This document shows, piece by piece, positions 1 to 64,000 of a stretch of DNA of 64,000 bases. The stretch's first letter is position 1. Every line of letters starts with the position of its first letter. This DNA comes from an uncultured Candidatus Melainabacteria bacterium (GTDB taxonomy: Bacteria; Cyanobacteriota; Vampirovibrionia; Gastranaerophilales; Gastranaerophilaceae), in contig CAKUUX010000001.1 in assembly GCA_934693165.1 (NCBI GenBank), positions 41,206-105,205 of the forward strand, read 5' to 3'. The position numbers were made by a program, and so were the translations under genes. The notes under the pieces were generated by a model. The model had not been told where the DNA came from. It did no database searches and saw only the letters and a list, made by a program, of their open reading frames with translations.

Positions 1-408
1 CTCATTGTAATGTGATATTGGTAGTTGGAAAATAATTGAAAAGTTGCTTTCATCTTCAACTTTTTTCAAAAATCTAGCTTTTTTTTCGTTTATAAAACTA
101 CCATTTGTGCAAATGCAAACATTAGTTCTTGTAAGACAAAGACGAAGAATATTATTAAAGTCAGGATGAGTCATAGGTTCTGCACCTGTTAAATAAATAC
201 AATTTAAATTTTCATCCATTGTTTGTTCAATTGTTTGTTTGACTTTTTCTATTGGAATAAAGTCCTTTTCTTTTCTACTTATTGGAAAATCAATGTAACA
301 TTGTTTACAGCGTTGATTGCAATTTTTCGCTGTAAGTTCTATAAAAAGATTATTTAATTCTTTAAGTGTGCACACTGGTGCGCATAGCAATTTATCTTCG
401 GCATTCAT
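1..408 (-). CDS. Radical SAM domain protein, 5' portion; the gene continues beyond the window start.
   Basis: Minus-strand translation from the ATG at 406-408 gives MNAEDKLLCAPVCTLKELNNLFIELTAKNCNQRCKQCYIDF...LTGAEPMTHPDF. It carries the CxxxCxxC radical-SAM cluster motif (CNQRCKQC) and a GGEP-like SAM-binding motif. This gene is not in the supplied ORF track because it runs off the edge. Confidence 0.5.
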   Translation of the reverse strand, partial: MNAEDKLLCAPVCTLKELNNLFIELTAKNCNQRCKQCYIDFPISRKEKDFIPIEKVKQTIEQTMDENLNCIYLTGAEPMTHPDFNNILRLCLTRTNVCICTNGSFINEKKARFLKKVEDESNFSIIFQLPISHYNE

Positions 409-493
409 AATATCTACTCCTTTTATCTGTATTTTAAATCAGTATAAAAGTTTTAATATTCGCCATGAGGTTATAACAAAAATAATAATTGTA

Positions 494-1795
494 CTATTTT
501 AGTAGTTCAATTGGTTTTTTAATTTGGAAATGTTTTATAAGTTGCTTATGCTTTTCTTTTTTATACAAATAAAAATCAACATCAAGAGTGTCTTTTTTTG
601 GATTTAAGTTTTTACCTTTTAACTCTGTTGCAAGATTAATTATAGAAGTTTGTTGTCCAATTGGGAAAATGTTTTCATAGGCAAACACTGCTTTATCAAA
701 TGTTTTAATGGTATGACCATCTTCTTTAAAGATAAATCTTGCTGTTAAATCCTTTATGTTAAATGGAGAATTATTTCTTAATTGAAGTTTTATATTAATA
801 TCTAAGTTTTTACTTTTTTTGTTATAAGCGACAATGATATCAGACATGTGAACCAATACATCGTTTTTGTACAGAATATTATCTGATACGTAATTTTGGA
901 AATTTTTAGCTTTCATTGCATACAAATCTCTTCCAGCTGTATCGCCTAATTCTTCAGAACTTTCAGAAATTTTCATCAACAAGTCATAATACATGTAGTA
1001 ATTAAGCATTTCAGGTGCTTTTTTTCTAACGTATTCTAGCAAGTCGTAAGCTTTATTTGGATCTGTTTCAATATATAAAAGAGCTAATTTATAATTGATT
1101 TGAGGTTTATCATTTAATTTATCAGCTTTTTCTAAATAAAAAGTTCCGTCTTCAATTAGACCTTTTTCAATAAATACGTCTGCCATTGATTCATAACAAT
1201 CAGAAAGTTTAATTTGTGCTTCGTGTAATTCTTTTTTATTACATCTTTTCAAATAGAAGATGGCTTTTTCATATTTTGTAGAAGCTAGTGGATAGTATTC
1301 TTGAGCATAAAGTTTATCACCAATTTCTTTATAGACAATACCTTTGTTTTTGATAAGTTTTTTATCAGGTTTGTCTGTAATTTCATCCATTAATTTTTGA
1401 GCTTCATCCAATCTATTTAATTTAATGTATAAAGTTGCAAGCTTATATCTTGCTTTGTAGGCAAGGTATGGAGATTTTTCAACAGCTGTTTTTAATTCTC
1501 TTTCTGCTTTTGGATAATCTCTTTTTATTGCATATAAAGTACCTAATCTTATGTTATATCCATAATTTTTTGGATATTTTGCAAGTAAATATTGGTTTTT
1601 TTCTATTAAAAAGTCGATTAAATAATAATCTAATTCATCAGTATTTTTAGAAATAACAGGATTTTTTATTGAATTAGGTATCATAATCCAAGACATAGTC
1701 ATAATGCCTGCAACGATAATTGCAACTACAAAAAAGGTTATGAAAAATGTCTTAGAATATTCTTTTACTTCCTTGTTAATTTCGTTATTATTCAT
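494..1795 (-). CDS. Membrane-anchored tetratricopeptide (TPR) repeat protein.
   Basis: N-terminal hydrophobic helix (FFITFFVVAIIVAGIMTMSWIM) followed by repeated TPR-like A/Y/L-spaced helices (YLLAKY, LGTLYAI, LATLYIKL). Confidence 0.55.
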   Translation of the reverse strand: MNNNEINKEVKEYSKTFFITFFVVAIIVAGIMTMSWIMIPNSIKNPVISKNTDELDYYLIDFLIEKNQYLLAKYPKNYGYNIRLGTLYAIKRDYPKAERELKTAVEKSPYLAYKARYKLATLYIKLNRLDEAQKLMDEITDKPDKKLIKNKGIVYKEIGDKLYAQEYYPLASTKYEKAIFYLKRCNKKELHEAQIKLSDCYESMADVFIEKGLIEDGTFYLEKADKLNDKPQINYKLALLYIETDPNKAYDLLEYVRKKAPEMLNYYMYYDLLMKISESSEELGDTAGRDLYAMKAKNFQNYVSDNILYKNDVLVHMSDIIVAYNKKSKNLDINIKLQLRNNSPFNIKDLTARFIFKEDGHTIKTFDKAVFAYENIFPIGQQTSIINLATELKGKNLNPKKDTLDVDFYLYKKEKHKQLIKHFQIKKPIELLK

Positions 1796-2495
1796 CAGCT
1801 TCCTGTATTGCTATTGAAGTTATACCATTAAGTAATTCGCATTTTTTGTAAACAGTTTGTAGAGGTTTGTTATCTTTAACATTTATAACTGCGACAATTT
1901 TTGCGTCATGATCTTTATCAGAATCAACTTTTTTAATTTCGTTTAAGTATGGGAATTCTTTCATTAAATCTTCTTGAACAGTTTCTACACAATCTTTTTG
2001 ACATTTTAAAGAAAGTTTTAATCTTTTGTTCATAATTTTTCTTTTAGCAAGAATGTTTTTTTCCATCCATTTAATGCTAATTAAAACAAGAACACTCAAA
2101 ATTGTTGCAACAATTGCAATGCCAAAATGACCTGTACCACAAGCCATACCAACTGCAGCTGCAATCCAAAGAGTTGATGCTGTAGTTAAACCATGAACAG
2201 AAGAACCATTTTTCATTACAGTACCAGCGCCAATAAAACCAATACCAGTTACAATTTGCGCAGCAACACGAGAAGTATCTCTGATACCTGTTGCTTGGGC
2301 TAGGATTACATTATCACCACCTGCAAATGTCGGAAATCCATAAATTGACAACAATGTGAACACGCAAGAACCTAAACATACAAAAATATGTGTTCTTAAA
2401 CCTGCTTGTTTGTTTGTTAATTCTCTTTCTAAACCTAGTGAAAAGCCTAGAATTACTGAACATATTAAACTTATTAAATATTGACTCATTTCCAC
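1788..2495 (-). CDS. mgtC: MgtC/SapB family membrane protein.
   Basis: N-terminal GFSLGLERE motif, four to five transmembrane segments, and a C-terminal soluble ACT-like domain. Confidence 0.7.
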   Translation of the reverse strand: MEMSQYLISLICSVILGFSLGLERELTNKQAGLRTHIFVCLGSCVFTLLSIYGFPTFAGGDNVILAQATGIRDTSRVAAQIVTGIGFIGAGTVMKNGSSVHGLTTASTLWIAAAVGMACGTGHFGIAIVATILSVLVLISIKWMEKNILAKRKIMNKRLKLSLKCQKDCVETVQEDLMKEFPYLNEIKKVDSDKDHDAKIVAVINVKDNKPLQTVYKKCELLNGITSIAIQEADE

Positions 2496-3560
2496 CTATC
2501 TCATTTTACTTTTTGGGTCTAAAATATCTCTTATTGTATCACCTATTAGATTAAATGACAGAACTGCAACAAAAATTAAGAAACCAGGAGTTAAAAGCCA
2601 AGGTCTATAAAGAATATTTGTATATTCTTGTGCTTCCTTAAGCATATTACCCCAACTAGCGTCAGGTTGTTGAATACCTAGTCCTAAGAAACTTAAACCT
2701 GATTCTGATAATATGTAAGATGGTACAGATAATGTCATTGCTACAATAACGTAACTTGTTGTTTGAGGAAGAATATGTTTTAAAATAATTCTCATATTAG
2801 ATGCGCCAATAGATTTTGCGCTTTCTACAAATTCTTGAGTTTTAATAGATAAAACCATACCTCTTACAACCCTTGCAAATCCTGCCCAACCAATAAGAGC
2901 AAGGATTATAACAATTAGCATAAATCTTTGGATACTTGTCATATTTGGTGGTAAAATTGCTGCCAAAATAATCAACAAATAAAAACTTGGAATTGACATT
3001 ACTGCTTCTGCAAATCTCATCATAAAGATATCTACTTTTCCACCAAAATATCCTGAAATTCCACCATAGATAAGTCCAATAGGGAATAAGACAAATAATG
3101 CCAAAAATCCTATTGTCATTGAAATTCTTCCACCAAAAAGTAGTCGTGAAAATACGTCACGTCCATTTATATCTCCTCCTAAAAGATATAATCTACCTTC
3201 GTTTTCAACTGTTACTAAGTGTCTTTTCATTGGAATTAAGCCAAAAGCTTTGTATTCAACGCCTTTGCCTAAAAATTTCAAATAATATTTATGACTTCTA
3301 TCAAGTTTGTAAGTTGTTTCTAAAAGTTCTGGATTAAACTCTCTTTTATAATTATAAGTGTAAGGTCTTGAAAATTTACCGTTTTCATCAATAGTAAATA
3401 CTGGTGAAGGTGGTACGTAAGAAAGTTCTCTATCAGAAAAATCTTTTGTATAAGGTGCAAGAAAATCTGCAAATAAAAGTGCCATATAAATTACTACAAG
3501 CACAATTAAGGCTAATAATGAAAACTTATCTTTAACTAATTGTCTTAAAATTTCCATCAT
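2496..3560 (-). CDS. Oligopeptide/dipeptide ABC transporter permease, OppC/DppC type.
   Basis: N-terminal OppC-like extension and six transmembrane segments. It has the binding-protein-dependent transport signature region (SIKTQEFVESAKSIGASNMRIILKHILP). Confidence 0.8.
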   Translation of the reverse strand: MMEILRQLVKDKFSLLALIVLVVIYMALLFADFLAPYTKDFSDRELSYVPPSPVFTIDENGKFSRPYTYNYKREFNPELLETTYKLDRSHKYYLKFLGKGVEYKAFGLIPMKRHLVTVENEGRLYLLGGDINGRDVFSRLLFGGRISMTIGFLALFVLFPIGLIYGGISGYFGGKVDIFMMRFAEAVMSIPSFYLLIILAAILPPNMTSIQRFMLIVIILALIGWAGFARVVRGMVLSIKTQEFVESAKSIGASNMRIILKHILPQTTSYVIVAMTLSVPSYILSESGLSFLGLGIQQPDASWGNMLKEAQEYTNILYRPWLLTPGFLIFVAVLSFNLIGDTIRDILDPKSKMR

Positions 3561-3563
3561 ATC

Positions 3564-4538
3564 TTACCCCCTAACTCTTATTCTAGGGTCAGTAATAATT
3601 AGCAATATATCAGAAATCAGGTTTCCTAATATAAGCATAAATGCACCCATCATTAAGGATGCCATAACAAGATTTATATCTGATTTAAGAACTGCTTCAA
3701 GAATTAATCTTCCTAACCCAGGGTATTGAAAAACATATTCTGTTAACGCTGCGCCAGAAAGTAGAGAAGAAAATTCAAATCCTAAAAGAGTTATCATCGG
3801 ATTTACGGCATTTCTCAAAGCGTGTTTGAATAAAACCTTGTTTTCACTTAAACCTTTTGCTCTTGCAAATTTAATATAATCAGAGTCAAGAACATCAAGG
3901 ATGTTTGCTCTCATTTGTCTTTGCAATCCTGCTAAAGAGATTGTAAATAGTACTGTTACAGGCAATACTAAGTGATAAGCTATATCAAGAACTTGGTGGA
4001 AAAATCCCATATCGTTAAAGTCATAGCTTGTTAAACCTCCAACAGGAAACCAGCCAGTTTTTACTGCAAAAATTAATAACAATATCGCAAAGAAGAAGGA
4101 TGGAATTGCCATACCAATACTCGTTATAAAGGTTAAGAATCTATCAAAAGGTGTTTTCCATTTTACAGCAGCGAGCATTCCGAGAGGAACTGCAACTGCC
4201 CATGTCATAAAGATTACGACTATTGTTAAAAGTAATGTATTTGGTATTCTTTCTTTTAATTTGCTTGCAACACTTTCACCAGTTGAAGTTACTCCCAAAT
4301 CACCTTTTATAAAAGATTTTCCCCACAACAAGTATTGTTGCCAAATAGGTTTATTTAAACCTAATCTTTCAGTTTCTTTTTGAAGTGTTTCTTTAGAAAT
4401 TGATGGGTTTAATTTTAGTTCTGCAAGTGGGTCAACTGGACTCAATCTAATTATAAAAAAGCTTATCAATGATACCAAAATTAGTAATGGTATCGTTTGA
4501 AGTATTCTTTTTAGTATATAAATTAGTATTTGTTGCAT
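3564..4538 (-). CDS. Oligopeptide/dipeptide ABC transporter permease, OppB/DppB type.
   Basis: Six transmembrane segments and the EAA-like loop DYIKFARAKGLSENKVLFKHALRNA. It is coupled to the OppC-like gene with only a 3-bp gap. Confidence 0.8.
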   Translation of the reverse strand: MQQILIYILKRILQTIPLLILVSLISFFIIRLSPVDPLAELKLNPSISKETLQKETERLGLNKPIWQQYLLWGKSFIKGDLGVTSTGESVASKLKERIPNTLLLTIVVIFMTWAVAVPLGMLAAVKWKTPFDRFLTFITSIGMAIPSFFFAILLLIFAVKTGWFPVGGLTSYDFNDMGFFHQVLDIAYHLVLPVTVLFTISLAGLQRQMRANILDVLDSDYIKFARAKGLSENKVLFKHALRNAVNPMITLLGFEFSSLLSGAALTEYVFQYPGLGRLILEAVLKSDINLVMASLMMGAFMLILGNLISDILLIITDPRIRVRG

Positions 4539-4540
4539 TT

Positions 4541-6376
4541 TTATTTATCCACGTAAATTTCTTCTATATTATAACCTATTCCATTTAATGGTGAAGGATA
4601 TACATTTTTAAATTTCTTTCTTATAGCAATAATTCTTACTGGCGAATATAAATAGATGACAAGTTTGTTATCATAAACAATTTGTTGATATTTATCGTAT
4701 AAAGCTTTTCTTTCGTTAAAGTTCGTTTTTAAAGAAGCTTCATCAAAAATATAATCTAATTGTTTTTCAAAATCATATCTGTCATCAAAAGAGTTTTTTT
4801 CAAGTCTTTGGTTAAATAAGTGAAGAGAACCGTAAGAATTCCAAACATTTTTACCATTATGAGGTTCAAGAGGTGAACCTGTTAAACCCATTAAAATCAT
4901 ATCCCAATCAAGAGTATTGACCATTTTGTTTACGAGGGTATTAAATTCAATAGGTTTAAAATTAATCTTCATTCCTAAATCTTCGAGGTCTTGTTTAACC
5001 ATAACGCCAAGAGCTTCTCTTTCTGTGTTTCCGGCATTTGTGTATAAATCAAATTCAACATTATTTCCATATTTGTCGACAAGTTTTCCGTTTCTGTTAT
5101 AAGAAAATCCACCTTTTTTCAAAAATTCTCTTGATGCGTCTATATCTCTTTTGTGACCTTTGATTTTTTCATTTAAAAAGATAGAATTTAAGCTTTCTGC
5201 AGTGAAAAGTGGTGTTGCAAGACCGTTTGCAACATTTTGTACCATATTATCTCTATCAATTGCGTAATCTATTGCGTTTCTAAAGTTTAAATCTCTAAAC
5301 CAAAATTGTTTTTCTGGTTGAACATAATATTTGCCCTCAGAATTTTTTCTATTATTCAAATTTAAGACAATAAACATTGTTCCTGTATCTGGACCAAGAT
5401 TATAAATTTTGTAATCTGAAGAACTTTCTTTTTCTTTGTATCTTGCGACATTTGAACCTTTTAATCCAATCATATCAATTTCTTTTGCTTCAAATTTCAA
5501 GATTTCATTATTAGCGTCGCCAACAATTAAATAAACAACTTTGTTTAAGTATGGAAGTTTTTCATTTTTAGTATTTATTTCGTAGTAATTAGGATTTCTT
5601 GTGAAAACAACTCTTTGTGCAGGAAGATATTCTTTTAATTTAAAAGCCCCAGAGGTTACAAACTTACTAGGTGGAGTTGTTGTAGAATAAAATCCGTCAA
5701 AATATTTAGCGCCTTTTTTTACAGCAGGTTCAAAAACATGCTTTGGCGCAATTTCTGATGAAAGCAATCTTAAAAAAGGTGCAAATGGTTTTGATAGAGT
5801 GAATTTAACTGTATAATCATCAATTTTTGTGATGATAGGAAGTTTACCGTCAATTATGCAAGAATCTCTAAGAGAAGTATTTCCCATTCCTGCAAAAATA
5901 ATGTCTTTCCATGTAAACATAACGTCATCTGCTGTGATAGGTTTGCCGTCAGACCAAGTTAAACCTTTTCTCAAATATACGTAATAATCATTACCCTTAA
6001 TTTCATAACCTTTAGCAAGTTTTGGAATGATTTCTCCTGTTTTAGCATCTGTTGAAAACAAACCGTCAAACATCATGCCTGCCATTTGAGAAGAAGTTGC
6101 ATCTTTTGACGTGAAAGGATTAAAAGTTTTTGGACCTTCTCCAAAAGTTGATAAAATCATTTCTCCACCAAATTTGCCAATGGGAGTCTGACTCTGAAGA
6201 TAGTCAATGCCATTTAACGTGATAGTTTTTGCTCTTGGTGGAAAGGTGAAAATTTGCTCTTGTTGTTGAGCTTGATTTGTTGAAACAGTTTGTTCAGGTA
6301 TATCTCTACGAATACAGGCTTTTAAAAAGAGCAATATAAATAATATTATTAGAATTATGTATAAACCACGTTTCAT
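4541..6376 (-). CDS. ABC transporter substrate-binding protein, family 5 (peptide/nickel, OppA-like).
   Basis: Signal/lipobox-like N-terminus (ILFLKAC) and roughly 600-aa SBP_bac_5 architecture. It is adjacent to and co-directional with the two permeases. Confidence 0.8.
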   Translation of the reverse strand: MKRGLYIILIILFILLFLKACIRRDIPEQTVSTNQAQQQEQIFTFPPRAKTITLNGIDYLQSQTPIGKFGGEMILSTFGEGPKTFNPFTSKDATSSQMAGMMFDGLFSTDAKTGEIIPKLAKGYEIKGNDYYVYLRKGLTWSDGKPITADDVMFTWKDIIFAGMGNTSLRDSCIIDGKLPIITKIDDYTVKFTLSKPFAPFLRLLSSEIAPKHVFEPAVKKGAKYFDGFYSTTTPPSKFVTSGAFKLKEYLPAQRVVFTRNPNYYEINTKNEKLPYLNKVVYLIVGDANNEILKFEAKEIDMIGLKGSNVARYKEKESSSDYKIYNLGPDTGTMFIVLNLNNRKNSEGKYYVQPEKQFWFRDLNFRNAIDYAIDRDNMVQNVANGLATPLFTAESLNSIFLNEKIKGHKRDIDASREFLKKGGFSYNRNGKLVDKYGNNVEFDLYTNAGNTEREALGVMVKQDLEDLGMKINFKPIEFNTLVNKMVNTLDWDMILMGLTGSPLEPHNGKNVWNSYGSLHLFNQRLEKNSFDDRYDFEKQLDYIFDEASLKTNFNERKALYDKYQQIVYDNKLVIYLYSPVRIIAIRKKFKNVYPSPLNGIGYNIEEIYVDK

Positions 6377-6506
6377 TCCTCTATTATGCCAGAAAAATGG
6401 GATTTTTAATACCCCATGTTGAGAATTTTTTGAAAATTTCTCAAAAACGTAAATACATGTAATTAAGAAAATTTTTAAATGTTTTACTTATAAAAGGAGG
6501 TATTTT

Positions 6507-6743
6507 ATGTATCCAATAGAGCTATCTTTGAGTAGACCAAAAAATATTTTGACAGTAAGAGAAGAAGAAGTTTTGATAGAATTAATAAATGGTAAAAATA
6601 ACTATGAAATTGCAAATGATTTGTACATAAGCGTACATACTGTAAAATTTCATGTTGCATCTATCCTCCAAAAATTTGGTGTTTCAAGAAGGACAATGGT
6701 TATCTTGAAAGCTTTAGCAGATGGATGGATAGATATTATCTAA
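6507..6743 (+). CDS. Small LuxR/GerE-type HTH DNA-binding protein (stand-alone).
   Basis: LTVREEEVLIELINGKNNYEIANDLYISVHTVKFHVASILQKFGV matches the LuxR-family HTH signature. A strong SD (AAAGGAGG) lies 7 nt upstream of the ATG. Confidence 0.65.
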   Translation: MYPIELSLSRPKNILTVREEEVLIELINGKNNYEIANDLYISVHTVKFHVASILQKFGVSRRTMVILKALADGWIDII

Positions 6744-9700
6744 ACTTCTTCGGAATGTCTTACAAGTAAAGGAGTAGATTTTAAGTTATTTTTTTCAATT
6801 AACAAATCAGCTTGTTGTTTATAAGAAAGTGATTGTTCTTCATCTCCTTTTACAGAAAGAAGTTTAGAGATTAATAAGTTAAACATTATTGATAAAATTA
6901 CATTTGAATCAGGATTTTTATCTAATAATGAAATTGTATTTTTTGCAATTCCAAGACCAATATCAACACGGTTTTGTACAATTTTTAAATCGGCAATAAA
7001 ATGCCATGCTAAGATAGAAGCGTTTATTAATCCGTTTTGTGTGCTGATTTCTTTAACGTTTTGATAAATCTTTTGCGCCTTATCGTATTCACCAAGAATT
7101 TTGTATGAATATCCAATTAACAAGTCAGAAAGTAAATCTAGTTGTGTTAAATTGTTTTCTTTTGCTGACAATTTAGCTTGATATACATTTTTTGCAAACA
7201 GTTTAATATCAAAGTTGATATTTTCAAAAGCTTTCAACATACTATAAATGTATTTTGCAAAAATGTTTGAATCATCTAACATACTTGGTTCAACGTCTAA
7301 GTAGAAGTCTTCACCGTGAATGTATTTTTGCAAATAGATAAATAGTGAATAAGATTCAGGAATAACTTCTAATTTTTCTTTTGCTTTTTTGATAACAGGT
7401 GTAACATCTTCTAGTTGGAAGATTTTTGCCATGCAAACGTATCCAATAGTATCATAAATTGATGAGAATACTTGTTCTTGAGGCATTTTGTCAGAAATTA
7501 GGACAGAAATATTTTCTGGTGTAAACATTTCTAACAAGTCTTCTCCTAAAGATATACATTCTTTTAAGTTACCTGTATTAAAGAAAATATTTACCTTAAT
7601 CATTGATATCCAGAATAAAACATTGTTGAATTCTTTATCTGTTGGATTGAAGGATGATTTTGGTAATCTTGATAAAATTTTGTTTGCTAAAGTTATTGCC
7701 TGAGTGTAATTACCTGTTCTTAAGCAACATTGCAAGATTTTATTACACAAATTGATAACTTTTTTATCGTCCATTGCGTGTTCAATATTTTCTAAAACAA
7801 GTTTAGAGAAGTTATACAATTTTGTAGGAATGAATTTGTACAACATATTTGAAATGTTGTCATAAATTATCATTTTGTAGTTATTGATAGATTGTTGAGT
7901 TTCTTCGTCAGAATCTTGTTCCATCATTTTTAATAGTAAAATACTGCAATTTAAATATGCACTGAAATCACCTAACATCAATGCGACATTAGATAATATT
8001 TTCCAGAAGTTTTGAATTTTCTTTTTGTCTTCTAAAATATGGAAAACAGTTAAGTTTATTGGTAAAGGAACATTTTCATCAACAATATTATTTAGTAAAT
8101 AATTTGCAATGTTCAACTTATGACTTTTTTCCAACAGAACTTCTGATACTGTTTTTAAAAGGTTGTAGTTATTAAAATATACCACATTGTTTTCTAAATA
8201 GATGTAACCTTTTTCATCAAGAATACCAAGAGCATTTCCTAAGTCAGGTATATTCAAAGATTGAAGAGTTGAGATATCAATTCTTGGCCCTAAAGTTAGT
8301 AATAACATTAAAATACTGTAAGCATTTTTGTCATGAGATAAAAATCTAAATCTTGTTTCAACAAGTTTTTCAATTGTCGGTGGAAATATTACAGAAGTTT
8401 GTTTTACTAAAGCATATTTTCCATTTTTTAATTCGATAATGTTATTTTCTAGTAAATAATTTGTTGCATGATTTAGGTATAATGAGCTACCTTTTGCGTA
8501 TTGAGCAATTTTTTCCATATAGAAAGAATCTAAAATGTTTGCATAAATATCAACAAAAGGTGAAATTATTTTTTCAAAACTAGAACCTTTTACCATAATC
8601 TCTGTATATTGAGGATTTGATAATAAGAAATGAGAATTTTTATGTAGTGAGAAGTTTTCATCTGCAAAGAAAACTAAATTGATATTATATTTGTTAAAAT
8701 CTTTTAATATAAGTTGTAGGATTTCAAAAGAAGTTAAATCAATTTTTTCAAAATTTTCTACGTAAATTAAACAGTGTTCAAGAGAACTAAACAAGATTGC
8801 AAAAATATTGTACAAAGTATCTCTAATATCTTCTGGATTAACATCAGGAAGAGGTTTTAAATTAATTAAAGCTCTTACAACTCCTGCTTTATCAAGTTTG
8901 TCAAAAGTAGAAAAATTATTTTTTACAAAGTTTTTGGCAGAAATTGAAAAATTGAAAATAGAAGACAATAATTCATAGAAAAATCCATAAGGTCTGTTTA
9001 TAGTGTCCTCTGTGCAAGTTACTTTTACAATTTCTTCGCACAATTTATTGTGTTTTACCATAAGAGGAATTTCGTTAGATACAAGATAATATTTTTTATT
9101 CGTTTTTACAGAAATAATATTTTTAGATTGTTTTCCTAACAAAGTTAAAATAGTATTTTCTAATTCACCAGATTCAACGGTTACGAAGTTACAAACTTGT
9201 TCATCAAAGTTTAACTTTTTAATGTTATGGATAATTGTGTCGTCTTCTTCTAGTTCAATTTCTTGATTCAAATCCTCAAGAGAAAGCTGTTTTAATCTTT
9301 CTTTGATATAATCGTCTTTTGGTTCATCTTCTTCTTTTGGAATAGAAATATATTTTTGCAAATCAAGTTCAAAATACATTTCAAGTTTATCTTTTACAAG
9401 AACTGTTCCAAGCTGAGAAACACTAACTTTATCTCTCAAAACATCTGCTGTACTACTGTCAAGAAGTACTTGAAGTGCATTATGGAATTTGCTTTGGGAT
9501 GTATCTTTATACATCATTTTAATATTAAAACCTGATTTAAAGTCATGAAGTTTGGTATTAATATCTTTTTTCATTAATGTGAAATTACATCTTATAAGAG
9601 TATTATGTGTTCTGTGAAGTTTCACATTAAGTTTCATGATTGGTTTTGCAATTTCCAAAATGAATGAAATTGCTTTAAATACAGAAGCATCAAAGTTGCT

Positions 9701-10135
9701 TTCTTTATTAAATTTGATAATAAAAGCGTTATCAATAATTTGCCATTTTAAATCAATTTGAGAACAGAAACCAATTATTAGGTTGTATAAATTTGTTTTA
9801 AATTTTTTGTAAGCCTCTTTTGAATTAAAAATATCTTTTAAGTTTGCAATGTTTGGAAACTCAATAACGACGCATGCAAAATTAATGATAACAGATTCGT
9901 TAAGAGCGATACTCAATTGGGTATCCATGCCACAATTAGGACATTGTCCAATTTCTGTTAAATTAACTTTTCCACAGTTATGGCATTTGCTCAAAATTGT
10001 ATATCCACATTTTGAACAAATGCTTGTTCTGTTTAGAGTTTTGCAGACAGGACAAGTTAATTGTAAGACCTTCTTACAATTAGGGCATATTTTTGTATCT
10101 GGTGTTATTTCATGATTACATTTAGGACAATGCAT
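6740..10135 (-). CDS. Large multidomain protein (1131 aa) with an N-terminal triple zinc-ribbon, a central degenerate nucleotide-cyclase/STAND-like region, and a C-terminal TPR-like helical repeat region.
   Basis: Six CxxC pairs in the first 70 aa (CPKCN..CPNCK..CPVCK..CSKCG..CHNCG..CPNCG). FACVVIEF resembles the cyclase FADIVGFT motif with the catalytic Asp replaced by Cys. No canonical P-loop was seen. The C-terminus is rich in TPR-like helices. Confidence 0.5.
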   Translation of the reverse strand: MHCPKCNHEITPDTKICPNCKKVLQLTCPVCKTLNRTSICSKCGYTILSKCHNCGKVNLTEIGQCPNCGMDTQLSIALNESVIINFACVVIEFPNIANLKDIFNSKEAYKKFKTNLYNLIIGFCSQIDLKWQIIDNAFIIKFNKESNFDASVFKAISFILEIAKPIMKLNVKLHRTHNTLIRCNFTLMKKDINTKLHDFKSGFNIKMMYKDTSQSKFHNALQVLLDSSTADVLRDKVSVSQLGTVLVKDKLEMYFELDLQKYISIPKEEDEPKDDYIKERLKQLSLEDLNQEIELEEDDTIIHNIKKLNFDEQVCNFVTVESGELENTILTLLGKQSKNIISVKTNKKYYLVSNEIPLMVKHNKLCEEIVKVTCTEDTINRPYGFFYELLSSIFNFSISAKNFVKNNFSTFDKLDKAGVVRALINLKPLPDVNPEDIRDTLYNIFAILFSSLEHCLIYVENFEKIDLTSFEILQLILKDFNKYNINLVFFADENFSLHKNSHFLLSNPQYTEIMVKGSSFEKIISPFVDIYANILDSFYMEKIAQYAKGSSLYLNHATNYLLENNIIELKNGKYALVKQTSVIFPPTIEKLVETRFRFLSHDKNAYSILMLLLTLGPRIDISTLQSLNIPDLGNALGILDEKGYIYLENNVVYFNNYNLLKTVSEVLLEKSHKLNIANYLLNNIVDENVPLPINLTVFHILEDKKKIQNFWKILSNVALMLGDFSAYLNCSILLLKMMEQDSDEETQQSINNYKMIIYDNISNMLYKFIPTKLYNFSKLVLENIEHAMDDKKVINLCNKILQCCLRTGNYTQAITLANKILSRLPKSSFNPTDKEFNNVLFWISMIKVNIFFNTGNLKECISLGEDLLEMFTPENISVLISDKMPQEQVFSSIYDTIGYVCMAKIFQLEDVTPVIKKAKEKLEVIPESYSLFIYLQKYIHGEDFYLDVEPSMLDDSNIFAKYIYSMLKAFENINFDIKLFAKNVYQAKLSAKENNLTQLDLLSDLLIGYSYKILGEYDKAQKIYQNVKEISTQNGLINASILAWHFIADLKIVQNRVDIGLGIAKNTISLLDKNPDSNVILSIMFNLLISKLLSVKGDEEQSLSYKQQADLLIEKNNLKSTPLLVRHSEEV

Positions 10136-10209
10136 AAATAAATTATATCAGTTTATTTTAATAAATCAATTTTTTATGTTATAATACCCTTTAAAAGAGG
10201 GAGTTTTCT

Positions 10210-11118
10210 ATGGAAATTTTTAAATATATTTTTAATCCTGCGTTGATGTTAATCTTTTTATTTTTCGCATTTTCTGTGGGGTATTGTGTTTATAAATACC
10301 AAATTATTAACAAAGAAATGCTTAATCTTTTAGCTTTCTTAAAACAGTTTAAAAAATCAGATTTAAGCTATAGATTTAAAGAATTTGATGAAGGTTTAAC
10401 AGAAAATCCTTACATTTCTGATGTTTGGGTAGAATTTAGAAATACTCTTGTTTTTAACGAAAATGTTACTTTAAAAAATGAAAAAGAAGAAGAAATTGGA
10501 TTTGAGAATGCATCACAAGCTCTTTCTGGTGTTCAAACAACAGTTGATTCTTCTTACTTTTTTAATGAAGAAGCTCTTGTTACTTCAAAATTAAATTATA
10601 AGTTTGTACAAGTAACACCGACATTATTAACAGGTATGGGGCCATTATTTACGTTTATGCATATTGCTTTTGCGTTTGCAAATGTTGATTTTACTTCAAA
10701 CGAATCAACAATGTTGACTATCGAAAACTTGATGGCAAATATGCAAATTGCTGCTTTGTGTTCAGTTTTTGCCGTTGGTGAATCTTTATTATTCTTGATG
10801 TTAGAAAGACTTCTTTATAACATTAAATGTAAGACACCTCTTAATGAAATTCAAAACCACTTATACAAAATTTTTGATAGTGTAACTTCTGAAAAATTCT
10901 TAATTGAATTATTAAAAACTACAAAAATTCAAAACCATGCGCTAGCAAATTCTATGAAAATTTTATCAAGAAGTTTTAAAGATTCTTTTGATAAGAGTTT
11001 AGCATCAATACTTGTTCCATATTTAGACAGCATTGTTTATAATCTTGATAAGATTAAAGAAAACAGTCCAAAAGCTCTTGAAAAACAAGCACTAGATGCA
11101 GTTGATGACTTGTTCTAG
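10210..11118 (+). CDS. ExbB/TolQ/MotA-family proton-channel-like membrane protein.
   Basis: Three-transmembrane topology (TM1 near aa 9-29, TM2 near aa 137-160, TM3 near aa 176-200) like ExbB/TolQ. TM2 reads LLTGMGPLFTFMHIAFAF, close to the ExbB segment GLFGTVWGIMNSF. TM3 ends in the conserved ..LLYN, as in the TolQ/ExbB YN. The SD is AGAGGGAG. Confidence 0.5.
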   Translation: MEIFKYIFNPALMLIFLFFAFSVGYCVYKYQIINKEMLNLLAFLKQFKKSDLSYRFKEFDEGLTENPYISDVWVEFRNTLVFNENVTLKNEKEEEIGFENASQALSGVQTTVDSSYFFNEEALVTSKLNYKFVQVTPTLLTGMGPLFTFMHIAFAFANVDFTSNESTMLTIENLMANMQIAALCSVFAVGESLLFLMLERLLYNIKCKTPLNEIQNHLYKIFDSVTSEKFLIELLKTTKIQNHALANSMKILSRSFKDSFDKSLASILVPYLDSIVYNLDKIKENSPKALEKQALDAVDDLF

Positions 11119-11126
11119 GAGAAGTG

Positions 11127-11825
11127 ATGTTTAGAAAATCTTTAAAAAAAGCAGATTATGTTGAAGAAAATATTTTTTGGATAACAATGTCAGACTTATT
11201 ATTAGGTTTGATGATTATTTTCTTGATTTTGTTTATCATGACAATGGTAGGATTTTCTCAAGCAAAATTTGCAGAAAAATCTGCGCAAGCTGAAATGGCA
11301 TCTGTTTTAGCTGATAAGTTTGAAGCTAACAAAATTAATGTGAATATTAATAAAATGTCAGGACAGATAGAAATTTCTGATTTAGAATTATTTGATTTGG
11401 GTAGTTACAAATTATCAAACAAAGGTAAAGCTTATTTAGATAAATTTTTCCCAATTTATATAGATACTATTTTTTCTAATCCAGAAGTTAGTAATAAAGT
11501 TGAAAATATTATTATAGAAGGTCATACTGATTCTCAAATGTTTAGAGGTTTGAAATCAGAAGATGAGCAATACGCCAAGAATTTAGAACTTTCTTCAATG
11601 CGTGCAACTGAAATTGCGAATTATGTTTTTAAAACAAATTATGATAAAAAGTACAGCAAAAAATTACGCAAAGTTTTAATTACAACTGGAAAAAGCAATA
11701 CTGAACCTGTTTTAACAAATAACAAAGAAGATTTTGATAAAAGCAGACGTGTAGAACTTGAAGTTCGCATGAAAGCTGGCGAAAATGTTCTTGAAAAAAT
11801 GTTAAATCAAAAAGGACTTTTATAA
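11127..11825 (+). CDS. MotB-like protein with an OmpA-type peptidoglycan-binding domain.
   Basis: A single transmembrane segment with the conserved channel Asp (WITMSDLLLGLMIIFL, like MotB WxxYADxMTxLxxFF). The C-terminus has an OmpA-like domain (IIIEGHTDS..NLELSSMRATEIANYV..SRRVELEV). An AGGAGAAG SD sits 5 nt before ATG 11127; the track's GTG at 11124 is probably not the start. Confidence 0.7.
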   Translation: MFRKSLKKADYVEENIFWITMSDLLLGLMIIFLILFIMTMVGFSQAKFAEKSAQAEMASVLADKFEANKINVNINKMSGQIEISDLELFDLGSYKLSNKGKAYLDKFFPIYIDTIFSNPEVSNKVENIIIEGHTDSQMFRGLKSEDEQYAKNLELSSMRATEIANYVFKTNYDKKYSKKLRKVLITTGKSNTEPVLTNNKEDFDKSRRVELEVRMKAGENVLEKMLNQKGLL

Positions 11826-12065
11826 TTATTTAATCCAAATCATTGTTGTGCAAGTTTTTCTTTGCATAAAAGGGTTTGTCATATTCTTTCCAGAATATGG
11901 TACTTTAAAATTTTGGTCATAATATTTGACGTTTTTTGACACACTTTTTAAAATTGATAAAAATTTCATAACACTTACATTATTTGGGTTGTTATTTTTC
12001 AAAAAATCCCCAATAAGTTTAATATTTTAGCCTTTTTAAATCCTCTTTTGTGTTAAACTAATCTT

Positions 12066-12995
12066 ATGAAAGAAAATAATCTGATTGAAATTATAAAAAA
12101 TACCCTAAATTCTAAATATATCAATGATGATTGTGCATATTTAGAAGATTTAGGTATTGTTGTGACGCAAGATAGTTTAGTTGAAGATGTACATTTTTCT
12201 CTAAAATATACGACAGCTTTTCAATTGGGTTATAAATCAGTTGCAGTAAATCTTTCTGATGTTTATGCGTCAGGTGCTAGAGCAAAATATTTAACTTGTT
12301 CTTTGTCATTACCTAATTATATTGATGAAAACTTTATCAAAGAATTTTATGAAGGTGCAAAATCTGTAAATTCAGAGGTTGAAATAGTTGGTGGTGATGT
12401 TACTGGTAGTGACAAATTATTTATTTCAATCTGTGCAATCGGAGAAACAAAAAATAGAAAAATATCTTCTCGTAGTAAAGCTAAAGAGGGTTATAAAATA
12501 ATAACAAATGGCGTTCATGGTTCTAGTGGATGTGGTTTTGAGCTTTTGCAAAGGGGGTCAACTTCTCCACAAGTTTTAGTAGATGCTCATTTGATGCCAA
12601 AAGTTAATGATATTTTATCAAATGAAATTGCACTAAATATAAAAGAAAATTACGCAATGATGGATTCATCTGATGGATTGATGGATGCTTTATATAAAAT
12701 TTCAAAATTAAGCAATTTAACAGCAGAAGTTGATTTTAATAAAATTCCAATTGATGAAGAAATAAAAGAATTTGAAGATTATAAAAATAAGATTTTCTTT
12801 GGTGCAGAGGATTATAAACTTATTGCTTGCGTTCCAGAAGAATTTTTAAAAACTTTAGACAAAAATTTATATACCGAAATTGGTTTTATGACGAAAAAGC
12901 AAGAAGATGTTTTTGTAAAAGTAAGATTTGATGACGAAGTAAGGTCTTTTACAGAAAAAGATGTTGAAGAAAAAACTTTTAAACATTTTGATTAA
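12066..12995 (+). CDS. thiL: Thiamine-monophosphate kinase.
   Basis: AIR-synthase-related fold. Motifs DDCAYL, LVEDVHF and GYKSVAVNLSDVYASGARAKYLTCSLSLP are typical of ThiL. Confidence 0.8.
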   Translation: MKENNLIEIIKNTLNSKYINDDCAYLEDLGIVVTQDSLVEDVHFSLKYTTAFQLGYKSVAVNLSDVYASGARAKYLTCSLSLPNYIDENFIKEFYEGAKSVNSEVEIVGGDVTGSDKLFISICAIGETKNRKISSRSKAKEGYKIITNGVHGSSGCGFELLQRGSTSPQVLVDAHLMPKVNDILSNEIALNIKENYAMMDSSDGLMDALYKISKLSNLTAEVDFNKIPIDEEIKEFEDYKNKIFFGAEDYKLIACVPEEFLKTLDKNLYTEIGFMTKKQEDVFVKVRFDDEVRSFTEKDVEEKTFKHFD

Positions 12996-13077
12996 AATTA
13001 CTTAATTTTCGTTTAATAAATTTTTAGTTTAGCTTATGATATAAGTAACAGAAGAATTAGAAAAAGAGGTTTAAAAA

Positions 13078-14031
13078 ATGAAAAATAGAGTTGGTGTAGA
13101 TATCGGTGGTACAAACATTAAAATAGCTTTAATTACAAACGAAGGAAAAATTTTATATTCAAAAACTTTTCCAACAGAAGCTGAAAAAGGTTATGAATAC
13201 ACAGTAGCCAACATTAAGGAAGAAATAAAAGTTTTGATGACAGAAACTGAATCAACTTCAAAAACAATTGAAACAATAGGATTTGGTTTTCCTGGGCAAA
13301 TTGATTATAAGACAGGCACAGTAAAGGTTTCTACAAATATTCCTGGTTGGAATGGTGTAGAATTAGCAAAAATTATTAAAGGAGAATTTAATATTCCAGC
13401 TTTTGTAGATAATGATGTAAGATGTGCAACTTTAGGTGAAATGAAATATGGTGCTGGTAAAGGCGCACAAAACTTAGTTTGCGTAACAGTTGGTACTGGT
13501 ATCGGTTCAGGTCTTGTCTTAAACGGTAAATTATATAGAGGTGCAAGCAACGCAGCTGGTGAAATTGGTCACATTAAATTATCTGATTCAAATTCTGCTC
13601 CATTATGTGGTTGTGGTGATTTTGGATGTTTTGAAGCTTATGCTTCAGGTCCAAGCATTGTTGCTATGGCAGAAGATTATATCAGAGGTGGTAAAGCTAC
13701 AATGTACAGAGAAATGGCTAAAGGAGAAGCTATTACTCCATATATCGTATTTAAAGCTGCTGAACAAGGTGATGCTGTTGCAATTCAAATTTTCAAAAAA
13801 ATCGGTGAATATTTAGGATTAGGTTTAACAAATGTTATTAACATCTTAAACCCAGATAAAATTATTATCGGTGGTGGTATTGCTGCTGCTGGCGATTTGT
13901 TATTTAATCCAATTAGAGAAACTGTTAATAAACGTGCAATGAAAATTGCAAGAGAAGCTGTTCAAATTGTACCTGCTGAACTTGGTAATACAGCAGGTGT
14001 TATGGGTGCTGCTTTATTAATGGACAACTAA
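13078..14031 (+). CDS. ROK-family glucokinase.
   Basis: N-terminal VGVDIGGTNIKIAL sugar-kinase motif. ROK zinc motif GHIKLSDSNSAPLCGCGDFGCFEAYAS. SD is AAAGAGG. Confidence 0.8.
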   Translation: MKNRVGVDIGGTNIKIALITNEGKILYSKTFPTEAEKGYEYTVANIKEEIKVLMTETESTSKTIETIGFGFPGQIDYKTGTVKVSTNIPGWNGVELAKIIKGEFNIPAFVDNDVRCATLGEMKYGAGKGAQNLVCVTVGTGIGSGLVLNGKLYRGASNAAGEIGHIKLSDSNSAPLCGCGDFGCFEAYASGPSIVAMAEDYIRGGKATMYREMAKGEAITPYIVFKAAEQGDAVAIQIFKKIGEYLGLGLTNVINILNPDKIIIGGGIAAAGDLLFNPIRETVNKRAMKIAREAVQIVPAELGNTAGVMGAALLMDN

Positions 14032-14034
14032 TTA

Positions 14035-14991
14035 ATGAGTGTATATTTTTATTACGGTGATGAAGATTACAGCATTGAACAAGCGATAAACGAAAAGAAA
14101 AAATTGCTTGATAAAAATTTTAGTGCAATGAATTTTAAAACCTATGACAATCCGTCTTTTACGGATTTGATTTCAATTCTTCGTACTACGCCAATGATGT
14201 TTGGCAAAATGTTAATCGTAATAAACTGTCTTGATTATTTTTCAAAATCTTTTGAGGATAGTCAAAATAAACAGATTGAAGAAGCTTTATCTCTTGTTTC
14301 AGAAGATGTTGATATCATTTTTACTGCAATTATTCCGAGAGATGAGGGTAAAAAACTTGATACAAGAAGAAAGTTATTTAAACTTTTATCAAAACAAAAT
14401 GCTCAAGAATTTAAAACAATTCCAACATACAAAACAGACGAGATAACTCTTTGGATAAATAAATACGCAAGAAAAATTGGTATAAAAGTTGAACAAGATG
14501 CGAGTTTAACTCTTATTGAACAAATTGGAAATAATTTAAGAGAATTTGTAAACGAATTGGATAAACTAAAACTTGCCGTATATCCAGAAAAAACAGTTAC
14601 TAAAGCAGATGTAAAAAATAACTGTATTACAAATGAAGATTTATTTAATTTTACAGATTATATAATGACAAACAAAACAGATTTAGCGCTTTTAGAATTT
14701 AGAAAATTATTATTTAAAAAACATGAACTAGAAATCATTTCTGCTTTACAAACAATGCTAAGAAAATGGATTTTGATTAAATTAAATGAGAAGAAGATGT
14801 CTACATTTGAGATTTCCAAACTTACCGGCATGCACGAATTTGTTGTAAAGAAAAATATGGAGAAAATGAAAAAACATTCTTTAAAAGCTTTGGTAGATTT
14901 AAAACAAAACCTAATTGATGCAGAATATAAAATTAAATCTGGTCAGGCACTTGATACAAAAGAGGTAATTGAATATGCAATTATCGGATAA
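14035..14991 (+). CDS. holA: DNA polymerase III delta subunit.
   Basis: About 318 aa, with no Walker A motif. Delta-like N-terminus (VYFYYGDEDYSIEQAI) and C-terminal helical domain. It overlaps the downstream delta-prime gene. Confidence 0.6.
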   Translation: MSVYFYYGDEDYSIEQAINEKKKLLDKNFSAMNFKTYDNPSFTDLISILRTTPMMFGKMLIVINCLDYFSKSFEDSQNKQIEEALSLVSEDVDIIFTAIIPRDEGKKLDTRRKLFKLLSKQNAQEFKTIPTYKTDEITLWINKYARKIGIKVEQDASLTLIEQIGNNLREFVNELDKLKLAVYPEKTVTKADVKNNCITNEDLFNFTDYIMTNKTDLALLEFRKLLFKKHELEIISALQTMLRKWILIKLNEKKMSTFEISKLTGMHEFVVKKNMEKMKKHSLKALVDLKQNLIDAEYKIKSGQALDTKEVIEYAIIG

Positions 14992-15832
14992 GTACCCATT
15001 TTTAATAAAATATTTTAACGAGGCAAAAAATACGGATAATTATTCAGTATTTCAATCTCTTTTGTTTTATGGAAGTGATTTTGACGCACAATACAAAATG
15101 GCTTTGTATCTTGCAAAAATGTTGAATTGTGAAAGTGATTTTAGTGAAACTTGTAGTTGTCAAAATTGTAGATGGATAGATTCACACGAACATCCTGCAG
15201 TTATTACAGTTTCAAAAGTGGATTATAAACCAGAAGATGATACCTCAAAAACAGTTATATCTTTAAAACAAGCTCAAATGGTAAAGAGTTCTCTTACAAA
15301 TTCAAGTGATTATCATAGAGTATTTATTTTCTGTGATAAGGGTAAAGATGATGAAATTCTTGGTTTAAATCAAATGAATTTTCAAGAAGAAACTGCAAAT
15401 GCTCTTCTTAAAACAATTGAAGAACCTCCTAAAAATACAACATTTATTTTCCTTACAAGAGATAAAAATGATGTTCTTCAAACAATTCAATCAAGATGTA
15501 TGGCATTTTTTGTACCGTCTTTTGAAATTGAGGGTTATGATTATTCTTTAGTGGAAGATGTTTTTGCTGATTATTTTGAATTTGAAAGAAGTGAAGTTTT
15601 TAATATTGCAAATGATTTATTCCAACTTACTAAGGAAAATGAACCAGTTGAAGTTTTGGAAAGTATGCAACACTATATGCTTTGTTTGATGAAAAGCAAT
15701 ACAAATGATAAAAATATAACAAATAGATTGATAAACGACTTAAAACAAGTTGAAACAGCAAAGAAGGAAGTTAAACTTGGTATGAATGTTCAAAATGTTT
15801 TAGAAGATTTGTGTTTGAAGATTATTAAGTAG
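14975..15832 (+). CDS. holB: DNA polymerase III delta-prime subunit.
   Basis: AAA+-like fold lacking a functional P-loop. It has the zinc-module Cys cluster CESDFSETCSCQNC and the sensor motif SRC. ATG 14975 has an AGAGGT SD; the track's start at 14969 is a TTG. Confidence 0.6.
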   Translation: MQLSDKYPFLIKYFNEAKNTDNYSVFQSLLFYGSDFDAQYKMALYLAKMLNCESDFSETCSCQNCRWIDSHEHPAVITVSKVDYKPEDDTSKTVISLKQAQMVKSSLTNSSDYHRVFIFCDKGKDDEILGLNQMNFQEETANALLKTIEEPPKNTTFIFLTRDKNDVLQTIQSRCMAFFVPSFEIEGYDYSLVEDVFADYFEFERSEVFNIANDLFQLTKENEPVEVLESMQHYMLCLMKSNTNDKNITNRLINDLKQVETAKKEVKLGMNVQNVLEDLCLKIIK

Positions 15833-15834
15833 AC

Positions 15835-15870
15835 AAAAAAGGCGAAACCTTTAGGCTTCGCCTCTTTTTT
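15835..15870. terminator. Bidirectional rho-independent terminator between holB (+) and clpB (-).
   Basis: AAAAAA GGCGAAACC-ttta-GGCTTCGCC TCTTTTTT. It is a GC-rich stem flanked by an A-run on one side and a T-run on the other. Confidence 0.8.
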
Positions 15871-15891
15871 ATCTATTTTGAAGGTGTTTCA

Positions 15892-18480
15892 TTATTTTCT
15901 GCTAAATTGAATTGTATCGTCTTTAGCATCAATTATTAAAGTATCACCTTTAATAAATTTTTGTGCCAAGATTAATTTAGCTAATGGATTTTCAACCATT
16001 TGTCTTATTGTACGTTTTAATGGTCTTGCACCATAGATTGGGTTATAACCTTGTGTTGCCAATAATTCTTTTGCATCAGGTGTAACTTCAAGCTTGATTT
16101 CTTGTTCTCCTAGTCGTTTGCCTAGTGATTCCATTTGAATATCAACAATTTGTTTCAAGTTATCCAATGTCAAACCTTTGAAGAAGATTGTTTCATCAAC
16201 ACGGTTTAAGAATTCTGGTTTAAATCTATCTTTCATGATATTCATAACTTTTTCTTTAGTATCACTAAAGTTTCCACTTATAGAATCTTCCAATATAACT
16301 TCGCTACCGATGTTACTTGTCATGATAATAAGTGTATTTTTGAAATCAACAGTTCTGCCTTTTGAATCAGTTAAACGTCCGTCATCAAAGATTTGCAACA
16401 TAATATTGAATACATCTGGATGAGCTTTTTCGATTTCATCAAAAAGTACAACAGAATAAGGTTTTCTTCTTACTGCTTCTGTAAGTTGACCACCTTCATC
16501 ATAACCAACGTATCCTGGAGGAGCTCCGACTAATCTTGCAACATTATGTTTTTCCATGTATTCAGACATATCAATTCTCACGATTGCGTCTTCATCATTG
16601 AACATAAATTCTGCCAAAGATTTTGCAAGTTCTGTTTTACCAACACCAGTTGGACCTAAGAAAATAAATGTACCAATTGGACGTTTTGGATCTTTCAAAC
16701 CAGAACGAGCACGACGGATTGCATCAGAAACCGTATTTACAGCTTCGTCTTGACCGATTAAACGTTTATGTAAAACATCTTCCATTGAGATTAATTTTTG
16801 CATTTCGCTTTCAACCAATTTAGAAACAGGAACTCCTGTCCATTTGCTTACAACTTCTGCAATATCGTCTCCGTCAATTTCTTCTTTTAATAATTTATTG
16901 TCTTTTTTATCTGCCCCTTGAACTTCTTCTAGTTTCTTTTGTAATTCCATCAATTTACCGTATTTTAACTCGGCAGCTTTTTGTAAGTCTGTATTTCTTT
17001 CAGCTTTTTCAATTTCGATTTTTACTTTTTCAATTTCTTCTTTTATAGAAGCTTCACCTTGGATTGTAGCTTTTTCTTTGTTCCATTGTTCTTTTAAAAC
17101 TGCAATTTTAGATTCTAAATCAGAAATTTCTTGAGAAATTTCAAGGATTTTTCTTTCGCAATCAGGGTTTGATTCTTCTTTTTTCAAAGCTTCTCTTTCA
17201 ATTTCTAATTGAACTTTTTGTCTTGCCATAATATCAATTTCTTCTGGCATAGAGTCAATTTCAATACGTAATGAAGATGCAGCTTCATCAATTAAGTCGA
17301 TAGCTTTATCAGGTAAAAATCTATCTGTAATATATCTATCAGAAAGTTTTGCTGCTTGGATTAAGGCACTATCAAGAATACGAACTCCGTGGTGAACTTC
17401 GTATTTTTCTTTCAAACCTCTTAAGATACTAATAGTGTCTTCAACAGAAGGTTCATCAACCATTACAGGTTGAAATCTTCTTTCTAATGCTGGATCTTTT
17501 TCAATGTATTTTCTGTATTCATTAATTGTTGTAGCACCGATTGTTCTTAAAACGCCTCTTGCTAACATTGGTTTTAACAAGTTACCAGCATCCATAGAGC
17601 CTTCTGTAGCGCCTGCGCCAACTACTGTGTGTAATTCATCAATGAACATTACAATTTCACCGTTTGATTCTTCAACTTCTTTCAATACGGCTTTTAATCT
17701 TTCTTCGAATTCACCTCTAAACTTAGCACCTGCAACTAATGCACCTAAATCAAGTGAAATTAATTTTACATTTTTAAGGCTTTCTGGAACATCGCCTCTA
17801 ACAATACGTTGAGCTAAACCCTCAATGATGGCAGTTTTACCAACACCAGGTTCACCAATTAAAACGGGGTTATTTTTAGTACGTCTATTTAAAACTTGGA
17901 TTATTCTTCTAACTTCTTCGTCACGCCCAATAACAGGATCTAATTTACCTTTACGAGCACGTTCTGTTAAGTCTGTTGAATATTTTTCAAGAGCTTTCAT
18001 GTTTTCTTCTGCGTTTTTGTTATCCACTTTTTTATTACCTCTTATTTTTTTCATTGCGTTTAAAACAGCTGATGTGTTTACTCTATGATTGCTTAAAAGT
18101 CTTTGTATGTTTGAACCTTCAAGCTTTGTCATTGCGAGTAAAATGTGTTCGATTGAGATAAAATCATCTTTCATCTCTGTGCAAGTTGCATCAGCAATAT
18201 CTAATAACTTTTCTGTATCAGATGATAGAAATAATTTCTGCACATTTGTCATATTTGATAAGGTTGGAAAGTTCGCAACCATTGTTGACAAAGCTCCAAC
18301 AAAATTTTCATTTATAAGTTTTAGTTCGTTTAAATAATCCCTTGAAATGCCATTATCTTTTACCATTGCAAGTAAAATGTGTTCTGGCTCTATTTGGGAA
18401 TTCTTGTGTGAATTCATTTCAGCACTAGCTGAAGAAATTATTTCTTGCGAATAATTAGTAAGTCTATCAAAATTAATCAT
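15892..18480 (-). CDS. clpB: ATP-dependent chaperone ClpB (Hsp104 family disaggregase).
   Basis: 862 aa. N-terminal duplicated Clp_N repeats (EHILLAM twice). Two AAA modules (GEPGVGKT and GPTGVGKT) separated by a long coiled-coil M-domain. No ClpP-binding IGF loop. Confidence 0.92.
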
Positions 18481-18606
18481 AAAGCATTTATCTCCTATAT
18501 ATAATATAAGGGCATTTTGAAAAAAAGAAACAAAACTTTATAATTAATTAACAATTTGAAAATTGTCATTGCGAGAAACGTAGTGATGAAGTAATCTAAT
18601 AAAATT

Positions 18607-19872
18607 TTAGAAATCTAACGCACTATCTAAATCTGCAATGATATCGTCAACATCTTCAAGTCCAACAGAAAGACGCATGAAATCTTCTCCAATACCACAT
18701 TCTTCCATTTGTTCTGCTGTCAATTGTCTATGAGTTGTAAGTGCAGGATATGTGATAATAGAACGGCTATCGCCGATATTTGTTGCGTGGATTAGCAATT
18801 TTACATTTTCGATAAATTTTGTTCCTGCTTCTCTTCCACCTTTTATGCCAAAGCTTATGATAGAAGATGCACCTTTTGGTAAATATTTTTCTGCTAATTC
18901 AAAATATTTATCGCCTTCAAGTTTTGGGTATTTAACCCAAGTAACATTTTTATGGGTTTTTAAGTATTTAGCAACTTTTAGGGCATTTGAAGAAACTCTT
19001 TCCATTCTTAGGGAAAGTGTTTCAAGTCCTTGCATAATCATAAATGAATTAAATGGGCTTAAGCAACAGCCCAAATCTCTTATCATTTGTGCTCTAGCTT
19101 TTACGATATAAGCTGATTTGCCAAAACTTTCAACATATTTAATACCGTGATAACTTTCATCAGGTTCAGTTAATTCAGGGAATTTTCTTGATTTTACCCA
19201 ATCAAAGTTTCCACTGTCAACAATAACTCCACCCATGCAAGTTCCATGACCACAAATGTATTTTGTCAAAGAATGTACAACAATATCTGCGCCATATTTT
19301 ATAGGTTGGCAAAGATATGGGCTTGGAATAGTGTTGTCAACAATCAATGGTAATCCGTGTTTGTGGGCAACATTTGCTAATGCTTCAATATCAAGAACGC
19401 TCAATGATGGGTTATTTAAAACTTCTGCAAAAATACATTTTGTTTTCTTGTTGATAAGTTTTTCAAAATCTTCTGCTTTATCAGACGAAACAAGATGAAC
19501 AATAATACCCATTTTTTGAAGAGTAACATTAATTAAGTTAATAGTTCCACCGTACATATTTGTAGATGCAACAACTTCGTCGCCTGCTTTTAAAATGTTT
19601 AAAAGAGCAATAGTAGATGCTGATTGACCAGAAGAAACGCAAAGTGCTCCAACGCCACCTTCAATGCCTGCAAGTCTTTCTTCAAGAACCTGAGTCGTAG
19701 GATTTGAAAGTCTTGTGTAAATATCTCCACTAGCTTTTAAATCAAACAAATCAGCTGCATATTGAACAGTATCAAAACTGAAGGCTGTAGTTTGATAAAT
19801 TGGTACAGGTGGAGTGTTTCTGTTTTCTGCAGGTGTGTGTGAACCTTGCACGCAAATAGTATCAAATTTCAT
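18607..19872 (-). CDS. metY: O-acetylhomoserine/O-acetylserine sulfhydrylase (Cys/Met-metabolism PLP enzyme).
   Basis: 421 aa. Carries the PLP lysine region SLTKYICGHGT and a conserved N-terminus (TICVQGSH..NRNTPPVPIYQTTAFSF), both typical of MetY. Confidence 0.8.
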   Translation of the reverse strand: MKFDTICVQGSHTPAENRNTPPVPIYQTTAFSFDTVQYAADLFDLKASGDIYTRLSNPTTQVLEERLAGIEGGVGALCVSSGQSASTIALLNILKAGDEVVASTNMYGGTINLINVTLQKMGIIVHLVSSDKAEDFEKLINKKTKCIFAEVLNNPSLSVLDIEALANVAHKHGLPLIVDNTIPSPYLCQPIKYGADIVVHSLTKYICGHGTCMGGVIVDSGNFDWVKSRKFPELTEPDESYHGIKYVESFGKSAYIVKARAQMIRDLGCCLSPFNSFMIMQGLETLSLRMERVSSNALKVAKYLKTHKNVTWVKYPKLEGDKYFELAEKYLPKGASSIISFGIKGGREAGTKFIENVKLLIHATNIGDSRSIITYPALTTHRQLTAEQMEECGIGEDFMRLSVGLEDVDDIIADLDSALDF

Positions 19873-19878
19873 AATTTA

Positions 19879-20304
19879 TTATCTCACATTCATTTTGATG
19901 ATGTCTGAAACCCAAGGAATATAAGAATATTTACCTTGGAAAGAAGTTATTACTAAATAGAACAATACTGCATATACAAACAATCCAATTATTGAGCATC
20001 CAAAGATTATATTGATTGTTGTATAGTACAAAATCATTGTAGTGATTTTGTTGATTAGTGGAATAAATAATAAAATATTACAAACTAATCCGATGAATAT
20101 TGTTAGTAAATAATAACCAATAGAAATAAAAATTGATTGAAAAATATGATATTTTAAAAATGGTTTTAAATTTTTCTTAGTAAGTATAACAATAACAAGA
20201 TAAATAAATCCTACAAAGCCCATTGTAAGATAACTTAAAGCAGAAACCAATTTTTCCATAAAATAAGGTTTATCAGGGTTTAATCTATAGCTATTGTTAT
20301 ACAT
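19879..20304 (-). CDS. Small polytopic membrane protein, hypothetical.
   Basis: Four predicted transmembrane helices. It overlaps the upstream TPR gene by 8 bp, suggesting co-translation. No recognizable family. Confidence 0.4.
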   Translation of the reverse strand: MYNNSYRLNPDKPYFMEKLVSALSYLTMGFVGFIYLVIVILTKKNLKPFLKYHIFQSIFISIGYYLLTIFIGLVCNILLFIPLINKITTMILYYTTINIIFGCSIIGLFVYAVLFYLVITSFQGKYSYIPWVSDIIKMNVR

Positions 20305-21370
20305 TTTCTAATAATTCTCCTGCTCTGTGTTCAATGATGTAATCTTCCAACAAGTTAATATAAACAAGTTTGTACTCATCATTTTCAGGTTCAAGGTTAG
20401 AGACATATCTATATGCACTCAAAGCGTCTTCAATCTTTTCGTCCATATAATAAGTGTTTGCAAGTAATACCCTTGTGCTTGTGTCGTATTCATTTAATTC
20501 AAGAGCTTTTTCGTAAGCTTCAATAGCGTCGTGGTATCTACCAAGGTTTGAATACAAGTTACCTAGAAGAATGTAAGCATTTTTCTCTTTTGGATTGTAT
20601 TCGATAGCTTCTTTATAAGTTTCGATTGCACCATCAAAATCTTTGAAGTCAGACTTTGCAATTGCATAACAGATATAAGTTTTATAATTATCTCCTGGCA
20701 ATTTTAGTGAAATATCAAAGAATTCATCTGTTTTTTCTTTGTTTTTCAATAGAGAATATGTGTTTGCAATACAGATAGTAACGGTTTTATTATCAGGAGC
20801 AAGCTCATATACTTTTAAATAGTGGAAAAGAGCTGTTTCATAATCGTACAATTTAAAGTTAACATTACCTAAGTCAACGTTAGCTGTTAAGTTGTTTGGA
20901 TCAATAGAAAGAGCTTTTTCGTAATAAGCTTTAGCTTCTACGTAATCTTCAAAATCATGGTAAAGCATTGCGATTGCATTATAGATATCAGGTGATTTTG
21001 TGTTGAAATCTAATGCACGGTTGTAAAATCTAAGCGCTTTAGAGAAGTTTTTAAGTTCTGCATAAGCATTACCTAAATTGTAGTAAACAAGGTAATTTGT
21101 AGGATTTTTGTCCATAGCTTTGTTGTAATAAGTTAAAGCTTTTCTAAAATCCTTACTGTAGAAATAAATACTGCCCAAATTTAAAAGGGCATTGACATCA
21201 TCAGGTTTAATACTCAACAAACTTTCATAAACAGAAGCAACTTTATCAAAGTTGTTATCTAATGCATAAAGATTTGCCAAAGCGTGATAATGGTCAGGGT
21301 TTGTTGGTTCCATGGCCATTTTCATGATTGTTTCGTCAATTTGTTTTTTTATTTCGCTTGTATCTACCAT
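20297..21370 (-). CDS. TPR repeat protein.
   Basis: About nine tandem 34-aa TPR units with the A-Y-A-P pattern (ALxxYxKALxxxPxN repeated). Confidence 0.65.
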   Translation of the reverse strand: MVDTSEIKKQIDETIMKMAMEPTNPDHYHALANLYALDNNFDKVASVYESLLSIKPDDVNALLNLGSIYFYSKDFRKALTYYNKAMDKNPTNYLVYYNLGNAYAELKNFSKALRFYNRALDFNTKSPDIYNAIAMLYHDFEDYVEAKAYYEKALSIDPNNLTANVDLGNVNFKLYDYETALFHYLKVYELAPDNKTVTICIANTYSLLKNKEKTDEFFDISLKLPGDNYKTYICYAIAKSDFKDFDGAIETYKEAIEYNPKEKNAYILLGNLYSNLGRYHDAIEAYEKALELNEYDTSTRVLLANTYYMDEKIEDALSAYRYVSNLEPENDEYKLVYINLLEDYIIEHRAGELLENV

Positions 21371-21417
21371 ATCTAAATTTTACCTTATAATTTTATTTTC
21401 GCAAATTGTTTACTTGT

Positions 21418-21822
21418 TTACACATTTTCTTTGTATTCTGAATATTCTTCAGACTCTTCTTTCCATTTTTCTTCAGGAATACTGTAAGCATGATTCCAGA
21501 ATTTTTCAATCATGTAATTTTCACGTTCTTCTCTATGAAGGATATGAACAATTACATCACCGTAATCAACTAAATTCCAGCGATTTTTCATATCTCTTTC
21601 AACGCCTTTTGGAAGACGCTTGAAAAGAGTTTTAATTCTGTCTTGTAAAGTTTCTGTCATTGCTTTTACTTGAGTTGGAGAATCCCCAGATGCGATTACA
21701 AAAAAATCTGCAAGTGATGAAACCTTACTAATATCAAGAATAACAATGTTTTTAGCTAATCTATCGTCTAAAACTCTTGCTACAACAGAGGCAAATTTTT
21801 CAGTTGAAATTTCTTCTACCAT
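21418..21822 (-). CDS. rsfS: Ribosome silencing factor RsfS (Iojap family).
   Basis: NIVILDISKVSSLADFFVIASGDSPTQVKAM and DYGDVIVHIL are conserved RsfS motifs. It is stop/start adjacent with rpiB. Confidence 0.8.
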   Translation of the reverse strand: MVEEISTEKFASVVARVLDDRLAKNIVILDISKVSSLADFFVIASGDSPTQVKAMTETLQDRIKTLFKRLPKGVERDMKNRWNLVDYGDVIVHILHREERENYMIEKFWNHAYSIPEEKWKEESEEYSEYKENV

Positions 21823-22259
21823 TAGTCCTCCATCATATCAATTCTTCTTTGGTGACGGCCACCTTCGTATTCAGTTGTTAGCCAAATATCAACGATATCA
21901 AGCGCTAAGCCTGCGCCGATAACTCTTTCGCCCATGCAAAGGATGTTTGAATTATTGTGTTGACGAGTAGCTTTTGCTGAGAAAGTATCTCCACAAAGAG
22001 ATGCTCTAATACCTTTAACTTTGTTAGCAACGATTGAAACGCCAATACCTGTACCACAAATAATGATACCTTTTTCGTATTTGCCGTCAGCTACTGCGTG
22101 TGCAACTTTTTTAGCATAAATTGGATAATCAACAGAGTCTGATGTGTATGTTCCAACATCTTCTACTTCGTATCCTATTTCTTTTAGATGTTCTACAACT
22201 TTATTTTTTAAATTTAAACCACCATGGTCGCAACCAATAATAATTCTTTTTTCGCTCAT
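21822..22259 (-). CDS. rpiB: Ribose-5-phosphate isomerase B.
   Basis: RpiB/LacAB family motifs: IIIGCDHGG, IICGTGIGVSIVANKVKGIRAS, NSNILCMGERV. Confidence 0.85.
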   Translation of the reverse strand: MSEKRIIIGCDHGGLNLKNKVVEHLKEIGYEVEDVGTYTSDSVDYPIYAKKVAHAVADGKYEKGIIICGTGIGVSIVANKVKGIRASLCGDTFSAKATRQHNNSNILCMGERVIGAGLALDIVDIWLTTEYEGGRHQRRIDMMED

Positions 22260-22272
22260 TTTATTTACCTTT

Positions 22273-24222
22273 CTATTTGCATTTGCATTGATTTTTTTCT
22301 AAATCTTTTATACCTTTTTCCAAAGCGTCAACACGTTTTTCCAAAGTGTCCACTCTCTTTGATAATTGCTTATTTATTTCTATTAAAGCATGAATTCTAT
22401 CTTCTGCACGGTTCAAACGGATGATATAATCTTGAACTTTTTCTTTTAGATTTTCATACAACTTATCCAAATCTTTTATGGCATTGAACATTGTGAATAA
22501 GATGTTGTCTTGTCTAAGAACTAAATATCCGTCTTCGTTTTTTGTTACTGCATAAGGTAGAACTTTTTCTACGTCTTGCGCAATAAGACCAACTCTTTCA
22601 ACCTTTGGTTCTGTCTTGTATGTAAATTTGTACACATCAAGTTTTTTGATTTCGTTCAAACCTGTATTTGCAAATCCTTCAATATTTTTAAGTCTTTTAT
22701 CAGAAATTGTGTTGTAAGTTCCAGTGAATGTACCCCAAATTTCTGTAGAATAATTTGCACCCGTTCTTTGTCTAATATAGTTTGTGTAAGTCCAGTTTGA
22801 ATAAGCTGATGTACCTGCTGTTACTGTTGTTGTTGCGTTAACATAACTTCCTGTATGAAGATATGTGCCCACATTTGCATAAGTACCAACAGTCAAGTTT
22901 GTTGTTGTTTCTGTGTTGCCGTTAACTGTAAGTTTTGAACCTGTGTTAATTGTATTACCACTTCTTACATAAACATTACCTGCATGTAAGAAGATGTTTC
23001 CTGCTCCAGAACCAACAATTGTTTCTGCAGTGGTATTATTGAAAGTAAAACCAGCAGGTAAATTTGAATATCCAGAAGAAGTACCCAAACATGTTTTATT
23101 ACTACCAGAAACCGAACTGCAAGCTTTGTAACCAACGCCAGTATTATTAGAACCTGATTGAACTCCGTCTACTGCACCTTGACCAATACCAGTATTTGCA
23201 GTACCAGATGTTACGTTGTATCCTGCTTGGAAACCAACAAAAGAGTTATAACTACCCGTAGTATCCAAATATAGTGGTCGATACCCAACGCCAACATTGT
23301 ATGAACCTGCTCCATTTGTAATTAATGGTTCTGTGCCAATGGCTACGTTGTTATTTGCTGCTTGTTTGTTTTTAAGTGCTTGATAACCAATAGCGATATT
23401 TGATGCACCTGTAGTATTTGCAGATCCTGCATAATAACCAATAGCAATATTGTTTGCACCTGTTGTTGTTTCTGTTAAAGAAGAATTTCCTACTGCAACA
23501 TTGTTATAAGCCGTTGTATTTTTTATTAAGGCGTGGTAGCCAATCCCTACATTGTTTTCGCCAGAAGTGTTTGCAATTAATGTAGAGTTACCAAATGCAG
23601 TATTGTTAGAACCTGTAGTGTTTGCGTACAATGTACTTGAACCAATACCTATATTATCTCTACCTGAAGAAGTTGTTCTCAACGCATTTGAACCAATTGC
23701 GGTATTTGAAAAACCTGAAGTTAAAGAAGTTAAAGCTTGATGTCCGATACCAGTATTGTTGTTTCCAGTTACGCTACCAGTCATTACATTATATCCAGCA
23801 CCAAAGTTATCTGTACCAGTACTGTTTTGTACAGCATTCATTCCAAGACCCATGTTGTTATTATTTTTAAATCTAATATATCCAACAGTTGTGTTGTTAT
23901 ACATCATTCCGATTTGAGAGCGAGTATTACTGTTTGGTATATTGATATACAATCTTGCCAAACCTTGTGCATCAGGAGTTATAGAAGTTCCAAGCATTGC
24001 ACTTTGCGTTGAAGCAGGGGATGCAAACCAAATATCTGTATTGTTTCGGGCTAATTTCCAAAGTCCTCCACCACCAGAACCTGAGCCACCACCACTAGTT
24101 TTTTTGTTTGTGGTTACAGGCAAAATGGCTGCCATTACTAATGACAAGATTAAAAGTACAACTGTCATTTCTGCAATGGTGAAGGCTTTTCTATTTTTAA
24201 ATATTGAAAATAACTTATTCAT
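22273..24222 (-). CDS. Modular prepilin-like protein fused to a beta-helical repeat fibre and a C-terminal intramolecular-chaperone (peptidase S74, tail-fibre type) domain, with a terminal coiled coil.
   Basis: Class-III signal peptide (leader MNKLFSIFKNRKA, then FTIAEMTVVLLILSLVMAAIL with Glu at +5). Gly/Ser linker GGGSGSGGGG. At least 13 tandem ~17-aa repeats (NNxAxGxxAL..NTTGxxN). C-terminal ISDKRLKNIEGF...VYKFTYK...VGLIAQDVEKVLP matches the SDxRxKxNI autoproteolytic chaperone domain of endosialidase-type tail spikes. It ends in a heptad coiled coil (LEKRVDALEKGIKDLEK). Confidence 0.7.
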   Translation of the reverse strand: MNKLFSIFKNRKAFTIAEMTVVLLILSLVMAAILPVTTNKKTSGGGSGSGGGGLWKLARNNTDIWFASPASTQSAMLGTSITPDAQGLARLYINIPNSNTRSQIGMMYNNTTVGYIRFKNNNNMGLGMNAVQNSTGTDNFGAGYNVMTGSVTGNNNTGIGHQALTSLTSGFSNTAIGSNALRTTSSGRDNIGIGSSTLYANTTGSNNTAFGNSTLIANTSGENNVGIGYHALIKNTTAYNNVAVGNSSLTETTTGANNIAIGYYAGSANTTGASNIAIGYQALKNKQAANNNVAIGTEPLITNGAGSYNVGVGYRPLYLDTTGSYNSFVGFQAGYNVTSGTANTGIGQGAVDGVQSGSNNTGVGYKACSSVSGSNKTCLGTSSGYSNLPAGFTFNNTTAETIVGSGAGNIFLHAGNVYVRSGNTINTGSKLTVNGNTETTTNLTVGTYANVGTYLHTGSYVNATTTVTAGTSAYSNWTYTNYIRQRTGANYSTEIWGTFTGTYNTISDKRLKNIEGFANTGLNEIKKLDVYKFTYKTEPKVERVGLIAQDVEKVLPYAVTKNEDGYLVLRQDNILFTMFNAIKDLDKLYENLKEKVQDYIIRLNRAEDRIHALIEINKQLSKRVDTLEKRVDALEKGIKDLEKNQCKCK

Positions 24223-24605
24223 AACCTCGTTTATTATAACATATTATATAAATTTGTAGAATATTATAAAATTCACCTCTCCTCTATTTGTTATTACAAA
24301 TGTGGAGAAAGGTATAAAATAAAAAATTAATTTGTATGTTTAGGTAAAAATCTCAATAAAAATAACTTTCTAAACACCACTTGACAGTCAAACGCTGATA
24401 TATGGCTAGTTTTGGCATGTTGATTTTTGATTGTAAAATTTTGTAACAATTTTTTAGTGTAATTTTTACATGATTTCTTGACTATTTATATTATCGTAGT
24501 AACATTAAAATACATGTTCTTATAGACTATAACAGAAATGTTAAGTTTTATAAATTTTTTAGTACGTACACAATATGAATAATACAAAGAAGCGAGGTTT
24601 ATAGA

Positions 24606-27600
24606 ATGTCGACAAAATTCGCAGAACGAGTAACTCCAATGGGTATCCCTAGTACCAGATTGGACGATTTACCTGACCTTATTGAGGTGCAAAAAAAATC
24701 ATTTGAATGGTTTTTAACAGAAGGTTTAAAAGAAGAATTACTTTCTTTTTCACCAATCAAAGATTATACTGGTCGTTTAGAATTACACTTTTTACCAAAT
24801 TATACATTTGATAATGCTAAGTATTCTATCGAAGAAGCTAGAATTCACGACACTACTTATGCAAAACAATTACGTGTAATGGTTAGATTAGTTAACCGTG
24901 ATTCTGGTGAAATTAAAGAACAAGAGGTATATATCGGTGATATTCCTACTATGACTGATAAAGGTACTTTTATTGTTAACGGTGCAGAACGTGTTATTGT
25001 TTCTCAAATCGTTCGTTCACCTGGTGTTTACTTCAAGCGTGATGTTTCACCAACTGGTAAACGTTTATACAATGCAACAATCATTCCAAACAGAGGTGCT
25101 TGGATTAAGATTGAAACAGATTCTAACGATTTAATTTACGTTAAAATCGACAAAAATAGAAAAATCTTAGCTACTACATTATTGAAAGCTATGGGCTTGT
25201 CAGTAGCTGAAATGGAAGCATCTTTCACTCACTTTGAATTCTTAAAGAAAACATTGGAAAAAGATACAACTGAAACAACAGAAGATGCTTTAATTGATGT
25301 ATATAAAAAATTAAGACCTGGTGATCCTGCATCTGCTCAAGGTGGTCGTCAAATTATCGAAGCCCGTTTCTTCGATGAAAAGAAATACGATATTGGTCGT
25401 GTAGGTCGTTACAAATTAAACAAAAAATTGAACCTAAATATTCATGCTTCTCAAAGAACATTGACTATTACAGATATCGTTCAATCTATCGAATACTTAA
25501 TTAACTTAACTTATGATGAAGGTACAGTGGATGATATCGATCACTTAGGTAATAGACGTATTCGTTCAGTTGGTGAATTGTTACAAAACCAATTCAGAGT
25601 TGGTTTAAGCCGTATTGAACGTATCGTTAAAGAAAGAATGACACTTCAAGATAGTGAAACTCTTACTCCATTGAACTTATTGAACACTAAACCATTAGTT
25701 GCTTCATTAAAAGAATTCTTTGGTAGTTCTCAGTTATCACAATTCATGGACCAAATTAATCCACTTGCTGAATTGACTCACAAAAGACGTATTTCAGCAT
25801 TAGGGCCTGGTGGTTTACAAAGAGAAAGAGCTGGTTTCGCAGTTCGTGACATCCACCCTTCTCACTACGGTCGTATTTGTCCGATTGAAACACCTGAAGG
25901 ACCTAACGCAGGTTTGATTGGTTCATTAGCTACACACGCACGTGTTAATGATTATGGTTTTATTGAATCTCCATTCTTCGTTGTTAAAGACGGCGTTGTA
26001 ACAGATGAAGTAGTTTATATGACAGCAGACGAAGACGAAAACTTCCGTTGCGCTCCAGCTGACGTTAAATTAACTGAAGACAGAAGATTTAAAGAAGCAA
26101 ATGTTCCTGCTCGTTATCGTTCAGAGTTCATTATGTGTGAATCTTCAAAAGTTGACTATGTTGGTGTTTGCCCAATCCAAATTATCTCAGTTGCGACATC
26201 AATGATTCCATTCATTGAACATGATGACGCCAACCGTGCATTGATGGGTTCTAACATGCAACGTCAATCAGTACCTCTTTTAATTACTCAAAGACCAGTT
26301 GTTGGTACAGGTATGGAAAAGAGAGTTGCTAAAGACTCTGGTATGGTAATCGTTTGCGATTGTGACGGTACTGTTGAAAGAGTTGTAGGTGAAGAAATTA
26401 TCGTTAGAGATATGGATAACAAACCTCACCTATATCAATTAATGAAATATGTAAGAAGTAACCAAGATACTTGTATCAACCAGAAACCTATTGTAAGAGA
26501 AGGTGACAAGGTTCACGTAGGTGATGTACTTGCTGATGGTGCTTCAACATGTGGTGGTGAACTTTCATTAGGTAAAAATGTTCTTGTAGCATATATGCCT
26601 TGGGAAGGATATAACTTCGAAGATGCTATCCTTCTTTCAGAAAGATGCGTACATGATGATATCTTTACTTCAGTTCACATTGAAAAATTAGAAATAGACG
26701 CAAGACAAACAAAACTTGGACCAGAAGAAATTACTCGTGAAATTCCAAATGTTTCTGAAGATGCTTTAAGACACTTGGATGAACGTGGTATTGTTCGTAT
26801 CGGTGCAAGAGTTTATGCAGATGATATTCTTGTAGGTAAAGTTACACCAAAAGGTGAATCTGAACACCCACCAGAAGAAAAATTGTTAAGAGCAATCTTC
26901 GCTGAAAAAGCAAGAGATGTAAAAGATAACTCATTAAGAGTTCCACACGGTGAAGGTGGTAGAGTTCTTGATGTTAAAGTATTTGACAGAGAAAAAGGTG
27001 ATGAATTACCACCAGGTGCAAATACAGTTATCAGAGTTTACATTGCTCAAAAACGTAAGGTATCTGTAGGTGATAAACTTTCAGGTCGTCACGGTAACAA
27101 AGGTATCGTATCAAGAATTCTTCCAAAAGAAGATATGCCATTCTTACCAGACGGTACACCAATTGATGTTGTATTGAACCCACTAGGTGTTCCTTCACGT
27201 ATGAACGTAGGTCAAACTTACGAACACTTATTAGGTTTAGCAGCATACTTAACAGGTAACTACTACGAAGCTCCATCTTTCGATGAAAGATATGGCGAAA
27301 ACCAATCAGAAATTGCAACTAAAGCTGAATTACTAAAAGGTATTAAAGAATCAGGTTGCGATTGGGTTGGCGAAGACGGTAAAGTTCGTTTAATTGACGG
27401 TAGAACTGGTGAACCATTTGATGAACCAGTTGCAGTTGGTTTAACTTACATCTTGAAACTTGTCCACTTAGTTGACGATAAAATTCACGCTCGTTCAACT
27501 GGTCCTTACTCATTAGTAACACAACAACCTTTAGGTGGTAAGGCTCAATTCGGTGGTCAAAGATTTGGTGAAATGGAAGTTTGGGCTCTTGAAGCATACG

Positions 27601-27917
27601 GCGCAGCTTATACTCTTCAAGAAATGCTTACAATCAAATCAGATGATGTTAACGGACGTAACAGAGCTTACGAATCAATCGTTAAAGGTGATAACATTCC
27701 AAGACCTGGTATTCCAGAATCATTCAAAGTACTTGTAAGAGAATTACAAAGTATCGGTTTGGATATCACAGTTGCTAAGAAAGACGGTGTTGAAGTTGAC
27801 TTAATGAGCGATATGGACGACTTAAGAAAAGCTGCTCCAAAACGTACATTATCAGATATTGACTCAGAGTTGTTAAATATCAACTTCTTTGAAACACCAA
27901 CAACATTTGGTGACTAG
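24606..27917 (+). CDS. rpoB: DNA-directed RNA polymerase beta subunit.
   Basis: 1103 aa with universally conserved RpoB blocks ([37 protein letters not shown]; NMQRQSVPL; [14 protein letters not shown]). SD is GAGGT. Confidence 0.97.
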
Positions 27918-27987
27918 TAAATAATTATAGCGAAATGTGGAAGATTTCTTTCACATTTCGCCAAAGTATATAAAGGAGAAATAATAA

Positions 27988-29697
27988 ATGTCAACAAGTA
28001 TTGATTACTTTGATTATATACAGATTAGTATCGCCTCACCTGAAAGAATTTTAAAATGGTCTTACGGTGAAGTTACTAAACCTGAAACAATCAACTACCG
28101 TACTTTAAAACCAGAAAGAGATGGTCTTTTCTGCGAAAGAATTTTTGGACCTACAAAAGACTGGGAATGTTATTGCGGAAAATATAAAAGAGTTCGTCAT
28201 AAAGGTATCATTTGCGAACGTTGTGGTGTAGAAGTTACTGACTCAAAAGTACGTCGTCACAGAATGGGACACATTAAATTAGCTGCCCCTGTTTCACATA
28301 TTTGGTTCCTAAAAGGTATTCCATCATATATGGGTCTTTTACTTGATATGTCTTTAAAAGATTTAGAACAAGTAATTTACTTCAACAATTACGTTGTAAT
28401 TGATGGTGGAGATAGCGAATTTAGAAAATATCAACTTTTATCTGAAGATGAATACGAAGATTACGTATTAGAACACGAAGAAACAACTCTTAAAGTTGGT
28501 ATCGGTGCAGAGGCTATTAAAGAATTAATCGGTGAAATCGATATTAAAGCTCTTGCAGAAGAAATTAGAACAGAATTAAACAATGGTGTAACTTCTGTTC
28601 AAAAGAAATCAAAATTAATTAAGAGATTGAGATTATTAGATTCATTAATCTCAAGCGAAACAGATCCAACTTGGATGATTATGGATGTAATTCCTGTAAC
28701 TCCACCAGACTTAAGACCAATGGTTCAATTAGATGGTGGTCGTTTCGCTACATCTGACTTAAATGATTTATACAGACGTGTAATCAACAGAAACAACCGT
28801 TTACAAAGATTATTAGAAATGGGCGCTCCTGAAATTATCGTAAGAAACGAAAAACGTATGTTACAAGAAGCAGTAGACGCTTTAATTGATAACGGTAGAC
28901 GTGGTAGAACAGTTGTTGGTCCAAACAACAGACCATTGAAATCATTATCAAACATTATCGAAGGTAAACAAGGTCGTTTCCGTCAAAACTTATTAGGTAA
29001 ACGTGTTGACTACTCAGGTCGTTCAGTTATCGTAGTAGGTCCATCATTGAAATTAAATCAATGTGGTTTACCAAAAGAAATGGCAATTGAATTATTTAAA
29101 CCATTTGTTGTAAACAAATTAATCGAACGTGGTTATGTTCAAAATATTAAATCAGCTAAGAAGAGAATTGAACGTTCAGAACCTATCGTATGGGATATCT
29201 TAGAAGAGGTAATCGATGGACACCCAGTATTACTAAACCGTGCCCCAACTCTTCACAGATTAGGTATTCAAGCATTCGAACCAAAATTGGTTGAAGGACG
29301 TGCAATCCAATTACACCCTCTTGTATGTACAGCATTCAACGCTGACTTCGATGGTGACCAAATGGCTGTCCATGTTCCTTTATCAATTGAAGCTCAAACT
29401 GAAGCAAGAATGTTGATGTTAGCATCTAATAACATCTTAGCTCCTGCTACAGGTAAACCAATCATTACACCATCTCAAGATATGGTTATGGGCATGTACT
29501 ACTTGACTCTTGTTAAAGATGAAAGTAAGGAAGCTCAACACTATTTCTATAACTTCCAAGATGCAATTTCTGCTCTTGAAGTAGGTGTAATCAAGCTTCA
29601 CGATAAAATCATTGTTCGTGATGAACATGGTAAACGTTTTGAAACTACAGCTGGAAGAATTATATTCAACGAAGCTGTTAGAAAGGCACTTGTATAG
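27988..29697 (+). CDS. rpoC1: DNA-directed RNA polymerase gamma subunit, the N-terminal half of beta-prime (cyanobacterial-type split).
   Basis: Contains the zinc finger ([20 protein letters not shown]) and the catalytic NADFDGDQM motif, then terminates after about 569 aa. SD is AAAGGAGA. Confidence 0.95.
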
Positions 29698-29721
29698 AAA
29701 GTTAGTTAAGGATAATAAAAA

Positions 29722-32700
29722 ATGGAAAATATGTACACACAAACAAAAAATGCTCCAGAATTTATTAATAAACAGATGGATAAAAAAGCTTTAAACAAGC
29801 TATTATCTCAAATTTATCTTGAATACGGCGGAGCTAAAGCAGCAGAACTTGCTAATACATTAAAAAATTTGGGTTACCATTACGCAACTAAATCAGGCGT
29901 AACAATTTCAATTTCTGACTTGTCAGTTCCAGAATCTAAAAAAGATTTATTGAACGAAGCAGAAGCAGAAATTGAAAAATCTACAACTCGTTATTTAAAA
30001 GGTGAAATTACAGAAGTAGAAAGATATACAAAGGTTATCGACACTTGGTCTGAAACAACAGCTAAATTAACAGCTCAAGTAGTTGAAAACTTTGATAGAT
30101 TGAACCCAGTTTATATGATGGCATTCTCAGGTGCCAGAGGTAACTTATCACAAGTATCACAATTAGTTGGTATGCGTGGATTGATGGCAGATGCGCAAGG
30201 TCAAATCATCGACTTACCTATTAAAGCAAACTTTAAAGAAGGTCTATCTTGTACAGAATACATCATTTCATCATACGGTGCTCGTAAAGGTCTTGTAGAT
30301 ACAGCGTTAAAAACAGCTGACTCTGGTTACTTAACAAGACGTCTAGTTGACGTTGCACAAGATGTTATCATTCGTGATGCTGATTGCCATGGCACAAAAC
30401 ATATCATGTTAAAGAGTATTACTGATGGTGGTTCTGTTATCGTTCCTTTAATCGATAGATTATTAGGTAGAACAATTGCACAAGACATTGTTGATGAAGA
30501 TGGTACAGTTCTTGTAACAGCAAACACAACAATGGGCCGTGAAGATATTGAAAAAATTCGTCACTTAAACTTAGAAGAACTTGCAGTTCGTTCAGGTTTA
30601 ACTTGTGAATTAGAATATGGTGTTTGCCAAAAATGTTATGGTTGGGCAATGACAACTCAAAAACTTGTTGATGTTGGTGAAGCAATCGGTATTATCGCAG
30701 CTCAATCAATTGGTGAACCTGGTACACAGTTAACAATGAGAACATTCCACACAGGTGGTGTATTCAAAGGTTCTGGTGCTATGAAAACTGTTGAAGCTAA
30801 AGATTCTGGTAAAATCTCTTGCAAATTAAAAACTAGAGAAGTAAGAACTCGTCACGGGGATGTTGTAAAACTTTCTATGTACGAAGTTGAAGCCGAAATC
30901 AAAGGTGCTAAGAGAACAACTAAATACCACATTCCTGCTGGTGCAACAATCTTCTTTACAGATGGTCAAGAAGTTGAAAAGGGATTCAAACTTGCTGAAT
31001 ACGAACCAGTATCACAAGGGGATGGTTCTCGTTTAACAGAAAAAGCTACAAAAGATATTACATCTGACTTATCAGGTGAAGTTATTTTCAAAGACTTTAT
31101 TGCTGATGAAAAGAAAGATAGACAAGGTAACATTTCAAGAACAGCTAACAAACAAGGTATTGTTTGGGTTCTTGGTGGTGATGTTTATAACTTACCAAGT
31201 GGTTCAAAACTTTTAGTTAAAGACGGTCAAAAAATGAAAGAGGGCGAAAAGCTTGCTGAAACATTGACTGTTTGTGAACACGGTGGTGAAGTTCGTATTG
31301 GTCAAGACCTTGTTATTGAAGAAACAAAATTTGAAGGTCATAAAATCAAGAAGATTGTTCAAGGTAAAGAATTAACAATCGTTATTGCATCATTAATGCC
31401 ATCAAATGCTACATTTGAACAAACTAAGAAAGAACAACTTTGGACAGTTGAAGCAACTGGTGAAAAATATATTGTTAAATCTCCAGTTGATACTCCAGTT
31501 GAAAATGGTATGATTATTGCCGAATTAATCAATGGTGACTGCTCAGTTGAATCTTCTGGTGAAATCAAATATATCGACGTTGAAGTTGATGAAAATCAAA
31601 TAATTACAAAATCAGGTGATGTTGTATTTATTCCTGAAGAAGTTCACCAATTAAGCAAAGATTCTGCTTTAAAAATGGTTGAATCAGGAAGTTATGTAAC
31701 AGCTGGTACAGAAATCGTTAAAGACGTATATTGTCACTTAGACGGTATCGTTGAAATTAAAGAATACAATGATGTAATTCACGAAGCTGTAATCAGACCT
31801 GGTCAAATTCATACATTATCAAGTGTTTCTGAATTAAAAGTTGAAGAAAACGAAGTTATCAAAAAAGGAACAGTTATTGCAGACGGTATTAAAGCAAAAG
31901 AAACTTCTATCGTTACAGTAATGGATTCTGAAGATGATTTCGCTGATATCGATGATTTAGATGAAGAACTTGATACATCATTGAGTTTGGATGAAGAAAA
32001 CATTACAGACAAACCAATTCAAATTTTGGTAAGACCTGTAAAAGTTATCAAAATTAAACCTCAAGAAGTTTCAATTAAATTTGACAAAACTGATGATTTA
32101 ATTGACATCGTTCCTGTAACACAATTACAATATAAAGACGGTGCTAGAGTTAGAAATCTTGACGGTGCTACATTAACAAGAACAAGTTTAGTTCTTCAAA
32201 TGCAAGGTTACTTATCACACTTAAAAGGTATGGTAGAACTTGATAAGAACAATAACTTGAAGATTGTTGTATTAGAAACATTAATTGTTCGTCGTGAAAT
32301 TGAAGGTAATTCTAAATTGAATTCTTCAATGCAAACTGAATTGTTAGTTAACCACGGTGACGTTATTGAACCAAAAACTCCAGTTGCAAAAACACAAGTA
32401 CTAGTAATCAATGATGGTGTTGCTTCAATTAAGAAAGCTGAAGAAGACGCAAGAAGATTATTATTAGTTTGTGAAAACTTTGAATCAAAAGTTGCAATTA
32501 AAACAAAACCTCTTGTAAAAGCTGGAGATATGGTTAAATTAGACGATTTACTATCAGAAGGTGGCGACAGATCACCAGTTTCTGGTCAAGTAGTTTCTGT
32601 ATCAAAATCAGAAGTAGTCGTAAGAGAAGGTAGACCATACTTAATCAGCCCAGGTACTCAGTTACTAGTTGAAGAAAATTCATTAGTACTACGTGGTGAT

Positions 32701-33567
32701 ATGTTGGCTACATTGTTATATGAAAGACAAAAAACAGGTGATATCGTTCAAGGTCTTCCAAGAGTTGAAGAATTACTTGAAGGTAGAAAACCTAAAGATA
32801 GTGCAATTCTTGCTGAGTTTGACGGTAAAGCTATTATTGAAACAGATGATGATATGCCAAGATTGTATTTAGAAACTGAAGACGGTTCAAGAACTGAAAT
32901 CAAATTCGCAATTGATGCAAATATTATCGTTTCAAACGGTGAAAAGATTAAAAAAGGTCAACCATTAACAAGTGGTTCACTAAATCCTCATGACGTTATG
33001 AGATTATGTGGTCCAGAAGTTGCACAACAATATCTAGTAGATGAAGTACAACGTGTATATCGTTCACAAGGTGTAGAAATTGCTGATAAACACATTGAAA
33101 TCATCGTTCGTCAAATGACTAAGAAAGTTAAAGTTATCGAACCAGGTGATACAAAACTTCTTCCAGGCGAACTTGTTGAAATGCAAACATTTGAAAAAGA
33201 AAACAAGGAAGCAGTTGCGAACGGTTTACAAGCAGCAACTTGTGAATACATGTTATTAGGTATTACAAAAGCTTCATTGAATACTGAATCATTTATTTCA
33301 GCAGCTTCATTCCAAGAAACAACAAGAATTCTTACTGAAGCAGCTGTAGATGGTAAGAAAGACTTATTGAGAGGTTTGAAAGAAAACGTTATCATTGGTC
33401 GTCTAATCCCTGCAGGTACAGGTTACCATCACTTGACTCATGCAAATGAGGAAAAGGATAAAGAAGCACAAAGAAGAGCAGCAGCACGTAACCAAGCTAG
33501 AAAACCTTCTGCAATCTTAGAAGAAATTGAAGGTATGTTTGGCGCTCCTGACTTCACTATTGAGTAA
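29722..33567 (+). CDS. rpoC2: DNA-directed RNA polymerase beta-prime C-terminal portion with a large lineage-specific insertion.
   Basis: 1281 aa. It begins at the conserved G region ([16 protein letters not shown]), and has a long insertion between the trigger-loop segments. Its own SD is AAGGAT. Confidence 0.95.
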
Positions 33568-33590
33568 TTCGATAGTTAATTGACAAAAAA

Positions 33591-33619
33591 GCAAGTTTGT
33601 TTCAAACTTGCTTTTTTTG
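33591..33619 (+). terminator. Rho-independent terminator after rpoC2.
   Basis: GCAAGTTTG-ttt-CAAACTTGC followed by TTTTTTTG. It lies inside the 5' end of the track ORF 33580..35403, so the true start of that ORF must be downstream. Confidence 0.8.
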
Positions 33620-33642
33620 TTTATAGTTGGTATTTTTATTTT

Positions 33643-35403
33643 ATGTTTAATCAAAATGTTTTATCTTTAAAAAAATGTAATCTTAACTTAGCTGACAAGT
33701 TGATTGGGCTTTCTTTTGACAAAGCAAGAGAAACTATTGATATTGCAAAGTCAGAGAGTGATGATGTTATTTTTATAAAAAATAATATTCCTCTTGAAAG
33801 TACAGTTAATCCTATAGAAGAGGCGTTTTATGAAGTACAATCTTCTATAAAATCTTCTATGGGGGCGTTTGATTTTATAATTATTTTTGGCTTAGGTGTT
33901 GGGTACATGCTAGATTATATTTTTGAAAAATATAATAGTAAAATTATTTTGGTTGAACCTGACATAAATGTTATGAGAACAGCTTTTGAGATGGTTGATT
34001 ATTCAAAATATCTTGAAAGTGGTCGTCTTTTTATGACTTGTAATTATGAAGATGTTTATAAATATCTTTCTAAAAAATATATTATTAATGATAAGGTCGA
34101 AATTGTATTTTTAAAACAATATATAAGTTTGTATGCAAATGATATAAAGTCTTTTACAGAAAAAATATATGAAACTTGTGCAGTGAAAATTTCTGATATA
34201 AACACAATTAAAAAAAATTCAGAAGCATGGGTGTCTTCAAGTATCAGATTTGTAAAAAATAGTGGTCAAACTTATCCAGTAAGTCTTTTAGACAAAAAAT
34301 TTGAGGGCAGAACGGCACTTGTGCTTGGTGCTGGCCCAAGTTTGAAGGATAACATTGACTATATTAAAAAATATTCAGATAGATTAGTTATTTTTGCAAT
34401 AAATAGAACTATAAATTTTTTACTAGAGTATGGTATTATTCCAAATTTTGCTATCTTTACTGATACTAAACATATTAAGAATACATTTAATTTTAATGCC
34501 CCTCAATTAAAAGATATAAACTTTGTTGTAGATATAAAAGCAGATGCTGAACTTTATAACGTTCTTAAAAAGCGTTGTTTTATATATTATCCTAATAATT
34601 TTGATTTAGCAAAAATTTTGGCTGAAAAGAACTCTTATATTCATCTGTACCAGACTGCTGGAACATCAACTTTTTGTGCTTTGATTTGCGCAAAAGAATT
34701 GGGTTGCAAAAATGTTATTTTATCAGGTGTTGATTTAGCTTTTAAGAACGATACTCCGTATTGCTCTGATTCTTATGCAGTTAATCTAAAAGTTGATAAG
34801 GACAAAGTTACAATTGGAAGTATGGAAAAAAAGATTGTTTTCGTTAAATCTGTTACAGGAGAACTTGTTAAAACAAGAGAAGATTATGAAATTTTTATTA
34901 AACAATTCCAAAATTTCTTTAAAGAAAATCCTCAGATAAAAGCTTATAATACATCAAGTTTTGGTGCTCAGATAGATGGTACTACAAATTTTAATTTTGA
35001 AGAAATTATGTCAAAAATTGAAATTCCTTTTGATAATAAATCTATAGAAGATATTATAAATGATACGTTATATAGAAGTGATTATAACCCTGTAGAACTT
35101 AAAAAAGAAGCTAGAAACATTGTGAGAAATGAAGAAGAATTAAACTTTGAAATAAGAGGCTCTATCAAAACTCTTTTAAATAGAGATGTTAACGATGAAG
35201 TTTTTTACGTTACTTCTTTTACTATTTTAGATAAAATTTCTAAAACTATATTTTTATCTCAACTTCTTCAATTTGAACTTTTAAATTGTACAAAATTAAT
35301 TTCACAAGAAAATACTGTTCAAAAAAGAGCAAGTTTTGAATTATTTTTAGAAGAAACTTTGAAAAAAGTAGACTTTTTAAATGTTAGACTTGCTGAGATT
35401 TAA
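33643..35403 (+). CDS. Motility-associated factor (Maf) family protein, DUF115-containing, a putative flagellin nonulosonic-acid glycosyltransferase.
   Basis: About 587 aa. It has the DUF115/MptE-like core (FDFIIIFGLGVGYML..IILVEPD; ALVLGAGPSLKDNIDYIKKYSDRLVIFAINRT; FAIFTDT). The start is reassigned to ATG 33643, downstream of the rpoC2 terminator. Confidence 0.65.
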   Translation: MFNQNVLSLKKCNLNLADKLIGLSFDKARETIDIAKSESDDVIFIKNNIPLESTVNPIEEAFYEVQSSIKSSMGAFDFIIIFGLGVGYMLDYIFEKYNSKIILVEPDINVMRTAFEMVDYSKYLESGRLFMTCNYEDVYKYLSKKYIINDKVEIVFLKQYISLYANDIKSFTEKIYETCAVKISDINTIKKNSEAWVSSSIRFVKNSGQTYPVSLLDKKFEGRTALVLGAGPSLKDNIDYIKKYSDRLVIFAINRTINFLLEYGIIPNFAIFTDTKHIKNTFNFNAPQLKDINFVVDIKADAELYNVLKKRCFIYYPNNFDLAKILAEKNSYIHLYQTAGTSTFCALICAKELGCKNVILSGVDLAFKNDTPYCSDSYAVNLKVDKDKVTIGSMEKKIVFVKSVTGELVKTREDYEIFIKQFQNFFKENPQIKAYNTSSFGAQIDGTTNFNFEEIMSKIEIPFDNKSIEDIINDTLYRSDYNPVELKKEARNIVRNEEELNFEIRGSIKTLLNRDVNDEVFYVTSFTILDKISKTIFLSQLLQFELLNCTKLISQENTVQKRASFELFLEETLKKVDFLNVRLAEI

Positions 35404-35470
35404 GGAATAATATAAATATATGATGAAAAAATAATCATAATTCTTTAAACTGTTAAAAAAGGATTTTCTT

Positions 35471-35734
35471 ATGAGTTTCAATTTTAACCCTGTTGGCAAT
35501 GAATTTAATCAACCAATAATCAAACAATCTTCAAGTGTTGGAGATGGTAGTGGTGGAAATACAGGGTATTTTCAACAAGAACAACAAGAAGAAGACGAAC
35601 AAGAACAAGAAAAAGATGAATTCGACAAAAGTATCTTCAATGAAGATGATGACGATTCATTTTTGCAAGAGAGCGATTCTGATTTGGCAAAAAAAATCTT
35701 TGACAAATTTAAAAAACTCTTTGGTAATAAATAA
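35471..35734 (+). CDS. Small, highly acidic, low-complexity protein, hypothetical.
   Basis: 87 aa with a Q/E/D-rich core (QQEQQEEDEQEQEKDEFD..EDDDDS) and an amphipathic basic C-terminus. The alternative frame 35535..35750 over the same purine-rich DNA is K-rich and judged less likely. Confidence 0.35.
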   Translation: MSFNFNPVGNEFNQPIIKQSSSVGDGSGGNTGYFQQEQQEEDEQEQEKDEFDKSIFNEDDDDSFLQESDSDLAKKIFDKFKKLFGNK

Positions 35735-35813
35735 AAATACTAAGGGGTAAATGGTTACACTAAATAATCTGTCTATTTAATTAAGAACATTTTGACCTCT
35801 AAAATAAACACTT

Positions 35814-36095
35814 TTAGGCTTTTCTTTTTTGGTATTTATATTTGATATGAAGACCAATATCTATTAGTAAGAAAAGCATGTTTAGTATGTACAAAATTAT
35901 TACCAAATCTGGGCTATATAAGACTTTGTGTATAATCCCGAAAACATAACCCAATAATATTAAAAATGAAAATCGTAAGCTTTTTCCGTCTACACTTTTT
36001 GCTTTAAATGTTTTGTAAGCTGCTATAGGCCAACTTGCCCCAAAACATACCATCATTCCTGCTTCAAAAATACTCATATCTTTTTCCTTTCGCAA
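35814..36095 (-). CDS. Small two- or three-transmembrane protein, hypothetical.
   Basis: 93 aa, hydrophobic with a basic C-terminus (KYKYQKRKA). No recognizable family. Confidence 0.3.
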   Translation of the reverse strand: MRKEKDMSIFEAGMMVCFGASWPIAAYKTFKAKSVDGKSLRFSFLILLGYVFGIIHKVLYSPDLVIILYILNMLFLLIDIGLHIKYKYQKRKA

Positions 36096-36177
36096 TTATA
36101 ATAAACCTAAATTGTCATAATTAAAAATACTAATTTTTAATTATAATTATAAGTTTTTCTTATGGTATAATTTTTTT

Positions 36178-37047
36178 ATGAATATAAATCAATTGAAATA
36201 CATAGTTACTATAGCTGAGGAATTGAATATAACAAAAGCATCTAAAAAGCTTTTTGTTTCGCAATCTTCTTTGAGTCAATGTATTAAAACTATTGAAAAA
36301 GAAATAGGTGCAAAAATATTCGAAACAAATATTACTCCTTTAAAACTAACTTATGCTGGTGAAATTTATATAAATTGGGCAAAAGAAGTTTTGACTTCTC
36401 AAGATGAGATGATGGAGAAAGTAAAAGAAATTTCTACTCAGAATAATGTTAGAATTATTGTGGGTGTTGCAACTCATAGAAGTATATATCTTTTACCACA
36501 GGTGATAAAAGAGTTTAGAAATTTGTATCCTCTTTCTTTTGTTGTTATAAAAGAATATCCGACGCCGATACTTCATAAGATGTTGGAAAATCAAGAACTA
36601 GATTTGCTTTTGGATGAAAGCAATATTGATTCTGTTTTGTATAATAGTGAATTGTTGATGAGGGAAGAAATTTACTTAGATATTCCAAAAAATTGTTCAT
36701 TAGAAAACGAAGAACTAGATTTAGCAGACTTAAAAGATTTTTCTTTTATAACACTTTCAAAAGAACAAATGTTGGGACGATTAGCAATTGATTTGTGTAA
36801 AAAATCTAAATTTGAACCAAATATTTTAGCTGAATGTAGAAATGTAGAAACGGCACATTCTCTTGTTGAACAGGGTTTAGGAGTAACTTTTATTCCTCAA
36901 CTGTTTGTTAAATATAATAACAATGTTAATTATAAAAAAATTAAAAATTATAGACCAACTAGAGATATTTGCGCAATTTATAGTAAAAAATGTGGAAAAT
37001 ATTTAGAAGATTTTGTTTCTATAATAAAAAATGTATTGAATAATTAA
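36178..37047 (+). CDS. LysR-family transcriptional regulator.
   Basis: N-terminal LysR HTH (LKYIVTIAEELNITKASKKLFVSQSSLSQCIKTIEKEIG) plus a periplasmic-binding-like effector domain. A perfect extended -10 (TGGTATAAT) sits 7 nt upstream of the ATG, so the transcript may be leaderless. Confidence 0.8.
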   Translation: MNINQLKYIVTIAEELNITKASKKLFVSQSSLSQCIKTIEKEIGAKIFETNITPLKLTYAGEIYINWAKEVLTSQDEMMEKVKEISTQNNVRIIVGVATHRSIYLLPQVIKEFRNLYPLSFVVIKEYPTPILHKMLENQELDLLLDESNIDSVLYNSELLMREEIYLDIPKNCSLENEELDLADLKDFSFITLSKEQMLGRLAIDLCKKSKFEPNILAECRNVETAHSLVEQGLGVTFIPQLFVKYNNNVNYKKIKNYRPTRDICAIYSKKCGKYLEDFVSIIKNVLNN

Positions 37048-37099
37048 ATATTAACTGATGTAAATAGCATGTATAATTTTTTGCATGTTTGATTTAGAA

Positions 37100-37286
37100 T
37101 ATAGGTAACAGATGAGGAAAGAAGGGGGAAGGTCCCACACTGGTCCGCAGCCGTATAGTCGGAATGCTTGTTTGTTTTACAACCTCGTGACAGGAAATAG
37201 AAATTAAAAGTTTAATTTTTAATTTCCCATTTCTGCTTTGACAAAGTAGGTTGCTGTGATATGCAAAAATTGTTAAGGAGAGAAAT
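37100..37286 (+). ncRNA. Candidate structured cis-regulatory leader (riboswitch-like) or small RNA upstream of a small ORF; class unassigned.
   Basis: About 190 nt of non-coding sequence downstream of a TGTATAAT box at 37070-37077. It is GC-rich for this genome (GAGGAAAGAAGGGGGAAGGUCCCACACUGGUCCGCAGCCGUAUAGUCGGAAUGC). It has direct GGUCC repeats, a local hairpin GCAGCCG-UAUAGU-CGGAAUGC, and a long-range GAGG...CCUC closure. An AT-rich hairpin (GGAAAT..AATTAAAA/TTTTAATT..ATTTCC) followed by a U-rich tract sits just before the SD of the 37287 ORF. Confidence 0.3.
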
Positions 37287-37511
37287 ATGATTAGCAAAAT
37301 TACACCAGTTTCTTTTAAAGGAACTACAGAACAACCAGCTGAGAATACTGAAACTCAAACTGTATCAACCATGCCGATTGCACAAGTTGAACCTCAAGTA
37401 GATACATTTACGAATAATAATAAAAAATCAGGTAATGGAAGTTTGTTCACTGGAATTATGGGTATTTTAGAAATGGTTAATACTCTTTTAAGCATGACAG
37501 CTAAAAAATAA
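37287..37511 (+). CDS. Small protein (74 aa) with a hydrophobic C-terminal tail, hypothetical.
   Basis: SD is AAGGAGAG. Polar N-terminal region and a C-terminal hydrophobic segment (SLFTGIMGILEMVNTLLSMTA). Confidence 0.4.
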   Translation: MISKITPVSFKGTTEQPAENTETQTVSTMPIAQVEPQVDTFTNNNKKSGNGSLFTGIMGILEMVNTLLSMTAKK

Positions 37512-37530
37512 CGCTTATAAAGTATAAAAC

Positions 37531-37562
37531 AAAAAACAGTTACATTTGTAACTGTTTTTTGT
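37531..37562. terminator. Bidirectional rho-independent terminator.
   Basis: AAAAAACAGTTACA-tt-TGTAACTGTTTTTTG. It is a perfect 10-bp stem flanked by an A-run and a T-run, located between the convergent 37287 ORF and csaB. Confidence 0.85.
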
Positions 37563-37579
37563 TATGTGTATTTGTTTTG

Positions 37580-38596
37580 TTATTTAAGAGTGTTTTCTAA
37601 ATAAGACCAATCAAATTCTTTTGAGTTAATAATTGTAAGTAACTGACTTCTATCAACATTTCTCATTAGATTAATGAAAAAGTCCATATTAACATCTGGT
37701 TTTATATTTGTATAAGGTAATTTCAAATCTTCTGCAAGTCTTTCAACTTTATAATCATAAGAAAGTGCCAAAGTTCTTATTCCGTATTTTGCGCATACAA
37801 GGCAGGCATGAAATCTCATTGCTATCATATATTTAAGACTTCTCATTAACTCAATTAATTGTTCAGGAGTCTTATTATAAACTACTTCTGTCTGCATATT
37901 TGGGTTTAAGCTTTTTAGTATGCCTTCAAAATGTGTACAAACTTCTTTATCCAATGCGTCTTGGAAAGAAAAGATTTGTATTTTTTTATTATAAAAATTT
38001 TGTTCAACTGATTTAGCAAGTTTTTGTAAAAAAGTTTCGCTCAAACCTTTAAAACTTCTAAGTTGAATACCGACAGTTTCTGTTGGAGTTGAACCTGCAA
38101 GTTTAAGGGCAAATAAAGGATCTACAACACGTTCTGTATTGATTCCCCATCCTCTCAATAGGAAAAGACTCTTATCATCTCTGACAGTCACGCAAGAGGC
38201 TTTTCTAAGAAGTTTTTTGCACCACATTTCACCAAGTTTGTTTTTGATAGGTCCAATGCCTTGAGCAAAAATCATTACCTTTTTATGGAAAAATTCTGCA
38301 ACAGAAATAACAAAAAGATAATAAAACAAACTCTTTACGCTAGTTGTATCTTGTAAAAGGCTTCCACCACCAGAGATTAAAATATCTGATTTCAAAATAG
38401 TTGTTATTACTTTTGGCAAGTCAAAACTTTTTACGGCATTAACTTTGTGCAATTCTTTTGTTTTTTCAGGATTTAGTGACAAAACTGTTATGTCAACTTT
38501 TTCTTCCTTAAGTTTATCGACAAGCACTTTTAAAATTGTTTCGTCGCCAAAATTATCGCTACCGTAATACCCTGATATAACAACCTTTTTTGCCAT
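37580..38596 (-). CDS. csaB: Polysaccharide pyruvyl transferase, CsaB-like.
   Basis: N-terminal VVISGYYGSDNFGDETIL matches the CsaB/PS_pyruv_trans signature. About 338 aa. Confidence 0.75.
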   Translation of the reverse strand: MAKKVVISGYYGSDNFGDETILKVLVDKLKEEKVDITVLSLNPEKTKELHKVNAVKSFDLPKVITTILKSDILISGGGSLLQDTTSVKSLFYYLFVISVAEFFHKKVMIFAQGIGPIKNKLGEMWCKKLLRKASCVTVRDDKSLFLLRGWGINTERVVDPLFALKLAGSTPTETVGIQLRSFKGLSETFLQKLAKSVEQNFYNKKIQIFSFQDALDKEVCTHFEGILKSLNPNMQTEVVYNKTPEQLIELMRSLKYMIAMRFHACLVCAKYGIRTLALSYDYKVERLAEDLKLPYTNIKPDVNMDFFINLMRNVDRSQLLTIINSKEFDWSYLENTLK

Positions 38597-38600
38597 TTGA

Positions 38601-39209
38601 TTAGCCTTTTAATTCTTTCATTATATTTTTTGTACGATTAGTAATTTCTGAGAAATTAAAACCTTGATACAAGTTTCTACCAACACCAACAGCTGTTGCT
38701 CCTGCTTTAATATAGTCAGGAACTTCTTCTAATTTGATGTTTCCCATTGGCATAATATTTAAGAATGGCATTGGTCTTAGTAAATCTTCTACGTATAAAG
38801 GTCCACCAAGAGCTGTGATTGGATAAATCTTAATTAAAGGAACTCTTGCTTTCCATGCTTGGTATGCTTCGTTTGCTGTTGAAGTACCTGCAATGAATGG
38901 AATTTGTGCATTCTTTGAAATCTTAACCATATTCATTTGGAAAATTGGTGAAGAAATAATTTTTGCGCCATGTTGAATAGCGTTTGTTGCTTGTTGTGCT
39001 GTTATAACACCACCTGCGCAAACTATCGCTTCTTGTGATATTTCTTGAATTGCATCATAAATTTCTGGGCTTTCAAGAGTTATTTCTAACATTTTTACGC
39101 CACCATCAATCAATGCTCTTGCAGTATCTTTTGTTTTTTGTGGGTCTGCACATCTAATGATTGGGTAAAGTTTTTCTTCTTTTAATAATTCGATTAAATT
39201 TGTTGCCAT
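38601..39209 (-). CDS. eda: 2-dehydro-3-deoxyphosphogluconate (KDPG)/4-hydroxy-2-oxoglutarate aldolase.
   Basis: Eda family motifs: LKEEKLYPIIR, GVKMLEITL, PLIKIYPITALGGPLYVEDL, MPMGNI. Confidence 0.8.
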   Translation of the reverse strand: MATNLIELLKEEKLYPIIRCADPQKTKDTARALIDGGVKMLEITLESPEIYDAIQEISQEAIVCAGGVITAQQATNAIQHGAKIISSPIFQMNMVKISKNAQIPFIAGTSTANEAYQAWKARVPLIKIYPITALGGPLYVEDLLRPMPFLNIMPMGNIKLEEVPDYIKAGATAVGVGRNLYQGFNFSEITNRTKNIMKELKG

Positions 39210-39263
39210 AGTAGTATCCTTTTTTTCAAATTTATTATATCATGAAATAAAATAAACGGAGTT

Positions 39264-41225
39264 ATGATGAAAAAGTTTAAACCACTAATAATTTTTATAG
39301 CTGTTATAGTTTTTATGTTCATTACGTATTTTATTTTCAACTTTTTTGTTGAACCAAAATTTTATAATGTAATGATGAATGGCATAGTAGCCGACAAGGC
39401 TGGTCATAGCGATACAGTTATTATAGTTATTGATGACAAATCAATTTCTAAACAACGTTGGCCATGGAAAAGAGATATGTATGCCAAAATGTTTAATTAT
39501 TTGGACAAATATACAAATGCTAAATTGATTGGTTTTGACTCAATTTTATCTTCTGTTGATAAAGATAATTTTAAGGCCGATTTAGAACTCTACAAATCTG
39601 TTGAAAAAAGTAATAAATTAGTTGTTGGTTTTGCTCCATTAATAAAAGCTTATTCTGATAAAACCATTGGTGATATGTATGACAAAGCTTTTGATGAAAA
39701 ATTTGGAATAAAGATAAATGATGAACGTTCTCAAAAAGCGAGAAGTCCATTTAAAAGTTTATCAATGTATCCAGAAGGATATTTCAAAGCTGCAAAAGAT
39801 GTTGGTTCTGTATATGTCGAACTTGATAGAGATGGCTATATAAGAACAATTCCTCAATTATTATCATACAAAGGTAAATTATATCCATCATTAGGTTTGA
39901 GAATGTATGCCAAATTGAATGGTATTACAGAATTTACTGTAACAGATAAATATATTACAAATAATAAAACCGATTTAAAAATCCCTGTTAATCAATCATA
40001 CACAGCAATGTTTAACTATATGCATTTTTATAAAACATTGCCTCAATCAGAATATTCAAGAAAAACATATTCTGCAATTGATATAGTTGACTCTTGGGAT
40101 AATATTCAAAAAGGTAAAAAACCTGTTATTGATCCAAAAGAATTCGATGGAAAAATTGTTTTTGTTGGTGCAAATGCAAAGGCTGCAGCGTTAGGATTGG
40201 AAGATGCTTTGCCAACTCCAATTCATCCGAAACACCCTGGGGTTGATATTCAGGCTACAAACTTAGATAATTTACTGTATGATGAATTTATTGTTCCAAC
40301 TCCTATTTTACAAGATTTTATCGTACAAGTTATTTTAATCTTAGCGACTTTCTTAATTGTAACTTATTACTCATTGTTTATGTCACTGGGTATTATCGCT
40401 CTTATGATGGTTGCATACATTGCTATTTGTATAACATTTTTTAAATTTAATGTTGCAATCAATGTAATAACTCCTCTTGCGCTTCAATTAATTACAATGA
40501 TTTTTGGTTATTCTTACAAATTTATTCTTGAAGCAAGAAACAAAGATAAAATTAAAGACGCAATGGGAAGATATATTTCTCAAGACGTTATGAGAAATGT
40601 CGTAAGCAATATTGATAACTTATCTCTTGGTGGAAAACGTTCTAATGTTACAGTTTTATTTGCTGATATTAGAGGGTTTACATCTATGAGTGAAAAGCTT
40701 ACTCCAGAAGAAATTTCACTAATTTTGAACGAATATTTTACAGAAATTGAACCTATAATTACAAAATACAATGGCGTAATCAACAAGTTTATTGGTGATG
40801 CTGTAATGGCAATCTTTGGTGAACCTATCCAAGACAAAAACCATGCTCTAAATGCTGTATTATGCGCAAATGCTATGCTTAAGAAGGTTAAACAATTACA
40901 AGAAAAATGGTTGTATGAAGGTAAACCAAAAATTGAAATTGGTGTTGGTATAAATACTGGTGATGCTTTCGTTGGTAATATTGGTTCTGAAAAACGTCTT
41001 GAATATACAGTAATTGGTGATACTGTTAACTTAGCCTCTCGTCTTGAAAGTTATAATAAAATCTACAAAACTAACTTCTTAATCAGTAGTTCAACATACG
41101 ACGAGGTTAAAGGTTATGTTGATGTTATTAAAATTTCAGAAGTTCAAATTCGTGGTAAAGCTAAAAAAATGAATATCTATGAAATTTTAAGGATTACAAA
41201 TAATGAAAAAAGTACTAATAGTTGA
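39264..41225 (+). CDS. CHASE2-domain class III adenylate/guanylate cyclase (membrane sensor cyclase).
   Basis: N-terminal transmembrane segment, a ~300-aa extracytoplasmic CHASE2-like domain, three transmembrane segments, then a cyclase catalytic domain (VTVLFADIRGFTSMSE...FIGDAVMAIFGEP...GINTGDAFVGNIGS..YTVIGDTVNLASRLES). Confidence 0.8.
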   Translation: MMKKFKPLIIFIAVIVFMFITYFIFNFFVEPKFYNVMMNGIVADKAGHSDTVIIVIDDKSISKQRWPWKRDMYAKMFNYLDKYTNAKLIGFDSILSSVDKDNFKADLELYKSVEKSNKLVVGFAPLIKAYSDKTIGDMYDKAFDEKFGIKINDERSQKARSPFKSLSMYPEGYFKAAKDVGSVYVELDRDGYIRTIPQLLSYKGKLYPSLGLRMYAKLNGITEFTVTDKYITNNKTDLKIPVNQSYTAMFNYMHFYKTLPQSEYSRKTYSAIDIVDSWDNIQKGKKPVIDPKEFDGKIVFVGANAKAAALGLEDALPTPIHPKHPGVDIQATNLDNLLYDEFIVPTPILQDFIVQVILILATFLIVTYYSLFMSLGIIALMMVAYIAICITFFKFNVAINVITPLALQLITMIFGYSYKFILEARNKDKIKDAMGRYISQDVMRNVVSNIDNLSLGGKRSNVTVLFADIRGFTSMSEKLTPEEISLILNEYFTEIEPIITKYNGVINKFIGDAVMAIFGEPIQDKNHALNAVLCANAMLKKVKQLQEKWLYEGKPKIEIGVGINTGDAFVGNIGSEKRLEYTVIGDTVNLASRLESYNKIYKTNFLISSSTYDEVKGYVDVIKISEVQIRGKAKKMNIYEILRITNNEKSTNS

Positions 41226-41580
41226 TGATTCAAGAAGTTGGGTTTCTTATCACAAAGAAAACTTGCTTTGTAATTACAAAGACATAGAAATTGATACAGC
41301 TCTATCAGCTAGAGATGCTTATGACTTGGTTTTTGGAATGACTTCTAATCCTTATGATTTAATCATAACAGATTTGCACATGGAGTATGATTTTGAACCT
41401 CTATATGCAGGTGAGTGGCTTATACAACAAATTCAACTTTTAAAACAATATTACAAAACAAAAATCTACATCTGTTCTGCAGCGTCTAATATAAAAATGA
41501 TTGCAGAAAGATATAACGTCGATTTTATTCCAAAACCTCTTGCTTCAAGAGATATAACTGTCTACGAAAATCTATTTTAA
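41203..41580 (+). CDS. Stand-alone response-regulator receiver (REC) domain protein.
   Basis: 125 aa. LIVDDS..DLIITDLHM carries the phospho-acceptor Asp. The gene overlaps the 3' end of the cyclase gene by 23 nt. Confidence 0.65.
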   Translation: MKKVLIVDDSRSWVSYHKENLLCNYKDIEIDTALSARDAYDLVFGMTSNPYDLIITDLHMEYDFEPLYAGEWLIQQIQLLKQYYKTKIYICSAASNIKMIAERYNVDFIPKPLASRDITVYENLF

Positions 41581-42417
41581 TTCATCAAGCAAGGTTGGTG
41601 TTTTAAAGCATTTTGCGTGGTATTTTTTAGTATAAAGTTTGCATTGTTCAGAAATTTTTTCACATCTATCTTCATCAATATCTTCTGCAGGGTAAGATGT
41701 GTCCGAACATATTGCCCAAACCCAATATCCTCCAGGATATGTTGGAAGTGGTGAAGAATATGCTTCAACAACATTGAATTCTTCTAAAAGGAGTTTGTAT
41801 AATGATAATGAATCTTCATCCTTTGTTACAGGTGATTCAGACTGAACAACTAAAATACCATTTTTTCTCATAGAAGCTTTGATGTTGTCATAGAATTGGT
41901 TAGTAAATTCTCCAACCCCAGGTCCAAGAGGTGTTGGTGTGCAAATAATGATTACATCGAACATGTCTTTTTTGTCCTTGATATATTCAAATGCATCCAT
42001 AATCAATACTTCAACTCTAGGATCATCCAATCCACTTGAGATTGATGGTAAATATTTTCTGCAAGTATTTACAACCATTTCGTCAATGTCAACGATAACA
42101 ACTTTTTCAATAGTATCATGTTTTAAAATTTCTTTTGCAGTAGTTCCTGTTCCACCACCAATTACTAAAACGTTTTTAGGACATTTGTGGTTTAAAAGAG
42201 GAACATGAGTTACCATTTCACTGTAATAATATTCATCACCTTCTGTTGCATACATTAGACCGTTTAGCGTAAGCATTTTACCTAATTGAGAATCAGTGTC
42301 AATGATTTCAATTTTTTGGTATTTAGATTGTTCTGAAAAAAGAACACTCTTAATTTTTATTGCAATACCAAAGCCTGAAGGCGTTAATTCTCTATAATAT
42401 TGACCTTTATTTGTCAT
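41572..42417 (-). CDS. speE: Spermidine synthase (polyamine aminopropyltransferase).
   Basis: VLVIGGGTGTTAKEILKH..VVIVDIDEMVVNTCRKYLP..DPRVEVLIMDAF are SpeE family signatures. Confidence 0.8.
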   Translation of the reverse strand: MTNKGQYYRELTPSGFGIAIKIKSVLFSEQSKYQKIEIIDTDSQLGKMLTLNGLMYATEGDEYYYSEMVTHVPLLNHKCPKNVLVIGGGTGTTAKEILKHDTIEKVVIVDIDEMVVNTCRKYLPSISSGLDDPRVEVLIMDAFEYIKDKKDMFDVIIICTPTPLGPGVGEFTNQFYDNIKASMRKNGILVVQSESPVTKDEDSLSLYKLLLEEFNVVEAYSSPLPTYPGGYWVWAICSDTSYPAEDIDEDRCEKISEQCKLYTKKYHAKCFKTPTLLDELK

Positions 42418-42441
42418 TTTTAATCCTTTATATTGTGACCA

Positions 42442-42750
42442 TTATTGAGCTAAAATATGAGCATGGAAGTGGAAAACTTCTTGCCCTGCAGATTTTCCTG
42501 TGTTAATAACAGTTTTATATTCAGCTATATTCATCTTTTTGCAAACTGCTTTTATCCCTTTGAAGATTTCACTCATAAGTTTTTCATCTTCAATTTCATT
42601 TAAATTTGCTACATGTTCTTTTGTGATAACAAGTAGATGAATAGGGGCTTTCGGATTAATATCTCTGATTACAAATAAGTAGTCATTTTCATATAAGAAC
42701 TCACTAGGAATTTCTTTATTTGCTATTTTACAAAATATACAATCTTTCAT
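42442..42750 (-). CDS. HIT-family (histidine triad) nucleotide hydrolase.
   Basis: 102 aa with the C-terminal HFHAHI histidine triad. Confidence 0.8.
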   Translation of the reverse strand: MKDCIFCKIANKEIPSEFLYENDYLFVIRDINPKAPIHLLVITKEHVANLNEIEDEKLMSEIFKGIKAVCKKMNIAEYKTVINTGKSAGQEVFHFHAHILAQ

Positions 42751-42796
42751 AGCAGATATTTTACCTTAAATTTTTATAAAATTCAACAATGTTACT

Positions 42797-43327
42797 TTAT
42801 TTTATCAATTGTTGAACTTCTTTGAAATGAGGATTTTTAGAAGATTCCAAAAGTTCAAATAGAGCGATTTCAACACAAGAAATCTTAATGCCATTTTGGC
42901 GCATTAAGTCTATTCCTGTGTTGTAATCATATTCTTTTCTACTTTTGCAAGCATCTTTTATTAAATATACTTCATAACCTTTTTTGATTAAATCCATTGC
43001 TGTTTGGTAAACACAAATATGAGTTTCAATACCAAATAAGACTATTTGTTTTTTGTGAAATAATCTTATCATATCAAGTGCGTCATCTTCTTTTAATAAA
43101 GAAAATGCCGTCTTTTCAATATATTTTTGTTTATCGTTTTTAAGTTCAGCTAAAGTTTGACCAAGACCTTTTGGGTATTGTTCACTTACAAGTACTGGGA
43201 TATTTAATATTTCTGCTGTTTTAATGATTTTTTCTGCTTGTTTAACTTCGTTTTGTGCATTTGTTGCATTTACAAGTTTTTCTTGCATGTCAATCATTAT
43301 TACTAAAGCGTCAGATGCTTTTAACAT
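42797..43327 (-). CDS. Isochorismatase-family cysteine hydrolase.
   Basis: ALVIMIDMQ, KQIVLFGIETHICV (catalytic Cys), and a YcaC/PncA-like fold. Confidence 0.7.
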   Translation of the reverse strand: MLKASDALVIMIDMQEKLVNATNAQNEVKQAEKIIKTAEILNIPVLVSEQYPKGLGQTLAELKNDKQKYIEKTAFSLLKEDDALDMIRLFHKKQIVLFGIETHICVYQTAMDLIKKGYEVYLIKDACKSRKEYDYNTGIDLMRQNGIKISCVEIALFELLESSKNPHFKEVQQLIK

Positions 43328-43350
43328 TTTTATTGTTCCTTTTCTTTATT

Positions 43351-44805
43351 TTATTCTGAAATGTCTTCGCTGTTTTCAAGAAGTTGGTTAAGTTGTTTTG
43401 CAGAGATTCTTGGTTGGTTAATTGTTGCATTACCACCACAACAACCACTTTCACAGCTCATAACTTCTACAATATTGCAATTTGGACATTCGTTTTTTGT
43501 AGCATATTGTTTAAGTTCCTTGATTGTAGCTTTGTTTAAACCATTAATAATACATGGTTTAGCATCAGGTGCTAAGAATTGTACTGCTTTTGCAACACCA
43601 CCTGATACACCAAAGTTTCTACCTTGTTTAGAACTTGTTGTTTCAAATTGTGTTTCTTCGCAATTTAATACGTCGATTTGTCGACCAATGAATAATGCGC
43701 CAAGTTCTTCGTAGCTCATTACAAAGTCAACGTTGTCATTTGCTTTACCTTCTGAACGTTTTGCAACACATGGGCTTACAAATACTGCAATTGTTTCAGG
43801 TTCTGCTTTTTTAACAAGTTCTGCTGTATAGTAAAGAGGTGTTTTTGTTGTTGAAACAAAAGGTTTAATTTCTGGTAAATGCTTTGCAACAAGGTTGTTG
43901 TAAGCTGCACAACAAGAAGTTGTCATAAAGCTTGCGCCTTCTTCCATTCTTTCTTTAAATTCTGCAGCTTCATTTTTTGTTGTTATGTCTGCCCCTTGTG
44001 CTACTTCAATAACATCATCAAATCCAGCTTTTACTATAGCTGTTTTTAATTGATAAAGTGTCCCTGGGAATTGTCCAACGATTGATGGTGCAATCATTGC
44101 TACAACTTTTTTATCAGATTTAATTGCTTTTAAGATATCAATTAATTGACTCTTTTCGTGTACTGCGCCAAATGGGCATGCTGCAATACATTTACCACAG
44201 CTAATACATTTTTCAAAATCGATACTTGCAAAACCAGTTTCGTCTTTTGAAATAGCACCAACAGGACATGCTGCTTCACATGGAACAGTTGTTTGTACTA
44301 TTGCACTATATGGGCATGCATTCATACACATTTTACATTTTTTGCATTTTGTTGTATCGATGTGAGATTTGCCGTCTACGATTGAAATAGCACCAAACTT
44401 ACATGTTTTTTCGCAAGGTCTTGCAACACAGCCTTGGCATAAATCTGTTACGTGAATTTGACTAGGTACACAACCTTTGCAAGCTGCTTGTAATACTGTC
44501 AAATTTCTATTATCTAATTCTGTTCTTTTTAAAGCTTCTTTTGCATAAGTGTGAAGTGATTTTCTTTCATCATCTTCTTCAATTTGGAAACCAAGTCCTG
44601 CAATTGCTCTATCTTTAAGAATTGCTCTTTCTTTATAGATACAACATCTATAAGGAACTTCAGCTCCTTTTGGTCTCATATCATAGGGGATTAGTCTTGT
44701 ATTTTCTGCAAAATCTTCTGAAAAGAATGCTTTTACAAGTCTAATTAAAATTTCTTTTTTTAAATGTATTGATTGTGCGTTATTATTCATTTTCCTGTCT
44801 TCCAT
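43351..44805 (-). CDS. [FeFe]-hydrogenase catalytic-subunit-like protein (HydA-like) with N-terminal ferredoxin-type FeS clusters and divergent H-cluster motifs.
   Basis: Several CxxCxxCxxxCP ferredoxin motifs (CKKCKMCMNACP, CISCGKCIAACP). The H-domain motifs are L1 TSCCAAY (canonical TSCCPxW), L2 SPCVAKRSE (canonical MPCxxKxxE), and L3 EVMSCESGCCGG (canonical ExMxCxxGCxxGG). Confidence 0.75.
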   Translation of the reverse strand: MEDRKMNNNAQSIHLKKEILIRLVKAFFSEDFAENTRLIPYDMRPKGAEVPYRCCIYKERAILKDRAIAGLGFQIEEDDERKSLHTYAKEALKRTELDNRNLTVLQAACKGCVPSQIHVTDLCQGCVARPCEKTCKFGAISIVDGKSHIDTTKCKKCKMCMNACPYSAIVQTTVPCEAACPVGAISKDETGFASIDFEKCISCGKCIAACPFGAVHEKSQLIDILKAIKSDKKVVAMIAPSIVGQFPGTLYQLKTAIVKAGFDDVIEVAQGADITTKNEAAEFKERMEEGASFMTTSCCAAYNNLVAKHLPEIKPFVSTTKTPLYYTAELVKKAEPETIAVFVSPCVAKRSEGKANDNVDFVMSYEELGALFIGRQIDVLNCEETQFETTSSKQGRNFGVSGGVAKAVQFLAPDAKPCIINGLNKATIKELKQYATKNECPNCNIVEVMSCESGCCGGNATINQPRISAKQLNQLLENSEDISE

Positions 44806-44835
44806 ACCTTAAAATTTACATACAAAATTATACTA

Positions 44836-45093
44836 TTATTTATTTAAAATTTCATTAATTTTTTCTAAAACTTTTTCAGTTGTAGCTTCAGAAATTATTT
44901 CGTCATTTACTCGTACATAAGGAGCTTTTGAATATTCTGTATTTTTTGAACACATTTCTAAGCATGTACTTCCGTTTATTTCAACTTTATCTCCATATTT
45001 TCTTGGTACGATGTCTATTAATTCTTGCAAATGAGAGCCACCCATTACAAAACACGTTGTTCCTAAGCATACGTCAACTTTAATCTTTTCCAT
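44836..45093 (-). CDS. Thioredoxin-like [2Fe-2S] ferredoxin (NuoE/HydC-like small protein).
   Basis: 85 aa. Cys pattern CLGTTC ... CLEMC (Cx4C...Cx3C) is typical of the thioredoxin-like 2Fe-2S family. Confidence 0.6.
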   Translation of the reverse strand: MEKIKVDVCLGTTCFVMGGSHLQELIDIVPRKYGDKVEINGSTCLEMCSKNTEYSKAPYVRVNDEIISEATTEKVLEKINEILNK

Positions 45094-45102
45094 ATTTTCT
45101 CC

Positions 45103-46260
45103 TTACATGTACTGTATTATTACTTTTTTAAAATATTTATTTTCCAGAATGTCTGAAATCTTTTTTATGACATTTTTACGAATTTCAATTTCAATAGGTA
45201 AATTGGGGTCGTAATGTGCCTGATTTAATTTTGCACCAACCATAAAGGTTATGCAATCTGTATCTAACATAAATTTTACAAGAGCACCTGCTGCATCATC
45301 CTGAAATTCGCCTGTATCAAGGTATTCACATGCTTTTGTTAAGGTTAAGATACCTTCTGTTACTAGGTCTATTCCTTCCATATAAGATATTGCAGGAAGT
45401 TTTCCAACGCTCAAGTTAATATTAGTTTTGATAGGAATATTTAATTCTCTTGAAACTAAATTTGCTGTTGTTCCCCCAGAAATAGCTTTTTTGCCATTGA
45501 AATCCATTAGGGCTTGAGCATAGAACTTATCTTTTGCCTGATGATATGGTGGACCTGTAAATACTACGGCGTTTCTTGGTTCTCTATAATAAACACAAAC
45601 TGCTGATATATCGTCTTTTGCTTTTCTATCAGGTTCTTTCAGAATAGCTTGTTTTACAATTCTTTTTGCTAAGTTTGAGCTAGAAATATTAGGTTCTTTC
45701 TCTAATTCTTTTTTTACAATTTCAATTAAACCTTCTCGTCGTAATCCAAGTCTTAGGTCTTTTGTTCCTAATGCTGCTTGAGTTACGCCGTCTGAGCAAA
45801 ATACTAATCTATCATTTGTTTGCATTTTTAAATGATAAATATGCATGTGTCTATTTGGAAATTCTTTTGATGTAAGAATTTCAAATTCTGGTTCTAAAAC
45901 TTCGCCGTTTCTTATCCATAAAAATTGTGGATTTCCTTCTTCTACAATTTTTGCGTTTCCATCTTCATTGCAATCAAGCGCTGAAAAAGTTGAGTAACTT
46001 ATTTTTCTAACCTGACATACTGGAAGAGAGTTCATAACTGTTTCACATGCTTTTTTAATGCTTGTTCCTTCTTCCATAAATTTAAGTAACATTGTTGATG
46101 TCATGCAAGCTAAAATATTGGCTTTTATTCCACTTCCTAATCCGTCAGAAAGTACTGCCAAAAGTCTTCCTGAATCAGTAAAACGTTTTGAAGTGAAATA
46201 ATCCCCAAAAGTGTTTTGGTTATATTTTTTTTCTTGCGCAACGTCGATGTCGATAAACAT
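45103..46260 (-). CDS. PP2C/SpoIIE-type serine phosphatase with a C-terminal domain of unknown function.
   Basis: LAVLSDGLGSGIKANI and RLVFCSDGVTQAALG are the PP2C metal-binding Asp motifs. The gene overlaps the HydS stop by 1 nt. Confidence 0.6.
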   Translation of the reverse strand: MFIDIDVAQEKKYNQNTFGDYFTSKRFTDSGRLLAVLSDGLGSGIKANILACMTSTMLLKFMEEGTSIKKACETVMNSLPVCQVRKISYSTFSALDCNEDGNAKIVEEGNPQFLWIRNGEVLEPEFEILTSKEFPNRHMHIYHLKMQTNDRLVFCSDGVTQAALGTKDLRLGLRREGLIEIVKKELEKEPNISSSNLAKRIVKQAILKEPDRKAKDDISAVCVYYREPRNAVVFTGPPYHQAKDKFYAQALMDFNGKKAISGGTTANLVSRELNIPIKTNINLSVGKLPAISYMEGIDLVTEGILTLTKACEYLDTGEFQDDAAGALVKFMLDTDCITFMVGAKLNQAHYDPNLPIEIEIRKNVIKKISDILENKYFKKVIIQYM

Positions 46261-47984
46261 TACAATTCTTCTCCGTCGTCATCAGAATTATCGTTAGAAT
46301 AGTCTTCTGCAATAGAATTTAGAAGAACTTCCGTTTCAACCATGTGTTCACCCAATAAACATGCTATTTCTTGAACTTTTGTGATGTTCTTTTTAATAAC
46401 TTCTCTTGCTTTTGTTGCAATTTTTTCTCTATCAATTTCGGCTTTTGTTACATCAGTTATTACTGCACCTACGATTTCGCCGTCTTCAATTGTAAAAGCG
46501 TTTATATCATATAATTTGTTTTTAACTTGGTAATGCGATTTATGAATATCCCCACCAGATTTTAGTAATTGGCTGAAAATATCGCTAAAAGAGATTATTC
46601 TATCAATTGATGCACCCGATAAACCTTCTTTTCTTGAGGCAAAAATTTCGTACATATCGCCACAGAACATTTTCATAAAAGCGTCGTTTGCTTCTACAAT
46701 GTTCAAATCTTTATCTACCATAACAATGGCTGATGGCATGCATCTAAGCATTGCTGCTGCTTTTCGCATTGCAATTTTTCGCATATAAGAAATACACATT
46801 GAAGGTTCGGCGTCACCCTTAACAAGCGCTTTTGCCATATCTCTACATGTTGAATATCCACATCCACCACAGTTTAATTCGTCATCTGGCGTATGTTTAC
46901 CAATTTTTTTCAATGCATTTGTTATGTCTGCGAATTTAACGTCATCTTCGATAACTGGTTTGCTTACATATTCTTTTTCAAAAACTGTTTCAGCTATCTT
47001 AGGAATTTCATCCCTATGTTTTATTTTAGATAAAATATCTGTCGTGATAGCAAGTCCAGCCTTTTTGCTAGAAATACAAGGTCCATTTATACAACCTGTT
47101 TCACAAGATAGGGCTTCTACAAAAATTTTATTGTTAATAGAGTTAATGTTTAAGCCTTCCATTGTTTTATCGAAGGTTTCTAATCCACTGATTTTAACAA
47201 GTGATATATCATCATTTATTCCAACTTCTTTAATCGTATCAATCATTCCACCTTCAATTGGGTATAATGCCCCTTCAAAAGCTTCTTCTGGAACGAATTT
47301 ATCGCTAGATTTTACTTCAATTTCGTTTATGTTGATAAATTCTTCACTTATCCAGTAGTTTAATTCTTCAAAAGTTAAAGCTACATCAATAAAATCAGGG
47401 TTTGAATCGGCTTCGTTTTTCTTTCCGATACAAGGTCCAATAAATACAATACTGATATTATCACCGTATTTTTCCTTCAACATTTTGGCGTGAGTTAAAG
47501 CTGGTGATGCAACGGGTGTAATATATTTTGCAAGTTCAGGTTTGTAATATCTTATATAGTCGACAATTACAGGGCATGCGCTTGAAATATATAATCCGTT
47601 TTCGCCTTCATTAAGCATTTCTGCTGTTTTAATTGAAACTTGTTGAGCACCTAAAGCTGTTTCACTCACTGCATAAAAACCCAGTTTTTTAAGCACTGCA
47701 ACCATTTGTTGTTGTGTTAGGTCATAAATACCTGACCAACTTGGAGCAAGTGATACATATACTTGTTTTTGAGCTGTTATCAGAGTTTTAACTTTATCAA
47801 TATCACTTCTAACTTTTTTAGCACCAGAAGGACAAACCTTTACACAGTGTCCACAAGCGATACATTTATCTTTGATTACAGAGGCACTGCCGTCTTGAAA
47901 TTTAATAGCTTTAATATGGCATTCTCTTACACATTTATAACAGTCATGGCATTCATTTTTTAATGTATAAACTGGATATGTCAT
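46260..47984 (-). CDS. hydS: Sensory (group C) [FeFe]-hydrogenase HydS: ferredoxin domain, H-cluster domain, and a C-terminal PAS domain with an accessory 4Fe-4S motif.
   Basis: N-terminal CHDCYKCVREC and CIACGHCVKVCP. H-domain motifs SSACPVIV (L1 variant), GPCIGKKNEA (L2), FVEALSCETGCINGPC (L3). Then NCGGCGYSTC-x16-C, an exact Cx2Cx4Cx16C, followed by a PAS fold (MLRCMPSAIVMVDKDLNIVEANDAFMKMF...). Confidence 0.8.
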   Translation of the reverse strand: MTYPVYTLKNECHDCYKCVRECHIKAIKFQDGSASVIKDKCIACGHCVKVCPSGAKKVRSDIDKVKTLITAQKQVYVSLAPSWSGIYDLTQQQMVAVLKKLGFYAVSETALGAQQVSIKTAEMLNEGENGLYISSACPVIVDYIRYYKPELAKYITPVASPALTHAKMLKEKYGDNISIVFIGPCIGKKNEADSNPDFIDVALTFEELNYWISEEFININEIEVKSSDKFVPEEAFEGALYPIEGGMIDTIKEVGINDDISLVKISGLETFDKTMEGLNINSINNKIFVEALSCETGCINGPCISSKKAGLAITTDILSKIKHRDEIPKIAETVFEKEYVSKPVIEDDVKFADITNALKKIGKHTPDDELNCGGCGYSTCRDMAKALVKGDAEPSMCISYMRKIAMRKAAAMLRCMPSAIVMVDKDLNIVEANDAFMKMFCGDMYEIFASRKEGLSGASIDRIISFSDIFSQLLKSGGDIHKSHYQVKNKLYDINAFTIEDGEIVGAVITDVTKAEIDREKIATKAREVIKKNITKVQEIACLLGEHMVETEVLLNSIAEDYSNDNSDDDGEEL

Positions 47985-48221
47985 TTATGATAAACCTTTC
48001 AATAATGAGTTTAATACTTCTGGAGTAACGTTAGAATAATGTTTTCCGTCAATGTACAAATTAGGGCCATCTGCACATTTTCCTTCGCAATGAGAGCCAA
48101 CAAGTTCAATTTTTGCATCTAAACCATTTTCTTTTATATAATTCTCAATAGTTTCTACGTTTTGAGAATTTCCTCTTGCGAAACAAGCGCTTCCCATGCA
48201 TATCTTAATTTCTGTAGTCAT
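47985..48221 (-). CDS. Thioredoxin-like [2Fe-2S] ferredoxin.
   Basis: 78 aa. CMGSAC ... CEGKC (Cx4C...Cx3C). Its stop codon abuts the HydS start codon. Confidence 0.6.
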   Translation of the reverse strand: MTTEIKICMGSACFARGNSQNVETIENYIKENGLDAKIELVGSHCEGKCADGPNLYIDGKHYSNVTPEVLNSLLKGLS

Positions 48222-48223
48222 TT

Positions 48224-48847
48224 TTAAACCTCATCATCATTGTTGGTGAATTGTAAAAAGTTTCCTATTAAGTTTTCGTTCCAAACTTTTATGCCTTCAG
48301 GAACATCTAAAACGCTTGGTGTAAAGTTCCAAATGTATTTTATTCCAGAATTTGCAAGGTATAATGCTGTGTCATTCGCAAATTCTCTAGGAACTGTTAA
48401 AATTGCAATGTTTACTTTTAATCTTTCTGCTAAATTTGGTAATTTTGAAACATGGAAAATTTCTTTTCCTTTTATTGAATTACCAACTTTTAATGGGTCA
48501 TTATCAAATAGGGCTAGTATATTTAAACCATAATTTTCAAAATTGTCGTATTTTGCAAGTGCCATACCCAAGTTACCTGCACCAACAATAAATACGTCTT
48601 TTACTTTTTTGAAACCTAATGTGTGTTCTATAGAATCTTTTAATTCTTTTACAGAGTATCCAACTTTGCATTTACCAACGTTATTTAAGAATTTTATATC
48701 TTTTCTAACTTGAGAATCATCAACATTAAGTCTTGAACCGATTTGAGGACTAGAAATGAATTCAATGCCTTTTTCATTGTACTCAACTAAAATACAATGA
48801 TAAAGAGTTAATCTATTTATTACTTTGTCTGTTAATTTTGTTTTCAT
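48224..48847 (-). CDS. rex: Redox-sensing transcriptional repressor Rex.
   Basis: N-terminal winged helix (VINRLTLYHCIL), Rossmann NADH-binding fold (VFIVGAGNLGMALA), and a C-terminal domain-swap helix. It is the first gene of the hydrogenase operon. Confidence 0.85.
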   Translation of the reverse strand: MKTKLTDKVINRLTLYHCILVEYNEKGIEFISSPQIGSRLNVDDSQVRKDIKFLNNVGKCKVGYSVKELKDSIEHTLGFKKVKDVFIVGAGNLGMALAKYDNFENYGLNILALFDNDPLKVGNSIKGKEIFHVSKLPNLAERLKVNIAILTVPREFANDTALYLANSGIKYIWNFTPSVLDVPEGIKVWNENLIGNFLQFTNNDDEV

Positions 48848-48889
48848 TTTGTCCTATTTTTGTTGTTATTTTCGATAAGGATTTTTCTA

Positions 48890-48930
48890 TAAAAACCCCA
48901 AACCGACAAAATGTCGGCTTGGAGTTTTTT
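48890..48930 (-). terminator. Rho-independent terminator of adhE.
   Basis: Minus-strand reading: AAAAAACT CCAAGCCGACA-ttt-TGTCGGTTTGG GGTTTTTAT. It lies between the adhE stop and the rex start. Confidence 0.8.
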
Positions 48931-48940
48931 AAGTTATTAA

Positions 48941-51640
48941 CTATACAACACCGTTAAATGCGTCGATATAGATTTGTTTAATATCTGACATCAATGGATA
49001 TGCTGGGTTAGCACCTGTACATTGATCGTCGAATGCTAATTCAACTAACTCGTCTAAGTGTTCATTCCAGTATTCTTTAGTGAAGCCAGCTTTTGTGATG
49101 AATTCTTCAATAGAATTTGGTAAGTTGATAGCTTTCATTAATCTATCAATTGCTTTAATTAATAATTTAACTTTTTCGTCATCATTTTTACCACCTAATT
49201 GTAATTCATCAGCAATTTGACCGTATTTAGCCTTCGCACAAGGATATTTATATTGTGGGAAGATTGCTTGTTTGTGTGGAGCATCAGAAGCATTGTATTT
49301 AATTACTTGTCTGATTAACAATGCGTTAGCTACACCGTGTGGAACGTGGTACATAGCACCAAGTTTGTGAGCCATTGAGTGACATAATCCTAAGAATGAG
49401 TTAGCGAATGCCATACCAGCAATTGTTGCTGCATAGTGCATTTTTTCTCTTGCGATAGGATCGTTAGCACCTTCATTGTAACTTCTTTCCAAGTATTTAA
49501 ATACTAATTTTGAAGCTTCTAAAGCATTTGAATTAGTAAAGTTTGTTGCCATACAAGAAACGTAAGCTTCAATTGCGTGAACTAATGCGTCAATACCAGA
49601 TGCAGAAGTTAAACCTTTTGGCATACCATCAACGAAGTTAGGGTCGATAATTGCCATGTTTGGTGTTAATGCGTAATCAGCGATTGCGTATTTAACGTGA
49701 GTTTCGTCATCTGTGATGATAGCGAATGGTGTTACTTCTGAACCAGTACCTGATGTTGTTGGAATTGCAACCATTGTTGCTTTTTTACCTAATTCTGGTA
49801 ATTGACAGATTCTCTTTCTAATATCCATGAATCTCATAGAAATATCTTCGAATACTGTGTCAGGTTGTTCATACATTAACCACATAATTTTAGCTGCGTC
49901 CATTGGAGAACCACCACCTAATGAAATAATTACATCTGGTTCAAATGGTTTTAAGATAGACATTGCTTGGTTAATTGTTGACAATGTTGGATCTGGTTTA
50001 ACGTCGAAGAATACTTGGTGTTCAATACCAATTTCATCTAAAACGTTAGTAATTTTGTTTACTGCACCTGAGTTGTATAAGAAACTATCTGTTACGATAA
50101 AGGCACGTTTTTTACCTTGAAGTTCTCTTAATGCTAAATCAGTAGCACCTCTCTTGAAGTAAATTTTTGATGGAGCCTTAAACCATAACATATTTTCTCT
50201 CCTTTCAGCTACAGTCTTATAGTTTAATAAGTGTTCAACACCTACGTTACCTGAAACAGCGTTGCCACCCCAAGAACCACAACCTAATGTTAATGATGGT
50301 TCTAATTTGAAGTTGAATAAATCACCAATACCACCTTGAGATGATGGAGAGTTGATTAATACACGGCAAGTAGGCATTTTTTCAGCGTATGCGTTGATTC
50401 TATCGCTCTTTCTTTCGTCTGTGTACAATACTGATGTGTGACCTGCGCCACCTTTGCTTACTAATTCGTAAGCCATTTCAGCAGCTTGTTCGTAATCTTT
50501 AGCTTTGTACATAGCTAAGATTGGAGATAATTTTTCTCTTGAGAATGGATCGTTCCAGTCAACTTCTGGTCTTTCAACTAAAAGAATTTTTGCATCTTCT
50601 GGAGTTTTGAAACCTGATAATTCAGCGATTTTGTGTGCTGATTGACCAACGATTGCAGGGTGAGCTGTTCCTCTAGCAGGATCGATAAATGGTAAGTCTA
50701 CCATTTTCTTTTGTTCTGCTTTGTTTACAAGGTAAGCACCTCTGTATAAGAATTCTTTTTTAACTTCTTCGTAAACATCTTCAACAACTACTACTGATTG
50801 TTCTGATGCACAAATCATACCGTTATCGAATGTTTTTGACATAAGGATTGAAGATACAGCCATTTTAATATCAGCTGTTTCGTCAATTACTGCAGATGTA
50901 TTACCAGGACCTACACCTAATGCTGGGTTACCTGATGAATAAGCTGCTTTAACCATTCCTGGACCACCTGTTGCTAAGATACAATCAATTTTAGGGTGTT
51001 TCATCAATGCACTTGATAATTCGATTGATGGAACGTCAATCCAACCGATGATATCTTTTGGAGCACCAGCTTTAACTGCTGCATCTAAAACTAATTTAGC
51101 TGCTGCAATTGTTGATTTTGTTGCTCTTGGGTGTGGTGAGAAGATGATTGCGTTTCTTGTTTTTAAAGCAATTAATGATTTGAAAATTGCAGTTGAAGTT
51201 GGGTTTGTTGTAGGAATGATACCTGCTAAAACACCTAAAGGTTCTGCTACGATTTTTGTACCATTTGCTTTATCTTCTTTGATAACACCACAAGTTTTAA
51301 CGTTTTTGTGTTTGTTATAAATGTATTCTGAAGCGAAGTGGTTTTTGATAATTTTATCTTCTAAAACGCCCATACCAGTTTCTTCTTTAGCCATTCTAGC
51401 TAGAGGAATACGAGCTTTGTCTGCTGCTGTAGCAGCTGCTTTGAAGATTTTATCAACTTGTTCTTGAGAATAGTGTGAATATTCTTCTTGAGCTTTGTGT
51501 ACTCTATCAATTAGAGCCTCAAATGCTTCAACACTATCTACTAAATTAGAAGCATTATATGCTTTTTCTAATTTTTCAACAGCATCTTGTTTTTTTGAAG
51601 ACTTTTTAGTTGCTGTCTTCTTTGTTGTTGTTTTTGGCAT
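48941..51640 (-). CDS. adhE: Bifunctional acetaldehyde-CoA/alcohol dehydrogenase AdhE, with a Lys/Thr-rich N-terminal extension.
   Basis: ALDH domain (catalytic ..GMICASEQS..) plus an Fe-ADH domain (GGGSPMDAAK; HSMAHKLG). ATG at 51638-51640 has an AAGGAG SD. The longer track ORF begins at a TTG at 51694 with no SD. The conserved AdhE core starts about 27 aa after MPKTTTKKTATKKSSKK. Confidence 0.9.
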   Translation of the reverse strand: MPKTTTKKTATKKSSKKQDAVEKLEKAYNASNLVDSVEAFEALIDRVHKAQEEYSHYSQEQVDKIFKAAATAADKARIPLARMAKEETGMGVLEDKIIKNHFASEYIYNKHKNVKTCGVIKEDKANGTKIVAEPLGVLAGIIPTTNPTSTAIFKSLIALKTRNAIIFSPHPRATKSTIAAAKLVLDAAVKAGAPKDIIGWIDVPSIELSSALMKHPKIDCILATGGPGMVKAAYSSGNPALGVGPGNTSAVIDETADIKMAVSSILMSKTFDNGMICASEQSVVVVEDVYEEVKKEFLYRGAYLVNKAEQKKMVDLPFIDPARGTAHPAIVGQSAHKIAELSGFKTPEDAKILLVERPEVDWNDPFSREKLSPILAMYKAKDYEQAAEMAYELVSKGGAGHTSVLYTDERKSDRINAYAEKMPTCRVLINSPSSQGGIGDLFNFKLEPSLTLGCGSWGGNAVSGNVGVEHLLNYKTVAERRENMLWFKAPSKIYFKRGATDLALRELQGKKRAFIVTDSFLYNSGAVNKITNVLDEIGIEHQVFFDVKPDPTLSTINQAMSILKPFEPDVIISLGGGSPMDAAKIMWLMYEQPDTVFEDISMRFMDIRKRICQLPELGKKATMVAIPTTSGTGSEVTPFAIITDDETHVKYAIADYALTPNMAIIDPNFVDGMPKGLTSASGIDALVHAIEAYVSCMATNFTNSNALEASKLVFKYLERSYNEGANDPIAREKMHYAATIAGMAFANSFLGLCHSMAHKLGAMYHVPHGVANALLIRQVIKYNASDAPHKQAIFPQYKYPCAKAKYGQIADELQLGGKNDDEKVKLLIKAIDRLMKAINLPNSIEEFITKAGFTKEYWNEHLDELVELAFDDQCTGANPAYPLMSDIKQIYIDAFNGVV

Positions 51641-51761
51641 TTTTTTATTTCTCCTTTTTTTAGTGGGTAATCGTGATTTATTTCCTGATAGCAACAGTAT
51701 AAAAAATATTAAGTGTTTTTGTCAACCCTTAATCGTTTTCCAGTATTTACAAGCCTTAACA

Positions 51762-51779
51762 AAGTGATTTTTGTCACGA
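51762..51779. promoter_or_regulatory. Putative Rex operator upstream of adhE.
   Basis: AAGTGA-TTTTTG-TCACGA is an inverted repeat GTGA-N6-TCAC matching the Rex box core (TTGTGAA-N6-TTCACAA). It sits about 40 bp upstream of a TTGACA-N18-TATACT sigma-70-like promoter (minus strand, 51725-51696) that drives adhE. Confidence 0.4.
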
Positions 51780-51789
51780 TTGAATTTTT

Positions 51790-52689
51790 TTATCGTGAAT
51801 AATTTCCCATAGAAATGTTTTTTGCATGCTCTGGTTCGGAGTGAATTATTATTGATATGTTGCCTATTTTACTTGTTATAGCGTGTTCAATCTCATCACA
51901 AATTTTATGGCAATCGTAAATTTTCATATCATTGTCAAATAAAACTGTTAGTTCCATTTTTATCATTGGACCTATGTTTCTTGCTTTTAGGTCTTTGTAA
52001 CCTTTTATATTCTGAAAAGTGTCTAATATTTTTGTTATTTCTTCCATTTCGTTTTTAGAAATTGAACCTTCAAGAAGGTTATTTAGAGTTTGTTTCATTA
52101 TTGTATAACCTGCCTTAAAGATAATACCTGCAACGATTATAGCAATAATTGGATCGAGAATTGTAAGACCTGTGATTTTTATCGCAATTAAGCCCAAAAG
52201 CACTCCAAGTGAAGAAAAAACATCTGTTCTTAAATGTTCTGCATCTGCATAAAGTGATACCGAATTTGATTTTTTTGCGACAAAGAATAAACATTTGCTA
52301 ACTATTATATTTGCCAAAACTGCAAAAGTCATGACAAAAATACAAAGTTCTGATTCAATTTCTGCGTGGTAACCAAAAATAAGTTTTTTAGAGGCTTCGT
52401 ACACGATATAAACAGAGGCAAGTACAATTAATAAGCCTTCTATAAATCCAGACATATCTTCATATTTTCCATGCCCAAAAGGATGTTCCTTGTCTGCAGG
52501 TTCGCTTGAGCGTGATACGGCAAAAAATGTTAGTATAGAAGCTAAAAAGTCACTAAAAGAGTGAACTGCTTCTGAAATAATACTTATACTTCCAGAAATA
52601 AATCCGGCAATAAACTTAAGTATAATTATTATTGCGTTTGAAATTATTGATGTTGTTGCTACTAATTTTTTCTCTGTATTAATATCCAT
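51790..52689 (-). CDS. Cation diffusion facilitator (CDF) family divalent-metal efflux transporter.
   Basis: Six transmembrane segments with HSFSDFLAS and HPFGHGKYE motifs. The C-terminal cytoplasmic domain is present. The start is reassigned to ATG 52689 (MDINTEKK...) because the longer track ORF overlaps the next gene's SD and start. Confidence 0.75.
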   Translation of the reverse strand: MDINTEKKLVATTSIISNAIIIILKFIAGFISGSISIISEAVHSFSDFLASILTFFAVSRSSEPADKEHPFGHGKYEDMSGFIEGLLIVLASVYIVYEASKKLIFGYHAEIESELCIFVMTFAVLANIIVSKCLFFVAKKSNSVSLYADAEHLRTDVFSSLGVLLGLIAIKITGLTILDPIIAIIVAGIIFKAGYTIMKQTLNNLLEGSISKNEMEEITKILDTFQNIKGYKDLKARNIGPMIKMELTVLFDNDMKIYDCHKICDEIEHAITSKIGNISIIIHSEPEHAKNISMGNYSR

Positions 52690-52823
52690 AGATTTAATTA
52701 TAACACTTAAATATAAAAGGTTAAATTTTATTAAAAACTGGTTGAAATAATATCTTTTGGTATAATAATAGAGACTAATAGAAAAGAAATATAGTCTCAT
52801 TAGAATAGCAAAAGGAGAGAAAA

Positions 52824-54221
52824 ATGAAATTATCAAAATCATTATTAACATTATCTGTGTTAGCAATGGCTTCTTCAGCTGCTATGGCTTGCGAAACAGC
52901 AAACGTAGAAGCTTATGCTCACCCAACAATGTTTAACTCATCAGCTGTTGAAACACAAGCAACTCGTGGTGTTTATATTGTTGGTGACAAAATGATGGCT
53001 GCTGCAAACGAAGCAATTCAAGGTAAAGAAAATGTTTTACTTGATGCAGAAGCTAACGCATTAGCAGAAGATTTAGCTGCTATTTATGGTAAAGCTTTCA
53101 ACTTTAAAGCTCCAGCTTTACGTTCAGAAATGGCTCATGCTTTATCACAAGCTTTAGGTTTAAAAACACCTGCTAAAAACAAATATACTTACAAAGATGT
53201 TGCTGGTCACAAATTACAATCACACATCTACAAAGCTTTAGCTGCAAACGTAATGATTGGTTACCCTGATAAAAAATTCAGACCAAACCAAAAAATTACT
53301 AAAGCTGAAGTATTTGCTACATTAGCTCAATTGTTAACAAATGAACCAAAAAATACAGTTGTTGGTAAATTAGCTAACAAATACGAAATGAAAGAAGTTC
53401 CAGCTTGGGCTACTGCTCCAACTGTAAAAGTTATGGAAGCTGGTATCTTAGATAATCTTCCAGATTTACAATCAGTTGCTAATAACAAATATTTAACAAC
53501 TGAACAATTACAAAAATTAGTTGTTACATTAAGCCATAGCAAATACTACAACAAAGATTTTGTTTCTGACTGTGCTAACACTTCAACAGTAAGAGTTAAA
53601 ATTAAAGAAAGAGTTGATGCTAGACACATCAATATCGGTGAAACAGTTTACGCTGAAACATTAGAAGCTGCTACAGTAAACAATACAGAATTTGCTGCAG
53701 GTTCTAAAGTAATTGGTGAAGTTGTTGAAGTTTCAAGACCTGGTATCAAAAATCCTGGTTATGTTAAAGTTAAATTCAACACAATCAAAAATGGTAAAGT
53801 ATCAGCTGACTTCCCAAAAGTTTCAAGAGCAGCTGTTAATGAAGCTAAAACAACAAACGTTGTAGCTAGAGTTCTTGCTACTCCAGTTTCTGCAATCGCA
53901 AGAGTTGGTGGTACAGCAGGTAGAACAATTGCTACAGAAGCTATGAATATTGCTAACGACGGTGAAAGATATGGTGAAAACTGGTCTAACGCTGTTGCTA
54001 ACACATTATCATTACAACCAATGGCTGGTTTAAGAAATGTTGGTAAATCATTCGTAACTTTAGGTTACTTCGTAGCTGATACAGCTAAATTAGCAGTATC
54101 TGGTACATTTGGTGTTCTTTATGAATTAGGTGATGAAGTTAGATATGTTATCTTACCTTCTTCAATCAACGATTCAGCATTAAACCCTGGTGATGAATTA
54201 TCAATCATCTATAAAAAATAG
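52824..54221 (+). CDS. Secreted SLH-domain protein (S-layer-homology anchor plus a C-terminal domain of unknown function).
   Basis: Signal peptide MKLSKSLLTLSVLAMASSAAMA. SLH motif YKDVAGHKLQSHIYKALAANVMIGYPDKKFRPNQKITKAEVFATLAQLL. Strong SD AAAGGAGAGA. Confidence 0.7.
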   Translation: MKLSKSLLTLSVLAMASSAAMACETANVEAYAHPTMFNSSAVETQATRGVYIVGDKMMAAANEAIQGKENVLLDAEANALAEDLAAIYGKAFNFKAPALRSEMAHALSQALGLKTPAKNKYTYKDVAGHKLQSHIYKALAANVMIGYPDKKFRPNQKITKAEVFATLAQLLTNEPKNTVVGKLANKYEMKEVPAWATAPTVKVMEAGILDNLPDLQSVANNKYLTTEQLQKLVVTLSHSKYYNKDFVSDCANTSTVRVKIKERVDARHINIGETVYAETLEAATVNNTEFAAGSKVIGEVVEVSRPGIKNPGYVKVKFNTIKNGKVSADFPKVSRAAVNEAKTTNVVARVLATPVSAIARVGGTAGRTIATEAMNIANDGERYGENWSNAVANTLSLQPMAGLRNVGKSFVTLGYFVADTAKLAVSGTFGVLYELGDEVRYVILPSSINDSALNPGDELSIIYKK

Positions 54222-54251
54222 AATGTTTTAGCTAAAAGCAATTAAATATTT

Positions 54252-54286
54252 GAAAAGGATATGGCGAAAGTCATATCCTTTTTTAT
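54252..54286 (+). terminator. Rho-independent terminator after the SLH-protein gene.
   Basis: AAGGATATG-gcgaaagt-CATATCCTT followed by TTTTTATT. Confidence 0.8.
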
Positions 54287-54333
54287 TCTGTTGTCTAATA
54301 GTAAAATTTATTCGATAAGTTTAAAAACTTATT

Positions 54334-55692
54334 ATGACAAAAGTAATTATAATTGGTGGTGTTGCAGGTGGTTCAAAAGCTGCAGCTAAACTTAAACATT
54401 TAAAGCCTGAATATGACATAACAATTTATACAAAAGAGCAATACGTTTCTTATTCGGCATGTGGTTTTCCTTTTTACATTGGTGGGTCTATTCGTGATTT
54501 AGATAAATTAATTATAAGAACTATTGATGAATTTGAGCAAAAGGGAATACATGTCAAAAATTTCCACGAAGTTCTTCAGATTTTACCTAATAAAAAAAAA
54601 GTTTTGATTAAAAATTTAAAAGATGATGTGGAATTTTATGAAACCTATGATAAATTAGTTATTGCGACAGGTGCTGAACCTTTTATTCCAAAGATTTCTG
54701 GTGCTGATATTGAGCATGTTTATACGTTAAGAAACATGGTAGATGCTCGAAATATTAAAAAGAGATTATTAGAAAGTGAAAATGCGTTGATTGTGGGTGG
54801 AAACTATATTGGTGTTGAATTGATGGAAAGTTTTATAAAACAATCTGTAACAACAACAATTGTTGAAGCAAATACGCATTTGATGAAATTTTATGATAAA
54901 GATATTTCGAATATTATTCAAGACAATATAAAAATTATACAGCCTTTGTACACAAAAATAATAACGTCTGATACGGTAACATCTTTAAAAAAATCTGATG
55001 AAAAGATAGAAGTTTTTACTAAAAAAGGAAAACATTTTTATACTGATATAGTAGTTATTGCAGCTGGTGTAAAGCCTTGTGTAAAACTTGCAAAAGATGC
55101 AGGGATAGAAATTGGAAAGACTGGTGCGATAAGTGTTGATAATAAAATGCGTACAAATATTGAAGATATTTGGGCAGTAGGGGATTGTGTTGAAAAATTC
55201 AATATTGTATCAAAACAATGGGAATATATTCCACTAGGTTCAACTGCAAATAAAGAGGGAAGAGTTTGTGCTCTAAACATTGCAGGTTTTGAAGATGAAG
55301 TTTTTGAAGGTGTTTTGGGCTCTTCGGTTGTAAAATATTTTGATTATTCTATGTCGAAAACTGGTTTGTCAGAAGTTAGGGCAAGAGATGTCGGATTTGA
55401 TGTTGTTTCTGTTTTATTAACAACCTTAGACAAGTCAAAATATGTGCCAGATGTGAAATCTATAACTATAAAACTTCTTGCTGATAAAAAAACAAGAAAA
55501 GTTTTAGGTGTTCAAAGTGTTGGATTTGGTGATGCAGATAAGAGGGTTAATGCCTTAACCATGGCACTACTAAAAGGTTCAACGATAGATGAATTCGTTA
55601 ATACAGACATAACATACGCACCTGCTGTTTCGACAAGCATTGATCCAATCTTGACAGCAGCTCATATATTAATAGACAAACTTTCAAGCTAA
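54334..55692 (+). CDS. FAD-dependent pyridine nucleotide-disulfide oxidoreductase (NADH oxidase / CoA-disulfide reductase family).
   Basis: IIGGVAGG FAD-binding motif, redox-active Cys in SYSACGFPFYIGG, and a second Rossmann fold GGNYIGVE. Confidence 0.75.
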   Translation: MTKVIIIGGVAGGSKAAAKLKHLKPEYDITIYTKEQYVSYSACGFPFYIGGSIRDLDKLIIRTIDEFEQKGIHVKNFHEVLQILPNKKKVLIKNLKDDVEFYETYDKLVIATGAEPFIPKISGADIEHVYTLRNMVDARNIKKRLLESENALIVGGNYIGVELMESFIKQSVTTTIVEANTHLMKFYDKDISNIIQDNIKIIQPLYTKIITSDTVTSLKKSDEKIEVFTKKGKHFYTDIVVIAAGVKPCVKLAKDAGIEIGKTGAISVDNKMRTNIEDIWAVGDCVEKFNIVSKQWEYIPLGSTANKEGRVCALNIAGFEDEVFEGVLGSSVVKYFDYSMSKTGLSEVRARDVGFDVVSVLLTTLDKSKYVPDVKSITIKLLADKKTRKVLGVQSVGFGDADKRVNALTMALLKGSTIDEFVNTDITYAPAVSTSIDPILTAAHILIDKLSS

Positions 55693-55695
55693 AAA

Positions 55696-55935
55696 TTATT
55701 TTTCGATAGGTTGTCCAACTAATTTTACCAATAATTTAATAACCTTTGGCATTTGACAAACAAATGAATAATTTCCTGATGATAATGAACATTGTGAGCA
55801 ATCACATTTTAGTTTGTAACATTCAATTGCTTGTTCTGTCCAATTTTGTGTTAATGAATCAGAAATTTCGCCATTGTTTTGTGGATAAAAATCCTCATTA
55901 GGTCTGATTATTGGATTACTGATACTTAAAGCCAT
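55696..55935 (-). CDS. Hypothetical small Cys-containing protein (possible spurious ORF).
   Basis: 79 aa with no SD inspected and no recognizable family. It sits in the 300-bp gap between nox and engB. Confidence 0.2.
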   Translation of the reverse strand: MALSISNPIIRPNEDFYPQNNGEISDSLTQNWTEQAIECYKLKCDCSQCSLSSGNYSFVCQMPKVIKLLVKLVGQPIEK

Positions 55936-55998
55936 TTTACACTTTCCCCCGTAAAGTTATCCTAATCTCTAATAATCTCATTTTAACAGATGGGTATA

Positions 55999-56592
55999 TT
56001 AATTTTCATCATCTAAACAGAGGATATTATCAAATATATATTTTATAACTTCTTCGTTGTATCTATTGTTTTTGGCTGTAAATAGTAAAACTTCTGGCCC
56101 AAAGTCCTTTTTAACTTCTTGTATTCTTCTATTTAAATCGTTTTGTTTAACTAAATCAACTTTTGATAAAACAGTTATTGTATCAAGTCCATGGTGGTTA
56201 ATCCATTCACGCATTTGGTAATCATTTTTTTGAATTTCATGACGAGCATCAACAAATTGTACAAGTTTAACGATTTGTTCTCTTTTTAATAAATATTGTT
56301 CAAGGTTCTTTTGCCAATCATCCTTCATTCCTTGTGAAACTCTTGCATAACCATATCCAGGAAGGTCTGTTATAATAAATTTATTCGAAAAGTTGAAAAA
56401 ATTTATTAATCTTGTTTTGCCTGGAGTGTTGGAAGTTTTAGCAAGCTTTTTGTTGTTAGCAAGTCCATTTATAAAAGAGGATTTACCAACATTTGAACGA
56501 CCAATTAATGCTATCTCAGGTAAGCTGTAATCAGGACATTGAGATAGTTTTGCTGCACTTATTAAAAATTTGCCGTCTAAAGATTTTTTCAT
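55999..56592 (-). CDS. engB: Ribosome biogenesis GTP-binding protein EngB/YsxC.
   Basis: G1 GRSNVGKSSFIN, G3 DLPGYGYA, G4 SKVD, and typical EngB length. Confidence 0.85.
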   Translation of the reverse strand: MKKSLDGKFLISAAKLSQCPDYSLPEIALIGRSNVGKSSFINGLANNKKLAKTSNTPGKTRLINFFNFSNKFIITDLPGYGYARVSQGMKDDWQKNLEQYLLKREQIVKLVQFVDARHEIQKNDYQMREWINHHGLDTITVLSKVDLVKQNDLNRRIQEVKKDFGPEVLLFTAKNNRYNEEVIKYIFDNILCLDDEN

Positions 56593-56596
56593 TTTA

Positions 56597-58429
56597 TTAT
56601 CTTAATTTTTTTTCTAATCTTTTAATTTTTCTATTTATTTTTCTTACTTCACGTTTTGTAGTTTGGTAAGAATTATATTTTTTGTAGTTATAAATTGCGT
56701 CGTAGTAATTTTTATCTTTTTCACAAGTTTTAGCTAAAAGCAATATGGCATCTGTGTTTGCAGGGTTGAAATTCAATGCTCTGATTGCATATTCTCTTGC
56801 TAAAATATAGTTTTTCTTTTCAAAAAATACATTTGCATCTTTTAACATAGCTTTTGAACGATTCTCTGTTTTTAAAATATATTCAAAGTTACTTAATGCA
56901 ATTTTATTATCAACATCTTTTGATAGTGCTTTTGTTAAAGCTTTTTTAGCTGGAACATAGTGTTTGTGGTATGTTAAGATTTCACCTAAATACAAATCGT
57001 CTTTAAGAGTTTTTGTACTATTTATAGCAAGTTCAAACATTTCGTTTGAGTGGTAAATATCGTCTAAAACGAAGTAAGCTTCACCTTTTGTAACCATATC
57101 GTTTGTATTTCTTACAGGGAAATTAACAAGTTGTGATAACAAATCTTGTTGATTGTATTTTTGATTAGCTACATTCATTAATTTGATTTTTGCTAAATAT
57201 AATTCTAAATCTTGAGGATTTGCTTTTATTGCTTTGTTAACGTTATCTAGGGCTTTTACAAAGTTTTGAGTTGAGCCGATAATGTTTTTTGAAGCTGCAA
57301 CTTTTGCTAATTCAAAATATGTATTAGAAACACCTTTTAGTGCTTCATTGTTGTATTTTTTTACACCAACAAGTGAAGAATAATATTTTAAAGCTTGATC
57401 ATATTTACCAGCAGAATAACTAATATCTGCAATTTTTAATTTTGCATCATAAAGATTTGGATTAGTAACAGAAACTGTTTTTAATTGTTCAATAGCAAAT
57501 TCACTATCAGAACGTTTTTCATAGATTTCTGCTAAATTCAAATATGGTTGGATATTTTCAGGAGCGATAGCACTTGCTTTTCTGAAAGCTTGAATTGCTG
57601 CTGCTTCGTTACCTTGATTTCTATAAATTTCTCCAAAAAGATTATAAATCGCAGAAGAATTTGAATTGATACAAAGAGCATTGTTTAAATAAGTTAGTGC
57701 TTGTGAATAATCTTGTCTTTTGTTAGCTAATTGTGCTAAATGGAAATATGCTGATGTGTTGTGAGGATTTAATTTAATAGATTTTTTGAATTTTAATTCT
57801 GCTTCGTTCAAATCATTATTTAAATAATCAATTGTTCCTAAGTTATCAATTGCTGTTGCATATTGAGAATCAATAGAAACAGATTTCAAAAACAATTCTT
57901 TTGCTTTATCAATATTATTTAATTTAAGTTCGCAAACACCCATTGCGTTGAATGCTGCAAAGTGTCCTTGATTTAAAAGAGTTGCAACAGTGAATTGTTC
58001 CTTTGCAGAAGTAATTAAATCTTTTTTGTTTGCTTGATAATCCATGTTGGAAGAATTTAATCTGGCTAAATACAATAAGCCTTGAGCATAATGCAAATCA
58101 GCATTTTGAGGATATACTTTTAGCATTTTATTAAGTTCTTGTTGTGTTGCATTTAAATTTTTCTTTTTAACGTTCAAAACTAATTTTAAGCTTTTAGCGT
58201 TAATATTATTAGGGTTTGCTTTAAGTAAAGAATTAATCTTAGCCTCAGCATTAGCATAATTACCATATTCAATCATTTTAATTACGGCATTATTTACATT
58301 GTAATTGTTTGTTTCAACCTTTGCTGTTATTTTTGGAGCAGGTGTTTGTTTTTTTTGAGCAGGTGCTGAATTAGCTGAATTGCTCAATATTACTGTTGTT
58401 GCTAATGCTAGTATAAGATTTCTTTTCAT
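56597..58429 (-). CDS. Secreted TPR repeat protein.
   Basis: Signal peptide (LILALATTVILSNSANSA). More than 12 TPR-like units. Lys/Arg-rich C-terminal tail (KREVRKINRKIKRLEKKLR). Confidence 0.6.
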   Translation of the reverse strand: MKRNLILALATTVILSNSANSAPAQKKQTPAPKITAKVETNNYNVNNAVIKMIEYGNYANAEAKINSLLKANPNNINAKSLKLVLNVKKKNLNATQQELNKMLKVYPQNADLHYAQGLLYLARLNSSNMDYQANKKDLITSAKEQFTVATLLNQGHFAAFNAMGVCELKLNNIDKAKELFLKSVSIDSQYATAIDNLGTIDYLNNDLNEAELKFKKSIKLNPHNTSAYFHLAQLANKRQDYSQALTYLNNALCINSNSSAIYNLFGEIYRNQGNEAAAIQAFRKASAIAPENIQPYLNLAEIYEKRSDSEFAIEQLKTVSVTNPNLYDAKLKIADISYSAGKYDQALKYYSSLVGVKKYNNEALKGVSNTYFELAKVAASKNIIGSTQNFVKALDNVNKAIKANPQDLELYLAKIKLMNVANQKYNQQDLLSQLVNFPVRNTNDMVTKGEAYFVLDDIYHSNEMFELAINSTKTLKDDLYLGEILTYHKHYVPAKKALTKALSKDVDNKIALSNFEYILKTENRSKAMLKDANVFFEKKNYILAREYAIRALNFNPANTDAILLLAKTCEKDKNYYDAIYNYKKYNSYQTTKREVRKINRKIKRLEKKLR

Positions 58430-58520
58430 ATTAATTCTTCCGTTATTTTTTGTAAAATTTTTTATAAAATATTGTAAATATTGTATAATAATAACGTGAA
58501 AAAATCAACATAGAGGGGCT

Positions 58521-59444
58521 ATGGCACTTTTAGAATCTTCTAAGCAATATCTTGAAATGTTTAAGACATATTTGATTGTTGAGAAAAACTTTTCTGAACA
58601 CACTCTAAAAGCGTACACTTCTGACTTATTGACATTTTTGATTTGGTTAAAAGATATTCCATGCACTTCTGTTAATTATACAAAACTTAGAGAATATCTT
58701 TATTTTATTCAAAAATTTGATTATAAAAAAACTACCGTCGCTAGAAAATTAGCGTCTGTTAGAACATTTTATAAGTTTTTATATAGAGAAAAAATTATGG
58801 AGATTAATCCTGCAAGTAATTTGAATTCTCCAAAAAGACCGAAATCGTTGCCAAAATTTTTAACTCCACAAGAAATGGAAAAGATTTTGAATAACGTAAA
58901 AATGGATACGCCAGCAGGTTATAGAAATAAGGCAATTTTAGAACTTCTTTGGGCTACAGGCATGCGTATTAGTGAATTGAGTGGGCTTAATTTTGGGGAC
59001 TTAAATCTCGATAATAACGAAATTAGAGTTTTTGGTAAAGGCGCAAAAGAAAGAATTGTTCTTGTGACTGATAGGGCAAAAACTTATTTGAAAAGATATA
59101 TTGAAAATGCTAGACCTTTAATTGTTGCAAAAGGTTTTAAGCTAGAAGAAATAACAGAGAGTACACCAGTTTTTATTAATAATACTGGATATAGACTTCA
59201 AAATAAAACCGTAAGAAATGCTATAAAAACAGTTGTTGATAATATTCAATTGCCCAAAAAAGTTACTCCACACATGTTTAGACATAGCTTTGCAACAAAA
59301 CTAATTGAAAATGGAGCAGATTTGAGGGTTGTACAAGAACTTTTGGGGCACGCTAGTATTTCAAATACCCAAATTTATACTCATATCAGCACAAAACACT
59401 TGCAAGATGTTTATGAAGCTTCTCATCCGAGGGATAATTTATAA
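58521..59444 (+). CDS. xerC: Tyrosine recombinase, XerC/XerD family.
   Basis: Catalytic residues in ATGMRISEL (R), KGAKER (K), HMFRHSFAT (H-R), and LLGHASISNTQIYTHI (H..Y). SD is AGAGGGG. Confidence 0.8.
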   Translation: MALLESSKQYLEMFKTYLIVEKNFSEHTLKAYTSDLLTFLIWLKDIPCTSVNYTKLREYLYFIQKFDYKKTTVARKLASVRTFYKFLYREKIMEINPASNLNSPKRPKSLPKFLTPQEMEKILNNVKMDTPAGYRNKAILELLWATGMRISELSGLNFGDLNLDNNEIRVFGKGAKERIVLVTDRAKTYLKRYIENARPLIVAKGFKLEEITESTPVFINNTGYRLQNKTVRNAIKTVVDNIQLPKKVTPHMFRHSFATKLIENGADLRVVQELLGHASISNTQIYTHISTKHLQDVYEASHPRDNL

Positions 59445-59497
59445 AATTCGGCTATTTATATTATTAATTTAATTTGAAAAAATATTATAATTTAGGT

Positions 59498-60370
59498 ATG
59501 AGTATTCAAGATTTATCAGAATATTTAGACTTTCTTGATGTAGAAAGAGGTCTTTCTCAAAATACAATAGATGCTTATAGAAGGGATTTAGAGGCATTTA
59601 TTGAATTTTGTTTTGCAAAATTTTCTGTGGATGAAAAAAATATTACTAGATTAATGGTGAATACTTATTTGAGAGATTTGCATGAAAATCATTATAACCC
59701 AACGAGTATTTCTCGAAAGATAGCATCTTTAAGGGGATATTATAAATGGTTAAGTGCAAATGAAAAAATAACTTCAAATCCAATAGATACGATAGAAATG
59801 CCAAAACTTCCCCAAAGATTGCCAAAAATCTTATCTGTTGAAGAAATAAAAAAAATGCTTGCAGAAGATTTAAATCCATTAGAAAGAGTTGAATTAGAAC
59901 TTTTGTATGGTTCAGGTCTTCGTGTGAGTGAGCTTGTTGATTTAAAAACAAACAGTTTTGATTTGAGTCAAAAATATCTTGTTGCAAGAGGTAAAGGTTC
60001 AAAAGAAAGAATTGTTCCTTTTAATAATGTTTCGGCAAGTGCGATTGAGGATTATTTAAAGATTAGAGATTTTATTCTCAAAAAATTTAGACTTGATACA
60101 AAGAATTTCTTGGTAAACAATGAAGGGCGTTTTGTTACAAGACAAGATATTTATAATTTTATCCACAAATTGGGAGAAAAATTTCATAAGAATATTTCAC
60201 CACATACAATGCGACATAGCTTCGCAACACATTTGTTAGAAAATGGTGCAGATTTGAGAGTTGTACAAGAACTTTTAGGTCACAGCGATGTTTCTACCAC
60301 TCAACTTTATACACATATTAGTAAAAAGCGTTTGAAAGATGTTTATTTTGCAATAAACGGAGCAGGATAA
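59498..60370 (+). CDS. xerD: Tyrosine recombinase, XerC/XerD family (second copy, in tandem).
   Basis: GSGLRVSEL, RGKGSKER, HTMRHSFATHLLENGADLRVVQELLGHSDVSTTQLYTHI. ATG at 59498 is preferred over the track's TTG at 59474. Confidence 0.8.
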   Translation: MSIQDLSEYLDFLDVERGLSQNTIDAYRRDLEAFIEFCFAKFSVDEKNITRLMVNTYLRDLHENHYNPTSISRKIASLRGYYKWLSANEKITSNPIDTIEMPKLPQRLPKILSVEEIKKMLAEDLNPLERVELELLYGSGLRVSELVDLKTNSFDLSQKYLVARGKGSKERIVPFNNVSASAIEDYLKIRDFILKKFRLDTKNFLVNNEGRFVTRQDIYNFIHKLGEKFHKNISPHTMRHSFATHLLENGADLRVVQELLGHSDVSTTQLYTHISKKRLKDVYFAINGAG

Positions 60371-60876
60371 TGAATATAACAGCAGGAAAATTTAAAGGAA
60401 AAAAAATTATAGCTCCAGAAACAGATTTAGTAAGACCAACTCTTTCTAAAGTCAGAATGGCAGTGTTTAATGTGCTTCAATCCTACGTTGATTTTGAAAA
60501 CTCATCTTTTCTTGATATGTATGGTGGTTCTGGTGTTATGGGGCTAGAAGCTATTTCAAGAGGGTTTAAATCTGCTACTGTTATTGAAAAAGATAGACGT
60601 ATTGCAAATATTATAAAGAAAAACTATTTGACATTGGGTGTAAAACCTGATTTGTACAACATGGATACTCTAAAATTTAAAACAGATAAATTTTATGATG
60701 TTGTCTATATTGACCCTCCGTATTATGCAGGTGTTTATGAAAAAACTTTAGAAATAATTCCTGATTTTTATATTTGTATTGTTGAACATCCAGAAGATGT
60801 TGAAATACAAGGTTTTAACATGCTAAAGCAAAAAAAATATGGTGATAAATTTTTGACATTTTTAACTAAAGAATAA
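60370..60876 (+). CDS. rsmD: 16S rRNA (guanine966-N2)-methyltransferase RsmD.
   Basis: LDMYGGSGVMGLEAISRG SAM motif I and DVVYIDPPY motif IV. The start overlaps the xerD stop (ATAATG). Confidence 0.8.
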   Translation: MNITAGKFKGKKIIAPETDLVRPTLSKVRMAVFNVLQSYVDFENSSFLDMYGGSGVMGLEAISRGFKSATVIEKDRRIANIIKKNYLTLGVKPDLYNMDTLKFKTDKFYDVVYIDPPYYAGVYEKTLEIIPDFYICIVEHPEDVEIQGFNMLKQKKYGDKFLTFLTKE

Positions 60877-60877
60877 A

Positions 60878-60905
60878 AAAGACCTCTGAATTTTCAGAGG
60901 TCTAA
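60878..60905. terminator. Bidirectional terminator between rsmD (+) and hup (-).
   Basis: AAAAAA-GACCTCTGAA-tt-TTCAGAGGTC-TAAGATTGTTTT. On the minus strand it reads as a hairpin plus TTTTTT. Confidence 0.75.
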
Positions 60906-60981
60906 GATTGTTTTAAAGACCTAATTATAAAGCTCTATGAGCATAAGACATTAAGCCTTTATCTTAAATTTTTTAAAAGAA

Positions 60982-61254
60982 CTATTTTACTAATTCTTTG
61001 AATTTTTTACCTGCTGAGAAAGCTGGTACAGTTTTAGCAGCGATTTTTAATTCTTTACCAGTTTGAGGGTTTCTACCCATTCTAGCTGCTCTTTTACGTG
61101 GTTCGAAAGTACCGAAACCAACTAAAGTAACTTTTTTACCTTTAGCAACTGTTTTTTCAACAGTTTCTAATGTAGCTGCTAATACGTCAGCAACTGCTTT
61201 TTGTGATAATTTAGATTTTTTTGCAACTTCTTTTACTAATTCTTCTTTGTTCAT
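60982..61254 (-). CDS. hup: DNA-binding protein HU.
   Basis: MNKEELVKEVAKKSKLSQKAVADVLAATLETV...GFGTFEPRKRAARMGRNPQTGKELKIAAKTVPAFSAGKKFKE, including the arm motif RNPQTG. SD is AAGGAGGAAAAA before ATG 61254. The upstream 26 codons of the track ORF are read-through. Confidence 0.85.
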   Translation of the reverse strand: MNKEELVKEVAKKSKLSQKAVADVLAATLETVEKTVAKGKKVTLVGFGTFEPRKRAARMGRNPQTGKELKIAAKTVPAFSAGKKFKELVK

Positions 61255-61450
61255 TTTTTCCTCCTTATGTATTGAACAGATGACACCCCAAAATTTAATG
61301 AACTTGTCATTTTTTAGAATTGATACAGCCATGAGCTATATAAAATCTAGGTTTTGTGTCATGTATAAATCTATTATAGCCATTCCTATTTGATTTGCAA
61401 GTATTTTTTTTAAAAAACATGCAAATGTTAAAAAAAATTAAGGAAACCGT

Positions 61451-62323
61451 CTATTTATAATAGTCTTGCTTGATACGAGCAAATTTAATATTTTTATAAA
61501 AATATCTAAGAATTTGGTAAGAGTTATATCCGTTATTTGCAAGATTATTGGCACCATGTTGTGACATTCCTATGCCATGACCGTTTTTCTTTATGCCACT
61601 ATCGTAAGAGGGTACTGATTTTATATAAGGTAAATCTCTTGTCCAAACTTCACTGGCATTTTTTGTGTGTCCTCCTGCTGAGGCTGAATAGTAGGCAGGA
61701 ATTATTTTTAAGTCATAAATAATTACTATCCCTTCAGAATCTTTAACTGCACGATTTGTATTAAGTTTTTCGCTAGTAGCGCCACCATAGGCTTGGTCTT
61801 CAGGTGTATCTTTTAAGTCATAACCTTGTGAACCTCTTTTGCCAAGGTTTGCAAGTGCATAACTTCTAGCTGCAATGGCTTGAGCCTTGTGGGCTTCGTA
61901 ATTCCAACTAGAAGGCATTTCGCAAGGAACAACACCTCTTATATAATCTTCTATATTTAATTTATTTATTACATTCAATTTTCCCTTGAGGTTGATAATT
62001 CTTAATTCACCCCTGTACCAACGATTTTTGGCATTTACAAAACCTGTTGGAGAAGTTGGTCTTATCGCTATTTGATTGGTTTTTAAATTATAGTAATCGT
62101 TGTTATATTTAAGTGCTATGAGGTTTTTGTATGCTTTAAATTCATAACTTCTCATTTTATTCATGGTGTACAAAACCTTGTTATTTCTTGCATCAAGGAT
62201 TTGTGCTTCTGTTGAAGCTCCGACTTTTGCAGAAATCACACCAGTTTGAAGCCCGATTTTTATTGCAAAAACAGGGTTTTGGATTAAGAATATGAAAAAT
62301 ATAGTTAGTAATAATTTTTTCAT
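61451..62323 (-). CDS. SpoIID/LytB-domain protein (peptidoglycan hydrolase / amidase enhancer).
   Basis: Signal peptide. Conserved SpoIID core (IEDYIRGVVPCEMPSSWNYEAHKAQAIAARSYA..YYSASAGGHT). Confidence 0.75.
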   Translation of the reverse strand: MKKLLLTIFFIFLIQNPVFAIKIGLQTGVISAKVGASTEAQILDARNNKVLYTMNKMRSYEFKAYKNLIALKYNNDYYNLKTNQIAIRPTSPTGFVNAKNRWYRGELRIINLKGKLNVINKLNIEDYIRGVVPCEMPSSWNYEAHKAQAIAARSYALANLGKRGSQGYDLKDTPEDQAYGGATSEKLNTNRAVKDSEGIVIIYDLKIIPAYYSASAGGHTKNASEVWTRDLPYIKSVPSYDSGIKKNGHGIGMSQHGANNLANNGYNSYQILRYFYKNIKFARIKQDYYK

Positions 62324-62399
62324 CAATATATATTATAGTTCAATTATTTTTTTATGAATAAACATGAAATCATGCTACAATAGACAAAAAGGATTTAAG

Positions 62400-63497
62400 A
62401 TGTCTAAATTTTATACAGAAACAAAAATTTTGAAAGTTGAAGAACCTTTAGAACTTGATTGTGGAAAGTCTTTAAAGGAATACGAAATTGCGTATGAAAC
62501 TTATGGCGAATTAAATGAAGAAAAGAATAACTGCATACTGTTATTACATGCTTTAACTGGTGATGCGCATGCTGCAGGCTATCATAAAGGAGATACGAAA
62601 GCTGGTTGGTGGGATAATATGGTAGGCAGTGGAAAAGCTTTTGATAGTGATAAATATTTTATTGTATGTTCAAATATGCTTGGTGGTTGTAGTGGAACAA
62701 CTGGGCCAAATTCTATAAATCCTGATACTGGAAAACCTTATGGTTTGGATTTTCCTGTGATAACCTTTGAAGATGCAGTAAGAGTTCAGAAAAAATTAAT
62801 AGATTATTTAGGTGTTAAAAAATTAATTGTAGCAGGAGGCTCAATGGGTGGAATGCAGGCTATTGAATGGTCTGTTTCATATCCTGAAATGGTTAAGAAA
62901 ACGATTGTTATTGCTTCTACTTCAAGACTTTCGGCACAGGCAATTGCTTTTAATGCTGTTGGTCGAAATGCGATTTTGTCTGATAGTAATTTTAATCATG
63001 GTAGTTATTACGAAGGTAAAATGCCTGAAAAGGGCTTAGCTATTGCAAGAATGATAGGACACATTACGTATCTGTCTGAAGGTTCTATGCACAATAAATT
63101 TGCAAGAAACTTGCAGGATAAGGATAAACTTGATTTTGATTTTAACGTAGAGTTTCAGGTGGAAAGCTATTTACAACATCAAGGGCAAGTTTTTGTAGAC
63201 AGATTTGATGCGAATAGTTATTTATATATTACAAAAGCATGCGATTATTATGATGTTGCGTTGAAATACGGTTCTTTAGAAAAAGCTTTTGAACACATAA
63301 ATTCTAAATTTTTGATAATTTCTTTTTCATCAGATTGGTTGTTCCCATCTTGTCAGGCAAAAGAAATTGTAAAAGCTTTGGTAAAAAATGGAAAAGAAGT
63401 TTCATATTTAGAAATCCAATCGAATGCAGGACATGACGCATTTTTATTAGAATTTGAAAAACAAACGAAAGTTGTCAAAAGTTTCTTAAATGCCTAA
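62400..63497 (+). CDS. metX: Homoserine O-acetyltransferase.
   Basis: Alpha/beta hydrolase with the nucleophile elbow GGSMGG, a conserved N-terminus (LLLHALTGDAHAAGYH..GWWDNMVG), and the catalytic AGHDAFL. ATG at 62400 has an AAGGA SD. Confidence 0.8.
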   Translation: MSKFYTETKILKVEEPLELDCGKSLKEYEIAYETYGELNEEKNNCILLLHALTGDAHAAGYHKGDTKAGWWDNMVGSGKAFDSDKYFIVCSNMLGGCSGTTGPNSINPDTGKPYGLDFPVITFEDAVRVQKKLIDYLGVKKLIVAGGSMGGMQAIEWSVSYPEMVKKTIVIASTSRLSAQAIAFNAVGRNAILSDSNFNHGSYYEGKMPEKGLAIARMIGHITYLSEGSMHNKFARNLQDKDKLDFDFNVEFQVESYLQHQGQVFVDRFDANSYLYITKACDYYDVALKYGSLEKAFEHINSKFLIISFSSDWLFPSCQAKEIVKALVKNGKEVSYLEIQSNAGHDAFLLEFEKQTKVVKSFLNA

Positions 63498-63828
63498 TTT
63501 TATTGATTTTTAGATTTGTGTAACAAAACGTTAACGAAAATTTTTATGAATGTTAGAAAGAAAAATTCATGTGGCATATAATGTATATAACTTTATAATT
63601 GTCCAATGACGTTATATTAAACTGCAATATAACAATACCGTATGGATTCGGTATAAGCGCATTAAGAAAGGAGTTAAATTTATGGCAATTGATTCAAAGA
63701 TGGGTATTCCCTGAATAATTCCTTAGGACAGTAGTAGAAGTTACTATATCTCGTTCATACAGAGAATAAACGTATGAGAAAATAATTACAAGGACGTAAA
63801 CAGAAGAAACGAAAAGGAGATCAAACTT

Positions 63829-64000
63829 ATGGCTATTACAATCAACACAAACGTTGCATCGTTAGTTGCCCAAAAATCATTGAACAATGCGACATCAAAA
63901 ATGAACACAGCGATGGAAAGATTATCAACAGGTTTGAGAATCAATTCATCAAAAGATGATGCAGCAGGTAGTGCAGTAGCAACAAAATTAAATTATAAAA
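63829..64000 (+). CDS. Flagellin, N-terminal D0/D1 portion; the gene continues beyond the window end.
   Basis: [54 protein letters not shown] is the canonical flagellin N-terminal helical domain. SD is AAAAGGAGA. Confidence 0.85.

What the first reader, a model, noticed from the sequence alone, without database searches (positions are those of the whole stretch)
10210..11825. Non-canonical stator-like pair: a three-transmembrane ExbB/TolQ-like protein with a MotB-like OmpA-domain partner
The second protein has the MotB hallmark, a single transmembrane segment with the channel Asp (..WITMSDLLLGLMIIFL..) plus an OmpA peptidoglycan-binding domain. Its partner has ExbB/TolQ topology and motifs (TM2 G..G..F.M..AF, TM3 ending ..YN) rather than the four-transmembrane MotA architecture. 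The organism encodes flagellin. This may be its, possibly unusual, flagellar stator. Alternatively it is a separate proton-motive-force-driven machine; such pairs also power defence (Zorya) or gliding systems. It sits beside the large zinc-ribbon/STAND-like gene.
Basis: partly seen in the sequence, partly recalled or inferred. Interest (0 to 1): 0.55.

Follow-up and report, generated by a model that had tools for sequence, protein, structure and literature searches.

The report
Short-tailed ZorAB-like motor in Melainabacteria
The two genes are relatives of ZorA and ZorB, the membrane motor of the Zorya anti-phage system, but with almost the whole cytoplasmic tail missing and no effector genes, and they are inherited as a stable chromosomal pair across gut Melainabacteria, so the motor probably does something other than classical Zorya defence or flagellar rotation.

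Summary
Both ORFs are real and under strong purifying selection (dN/dS 0.03-0.14). Protein A (302 aa, three transmembrane helices) is a ZorA homologue: PADLOC ZorA1 1e-20, E. coli ZorA structure 4e-14, hhalign 98% to an annotated ZorA1, against under 0.5% for E. coli MotA, TolQ and ExbB. Protein B is a ZorB homologue (PADLOC ZorB1 1e-50) and keeps the channel Asp and the OmpA-type peptidoglycan-binding motifs.

Protein A stops about 77 residues into the tail. Canonical ZorA tails are about 500 residues, and their truncation abolishes defence.

The organism is a Gastranaerophilales (Melainabacteria) bacterium. In 80 species-level loci the pair is adjacent in 79. The surroundings are varied housekeeping genes. 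No ZorC/D/E was found, no flagellar genes were seen, and no defence family recurs.

The zinc-ribbon/STAND/TPR neighbour is adjacent in only 35 of 80 loci. Three of its more diverged homologues were checked, and all sit away from the pair, so the link is unproven.

My verdict is a lineage-wide, effector-less, short-tailed ZorAB-type proton motor anchored to the cell wall. It is probably neither the flagellar stator nor a canonical Zorya system, and what it drives is unknown. All 80 copies keep a short hydrophobic-acidic motif near the C-terminus (typically VVDDLF or ILDDLF), which I read as a partner-docking peptide. This is a new variant of a known kind, of moderate interest.

The parts
10210..11118 (+). 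zorA-like gene, 302 aa: motor subunit with three transmembrane helices, a membrane-proximal cytoplasmic domain and a short tail stub
   Evidence: PADLOC ZorA1 1.1e-20. NCBIfam ZorA families 1e-15 to 3.5e-17, all below curated cut-offs. PDB ZorA 8qyd 4.4e-14. Foldseek top hits are ZorA chains. hhalign 98.2% to annotated ZorA1. Precomputed PF28082 ZorA-like_t1.
10237..10299 (+). TM1 (about aa 10-30)
   Evidence: Hydrophobic stretch PALMLIFLFFAFSVGYCVY inside AF2 helix 10-45. It aligns with ZorA1 residues about 20-40. Boundaries are inferred.
10615..10683 (+). TM2 (about aa 136-158), with Thr148 (codon 10651-10653) equivalent to ZorA Thr147 of the ion-selectivity filter
   Evidence: Alignment to the ZorA structure. 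T148 is invariant in 19 family members. The role of Thr147 is from PMC11946911.
10732..10809 (+). TM3 (about aa 175-200), with Ser185 (codon 10762-10764) equivalent to ZorA Ser184
   Evidence: AF2 helix 164-222.
10885..11115 (+). Tail stub (about aa 226-302): helix 228-285, a low-complexity linker, and the conserved C-terminal motif VDDLF (11101-11115)
   Evidence: The last 65 aa align co-linearly to residues about 240-300 of long ZorAs. The EcZorA tail starts at Gly223. The hydrophobic-acidic motif ending in [LI]F is present in all 80 loci.
11127..11825 (+). zorB-like gene (232 aa from ATG 11127; the ORF list starts at GTG 11124): one transmembrane helix with the channel Asp, plus an OmpA-like peptidoglycan-binding domain
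   Evidence: PADLOC ZorB1 1.1e-50 over the full length. PDB 8vvi ZorB 1.8e-14 and 8qyd_F 6e-9. Pfam OmpA 6.5e-9. It lies 5-8 nt after the zorA stop, with GGAG overlapping that stop.
11193..11195 (+). Codon of Asp24, the proton-carrying residue (equivalent to ZorB Asp26 and MotB Asp32)
   Evidence: Alignment fwitmsDlllglm / fwisyaDlmtamm. Conserved in at least 97% of 80 family members.
11388..11768 (+). OmpA-like peptidoglycan-binding domain with GHTD, N..LS..RA and SRRVEL motifs
   Evidence: Pfam OmpA at aa 89-203. The motifs are at least 97% conserved in 80 members. N152/L155/R159 of EcZorB align to N/L/R here.
10136..10209 (.). 74-bp intergenic region shared with the divergent zinc-ribbon/STAND gene, with back-to-back promoter-like hexamers
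   Evidence: Plus strand TTAATA-16-TG-TATAAT at 10158-10185. Minus strand TTGATT-16-TATAAT at 10169-10142. These are consensus matches in AT-rich DNA, so only weak evidence.
6740..10135 (-). Neighbour gene, 1131 aa: four zinc ribbons, a cyclase-homology domain, a STAND-like core and TPR repeats. A candidate partner, not an established one
   Evidence: Pfam DZR and TPR. AF2 pLDDT 84. Foldseek hits: 6mfv STAND-TPR 3.4e-11, CyaB cyclase 9e-5, Avs4 7.7e-5. Adjacent in 35/80 loci, but separate from the pair in L081, L083 and L085.

Best explanation
The pair encodes a ZorAB-type 5:2 ion-driven motor.

Inferred by homology to the solved ZorA5B2 complexes: two copies of B sit in the inner membrane and anchor to peptidoglycan through their OmpA-like domains. 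Protons pass via Asp24 of B and the Thr148/Ser185 filter of A. A pentamer of A turns around B.

Shown from sequence: unlike every described Zorya system, A ends about 77 residues into the cytoplasmic tail. That leaves a stub with a predicted helix of about 58 residues, then a flexible linker and a conserved peptide near the C-terminus (two hydrophobic residues, Asp, usually an acidic residue, then Leu/Ile-Phe; VDDLF in the window). The operon carries no ZorC/D/E/F/G effector.

Shown from comparative data: the pair is a vertically inherited, purifying-selected chromosomal module found across Gastranaerophilales (Melainabacteria), and it sits among housekeeping genes.

My committed reading, which is inference: this is not the flagellar stator and not a classical Zorya defence cassette. 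It is a lineage-fixed, wall-anchored proton motor that reports or uses the state of the envelope. Its output goes to the cytoplasm through the short five-helix stub and its five tethered C-terminal peptides, which dock a partner encoded elsewhere. The co-inherited zinc-ribbon/STAND/TPR protein is the only candidate partner seen.
For: Identity. PADLOC gives ZorA1 1e-20 and ZorB1 1e-50. PDB gives ZorA 4e-14 and ZorB 1.8e-14. Foldseek ranks ZorA at E about 1e-6 and TolQ at about 0.05. hhalign gives 98.2% to ZorA1 and under 0.5% to MotA, TolQ and ExbB. PF28082 is named ZorA-like_t1.

Functional residues. T148 and S185 are invariant. D24, GHTD, N..LS..RA and SRRVEL are at least 97% conserved. Their roles come from PMC11946911.

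Truncation. In the search of cluster representatives, 11 near-full-length proteins of about 292-309 aa score 299 bits or more. The next full-length matches are proteins mostly of 400-880 aa, at 121 bits or less, which align only over their first 300 or so residues. The C-terminal 65 aa map to positions about 240-300 of long ZorAs. The nearest long relative sits in a zorABCD operon.

Fixation. A and B are adjacent in 79/80 species loci. The recurrent neighbours are a 455-aa protein I read as UPF0210-like, GlgA, NusG/L11/L1/Tmk and SecA; these names are my reading of the sequences, not a database search. PADLOC on 148 distinct neighbour proteins finds no family in more than 3 of them and no Zor effector among the 25 families listed. 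dN/dS is 0.03-0.14. There is no phage hit, and the only plasmid hits are annotated zorA1 at 26% identity.

Motif. The C-terminal hydrophobic-acidic motif occurs in all 80 loci, preceded by a G/S/N/K-rich linker.
Against: No experiment or complex model was possible, so the 5:2 stoichiometry and rotation are extrapolated from homologues.

The NCBIfam curated cut-offs for ZorA and ZorB are not reached (62.6 against 100 bits; 65.4 against 400 bits).

The output partner is unknown. Adjacency to the STAND-like gene breaks in diverged lineages. Distance-matrix correlation with it is no better than with an unrelated neighbour.

I could not survey whole genomes. Unlinked effectors, or the absence of canonical motAB, therefore remain possible.

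The window organism has flagellin and a Maf-like gene.
Confidence: 0.5

Rival explanations
1. It is a new, minimal Zorya-type anti-phage system. The short-tailed ZorAB senses phage-induced envelope damage and signals to the divergently transcribed zinc-ribbon/STAND/TPR protein, or to another unlinked effector, in place of ZorC/D/E.
For: The motor belongs to a family otherwise known only from defence. The neighbour is STAND/TPR-like and structurally resembles antiviral Avs4 among others. It is adjacent with a 74-105 bp shared promoter region in 35/80 species, including lineages where both outer flanks changed. Both families appear confined to the same lineage.
Against: The pair is found in at least 89 species-level genomes, always among housekeeping genes and with no defence-island signal. 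That is atypical for defence genes.

The STAND-like gene was separated from the pair in all three more diverged homologues I looked up, while staying next to glgA in two of them.

It has no conserved Walker A motif. By eye, the cyclase metal-binding Asp position appears to be Cys. It has no nuclease or other effector domain and no PADLOC hit.

In E. coli all tail truncations abolish defence.
Confidence: 0.2
2. It is the flagellar stator of these bacteria, or an auxiliary one. A ZorAB-type motor would drive the C-ring in place of MotAB.
For: The window organism encodes flagellin and a Maf-like flagellin-modification enzyme. No canonical motAB is present in the 64-kb window. B has the Asp plus OmpA architecture shared with MotB.
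Against: A has three transmembrane helices, not four. It gets no Pfam MotA_ExbB hit and 0.08% hhalign probability to MotA. B matches ZorB at 1e-50 but MotB families only at 1e-7 to 1e-11, and only through the OmpA domain.

Flagellar stators form one clade whose specific elements are required for motility (PMC12505986).

No flagellar gene was seen beside the pair in 80 loci.

Only about 25% of 62 human-gut Gastranaerophilales genomes have a full flagellar set (bioRxiv 10.64898/2026.04.24.720558). Yet roughly 40 of the loci, judged from MAG names alone, appear to come from human-gut species. The denominators differ, so this argument is suggestive only.
Confidence: 0.07
3. It is a Tol/Ton-like envelope energiser. 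The motor's work is delivered in the periplasm or outer membrane through an unidentified TolA/TonB-like partner bound to the outside of the A pentamer, and the cytoplasmic stub is only structural.
For: A has the three-helix topology of ExbB/TolQ, and TolQ chains are the next-best structural matches. [quoted passage not shown] The pair is fixed in a diderm lineage in housekeeping contexts.
Against: B has an OmpA-type domain, unlike TolR and ExbD. No TolA/TonB/Pal-like gene recurs next to the pair. The tail stub and C-terminal motif are among the best conserved parts of A, which argues for a cytoplasmic output.
Confidence: 0.1
4. It is a decaying remnant of a Zorya system whose zorA was truncated and whose effectors were lost.
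For: A equals the first 300 or so residues of a long ZorA.
Against: dN/dS is 0.03-0.14. Length is uniform at 293-316 aa in nearly all of the 80 species. The C-terminal motif is conserved, and the catalytic residues are invariant or nearly so.
Confidence: 0.01

Closest known systems
Type I Zorya ZorA-ZorB motor (E. coli EcZorAB, PDB 8qyd; Shewanella 8vvn)
   Same: Both have the three-helix A subunit with a membrane-proximal cytoplasmic domain, the Thr/Ser filter, and a B subunit with a transmembrane Asp and an OmpA-like domain. The genes are adjacent and translationally coupled in the order A then B. The nearest long relatives lie in zorABCD operons.
   Different: The tail is about 77 aa instead of about 507 aa (Gly223-Thr729). 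There is no zorC or zorD. Sequence identity is about 20-27%. NCBIfam curated cut-offs are not met. The pair is chromosomal and lineage-fixed in housekeeping contexts rather than patchy or mobile.
Type II Zorya ZorAB (Sulfuricurvum kujiense, PDB 8vvi) with ZorE
   Same: B is most similar to this ZorB among solved structures (1.8e-14) and matches PADLOC ZorB2 at 6.5e-36.
   Different: No ZorE-like gene was found in the window or among the neighbours. A matches ZorA2 models only weakly, at about 1e-6.
Flagellar stator MotAB/PomAB
   Same: Both have a B subunit with a single transmembrane helix, a conserved Asp and an OmpA-like peptidoglycan-binding domain, and both presumably have 5:2 rotary architecture.
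   Different: The A subunit has three helices, not four, and no torque-generating cytoplasmic interface. There is no detectable MotA similarity, no convincing plug match, and no flagellar gene linkage.
TolQR / ExbBD
   Same: The A subunit shares the three-helix topology. TolQ chains are second-tier structural matches.
   Different: There is no significant sequence similarity (hhalign 0.4% and 0.09%). B carries an OmpA domain that TolR and ExbD lack. No TolA or TonB partner is nearby.

Membership tests
ZorA protein family (Pfam PF28082 ZorA-like_t1; PADLOC ZorA) | Significant profile match over TM1, the cytoplasmic domain, TM2 and TM3 | tested here: met
   PADLOC 1.1e-20. hhalign 98.2% over 210 columns to annotated ZorA1. 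PF28082 is precomputed for the close homologues and named. Foldseek top six hits are ZorA chains.
ZorA protein family (NCBIfam) | Score above NCBIfam's curated cut-off | tested here: not met
   Best is NF033915 at 62.6 bits against a cut-off of 100. ZorA1 equivalog scores 58.7 against 750.
ZorB protein family | Transmembrane helix with Asp plus an OmpA-like domain, with a full-length match to ZorB profiles | tested here: met
   PADLOC ZorB1 1.1e-50, residues 3-226 of 233. D24 aligns with Asp26. NCBIfam ZorB cut-offs are not reached: 65.4 against 400.
Zorya anti-phage system (types I-III) | Long ZorA cytoplasmic tail, reported in all subtypes and required for defence | tested here: not met
   The stub is about 77 aa and the protein ends at the equivalent of position 300 or so of long ZorAs. 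The literature requirement is in PMC11946911.
Zorya anti-phage system (types I-III) | Cognate effector genes in the operon (zorABCD, zorABE, zorGABF) | tested here: not met
   No PADLOC or Pfam hit to ZorC (EH_Signature), ZorD (SNF2/Mrr) or ZorE in any window ORF scanned. None appears among the 25 families listed for 148 distinct neighbours from 80 loci.
Zorya anti-phage system (types I-III) | Protection against phage | not testable with these tools
   This needs expression and phage challenge.
Flagellar stator MotAB (FIT clade) | Four-helix MotA with a torque-generating interface | tested here: not met
   Three helices. No Pfam MotA_ExbB hit. hhalign probability to E. coli MotA is 0.08%.
Flagellar stator MotAB (FIT clade) | MotB plug and linker after the transmembrane helix | tested here: inconclusive
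   MotB_plug E=0.04, 13.9 bits against a cut-off of 24, and the match covers the transmembrane helix only.
Flagellar stator MotAB (FIT clade) | Occurrence tied to flagellar genes, with no other stator in the genome | not testable with these tools
   Only about 8 kb on each side of each locus was available. No flagellar neighbour was seen.
ExbBD / TolQR | MotA_ExbB-family A subunit with an ExbD/TolR-type B subunit lacking an OmpA domain | tested here: not met
   No MotA_ExbB hit. hhalign 0.42% to TolQ and 0.09% to ExbB. B has an OmpA domain.

The most novel reading that the evidence does not exclude
A ZorAB motor can work without the long tail and without the dedicated nuclease effectors. In Gastranaerophilales it would have been fixed as a core envelope machine, or as the sensor arm of a new system that uses a catalytically degenerate zinc-ribbon/cyclase-like/STAND/TPR protein. 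Its output would pass through a tethered C-terminal hydrophobic-acidic peptide (VDDLF in the window). A similar acidic-hydrophobic motif is enriched at the tips of canonical ZorA tails, so this could be the ancestral docking element of all Zorya motors.
Probability: 0.3. Interest if true: 0.75.

Novelty: new variant of a known kind. Interest (0 to 1): 0.55.

Why it matters
Zorya is currently understood as a motor whose 70-nm tail recruits nucleases. Long tails are reported in all subtypes, and truncating the tail abolishes defence. Here a purifying-selected ZorAB keeps only a stub, carries no effector genes, and is fixed across an order of gut bacteria.

That would mean either that the ZorAB motor has a second, non-defence job, or that it can signal through a much simpler output than the one described. 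It would also give a natural minimal ZorAB for structural work and for asking what the motor actually senses.

Separately, these genes are unnamed in the database records I saw ("hypothetical protein", or no name at all). A MotB-like annotation of B could be misread as a flagellar stator in Melainabacteria, a group whose motility is debated.

Tried and rejected
(1) Canonical motAB in these genomes. None is in the 64-kb window. Extending the window past the flagellin gene failed because the public contigs break there. The literature and supplements gave no explicit motA/motB calls for flagellated Melainabacteria. Soo et al.'s table shows that the non-flagellate genomes lack MotA and MotB, and that one carries an 'OmpA flagellar motor protein'. 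I cannot tie that entry to this family.

(2) Organism names for homologues, from cluster members. None were returned.

(3) Mirror-tree test for co-evolution of the pair with the STAND-like neighbour. ZorA against STAND gives r = 0.78-0.94, the same as ZorA against ZorB. ZorA against the unrelated 455-aa (UPF0210-like) neighbour is equally high, and only GlgA and one other neighbour differ. The test is therefore not specific.

(4) Whether the short C-terminus is the retained tip of a long tail, which would imply an internal deletion. The profile search places it at positions 240-300 of long ZorAs, not at their ends. The tip resemblance holds only at motif level: a hydrophobic-acidic-acidic-hydrophobic pattern occurs in 55% of the last 25 residues of long ZorAs, against 6% of background windows.

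(5) The C-terminal motif as a mimic of the SSB C-terminal tail or as a beta-clamp-binding motif. I rejected both from my own knowledge of those motifs. In about a third of species the Phe is followed by an acidic extension, so a free terminal carboxylate is not required. The Gln and Leu positions of the clamp motif are absent.

(6) Other short ZorAs in the representative search. One 397-aa case appears to be a split gene inside a locus with zorB- and zorC-like genes. Another lies on a 1.4-kb contig.

(7) Phage and plasmid collections. There is no phage hit. The only plasmid hits are annotated zorA1 genes at 26% identity.

(8) Rfam scan of the window found nothing. PHROGs gave no informative hit.
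Full report
**Observation**

The window has two same-strand ORFs at 10210..11118 (302 aa) and 11124..11825 (233 aa). They are separated by 5 nt. GGAG overlaps the first stop codon and lies 5 nt before ATG 11127, so the second protein probably starts there and is 232 aa, like its L001 orthologue.

Protein A has three hydrophobic helices at about aa 10-30, 136-158 and 175-200. They coincide with AF2 helices 10-45, 130-157 and 164-222. Protein B has one transmembrane helix containing Asp24 and a Pfam OmpA domain at 6.5e-9.

Against orthologues at 70-95% identity, dN/dS is 0.03-0.14 for both genes. That is similar to the neighbouring transporter genes.

**What the proteins are**

Pfam-A, in the local copy, gives nothing for A. 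The defence-system library gives ZorA1 at 1.1e-20 for A, covering only the first 250-300 positions of 600-700-position models. It gives ZorB1 at 1.1e-50 over the full length of B. NCBIfam ranks ZorA and ZorB families first for both proteins, but all scores fall below the curated cut-offs.

Among solved structures, A matches E. coli ZorA (8qyd) at 4.4e-14. B matches the Sulfuricurvum and E. coli ZorB chains at 1.8e-14 and 6e-9. MotB and PomB match B only at about 1e-4, through the OmpA domain.

An AF2 model of A is of moderate quality (pLDDT 67.5). It finds ZorA chains as its top six PDB matches at E 2.5e-6 to 2e-5. TolQ follows at about 0.05 and ExbB at 0.14 or worse, and MotA is not in the top 50.

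| Target | hhalign result |
|---|---|
| Annotated Klebsiella ZorA1 | 98.2% probability, E 4.6e-14, 210 columns |
| E. coli MotA | 0.08% |
| E. coli TolQ | 0.42% |
| E. coli ExbB | 0.09% |

The public protein collection already tags the close homologues with PF28082. A neighbouring look-up names that family ZorA-like_t1.

**Functional residues**

ZorA Thr147 and Ser184 form the ion filter. ZorB Asp26 is the essential proton carrier. ZorB Asn152, Leu155 and Arg159 bind peptidoglycan (PMC11946911).

These align to T148 and S185 of A, both invariant in 19 diverse members. They align to D24 and the N..LS..RA motif of B, conserved in at least 97% of 80 members together with GHTD and SRRVEL. One of the two Ca-site glutamates (E86) is kept as E75. 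The other (E89) is Asn. Everything needed for a proton-driven, wall-anchored motor is present.

**The difference: the tail**

EcZorA has a tail from Gly223 to Thr729 that projects 70 nm. Long tails are reported in all Zorya subtypes, every tail truncation abolished defence, and a tip deletion prevented ZorD recruitment.

The tail of A begins at about residue 226 and the protein ends at 302.

An exhaustive search of 1.84 billion cluster representatives gave 11 near-full-length proteins of about 292-309 aa at 299 bits or more. The next full-length matches score 121 bits or less and are mostly 400-880 aa, matching only over their first 300 or so residues. The last 65 residues of the short family align co-linearly with positions about 240-300 of the long proteins, not with their ends. 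The short form therefore corresponds to a C-terminally truncated ZorA.

The nearest long relative lies in a canonical zorA-zorB-EH_Signature(zorC)-SNF2/Mrr(zorD) operon. Two apparently intermediate-length proteins turned out to be a probable split gene and a short contig.

**Organism and distribution**

A scan of one genome per GTDB species found 89 species with a relative, of which 80 were fetched. Almost all are labelled Melainabacteria, Gastranaerophilales or Cyanobacteria MAGs. A few are obviously mis-binned under other names.

The window itself has split rpoC1/rpoC2, ClpB, holA/holB, [FeFe] hydrogenases and similar genes. It is ordinary chromosome.

In the 80 loci, A and B are adjacent in 79; the exception is at a contig end. 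Beyond the pair, the flanks vary a great deal: 172 distinct protein clusters occur within three genes on either side.

The recurrent neighbours are listed below. The names are my own reading of the translated sequences, not database hits.

| Neighbour | Loci |
|---|---|
| Zinc-ribbon/STAND gene | 35 |
| 455-aa protein, UPF0210-like | 32 |
| GlgA | 24 |
| NusG, L11, L1 and thymidylate kinase | 11-13 |
| SecA | 8 |

PADLOC on 148 distinct neighbour proteins found no family in more than three. The hits it did list, in one to three members each, are to candidate-defence (mad, PDC-S) and GajB, RT-helicase and dGTPase models; the GajB-type hits look to me like ordinary UvrD-like helicases. No Zor effector was among the 25 families listed.

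There is no phage hit, and plasmids carry only annotated zorA1 at 26% identity. This is the signature of a vertically inherited, lineage-fixed module, not of a mobile defence cassette.

**The zinc-ribbon/STAND neighbour**

Its AF2 model is confident (pLDDT 84). It shows four zinc ribbons, a class III cyclase-like domain, a STAND-like core and a long TPR array. The best PDB matches are an archaeal STAND-TPR protein (3.4e-11), CyaB-type cyclases (about 1e-4), Avs4 and MalT. No Walker A motif is conserved. By eye, the position of the first metal-binding Asp of cyclases appears to be Cys. The family is lineage-restricted.

It is transcribed divergently, 72-120 bp from zorA, in 35 loci. These include the window's lineage, where both outer flanks differ from the others.

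I looked up three more diverged homologues. None has the pair within 1.6-6 kb. In two of them it remains next to glgA.

Distance-matrix correlations between ZorA and this protein are as high as between ZorA and ZorB. They are equally high with the unrelated UPF0210-like neighbour. The association is therefore suggestive synteny, not demonstrated function.

**A conserved C-terminal motif**

All 80 A proteins carry a hydrophobic-acidic motif ending in Leu/Ile-Phe, after a G/S/N/K-rich linker. In about two thirds it is the exact C-terminus (..VVDDLF). In one clade it is followed by a short acidic extension (..ILDDLFGNNDEE).

Together with residues 222-242 (FD..SSEKFLIELLK..KIQN), it is among the most conserved cytoplasmic parts.

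A related hydrophobic-acidic-acidic-hydrophobic motif occurs in the last 25 residues of 55% of 95 long ZorAs, against 6% of internal windows. I read this as a tethered docking peptide. That is inference only.

**Flagellar stator?**

The organism does encode flagellin (N-terminus at the window's end) and a Maf-like enzyme. I found no motAB in the 64 kb.

Several points argue against a stator role:

- The protein family is ZorAB, not MotAB.
- A lacks the fourth helix and the torque interface that a recent survey finds indispensable and monophyletic for flagellar stators (PMC12505986).
- No flagellar gene was seen beside the pair in any locus. The variable neighbours were screened only against PADLOC, though, not Pfam.
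- Only about a quarter of 62 human-gut Gastranaerophilales genomes have complete flagellar sets. Yet roughly 40 of the loci, judged from MAG names alone, appear to be human-gut species. The denominators are not the same, so this is only suggestive.

I could not scan whole genomes for canonical motAB, so I leave about 7% on this reading.

**Most likely mechanism**

By homology, two B subunits anchor to peptidoglycan, protons flow through Asp24, and an A pentamer rotates. This is inferred, not shown.

The sequence shows that the cytoplasmic output is reduced to a stub with a predicted helix of about 58 residues, plus five flexible C-terminal peptides. No dedicated effector is encoded alongside.

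Because the module is fixed across an order in housekeeping contexts and under strong constraint, I favour a lineage-specific envelope-linked role: sensing the state of the wall or membrane and signalling it, with the partner encoded elsewhere. I prefer this to a classical phage-defence cassette.

The alternatives are a new minimal Zorya type that uses the STAND-like protein (about 0.2), a Tol/Ton-like periplasmic energiser (about 0.1), a flagellar stator (about 0.07) and a decaying remnant (excluded by the conservation data).

**Novelty**

That these proteins belong to the ZorA and ZorB families is already implicit in Pfam and PADLOC. I found no paper describing ZorA-, ZorB- or Zorya-like homologues, and a search for reviews of the related motors found none mentioning a short-tailed, effector-less or lineage-fixed form. 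The published statement is that long tails occur in all subtypes.

I rate it a new variant of a known kind. It is moderately surprising to a Zorya or stator specialist, and useful as a natural minimal ZorAB.

Noticed in passing
window 6740-10135 (-): The 1131-aa neighbour has four zinc ribbons, a class III cyclase-like domain (the first metal-binding Asp position appears, by eye, to be Cys), a STAND-like core with no conserved Walker A, and TPR repeats. AF2 pLDDT is 84. It is lineage-restricted, under purifying selection (dN/dS 0.05-0.10), and often next to glgA. It looks like a catalytically degenerate signalling scaffold of unknown role.
   Followed up: partly
window 22273-24222 (-): A 649-aa protein combines an N-terminal prepilin methylation motif (N_methyl) with a C-terminal Peptidase_S74 domain, the intramolecular chaperone of phage endosialidase tail spikes. 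That is an unusual pairing for a pilin-like protein.
   Followed up: no
window ~63850-64000 (+) and 33580-35403 (+): A flagellin N-terminus (..[18 protein letters not shown]..) runs off the window's end, and public contigs break at this gene. A Maf-like (MptE-like / Maf_flag10_N) protein lies 28 kb upstream. This organism is therefore probably flagellated.
   Followed up: partly
L003, L012, L019, L024, L027, L031, L044, L059, L060, L066, L079: Public MAG contigs labelled Methanobacteriaceae archaeon, Muribaculaceae, Anaerovoracaceae, Alistipes senegalensis, Clostridia, Clostridium sp. and Eubacteriales carry this Melainabacteria-specific gene pair, and L003 shares full flanking synteny with the Melainabacteria locus L002. 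The bins are probably contaminated or mislabelled.
   Followed up: no
window 27988-33567 (+): rpoC is split into rpoC1 (569 aa) and rpoC2 (1281 aa) after rpoB. This is the cyanobacterial arrangement and fits the Melainabacteria assignment.
   Followed up: no
window 37580-41225; L083 7065-12233: The CHASE2-adenylate/guanylate cyclase, KDPG-type aldolase and polysaccharide pyruvyl transferase genes lie about 27 kb from the STAND-like gene in the window. In L083 and L084 they lie directly beside the STAND-glgA pair. The region has been rearranged between lineages.
   Followed up: no
window 6507-6743 (+): A 78-aa ORF ends 4 nt inside the 3' end of the STAND-like gene, on the opposite strand. It is conserved at 68-83% identity in L001-L006, and weaker hits occur in L048 and L061. 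Its function is unknown.
   Followed up: no
L007, L033, L056, L067, L073, L075 and 26 other loci, directly downstream of zorB: In 32 species a 455-aa gene (UPF0210-like by my reading) starts just after or overlapping the zorB stop, and in 28 species a gene of about 113 aa of unknown function lies nearby, usually after it. They may be co-transcribed with the pair. The window lacks them and has an AIR-synthase-related gene after a 240-bp gap instead.
   Followed up: partly
window 43351-47984 (-): Two [FeFe]-hydrogenase-like genes flank a SpoIIE-type PP2C phosphatase gene, with a Rex-like regulator and an AdhE-like aldehyde/alcohol dehydrogenase gene nearby. This fits the fermentative, H2-producing lifestyle described for the group.
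   Followed up: no

Follow-up and report, generated by a model that had tools for sequence, protein, structure and literature searches.

A pilin-type anchor joined to a phage-type fibre and an S74 chaperone domain in probable surface adhesins of Gastranaerophilales

How does a protein that begins like a type IV prepilin come to end like a phage tail fibre, and where in the cell would such a protein serve? The question is raised by a gene in a 64-kb stretch of DNA (the window) from an uncultured Candidatus Melainabacteria bacterium, in which a first reading had recognized a prepilin-type N-terminus, phage-fibre repeats and a C-terminal S74 domain within one open reading frame. This chimera is real and recurs in hundreds of homologs, with full-length orthologs sharing 53-86% identity with the 649-aa protein. 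Its features, collected in Table 1, suggest three parts of different origins: a prepilin signal with an alpha1-N helix, a lineage-specific neck leading into a phage-type shaft and tip, and an S74 intramolecular chaperone. On balance, we lean toward the reading that the product is a cell-envelope fibre, built from a pilin anchor, a phage-type shaft and tip and an S74 chaperone, that is displayed by type IV filament machinery. It is probably a variable surface adhesin.

Table 1. Features of the fibre gene and its product, in coordinates of the window
Feature	Residues	Coordinates	Strand	Basis and remarks
Whole gene	1-649	22273..24222	-	Single ORF, 649 aa, ATG start; domain matches and full-length orthologs
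Ribosome-binding site GAGG		24225..24228	-	Sequence read; Shine-Dalgarno, 4 nt 5' of the ATG
Two overlapping sigma-70-like promoter matches		24233..24270	-	Upstream of the gene; consensus match only
Leader	1-13	24184..24222	-	Short, basic, MNKLFSIFKNRKA; Ala at -1
Alpha1-N helix	14-38	24109..24183	-	Pilin-type, FTIAEMTVVLLILSLVMAAILPVTT
Basic stretch and Gly/Ser linker	39-53	24064..24108	-	NKKTSGGGSGSGGGG; pLDDT <50 at aa 42-55
Neck (72 aa)	54-125	23848..24063	-	Conserved, family-specific, beta-rich; LWKLARNNTDIWF...RLYINIP...
Shaft	126-380	23083..23847	-	Fifteen 17-aa repeats, phage-tail-fibre-like
Hypervariable cassette in shaft	~160-320	23263..23745	-	20-aa block identities
Post-repeat region and beta-rich distal tip	381-506	22705..23082	-	AF2 strand ladder at aa 430-485
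Peptidase_S74 core	507-559	22546..22704	-	SDKRLK; predicted cleavage/catalytic Ser507 and Lys512
Long C-terminal helix/coiled coil	571-645	22288..22512	-	AF2 helix, then QCKCK at the C-terminus

The protein opens with MNKLFSIFKNRKA followed directly by FTIAEMTVVLLILSLVMAAILPVTT, giving the cleavage junction KNRKA/FTIAEM. It has the features of a class III signal peptide (a short basic leader, Ala or Gly at -1, Phe at +1, Glu at +5) and a hydrophobic alpha1-N helix with the kink residue Pro22; in mature numbering the helix carries F1, E5, S14 and P22, the last being P35 of the precursor. Sequence alignments show F14, T15, A17, E18 and P35 to be invariant in this family, with Ala at position -1 in 81 sequences, Gly in 43 and Ser in one. 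The Pfam N_methyl model, at 21.0 bits (E 2.4e-4), falls marginally under the gathering cut-off of 21.2. TIGR02532 is also just under its threshold (14.2 against 16.3), the ComGC, ComGE and GspG models match weakly, and a precomputed PF07963 match is present in many homologs. When the family N-terminal profile is compared with the PDB, the best matches are all type IV pilins or pseudopilins, led by Geobacter PilA-N (9egp, E 8e-4), and they align in register at the leader, F1, E5 and P22, as seen with PilA, PilE1, GspG and MshA. AlphaFold2 (AF2) places a helix at residues 16-39 with pLDDT up to 94. A Sec-type signal peptide is absent from the N-terminus.

The helix is followed by the linker SGGGSGSGGGG (aa 43-53) and then by the neck, a conserved region between linker and repeats that the first reading had passed over. 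Its residues W55 and G78 are invariant, and AF2 predicts it to be beta-rich at low confidence; Foldseek comparison with the PDB gave the neck no significant structural match and no pilin match (best E 0.85). Neither an alpha1-C helix nor a globular pilin domain was detected in the AF2 models or by Foldseek against the PDB. A model of the N-terminal 177 aa, built from 42 sequences (mean pLDDT 69), is confident for the helix and not for the neck, and it too found no significant Foldseek match. Given this low model confidence, a divergent mini pilin domain is possible. Because alpha1-N is the only part of a pilin found, we describe the protein as pilin-anchored rather than as a full modular pilin. 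Furthermore, the helix stops near residue 39, a disordered Gly-rich linker comes next and a globular pilin domain was not seen, which makes ordinary incorporation into the body of a filament unlikely.

The shaft repeats follow the consensus G-x-x-A-L-x-x-N-T-T-G-x-x-N-x-A-I, with conserved G and N columns. BLOSUM autocorrelation reaches 1.53 at lag 17 and 1.32 at lag 34, with every other lag at or below -0.21. The tandem repeats of about 17 aa originally described therefore hold, although the array, at 255 aa, is longer than the roughly 230 aa first assigned to it, and the proposed likeness to YadA heads is weak, amounting to faint Pfam matches in some homologs. The shaft matches PHROG families 6002, 23837 and 4636 with E values of 1e-40 to 3e-32, and tblastn aligns it with tail fibres of Pelagibacter, Roseobacter and cyanobacterial phages at 33-40% identity (E down to 2e-31); taken together, the PHROG and tblastn matches to tail fibres and virion proteins span aa ~85-600. 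Within the hypervariable cassette, identity drops to 30-55% against the otherwise near-identical orthologs P0001, P0002 and P0003. The shaft ends in a loop, GSNKTCxG, with conserved Cys368 and Cys378, a pair that would fit an extracytoplasmic location.

The strands of the tip are short, about six residues each (VGTYAN VGTYLH TGSYVN...), and residues 381-506 would be the mature C-terminus once the predicted cleavage occurs. The AF2 model of the full monomer has a mean pLDDT of 59, and in its Foldseek comparison with the PDB no match had an E value under 0.3, those obtained being left-handed beta-helix enzymes without significance. A weak match to QdtC, itself a left-handed beta-helix protein, falls in the tip region; it was the sole phmmer match in the PDB (E 0.002), and we attribute it to the hexapeptide-like periodicity of the tip, not to homology. 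Since it is essentially the chaperone domain that carries the full-length profile's match to 8jov, the shaft is covered by no solved structure.

The S74 assignment of the original prediction is borne out by a significant PF13884 match over aa 507-559 (E 3e-12, 47.1 bits against a cut-off of 22). S507, D508, L511 and K512 are invariant, and the S, D and K of the S-D-x-x-x-K motif are kept in all 21 full-length and 17 C-terminal family sequences aligned; Ser507 lies at the junction with the fibre. A C-terminal profile matches solved chaperone domains, best among them MYRF (7dc3, 1.1e-10) and a phage fibre (8jov, 2.4e-8), followed by 6f45 (2.8e-5), T5 (8hqz, 1.2e-4) and 3gud (5.8e-3). A coiled coil had been described as following this domain. 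The helix is there, with 78% identity among orthologs and coiled-coil Pfam matches at noise level, and it is best read as a part of that domain rather than a module of its own.

The setting of the gene is that of a core gene, as first proposed: its flanks are rpiB, rsfS and rpoB, and no phage gene was found anywhere in the 64-kb window. The order rpoB / fibre gene / rpiB-rsfS-TPR is kept in an ortholog of 57% identity, and the G+C content of the gene (0.35) differs little from the 0.31-0.33 of adjacent 2-kb blocks. The putative promoters upstream read TTTATA-16-TATAAT and TCTACA-16-TGnTATAAT, consensus matches within an AT-rich sequence. Between the fibre gene and rpiB/rsfS no terminator-like site was seen, and the gene is probably co-transcribed with rpiB-rsfS. 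Other paralogs occupy conserved housekeeping sites of their own, singly; the neighbours at 44 family loci are housekeeping genes, and a Pfam census of 88 flanking genes gave housekeeping families only. The fibre gene is a cellular, core-genome gene, not a phage gene. Pilus genes are not among its neighbours: the window holds no pilus machinery and no second prepilin gene, the ~6 kb around each of 80 family loci yielded none either, and the 1 Mb of DNA examined has no Walker A motif of the PilB/PilT type. On the side of filament display, pilA, pilB, pilC, pilT and pilD have been reported for the order, in Ca. Gastranaerophilus termiticola (PMC5877343).

To define the family, we used an exhaustive profile search, a word-index search with the N-terminal 130 aa having returned two fragments only. 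The N-module profile retrieved 1,610 cluster representatives; one match, P0210 (5,799 aa, with cadherin-like repeats), we judge to be a compositional false positive. At least 94 of the top 100 representatives of at least 330 aa end in S74 (91 by regular expression, 3 by eye), and family members range from 330 to 980 aa. The fusion of prepilin signal and S74 is thus fixed and selected, no accident. In reference genomes 205 family loci were confirmed; nearly all of the best 80 belong to Gastranaerophilales/Melainabacteria, with up to six paralogs per genome among them. NCBI names homologs either "tail fiber domain-containing" or [quoted passage not shown] proteins. This large family has been catalogued and never studied. 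Among the papers searched, none brings "prepilin" together with "intramolecular chaperone", or "pilin" with "Peptidase_S74".

Conservation differs from part to part. Identity among orthologs is 0.96 in the anchor, 0.83 in the neck and 0.81 in the chaperone, and 0.50 in the shaft and 0.56 in the tip, the tip falling to 30-38% in more distant orthologs. Such is the conservation pattern of a receptor-binding protein. The Gastranaerophilales, an order without cultured members, occur widely in the guts of humans and herbivores, and to our knowledge no means of attachment has been described for them. With up to six paralogs, about 1,600 representatives and hypervariable shafts and tips, the family is the obvious candidate for the main variable surface adhesin of this order. 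A role in predation, suggested at the outset, finds no support, the lineage being a fermentative gut order and not Vampirovibrio.

The architecture suggests how such a fibre could be made. The hydrophobic N-terminal helix would insert the protein in the inner membrane, with the remainder passing to the periplasm, presumably by Sec export. The C-terminal chaperone domains of three chains would then associate and template folding of a trimeric shaft from its C-terminal end, after which Ser507 and Lys512, if they act as in characterized S74 domains, would cut the chain before Ser507 and free the chaperone in the periplasm. The invariant processing site predicts that a prepilin peptidase cuts behind Ala13, removing the 13 leader residues, and methylates the new N-terminal Phe14. 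The base of the mature trimer would therefore bear three pilin alpha1-N helices. Type IV filament machinery could then extract the fibre from the membrane, most plausibly as a tip-forming or priming trimer like CofB and TcpB, and the variable shaft and tip, once exposed, may bind a gut ligand. The gene belongs to a repertoire of several paralogs carried by Gastranaerophilales. More tentatively, and at clearly less than even odds, this repertoire could be a set of interchangeable pilus tips, homotrimeric fibres resembling phage receptor-binding proteins in which three bare alpha1-N helices nucleate or cap the filament and S74 is a disposable periplasmic chaperone. Six paralogs in one genome exceed the number usual for a tip initiator, a count that speaks against the pilus-tip version. 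The absence of pilus genes from the window and from the surroundings of 80 family loci likewise weighs against filament display, as do the marginal N_methyl and TIGR02532 scores.

Alternatively, the protein could be an envelope fibre that is held in the membrane and at no time belongs to a pilus. The pilin-like helix would then serve only as an inner-membrane anchor, with its leader removed or not, and the trimer would stay in the periplasm or envelope, or leave by another route independent of filament machinery. The missing globular pilin domain agrees with this idea, as do the many paralogs scattered among housekeeping genes, never linked to pilus genes or other pilins. By our own rough estimate, moreover, some 15 repeats with neck and tip would have a length of about the periplasm's width. 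Yet Ala or Gly at -1, F1, E5 and P22 are strictly kept at their canonical positions in more than 100 diverged representatives; a plain anchor needs no such signature, and burying a Glu is unfavourable if the residue has no use. The spread of protein lengths speaks against a fixed periplasmic span, and the hypervariable shafts and tips suggest exposure to outside ligands or selection. We therefore regard this alternative as rather unlikely, though it deserves more weight than the three that follow.

That the gene belongs to a phage, prophage or tailocin, as a remnant or recent arrival whose likeness to a prepilin arose by chance, is suggested by the strong matches to tail fibres and virion proteins and by the NCBI name pointing to tail fibres. 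These matches leave aa 1-85 uncovered in every case, a search of IMG/VR (2.9 million viral contigs) did not recover the N-terminal module, and the prepilin motif does not vary between family members. Together with the housekeeping neighbours, the unremarkable G+C content and a synteny with rpoB, rpiB and rsfS that holds in orthologs down to 57% identity, this makes a phage gene very improbable, and we reject the prophage reading. A trimeric autotransporter of the YadA-like, type V kind has still less to recommend it. JGI labels some distant homologs "trimeric autotransporter adhesin", precomputed YadA_head matches occur in P0113 and P0117 (the latter marked faint), and the repeats carry an NxAIG-like motif; but Pfam searches with E up to 1 found neither YadA_anchor nor a beta-barrel translocator, the N-terminus is not of the Sec type, and the C-terminus is an S74 chaperone with its helix. 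This domain content contradicts type V architecture, and we reject the autotransporter as well, at a probability close to nil. There is also scant likelihood that S74 is functional cargo of a pilus-borne protease that cuts external substrates, although "peptidase activity" was proposed as a new filament function when Raynaud et al. (2021) listed the combination IPR012902-IPR030392 (PMC8179133). In the S74 proteins considered here, the domain is a chaperone that cuts its own chain once and is then released, as in Bd3182, which is cut at S782 and left uncut in the S782A mutant (PMC10769870). The profile here matches just such domains, those of MYRF and phage fibres, and S74 sits at the extreme C-terminus right after a phage-type shaft with its Ser at the junction, where cleavage would detach it from the pilin anchor.

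Our preferred reading, a pilin-anchored fibre displayed by type IV filament machinery, fits into a broader discussion of modular pilins. Raynaud et al. (2021) include N_methyl with S74 among modular type IV pilins and read it as a peptidase (PMC8179133); the architecture is thus already catalogued, and the new class of modular pilin first announced for this gene reduces to a protein that is pilin-anchored. Like those modular pilins, it begins with a prepilin motif and continues with a module that is not pilin-like and closes with S74. The motif and S74 of their definition are both found; the part that calls for a pilin module joined through a short linker is matched only by half, no globular domain having been detected. 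Streptococcus sanguinis PilB and PilC, in contrast, retain a complete pilin module, whereas the Melainabacteria family has a detectable alpha1-N only, joined by a Gly-rich linker to neck and fibre. The cargo also differs, here being a phage-type shaft and tip with an S74 domain predicted to be discarded; in the Raynaud paper S74 is itself the peptidase cargo, and tail fibres, trimers and chaperone function go unmentioned (PMC8179133). If our reading is correct, the "S74 peptidase pilin" class would consist of fibre adhesins in which S74 is a throw-away folding aid, not of proteases.

The best mechanistic precedent for how a trimeric fibre could sit on a pilus is given by CofB of the ETEC CFA/III pilus and TcpB of the Vibrio cholerae TCP, homotrimeric minor pilins at the tip that start type IVb pilus assembly (PMC8179133). 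There, three pilin N-termini are joined to a beta-rich extension that is trimerized C-terminally beyond the pilus tip, an arrangement that a trimer of the Melainabacteria fibre would share. CofB and TcpB, unlike this fibre, keep a globular pilin domain, are encoded in pilus operons and lack both S74 and phage-fibre repeats, and we found no sequence relationship to them. The design of anchor, linker and neck suggests a simple route to displaying trimeric cargo on pili.

Among bacterial fibres, a close parallel is the mosaic adhesive trimer (MAT) family of Bdellovibrio bacteriovorus, whose S74 subgroup, including Bd3182, has proven self-cleavage (Caulton et al. 2024, PMC10769870). Both families comprise chromosomal, multi-paralog phage-like fibres with a conserved cell-proximal N-module, distal parts that vary and, at the C-terminus, an S74 domain bearing the SDxxxK motif. 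MAT proteins, however, begin with a Sec signal peptide and a conserved beta-rich N-domain of ~130 aa whose anchor partner is unknown (PMC10769870), whereas the Melainabacteria proteins have a prepilin signal, alpha1-N and the 72-aa neck. Because of this difference in signal, membership in the MAT family is unlikely, and the likeness to MAT proteins is one of function and architecture. The lifestyles differ as well, Bdellovibrio being predatory and the melainabacterium a fermentative gut organism.

The distal parts are those of phage fibres. At the profile level, the S74 domain is homologous to those of K1F endosialidase, the T5 L-shaped fibre pb1, the S16 long tail fibre, the GA-1 neck appendage and MYRF, with the same Ser/Lys motif in the phage-fibre domains and in eukaryotic MYRF, and the shaft shares homology with tail fibres of phages and with virion and tail families of PHROG. 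In contrast to phage fibres, the virion-attachment N-domain is replaced by a prepilin-type anchor, and the gene is cellular, syntenic and embedded in the core genome. If display by type IV filament machinery holds, a phage receptor-binding module with its self-cleaving chaperone could be moved from a virion baseplate to a type IV filament system, and a 25-residue alpha1-N helix would suffice as the adaptor for that transfer. If the more tentative idea of interchangeable tips holds as well, phage tail fibres would be the weapons of a type IV pilus, in the first case of a pilin reduced to alpha1-N as a universal adaptor for trimeric cargo. A precedent for a pilin cut down to its N-terminal helix exists in the "geopilin" PilA-N of Geobacter, which is essentially an alpha1 helix; PilA-N pairs with a separate globular PilA-C, whereas the Melainabacteria helix is fused to a phage-type fibre.

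At the level of the family, by which we mean the proteins sharing its N-terminal module, there is strong reason to regard the N-terminus of this 649-residue protein as a genuine prepilin-type signal with the α1-N helix and no further pilin part. F14, T15, A17, E18 (Glu+5), P35 (Pro+22) and T38 are invariant in alignments of diverged members (n=19 and n=42), and the residue at -1 is Ala in 81, Gly in 43 and Ser in 1 of 125 family representatives. Run against the PDB, the N-terminal family profile has nothing but type IV pilins or pseudopilins at the top of its list, and these align in register (Geobacter PilA-N 9egp, 8e-4; PilA 9laa; S. sanguinis PilE1 8pfb; GspG; MshA). The prepilin-like start put forward in the original prediction is thus borne out by the invariant F14, E18 and P35 and by these pilin-only matches, with the N_methyl model (PF07963) itself marginally short of its cut-off on the target (21.0 vs 21.2 bits) and TIGR02532 below threshold (14.2 vs 16.3). 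The AF2 model has one helix of high confidence here, spanning residues 16-39 (pLDDT up to 94), and a disordered linker comes next. Because neither an α1-C continuation nor a globular pilin domain was detected, by AF2 or by Foldseek of the low-confidence neck model, we consider the target pilin-anchored rather than a complete pilin.

Coordinates of the parts of the fibre protein and of the surrounding features in the window
Feature	Protein (aa)	Window (nt)	Strand	Remark
Basic leader	1-13			MNKLFSIFKNRKA
Hydrophobic helix	14-38			FTIAEMTVVLLILSLVMAAILPVTT
Linker	39-53			NKKT, then SGGGSGSGGGG
Conserved neck	54-125			
Repeats	126-380			fifteen, 17 aa each
Variable cassette	~160-320	23263-23745	-	
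Beta region	381-506			Thr/Gly/Asn-rich, ~6-residue strand spacing
S74 domain and helix	507-649			75-residue helix, QCKCK at end
QCKCK	645-649	22276-22290	-	
Fibre gene	1-649	22273-24222	-	single ORF, ATG start; ribosome-binding site GAGG 4 nt upstream
Promoter matches		24233-24270		two, sigma-70-like, upstream of fibre gene
rpiB		21822-22259	-	ATG 13 nt after fibre stop codon
rpoB		start at 24606		divergent from fibre gene
rpoC, first part		27988-29697	+	569 aa; directly after rpoB
rpoC, second part		29722-33567	+	1,281 aa
MptE-like protein		33580-35403	+	607 aa
Zinc-ribbon protein		6740-10135	-	1,131 aa
OmpA-family protein		11124-11825	+	
Hydrogenase/phosphatase cluster		43351-47984, 48224-48847, 48941-51694	-	
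SLH-domain protein		52824-54221	+	
XerC/XerD-like recombinases		58521-59444, 59474-60370	+	two, adjacent

The opposite end of the protein appears, by homology, to be a genuine S74 intramolecular chaperone. The presence of this domain, also predicted originally, was confirmed by the Pfam Peptidase_S74 model (PF13884), at 47.1 bits (cut-off 22) and E 3e-12. Ser507, Asp508 and Lys512 are invariant across the family, and the C-terminal profile finds in the PDB MYRF (7dc3, E 1.1e-10), a phage tail fibre (8jov, E 2.4e-8), the S16 long-tail-fibre distal subunit (6f45, E 2.8e-5), the T5 L-shaped fibre (8hqz, E 1.2e-4) and the GA-1 neck appendage (3gud, E 5.8e-3). The Bdellovibrio protein Bd3182 cuts itself at the catalytic Ser, its S782A mutant remaining uncut (Caulton et al., PMC10769870). 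The terminal QCKCK, kept in most close orthologs and missing in distant members, reads CKCKCKQ in ortholog P0006 and QQCK in ortholog P0010; its cysteines may staple the end of the chaperone's coiled coil through a metal or a disulfide.

Between these ends lies a shaft that is, by homology, of phage-fibre type. Its periodicity is marked, with an autocorrelation of 1.53 at lag 17 and 1.32 at lag 34 and no more than -0.21 at the remaining lags, and the repeats end in a conserved Cys368...Cys378 loop, GSNKTCxG. No Pfam model was found over the repeats, and PDB searches returned no solved structure resembling them by sequence. They match virion-structural and tail-spike families in PHROG (E 1e-40 to 3e-32) and, by tblastn, tail-fibre genes of Pelagibacter, Roseobacter, Synechococcus and Prochlorococcus phages (33-40% identity, E down to 2e-31). 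All of these tblastn matches begin at residue 85 or later, and none reaches 80% coverage of the protein. A search for structural neighbours of the neck gave no significant result, and its AF2 prediction is of low confidence. The original description of the protein was accurate overall; it missed this neck and listed the C-terminal helix as a separate element, although that helix belongs to the chaperone domain.

Sequence conservation is distributed unevenly along the chain. Averaged over ten orthologs, identity to the target is 0.96 in the anchor helix, 0.83 in the neck, 0.81 in the S74 core and 0.78 in the C-terminal helix, vs 0.50 in the repeats and 0.56 in the tip, the last falling to 0.30-0.38 in farther orthologs. 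Against ortholog P0001 identity is 35-55% at residues ~160-260 and 95-100% elsewhere, and a comparable variable cassette is seen against P0002 and P0003. We read this pattern as a sign of recombination, or of diversifying selection, acting on an exposed surface, and the mosaic character of the cassette suggests recombination between repeats or paralogs. Along the target, identity is thus distributed as in a receptor-binding protein.

The gene resides among housekeeping genes, with rsfS, a TPR protein gene and further genes following rpiB on its strand. It is likely co-transcribed with them, given the 13-nt gap to rpiB, the same-strand run and the lack of a terminator-like site between the target and rpiB/rsfS. 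The rpoB / target / rpiB-rsfS-TPR order is preserved around an ortholog of 57% identity, a locus that also encodes Rpb1 domains of RNA polymerase. A split rpoC is typical of cyanobacteria; combined with a G+C content of ~30% and genes of a fermentative metabolism (AdhE, [FeFe]-hydrogenase-like proteins and a Rex-like regulator), it marks the window as belonging to the non-photosynthetic Melainabacteria. The nearest reference genomes are rumen and gut MAGs of Gastranaerophilales/Melainabacteria, the closest by the target's N-terminal 119 residues being 'Cyanobacteria bacterium UBA791' (94% identity).

The family extends well beyond this locus. Full-length orthologs share 53-86% identity with the target, and many of the more distant homologs (27-36%) carry precomputed N_methyl and S74 matches. 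An exhaustive search with the N-terminal-module profile recovered 1,610 cluster representatives at E <= 1e-3, 665 at <= 1e-10 and 131 at <= 1e-30. Among the 100 top representatives of at least 330 aa, a regular expression recognised the S74 motif in 91 and the domain was clear in 3 more; most of those without a recognised S74 look truncated. Lengths range from 330 to 980 aa, with the shaft as the main difference. Of 205 loci confirmed in species-representative genomes, the best 80 fall in ~54 genomes, and nearly all bear the label Gastranaerophilales, Melainabacteria or 'Cyanobacteria bacterium'; the largest number in one genome is six. Each family locus has one prepilin motif within ~6 kb. 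Its neighbours are housekeeping genes (YajQ, an HTH regulator, tRNA synthetases, MurG, IspD and others), no pilus or phage genes occur among the flanking genes examined, and a distant paralog type occupies a conserved chromosomal position of its own. A search of 2.9 million viral contigs gave no match to the N-terminal module. Housekeeping flanks, conserved positions and this absence together exclude a prophage as the source of the present gene, which upholds its original assignment to the core genome, and show that the fusion of anchor and fibre is old and maintained.

Several family-bearing contigs are filed under unrelated taxa: L009 (CAVCIU010000001.1, 'Methanobacteriaceae archaeon'), L016 ('Muribaculaceae'), and L027 and L078 ('Clostridium sp. 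CAG:967'). L009 has the rpoB / fibre / rpiB order of the window and 90% identity across the N-terminal 119 residues; all four look like misbinned or misnamed Melainabacteria sequences. In the 596-residue family representative P0156, the prepilin and neck N-terminus is followed by a cupin-type-looking end in place of S74. This may be a different cargo, or an artefact of assembly or of a frameshift. The repeat-plus-S74 module (homologs P0036, P0048, P0052, P0114 and others) also occurs in many Bacteroidota proteins, where a Sec signal peptide and another conserved N-domain, PF26696, precede it, and in phage-like proteins beginning MASTYVNDLRLEE. Thus, the fibre-and-chaperone cassette has been joined to several lineage-specific anchors.

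The sequences show how the protein is built, that its processing and catalytic motifs are invariant, how the family is distributed, where the genes lie on the chromosome and which regions vary; we infer a mechanism whose four steps follow in order of falling confidence. The N-terminal helix would insert the protein into the inner membrane, the remainder being exported; the C-terminal chaperone would trimerise the chains, template the shaft, cut before Ser507 and leave; a prepilin peptidase would cut after Ala13; and the mature trimer, with three α1-N helices at its base, would be raised by type IV filament machinery, most plausibly as pilus tip or priming unit. CofB and TcpB are homotrimeric minor pilins with this role (PMC8179133), and pilA, pilB, pilC, pilT and pilD have been reported in Ca. 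Gastranaerophilus termiticola (PMC5877343). The main alternative, a membrane-anchored envelope fibre that never becomes part of a filament, would fit the undetected globular pilin domain, the family loci unlinked to pilus genes and the many paralogs. However, the whole prepilin signature is strictly kept, including the buried Glu+5 and Pro+22, which argues against a plain anchor, and we judge this alternative unlikely, if by no means far-fetched.

Two known systems are the closest functional analogues. The MAT fibres of Bdellovibrio, 21 paralogs of which 13 have S74 (PMC10769870), begin with a Sec signal peptide and another N-terminal domain where the target has a prepilin signal, whereas the trimeric tip pilins CofB and TcpB have a pilin domain, lack S74 and are encoded in pilus operons. 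The combination of N_methyl and S74 was catalogued by Raynaud et al., who read it as 'peptidase activity' (PMC8179133); the original interpretation is right on architecture and context and overstated the novelty. NCBI names the homologs tail-fibre-domain or prepilin-type proteins, and our literature search found no paper linking 'intramolecular chaperone' to 'prepilin' or 'Peptidase_S74' to 'pilin'. What we offer as new is the reading of this class as probable trimeric fibres of phage type, whose chaperone is disposable and whose pilin part is cut down to α1-N, and the scattered, hypervariable, core-genome repertoire of fibres in Gastranaerophilales. The gain is a fresh reading of a catalogued architecture and a family that is likely the main adhesin family of this uncultured gut lineage.

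Other genes in the window deserve brief mention. The MptE-like protein (PF01973/DUF115) is encoded directly downstream of rpoC2, a position kept at the ortholog locus (L001 1-581). Such domains occur in Maf-type flagellin glycosyltransferases. Given the abundance of Ser, Thr and Asn in the target fibre, one can conceive of a glycosylation link between the two, though this would be pure speculation. The XerC/XerD-like tyrosine recombinases have SAM-like N-domains and no further mobile-element genes nearby, and the sole Pfam match of the 1,131-residue protein is an N-terminal double zinc ribbon. The SLH-domain and OmpA-family proteins are in keeping with a diderm envelope, a point relevant to the way in which a fibre would have to get across the outer membrane. 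A SpoIIE/PP2C-type phosphatase lies between two [FeFe]-hydrogenase-like genes, one of 484 aa and one of 574 aa that also has a PF04060 Fe-S domain. They adjoin the Rex-like redox regulator and AdhE, and the group looks like a sensory-hydrogenase and redox-control cluster.

Follow-up and report, generated by a model that had tools for sequence, protein, structure and literature searches.

The window, the whole 64,000-nt stretch of Melainabacteria (Gastranaerophilales) DNA analyzed here, carries six minus-strand open reading frames at positions 43351-48847, exactly where the preliminary description had placed them. Domain matches bear out the identities proposed for them, which in gene order are rex, a [2Fe-2S] ferredoxin gene (fdx1), hydS with a PAS domain, a PP2C phosphatase gene, a second [2Fe-2S] ferredoxin gene (fdx2) and an [FeFe] hydrogenase gene, hydB (Table 1). 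The genes are as tightly packed as had been described, with successive spacers of 2, 0, -1, 9 and 30 nt, and adhE lies directly upstream of rex. The absence of a NuoF, a kinase and an antagonist partner also held, as no NuoF, kinase or STAS protein was found among the window ORFs checked, nor a kinase or STAS partner within 10 kb on either side of 80 related Melainabacteria loci. Because no terminator-like site was found on the minus strand between the hydrogenase gene and the isochorismatase-family gene downstream, the transcription unit may continue into the latter. This gene is not a conserved part of the cluster, being found downstream only in loci L001-L003 and L012.

Table 1. Features of the adhE-rex-hydS locus (window coordinates)
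Feature	Position	Strand	Basis or remark
Isochorismatase-family gene	42797..43327	-	PF00857; starts 23 nt 3' of the hydrogenase gene
Group B [FeFe] hydrogenase (hydB)	43351..44805	-	TIGR04105; HfsD position, R. albus HydA2 equivalent
fdx2, second thioredoxin-like [2Fe-2S] ferredoxin	44836..45093	-	PF01257
PP2C/SpoIIE phosphatase (HfsC-type), 385 aa	45103..46260	-	Overlaps the hydS stop by 1 nt
PP2C C-terminal alpha/beta (Rossmann-like) domain, residues 225-385	45106..45588	-	
PP2C/SpoIIE catalytic domain, residues 30-224	45589..46173	-	PF07228, 57 bits
hydS (hfsB-type), sensory [FeFe] hydrogenase, group C, M2f architecture, 574 aa	46260..47984	-	
HydS C-terminal 54-residue helix, residues 513-566	46287..46448	-	AlphaFold, pLDDT 83-91
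HydS PAS domain, residues ~419-511	46452..46730	-	Weak Pfam PAS_9 and PAS_8 matches
HydS C-terminal Cx2Cx4Cx16C [4Fe-4S] motif, residues 372-397	46794..46871	-	PF04060 and regex match
HydS H-domain, residues 73-302	47079..47768	-	PF02906; SSACP, GPCIGKK, EALSCETGC
fdx1, thioredoxin-like [2Fe-2S] ferredoxin (NuoE C-terminal type)	47985..48221	-	PF01257; HfsA position
rex, redox-sensing (NADH/NAD+) repressor	48224..48847	-	NF003994, 221 bits (cut-off 130)
Hairpin and U-run, intrinsic terminator-like	48891..48929	-	-26 kcal/mol, z = -7.5
adhE, bifunctional acetaldehyde-CoA/alcohol dehydrogenase	48941..51640	-	NF010378, 1366 bits
5'-UTR element GGAAATAAATCACGATT with TCACGA half-site	51669..51685	-	Between -10 box and ribosome-binding site
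adhE promoter-like site (TTGACA, 18-nt spacer, TATACT)	51696..51725	-	11/12 sigma-70-like positions
Rex-type palindrome TCGTGACAAAAATCACTT, core GTGA-N6-TCAC	51762..51779	-	~37 nt 5' of the adhE -35 box
Extra TCACGA half-site upstream of the palindrome	51793..51798	-	Overlaps the end of the CDF transporter gene

HydS combines two 4Fe-4S motifs, an H-domain, a PF04060 domain with a C-terminal cluster and a PAS domain, and by motif count it carries three accessory [4Fe-4S] clusters. Its active-site motifs are at least 90% conserved in homologues and all four H-cluster cysteine ligands are kept; a complete H-cluster site needs dedicated maturases. Alignment to HydA structures places Ala at the position of CpI C299 and Gly at that of M353, with neither Met497 nor equivalents of E279 and R286. 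The Cx2Cx4Cx16C motif reported in the preliminary description reappeared on realignment, its four cysteines being invariant in homologues. The PAS matches fall just under the Pfam cut-offs; the AlphaFold model has PAS topology and its top Foldseek PDB matches are all PAS (probability 1.00), so that the modeled structure confirms the PAS fold previously assigned. The helix that follows resembles those of PAS-coiled-coil sensors such as YF1 (4gcz) in Foldseek, and no output domain stands after it. Architecture and gene neighborhood together suggest a place in the HydDB C3 class.

The phosphatase has invariant catalytic residues (D39-G-L-G-S-G, S156-D-G and D216-D217), and the conserved C-terminal domain of its family returned no Pfam match. 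Both ferredoxins keep four cysteine ligands (Cys 8, 13, 45 and 49 in fdx1; Cys 9, 14, 44 and 48 in fdx2), and Rex also matches PF06971 and PF02629, with GAGNLG at residue 89. The 484-aa hydrogenase had been called HydA-like, a label that does not hold, since it scores 502 bits against the group B1 model TIGR04105 (NCBIfam cut-off 450) and belongs to group B, not group A. It keeps TSCCA, SPCVAKR, EVMSCESGCCGG and the equivalents of E279, E282 and R286, a predicted catalytic-type active site; an extra N-terminal region of about 110 residues precedes it, and the protein ends about 25 residues past the L3 motif. Group D was considered for this protein and rejected, as it has no C-terminal [4Fe-4S] domain, its proton path is complete and it scores above the group B cut-off.

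Translation of adhE likely starts at ATG 51640, after an AAGGAG ribosome-binding site, and not at the TTG 51694 of the ORF list. The promoter-like site preceding it is the best sigma-70-like match of the region, and both hexamers are kept in relatives. Of the 12 specified positions of the Rex consensus, the palindrome farther upstream differs at 3. With its center some 48 nt 5' of the -35 box, it does not cover the promoter, which is unusual for a repressor. At the orthologous sites of L005 and L006, it becomes a perfect TTGTGA-N6-TCACAA, the exact Rex consensus. Across 1.37 Mb of related loci, 18 of the 23 sites with the GTGA-N6-TCAC core fall within the 1.5% of sequence upstream of adhE or fdx1, and in rex-less loci the site stands 33-45 nt before the fdx1 start codon. 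The upstream TCACGA half-site is kept in the alignment of close relatives' adhE upstream regions, and the 5'-UTR element, nearly invariant in L002-L011 and L026, is a possible second operator. A strict Rex-consensus scan of the window gave no enrichment (73 matches versus 70 expected). A CHASE2 adenylate cyclase is encoded 8 kb away.

The sole conserved Rex-type operator stands ahead of adhE and not ahead of rex. The spacer between the two genes holds the hairpin, leaves no room for a rex promoter and contains no recognizable promoter-like site, and we therefore infer a single adhE-rex-fdx-hydS-PP2C-fdx-hydB transcript with a leaky hairpin. In L003, L005-L008 and L010-L012 this place is taken by hairpins of other sequence; in L016, L026, L028 and L039 the spacer is only 10-15 nt long and has no hairpin. 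Thus, the packing of the proposed six-gene operon is confirmed but its independence is not: given the operator found only at adhE, the lack of a promoter in the spacer and the short spacers of some relatives, the unit probably begins at adhE and not at rex.

The order of the core was examined in the survey of 80 Melainabacteria loci, with per-gene counts out of 67 or 64. The core fdx-hydS-PP2C-fdx-hydB is nearly universal: fdx1 precedes hydS in 63/64 loci, and PP2C (67/67), fdx2 (65/67) and hydB (63/67) follow it. The conservation of order that the preliminary description proposed to look for was found for hydS-PP2C-fdx2-hydB. The gene rex is linked to the core in only 26/64 loci (adhE-rex linkage is about 40%), and Rex is therefore not an obligatory part of the module; other, rex-less Melainabacteria loci have an adjacent trimeric NuoE/NuoF/HydA hydrogenase instead. 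The gene arrangement is not due to chance, since the core order is kept in related loci and the same set is clustered in Ruminococcus albus, a member of the Bacillota.

Taken as a whole, the locus is probably best explained as a two-sensor fermentation switch of the HydS/Hfs type, which would couple ethanol formation by AdhE and ferredoxin-dependent H2 evolution by the group B hydrogenase to two sensors. For this reading, the H2-dependent expression of hydA2 and adhE and the regulatory genetics of hfsB, hfsC and hfsD come from the literature on homologues. The first sensor would be Rex, reading NADH/NAD+ and most likely binding the GTGA-N6-TCAC palindrome and the TCACGA half-sites at the adhE promoter. 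Transcription past the hairpin would keep the regulatory and hydrogenase genes at a reduced level and place Rex under its own control.

The palindrome could alternatively serve a CRP/FNR-family activator, with Rex having other targets or using the TCACGA half-sites only. TGTGA-N6-TCACA is also the CRP-family consensus, and the distance of the palindrome from the -35 box is typical of class I activators, not of repressors. Furthermore, the CHASE2 cyclase implies that cAMP signaling exists in the organism, and the strict consensus scan gave nearly the expected count. We consider this reading unlikely, however, because the element accompanies adhE and hfs/hydrogenase operons, established Rex targets in other phyla (in Thermoanaerobacterium saccharolyticum a Rex box is predicted upstream of both hfsABCD and adhE; PMC5886521). 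The repressor-like position in rex-less loci, the exact Rex consensus in L005 and L006 and the further conserved half-site between the -10 box and the ribosome-binding site also argue against it, and the cluster holds no CRP-family gene.

The second sensor of the proposed switch would be HydS, binding H2 at its H-cluster with a turnover expected to be slow, since the proton-relay cysteine and the Glu/Arg proton path are lost. It would exchange electrons with the adjacent 2Fe-2S ferredoxin(s), its state passing through the module of C-terminal [4Fe-4S] cluster, PAS domain and long helix. As HydS has no output domain and its gene is translationally coupled to that of the phosphatase in three phyla (the overlap is 1 nt in the window and 8 nt in R. 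albus and Monoglobus), the output would most likely be a HydS-PP2C complex, of conjectural contact and direction, in which H2 modulates Ser/Thr phosphatase activity. The phosphatase would act on a presumed phosphoprotein encoded elsewhere and thereby determine how strongly the group B hydrogenase and AdhE are expressed or how active they are. The candidate H2/NADH-sensing circuit suggested earlier is supported, in line with the hypothesis published for R. albus, that HydS senses H2 and controls hydA2 and adhE, and with hfsABCD genetics. In R. albus, the removal of H2 by a partner organism is reflected in the expression of both hydA2 and adhE, with hydA2 transcripts 90-fold lower (PMC10838669). 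In Thermoanaerobacterium, adhE transcripts and ethanol increase when either hfsA or hfsB is deleted, an effect that needs hfsC and hfsD (PMC5707799, PMC11837493).

Still less probable is that the five genes from fdx1 to hydB specify a single catalytic hydrogenase of several subunits instead of a sensor and an enzyme. The NuoE-like proteins would then transfer electrons, HydS would be a second subunit with low catalytic activity or a role in electron input, and the PP2C-like protein would have a structural or assembly role. Hfs was originally presented as the principal enzyme of H2 evolution. Hydrogenase activity and H2 both fall when the entire hfs operon is deleted (PMC5707799, PMC11837493). 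Tight spacing and translational coupling suggest stoichiometric co-production, and both ferredoxins are retained in nearly all loci, beyond the seeming need of a signaling module. Moreover, HydS of Thermotoga maritima (TmHydS) has measurable activity despite an Ala at the relay position (A131, as in the window HydS; PMC10055695). Against this, HydS lacks the proton-relay cysteine and the Glu/Arg path and has a PAS domain and a signaling helix, and the invariant metal-binding Asp residues of PP2C argue for a working phosphatase. The genetics point the same way (PMC5707799, PMC11837493): deletion of hfsB alone raises hydrogenase activity and hfsD alone restores the phenotype in a strain without hfsABCD. 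HfsD thus needs none of the other subunits, and HfsB exerts a negative effect. R. albus HydA2 is described as an independent, ferredoxin-dependent hydrogenase (PMC10838669).

The least probable alternative is that HydS senses how reduced the ferredoxin pool is and not H2 itself, with electrons fed by the 2Fe-2S proteins and H2 as a by-product: one or two thioredoxin-like ferredoxins adjoin hydS in all three phyla examined, HydS has three accessory clusters, and H2 does not reduce the C-terminal cluster of the Thermoanaerobacter mathranii enzyme TamHydS (PMC13104023), which questions the simplest signaling route. Against this, an intact four-Cys H-cluster site would make little sense in a pure redox sensor, the expression of R. 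albus hydA2 and adhE tracks H2 removal, and H2 and ferredoxin redox are thermodynamically linked via the enzyme, so that the two readings overlap.

The preliminary description is thus partly supported: the gene identities and the candidate sensing circuit stand, the HydA-like label and the novelty do not, and the six-gene unit probably does not. The architecture had been called poorly characterized, whereas the R. albus locus, hfsABCD and the HydDB C3 class were already described. In plasmid pRUMAL01 of R. albus 7 (NC_014824.1; Zheng et al. 2014, J Bacteriol 196:3840), the genes run rex-adhE-kinase-fdx-fdx-hydS-PP2C-hydA2 along a single strand, with gaps of 5-17 nt. As in the window, HydS there contains a PAS domain and the SpoIIE-type phosphatase gene overlaps the hydS stop. 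[quoted passage not shown] The loci differ in that rex and adhE are swapped, both R. albus ferredoxin genes precede hydS whereas one lies between the PP2C and hydrogenase genes in the window, and the adhE-rex hairpin is a feature of the window. The R. albus locus is plasmid-borne and belongs to the Bacillota, whereas that of the window appears chromosomal. The 249-aa R. albus "phosphotransferase," a proposed Ser/Thr kinase, has no counterpart in the window or the 80 Melainabacteria loci. This absence is not distinctive, since hfsABCD and the Monoglobus locus also lack a kinase.

The hfsABCD operons of T. saccharolyticum and T. thermosaccharolyticum (Shaw 2009; Eminoglu 2017, PMC5707799; PMC11837493), compared by description only, match the window in order, with a small first gene, the PAS-containing HfsB, the Ser phosphatase HfsC and the ferredoxin-linked [FeFe] hydrogenase HfsD, and are likewise tied functionally to adhE and ethanol yield. 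Unlike the window, they have no second ferredoxin between HfsC and HfsD, and HfsA is described as a poor match to known proteins (PMC11837493), whereas fdx1 is a clear PF01257 ferredoxin. Furthermore, rex (Tsac_2615), adhE (Tsac_0416) and hfs (Tsac_1550) are unlinked in T. saccharolyticum (PMC5886521) but contiguous in the window. In its high-ethanol strains rex expression is up, the opposite of the simple model (PMC5707799).

HydDB group C3, "phosphatase-linked (putative)," comprises putative H2 sensors transcribed with a Ser/Thr phosphatase, as in the window, and its group B is "colonic-type (putative)" (Sondergaard et al. 2016, PMC5037454). TmHydS shares with the window HydS two N-terminal 4Fe-4S clusters, an H-domain, a C-terminal 4Fe-4S cluster and a PAS domain; its reported operon with another hydrogenase (PMC10055695) is closer to the rex-less Melainabacteria loci than to the window. 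TamHydS (group D, M2e; PMC13104023), also proposed to act in H2 sensing, is short, with two N-terminal 4Fe-4S clusters, and enzymes of its type carry the C-terminal [4Fe-4S] domain that the 484-aa hydrogenase lacks. The [NiFe] HoxBC-HoxJ-HoxA system of Ralstonia eutropha follows the same logic, with a crippled hydrogenase as H2 sensor, a PAS partner and protein phosphorylation controlling hydrogenase genes. Its metal center and proteins are unrelated, it ends in a histidine kinase and response regulator instead of a PP2C, and its mechanism has been solved experimentally. Within the literature searched, no hydrogen-sensing hydrogenase/phosphatase/ethanol locus appears to have been described for Melainabacteria. 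The cluster represents, in the Melainabacteria (Gastranaerophilales), the HydS/Hfs locus of R. albus and Thermoanaerobacterium and extends this system to a new phylum.

The fdx-hydS-PP2C-fdx-group B hydrogenase module found on the minus strand of this stretch is nearly universal in gut Gastranaerophilales, uncultured relatives of Cyanobacteria that are thought to be H2-producing syntrophs. One clade has the module directly linked to adhE and rex, an arrangement also seen on pRUMAL01, a plasmid of Ruminococcus albus 7. Because this linkage recurs independently in two phyla, it becomes more credible that the sensing of NADH and of H2, ethanol formation and ferredoxin-dependent H2 evolution belong to a single functional unit. 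The locus bears on how fermenters sense H2 and split electrons among H2, acetate and ethanol.

All six open reading frames of the cluster lie exactly where the preliminary description had placed them, and its gene annotation was accurate overall. Spacers from rex to hydB are, in order, 2, 0, -1, 9 and 30 nt. Rex matched NF003994 with 221 bits (cut-off, 130), and the profile search recovered both its N-terminal winged-helix domain (PF06971) and its Rossmann NAD(H) domain (PF02629), with the GxGxxG motif present as GAGNLG at residue 89. PF01257 identifies the two small proteins, fdx1 and fdx2, as thioredoxin-like [2Fe-2S] ferredoxins, both having Cys ligands spaced Cx4C...Cx3C, and the 385-aa protein is a SpoIIE/PP2C phosphatase by PF07228. 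A small Fe-S protein, a PAS-hydrogenase, a PP2C phosphatase and a second [FeFe] hydrogenase occur in the order that characterizes the HydS/Hfs locus type, whose functional tie to adhE and Rex comes from the literature (PMC5707799, PMC11837493, PMC5886521). Downstream, three further genes follow on the same strand with spacers of 23 to 46 nt, beginning 23 nt past hydB with an isochorismatase-family gene that is kept as a neighbor in the closest relatives only; the whole set of three is likewise common to the nearest relatives only, and its end overlaps a convergent response-regulator gene. No terminator-like site was found after hydB or within this chain. Elsewhere in the window, rpoC is split, a trait typical of the cyanobacterial lineage and consistent with the taxonomic assignment of the window.

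Coordinates of the sensory hydrogenase locus, its regulatory elements and other genes in the window
Feature	Positions	Strand	Remarks
rex-fdx1-hydS-PP2C-fdx2-hydB	43351-48847	-	HydS, 574 aa; phosphatase, 385 aa; hydB product, 484 aa
Phosphatase C-terminal domain	45106-45588	-	~160 residues
adhE	48941-51640	-	NF010378, 1366 bits; true start probably the ATG at 51640, after an AAGGAG ribosome-binding site, rather than the TTG at 51694
TCACGA half-site, adhE 5' UTR	51669-51685		Conserved
Palindrome TCGTGACAAAAATCACTT	51762-51779		Predicted Rex operator
TCACGA half-site	51793-51798		Conserved
Palindrome TTGCGATAAAAATCACAG	52170-52187	-	Degenerate; inside a CDF transporter gene
Isochorismatase-family gene	42797-43327	-
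HIT-family gene	42442-42750	-
Spermidine synthase gene	41572-42417	-
Class III adenylate/guanylate cyclase gene	39264-41580	+	Near the cluster; CHASE2 domain, 653 aa; 23-nt overlap with the start of the gene for a stand-alone receiver-domain protein of 125 aa, together a cyclic-nucleotide signaling pair
rpoB and split rpoC	24606-33567	+	rpoC1-like (569 aa) and rpoC2-like (1281 aa)
649-aa protein gene	22273-24222	-	Sole Pfam match, C-terminal "chaperone of endosialidase" (Peptidase_S74); cf. phage tail-spike-like proteins
1131-aa protein gene	6740-10135	-	N-terminal double zinc ribbon only
Tandem tyrosine recombinase genes	58521-60370	+	XerC/XerD-like (Phage_integrase), 307 and 298 aa

Scanning species-representative genomes with HydS yielded 426 relatives, the best 80 loci of which were examined; among these, the nearest belongs to Cyanobacteria bacterium UBA791 (96% identical). 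Where the flank was sufficient for counting, the phosphatase gene adjoined hydS in every locus (67/67), as did fdx2 in 65/67, the group B hydrogenase in 63/67 and fdx1 in 63/64. By contrast with these, rex was near hydS in only 26 of 64 loci and adhE in 27 of 64. In L044, one of the related loci, family models identified a NuoE/NuoF/group A HydA trimer on the opposite strand near fdx1-hydS (5471-9637 of that locus), and weak opposite-strand hydrogenase matches only (25-27%) were present in L030, L034, L041, L054, L067, L072, L075 and L076. These trimeric hydrogenase loci are Gastranaerophilales loci without adhE-rex. Since the trimer stands beside the sensor core in some clades, one sensor core is paired with differing hydrogenases; together with the neighbor counts, this makes the sensor-phosphatase-hydrogenase core the constant unit. 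Next to this core, at least two alternative neighborhoods occur, one of them being rex with adhE. Several loci 65-92% identical to the window region (L002, L005, L008, L011, L019, L040, L052 and others) come from metagenome-assembled genomes titled Methanobacteriaceae, Anaerovoracaceae, Alistipes, Muribaculaceae, Desulfovibrio, Brachyspira or Clostridium, which are most likely mis-binned or mislabeled.

A Rex signal emerged only by comparison with these related loci. The strict consensus (TTGTGA-N6-TCACAA, with up to 3 mismatches) matched the whole window 73 times against 70 expected, so a scan of the window by itself is uninformative, and for the Clostridia-type box TTGTTA-N6-TAACAA the regions preceding adhE, rex and fdx1 yielded no conserved site. 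Related loci totaling 1.37 Mb hold 23 sites with the GTGA-N6-TCAC core; 18 of these fall within the 1.5% of sequence that immediately precedes adhE or, in loci without rex and adhE, fdx1 (binomial P of ~1e-28, or ~7e-21 by distinct 18-mers, both figures being inflated by relatedness). In the window, the corresponding palindrome TCGTGACAAAAATCACTT lies upstream of the -35 box of a conserved promoter-like TTGACA-18-TATACT at adhE. This palindrome is a predicted Rex site that carries 3 mismatches to the Rex operator (TTGTGAA-N4-TTCACAA); its orthologous sites include the exact Rex consensus, found in two of the related loci, L005 and L006. That a CRP-type factor binds the palindrome in place of Rex is unlikely. 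At the position of the degenerate palindrome TTGCGATAAAAATCACAG, some 540 nt before adhE, L002 and L003 have an orthologous and nearly perfect Rex-type box, TTGTGATAAAATTCACAG; the window copy may be a second operator in decay.

No Rex-type element precedes rex itself, and no promoter-like site was found in the 93-nt adhE-rex spacer, which holds a strong hairpin followed by a U-run (-26 kcal/mol, z = -7.5). Some relatives carry hairpins of other sequence in the same position, down to ~20 nt before rex, and others have a spacer of 10-15 nt without a hairpin. Taken together, the sequence suggests a single adhE-to-hydB transcript with an internal attenuating hairpin and Rex control at the adhE promoter. 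In the closest relatives, the same spacer has gained insertions of 60-200 nt (L001, ~1776-1930; L002, ~8849-9137) with internal inverted repeats and a common block, "CCCTCACCGATTTTT...CTTCGTGCAAAAAATCTCCTCTCC", which could represent a small mobile or repeat element placed after the hairpin.

Both hydrogenases were aligned to solved group A enzymes (HydA structures), the best PDB matches; no solved group B, C or D structure was found. The H-domain of HydS (PF02906, 164 bits) keeps all four Cys ligands of the H-cluster (C137, C185, C294 and C298, in SSACP, GPC and SCETGC). Its L1 motif, SSACP, has Ala at the position of the proton-relay Cys (C299 of CpI), its L2 motif, GPCIGKK, has Gly at the M353 position, Met497 is lost from L3 (EALSCETGC), and the E279 and R286 equivalents of the Glu/Arg proton path are lost as well. 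These active-site motifs are at least 90% conserved among 35 homologues. The same pattern has been described for the sensory HydS of Thermotoga maritima (TmHydS), and Ala is the commonest residue of sensory enzymes at the C299 position (PMC10055695). Toward the C terminus, a Cx2Cx4Cx16C motif (residues 372-397) precedes a PAS region that gave only sub-threshold Pfam matches. The AlphaFold model of residues 355-574 comprises a PAS core (pLDDT of ~80-90) followed by a 54-residue helix, and its best Foldseek matches in the PDB were all PAS domains with a probability of 1.00, headed by Aer2, YF1, FixL and CitA. Both the Cys motif and the PAS domain proposed for this protein are therefore confirmed. 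As group C (M2f) is defined by a C-terminal, atypical [4Fe-4S] motif and, after it, a PAS domain (PMC13104023), the architecture of the 574-aa protein is that of group C by domains and motifs. Within this group, HydDB names C3 "phosphatase-linked (putative)" and defines it by a co-transcribed Ser/Thr phosphatase (PMC5037454); in the window, the PP2C gene and the hydS stop share 1 nt, and the two genes are probably co-transcribed. As a surrogate for HydDB placement, a full-length alignment with HydS of R. albus gave 32% identity (E = 7e-85).

The second hydrogenase had been called HydA-like, a label that did not survive the comparison with family models. Residues 11-464 of the 484-aa protein matched TIGR04105 (FeFe_hydrog_B1) with 502 bits against a cut-off of 450, placing it in group B, which HydDB names "colonic-type (putative)" (PMC5037454). 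All four H-cluster Cys ligands are kept, as are the E279, E282 and R286 equivalents of the proton path; the L1, L2 and L3 motifs read TSCCA, SPCVAKR and EVMSCESGCCGG. Only ~25 residues without a Cys cluster follow L3 (the last Cys is residue 456 of 484). We rejected a group D/M2e assignment of the TamHydS type (from Thermoanaerobacter mathranii), because the protein lacks a C-terminal cluster domain and passed the group B model. By analogy with R. albus HydA2 and Thermoanaerobacterium HfsD, the hydB product would carry out ferredoxin-dependent H2 evolution. A multi-subunit catalytic complex is quite unlikely, given the proton-path residues that HydS has lost; a sensory HydS beside a catalytic group B enzyme is the reading we retain.

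The phosphatase is probably active, because the metal-binding D39, D157, D216 and D217 of its PPM catalytic domain (57 bits against a PF07228 cut-off of 25) are invariant in 35 sequences. Conservation of its C-terminal domain equals that of the catalytic half, the motifs GGTTA and NQAHYxP being invariant, and Pfam gave no match to it even with E relaxed to 5. The domain was confidently modeled as a Rossmann-like alpha/beta/alpha fold (pLDDT 86, pTM 0.82) for which Foldseek found no convincing structural relative (best E = 2e-3). It aligns over its full length with the phosphatases of R. albus and Monoglobus, and among 1.84 billion representative proteins searched it turned up in 789 clusters, almost always at residues ~230-395 of ~390-aa proteins with an N-terminal SpoIIE domain. 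This near-constant position after SpoIIE makes the C-terminal domain a signature of the HfsC-type phosphatase family. As the preliminary description had noted, neither a kinase partner nor an anti-sigma antagonist is encoded nearby: among the window ORFs scanned (outside the cluster, those of at least 150 aa), no STAS anti-anti-sigma substrate or HATPase kinase was found, both of which a partner-switching module of the SpoIIE/RsbU type would have beside it. No homologue of the R. albus kinase was found in the window or in the 80 loci with +/-10 kb flanks. Lack of a kinase does not set Melainabacteria apart, since hfsABCD and the Monoglobus locus have none either.

The best-supported model for the window locus is, by analogy, the hypothesis already published for its homologues. 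Rex would read NADH/NAD+ at the adhE promoter through its predicted binding, while HydS would bind H2 at a slow, relay-less H-cluster and trade electrons with the adjacent ferredoxin(s). The signal would pass via the PAS domain and helix, by a putative contact, to the translationally coupled PP2C, which would act on a putative phosphoprotein substrate encoded elsewhere; through this phosphoprotein, the amount or activity of AdhE and of the group B hydrogenase would be set. In R. albus, hydA2 transcripts are 90-fold lower once a partner organism removes H2 (PMC10838669). In Thermoanaerobacterium, deletion of hfsA or hfsB leads to more ethanol and more adhE transcripts, hfsC and hfsD being needed (PMC5707799), and hfsD alone suffices with the rest of the hfs operon deleted (PMC11837493). 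That HydS senses the redox state of ferredoxin instead of H2 would suit the C-terminal cluster of TamHydS, a group D relative, which is unresponsive to H2 (PMC13104023), and is very unlikely beside the H2-dependent transcript levels of R. albus.

We also offer a joint reading in which we have only low confidence. The Melainabacteria module would be a kinase-less, single-transcript integrator with a single promoter under Rex control, from which adhE is expressed strongly while rex, the H2 sensor and the group B hydrogenase, lying beyond a leaky hairpin, are expressed less. The family-specific, Rossmann-like C-terminal domain of the phosphatase would be the real regulatory element, either docking the HydS PAS and helix or binding a nucleotide or phosphometabolite. 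If so, the domain would be a new type of PP2C regulatory domain and bring a second metabolic input to the switch. HydS-type sensors have already been studied by spectroscopy, and the locus adds comparative material: a predicted operator and an unannotated phosphatase domain, both conserved, and a transcript divided by a hairpin.

The view that this architecture is a poorly characterized novelty has to be given up, since the locus type is known from R. albus, Thermoanaerobacterium and HydDB C3. The architecture, the classification and the sensing hypothesis are all already published, and the locus is no new kind of system. What appears undescribed is that it occurs, and nearly universally, in Gastranaerophilales: in a limited literature search, we found no mention of a sensory hydrogenase, PAS, phosphatase or Rex in Melainabacteria genomics studies, one of these studies having sequenced the genome that holds the related locus L016. 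The R. albus locus was found by tblastn with the window HydS, and its gene content was read from the annotation of the plasmid record. On one strand, with gaps of 5-17 nt, it carries rex, adhE, a 249-aa phosphotransferase, two 2Fe-2S ferredoxins, HydS, a SpoIIE phosphatase and HydA2 (478 aa); in the 300 nt preceding its rex, a simple regex search detected no Rex-type box. Its phosphatase gene overlaps hydS by 8 nt, compared with 1 nt in the window, and hydS and hydA2 form one transcription unit according to reviews (PMC10838669). Each protein of the window cluster aligns over its full length with its R. albus counterpart, at identities of 59% for AdhE, 38% for Rex, 33-37% for the ferredoxins, 32% for HydS, 26% for PP2C (C-terminal half included) and 34% between the hydB product and HydA2, which is likewise group B1 (TIGR04105, 577 bits). 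In a Monoglobus record, fdx, hydS, PP2C and a group B hydrogenase gene stand in this order with neither rex nor adhE, and Thermoanaerobacterium hfsABCD has the same four-gene core as the window locus.
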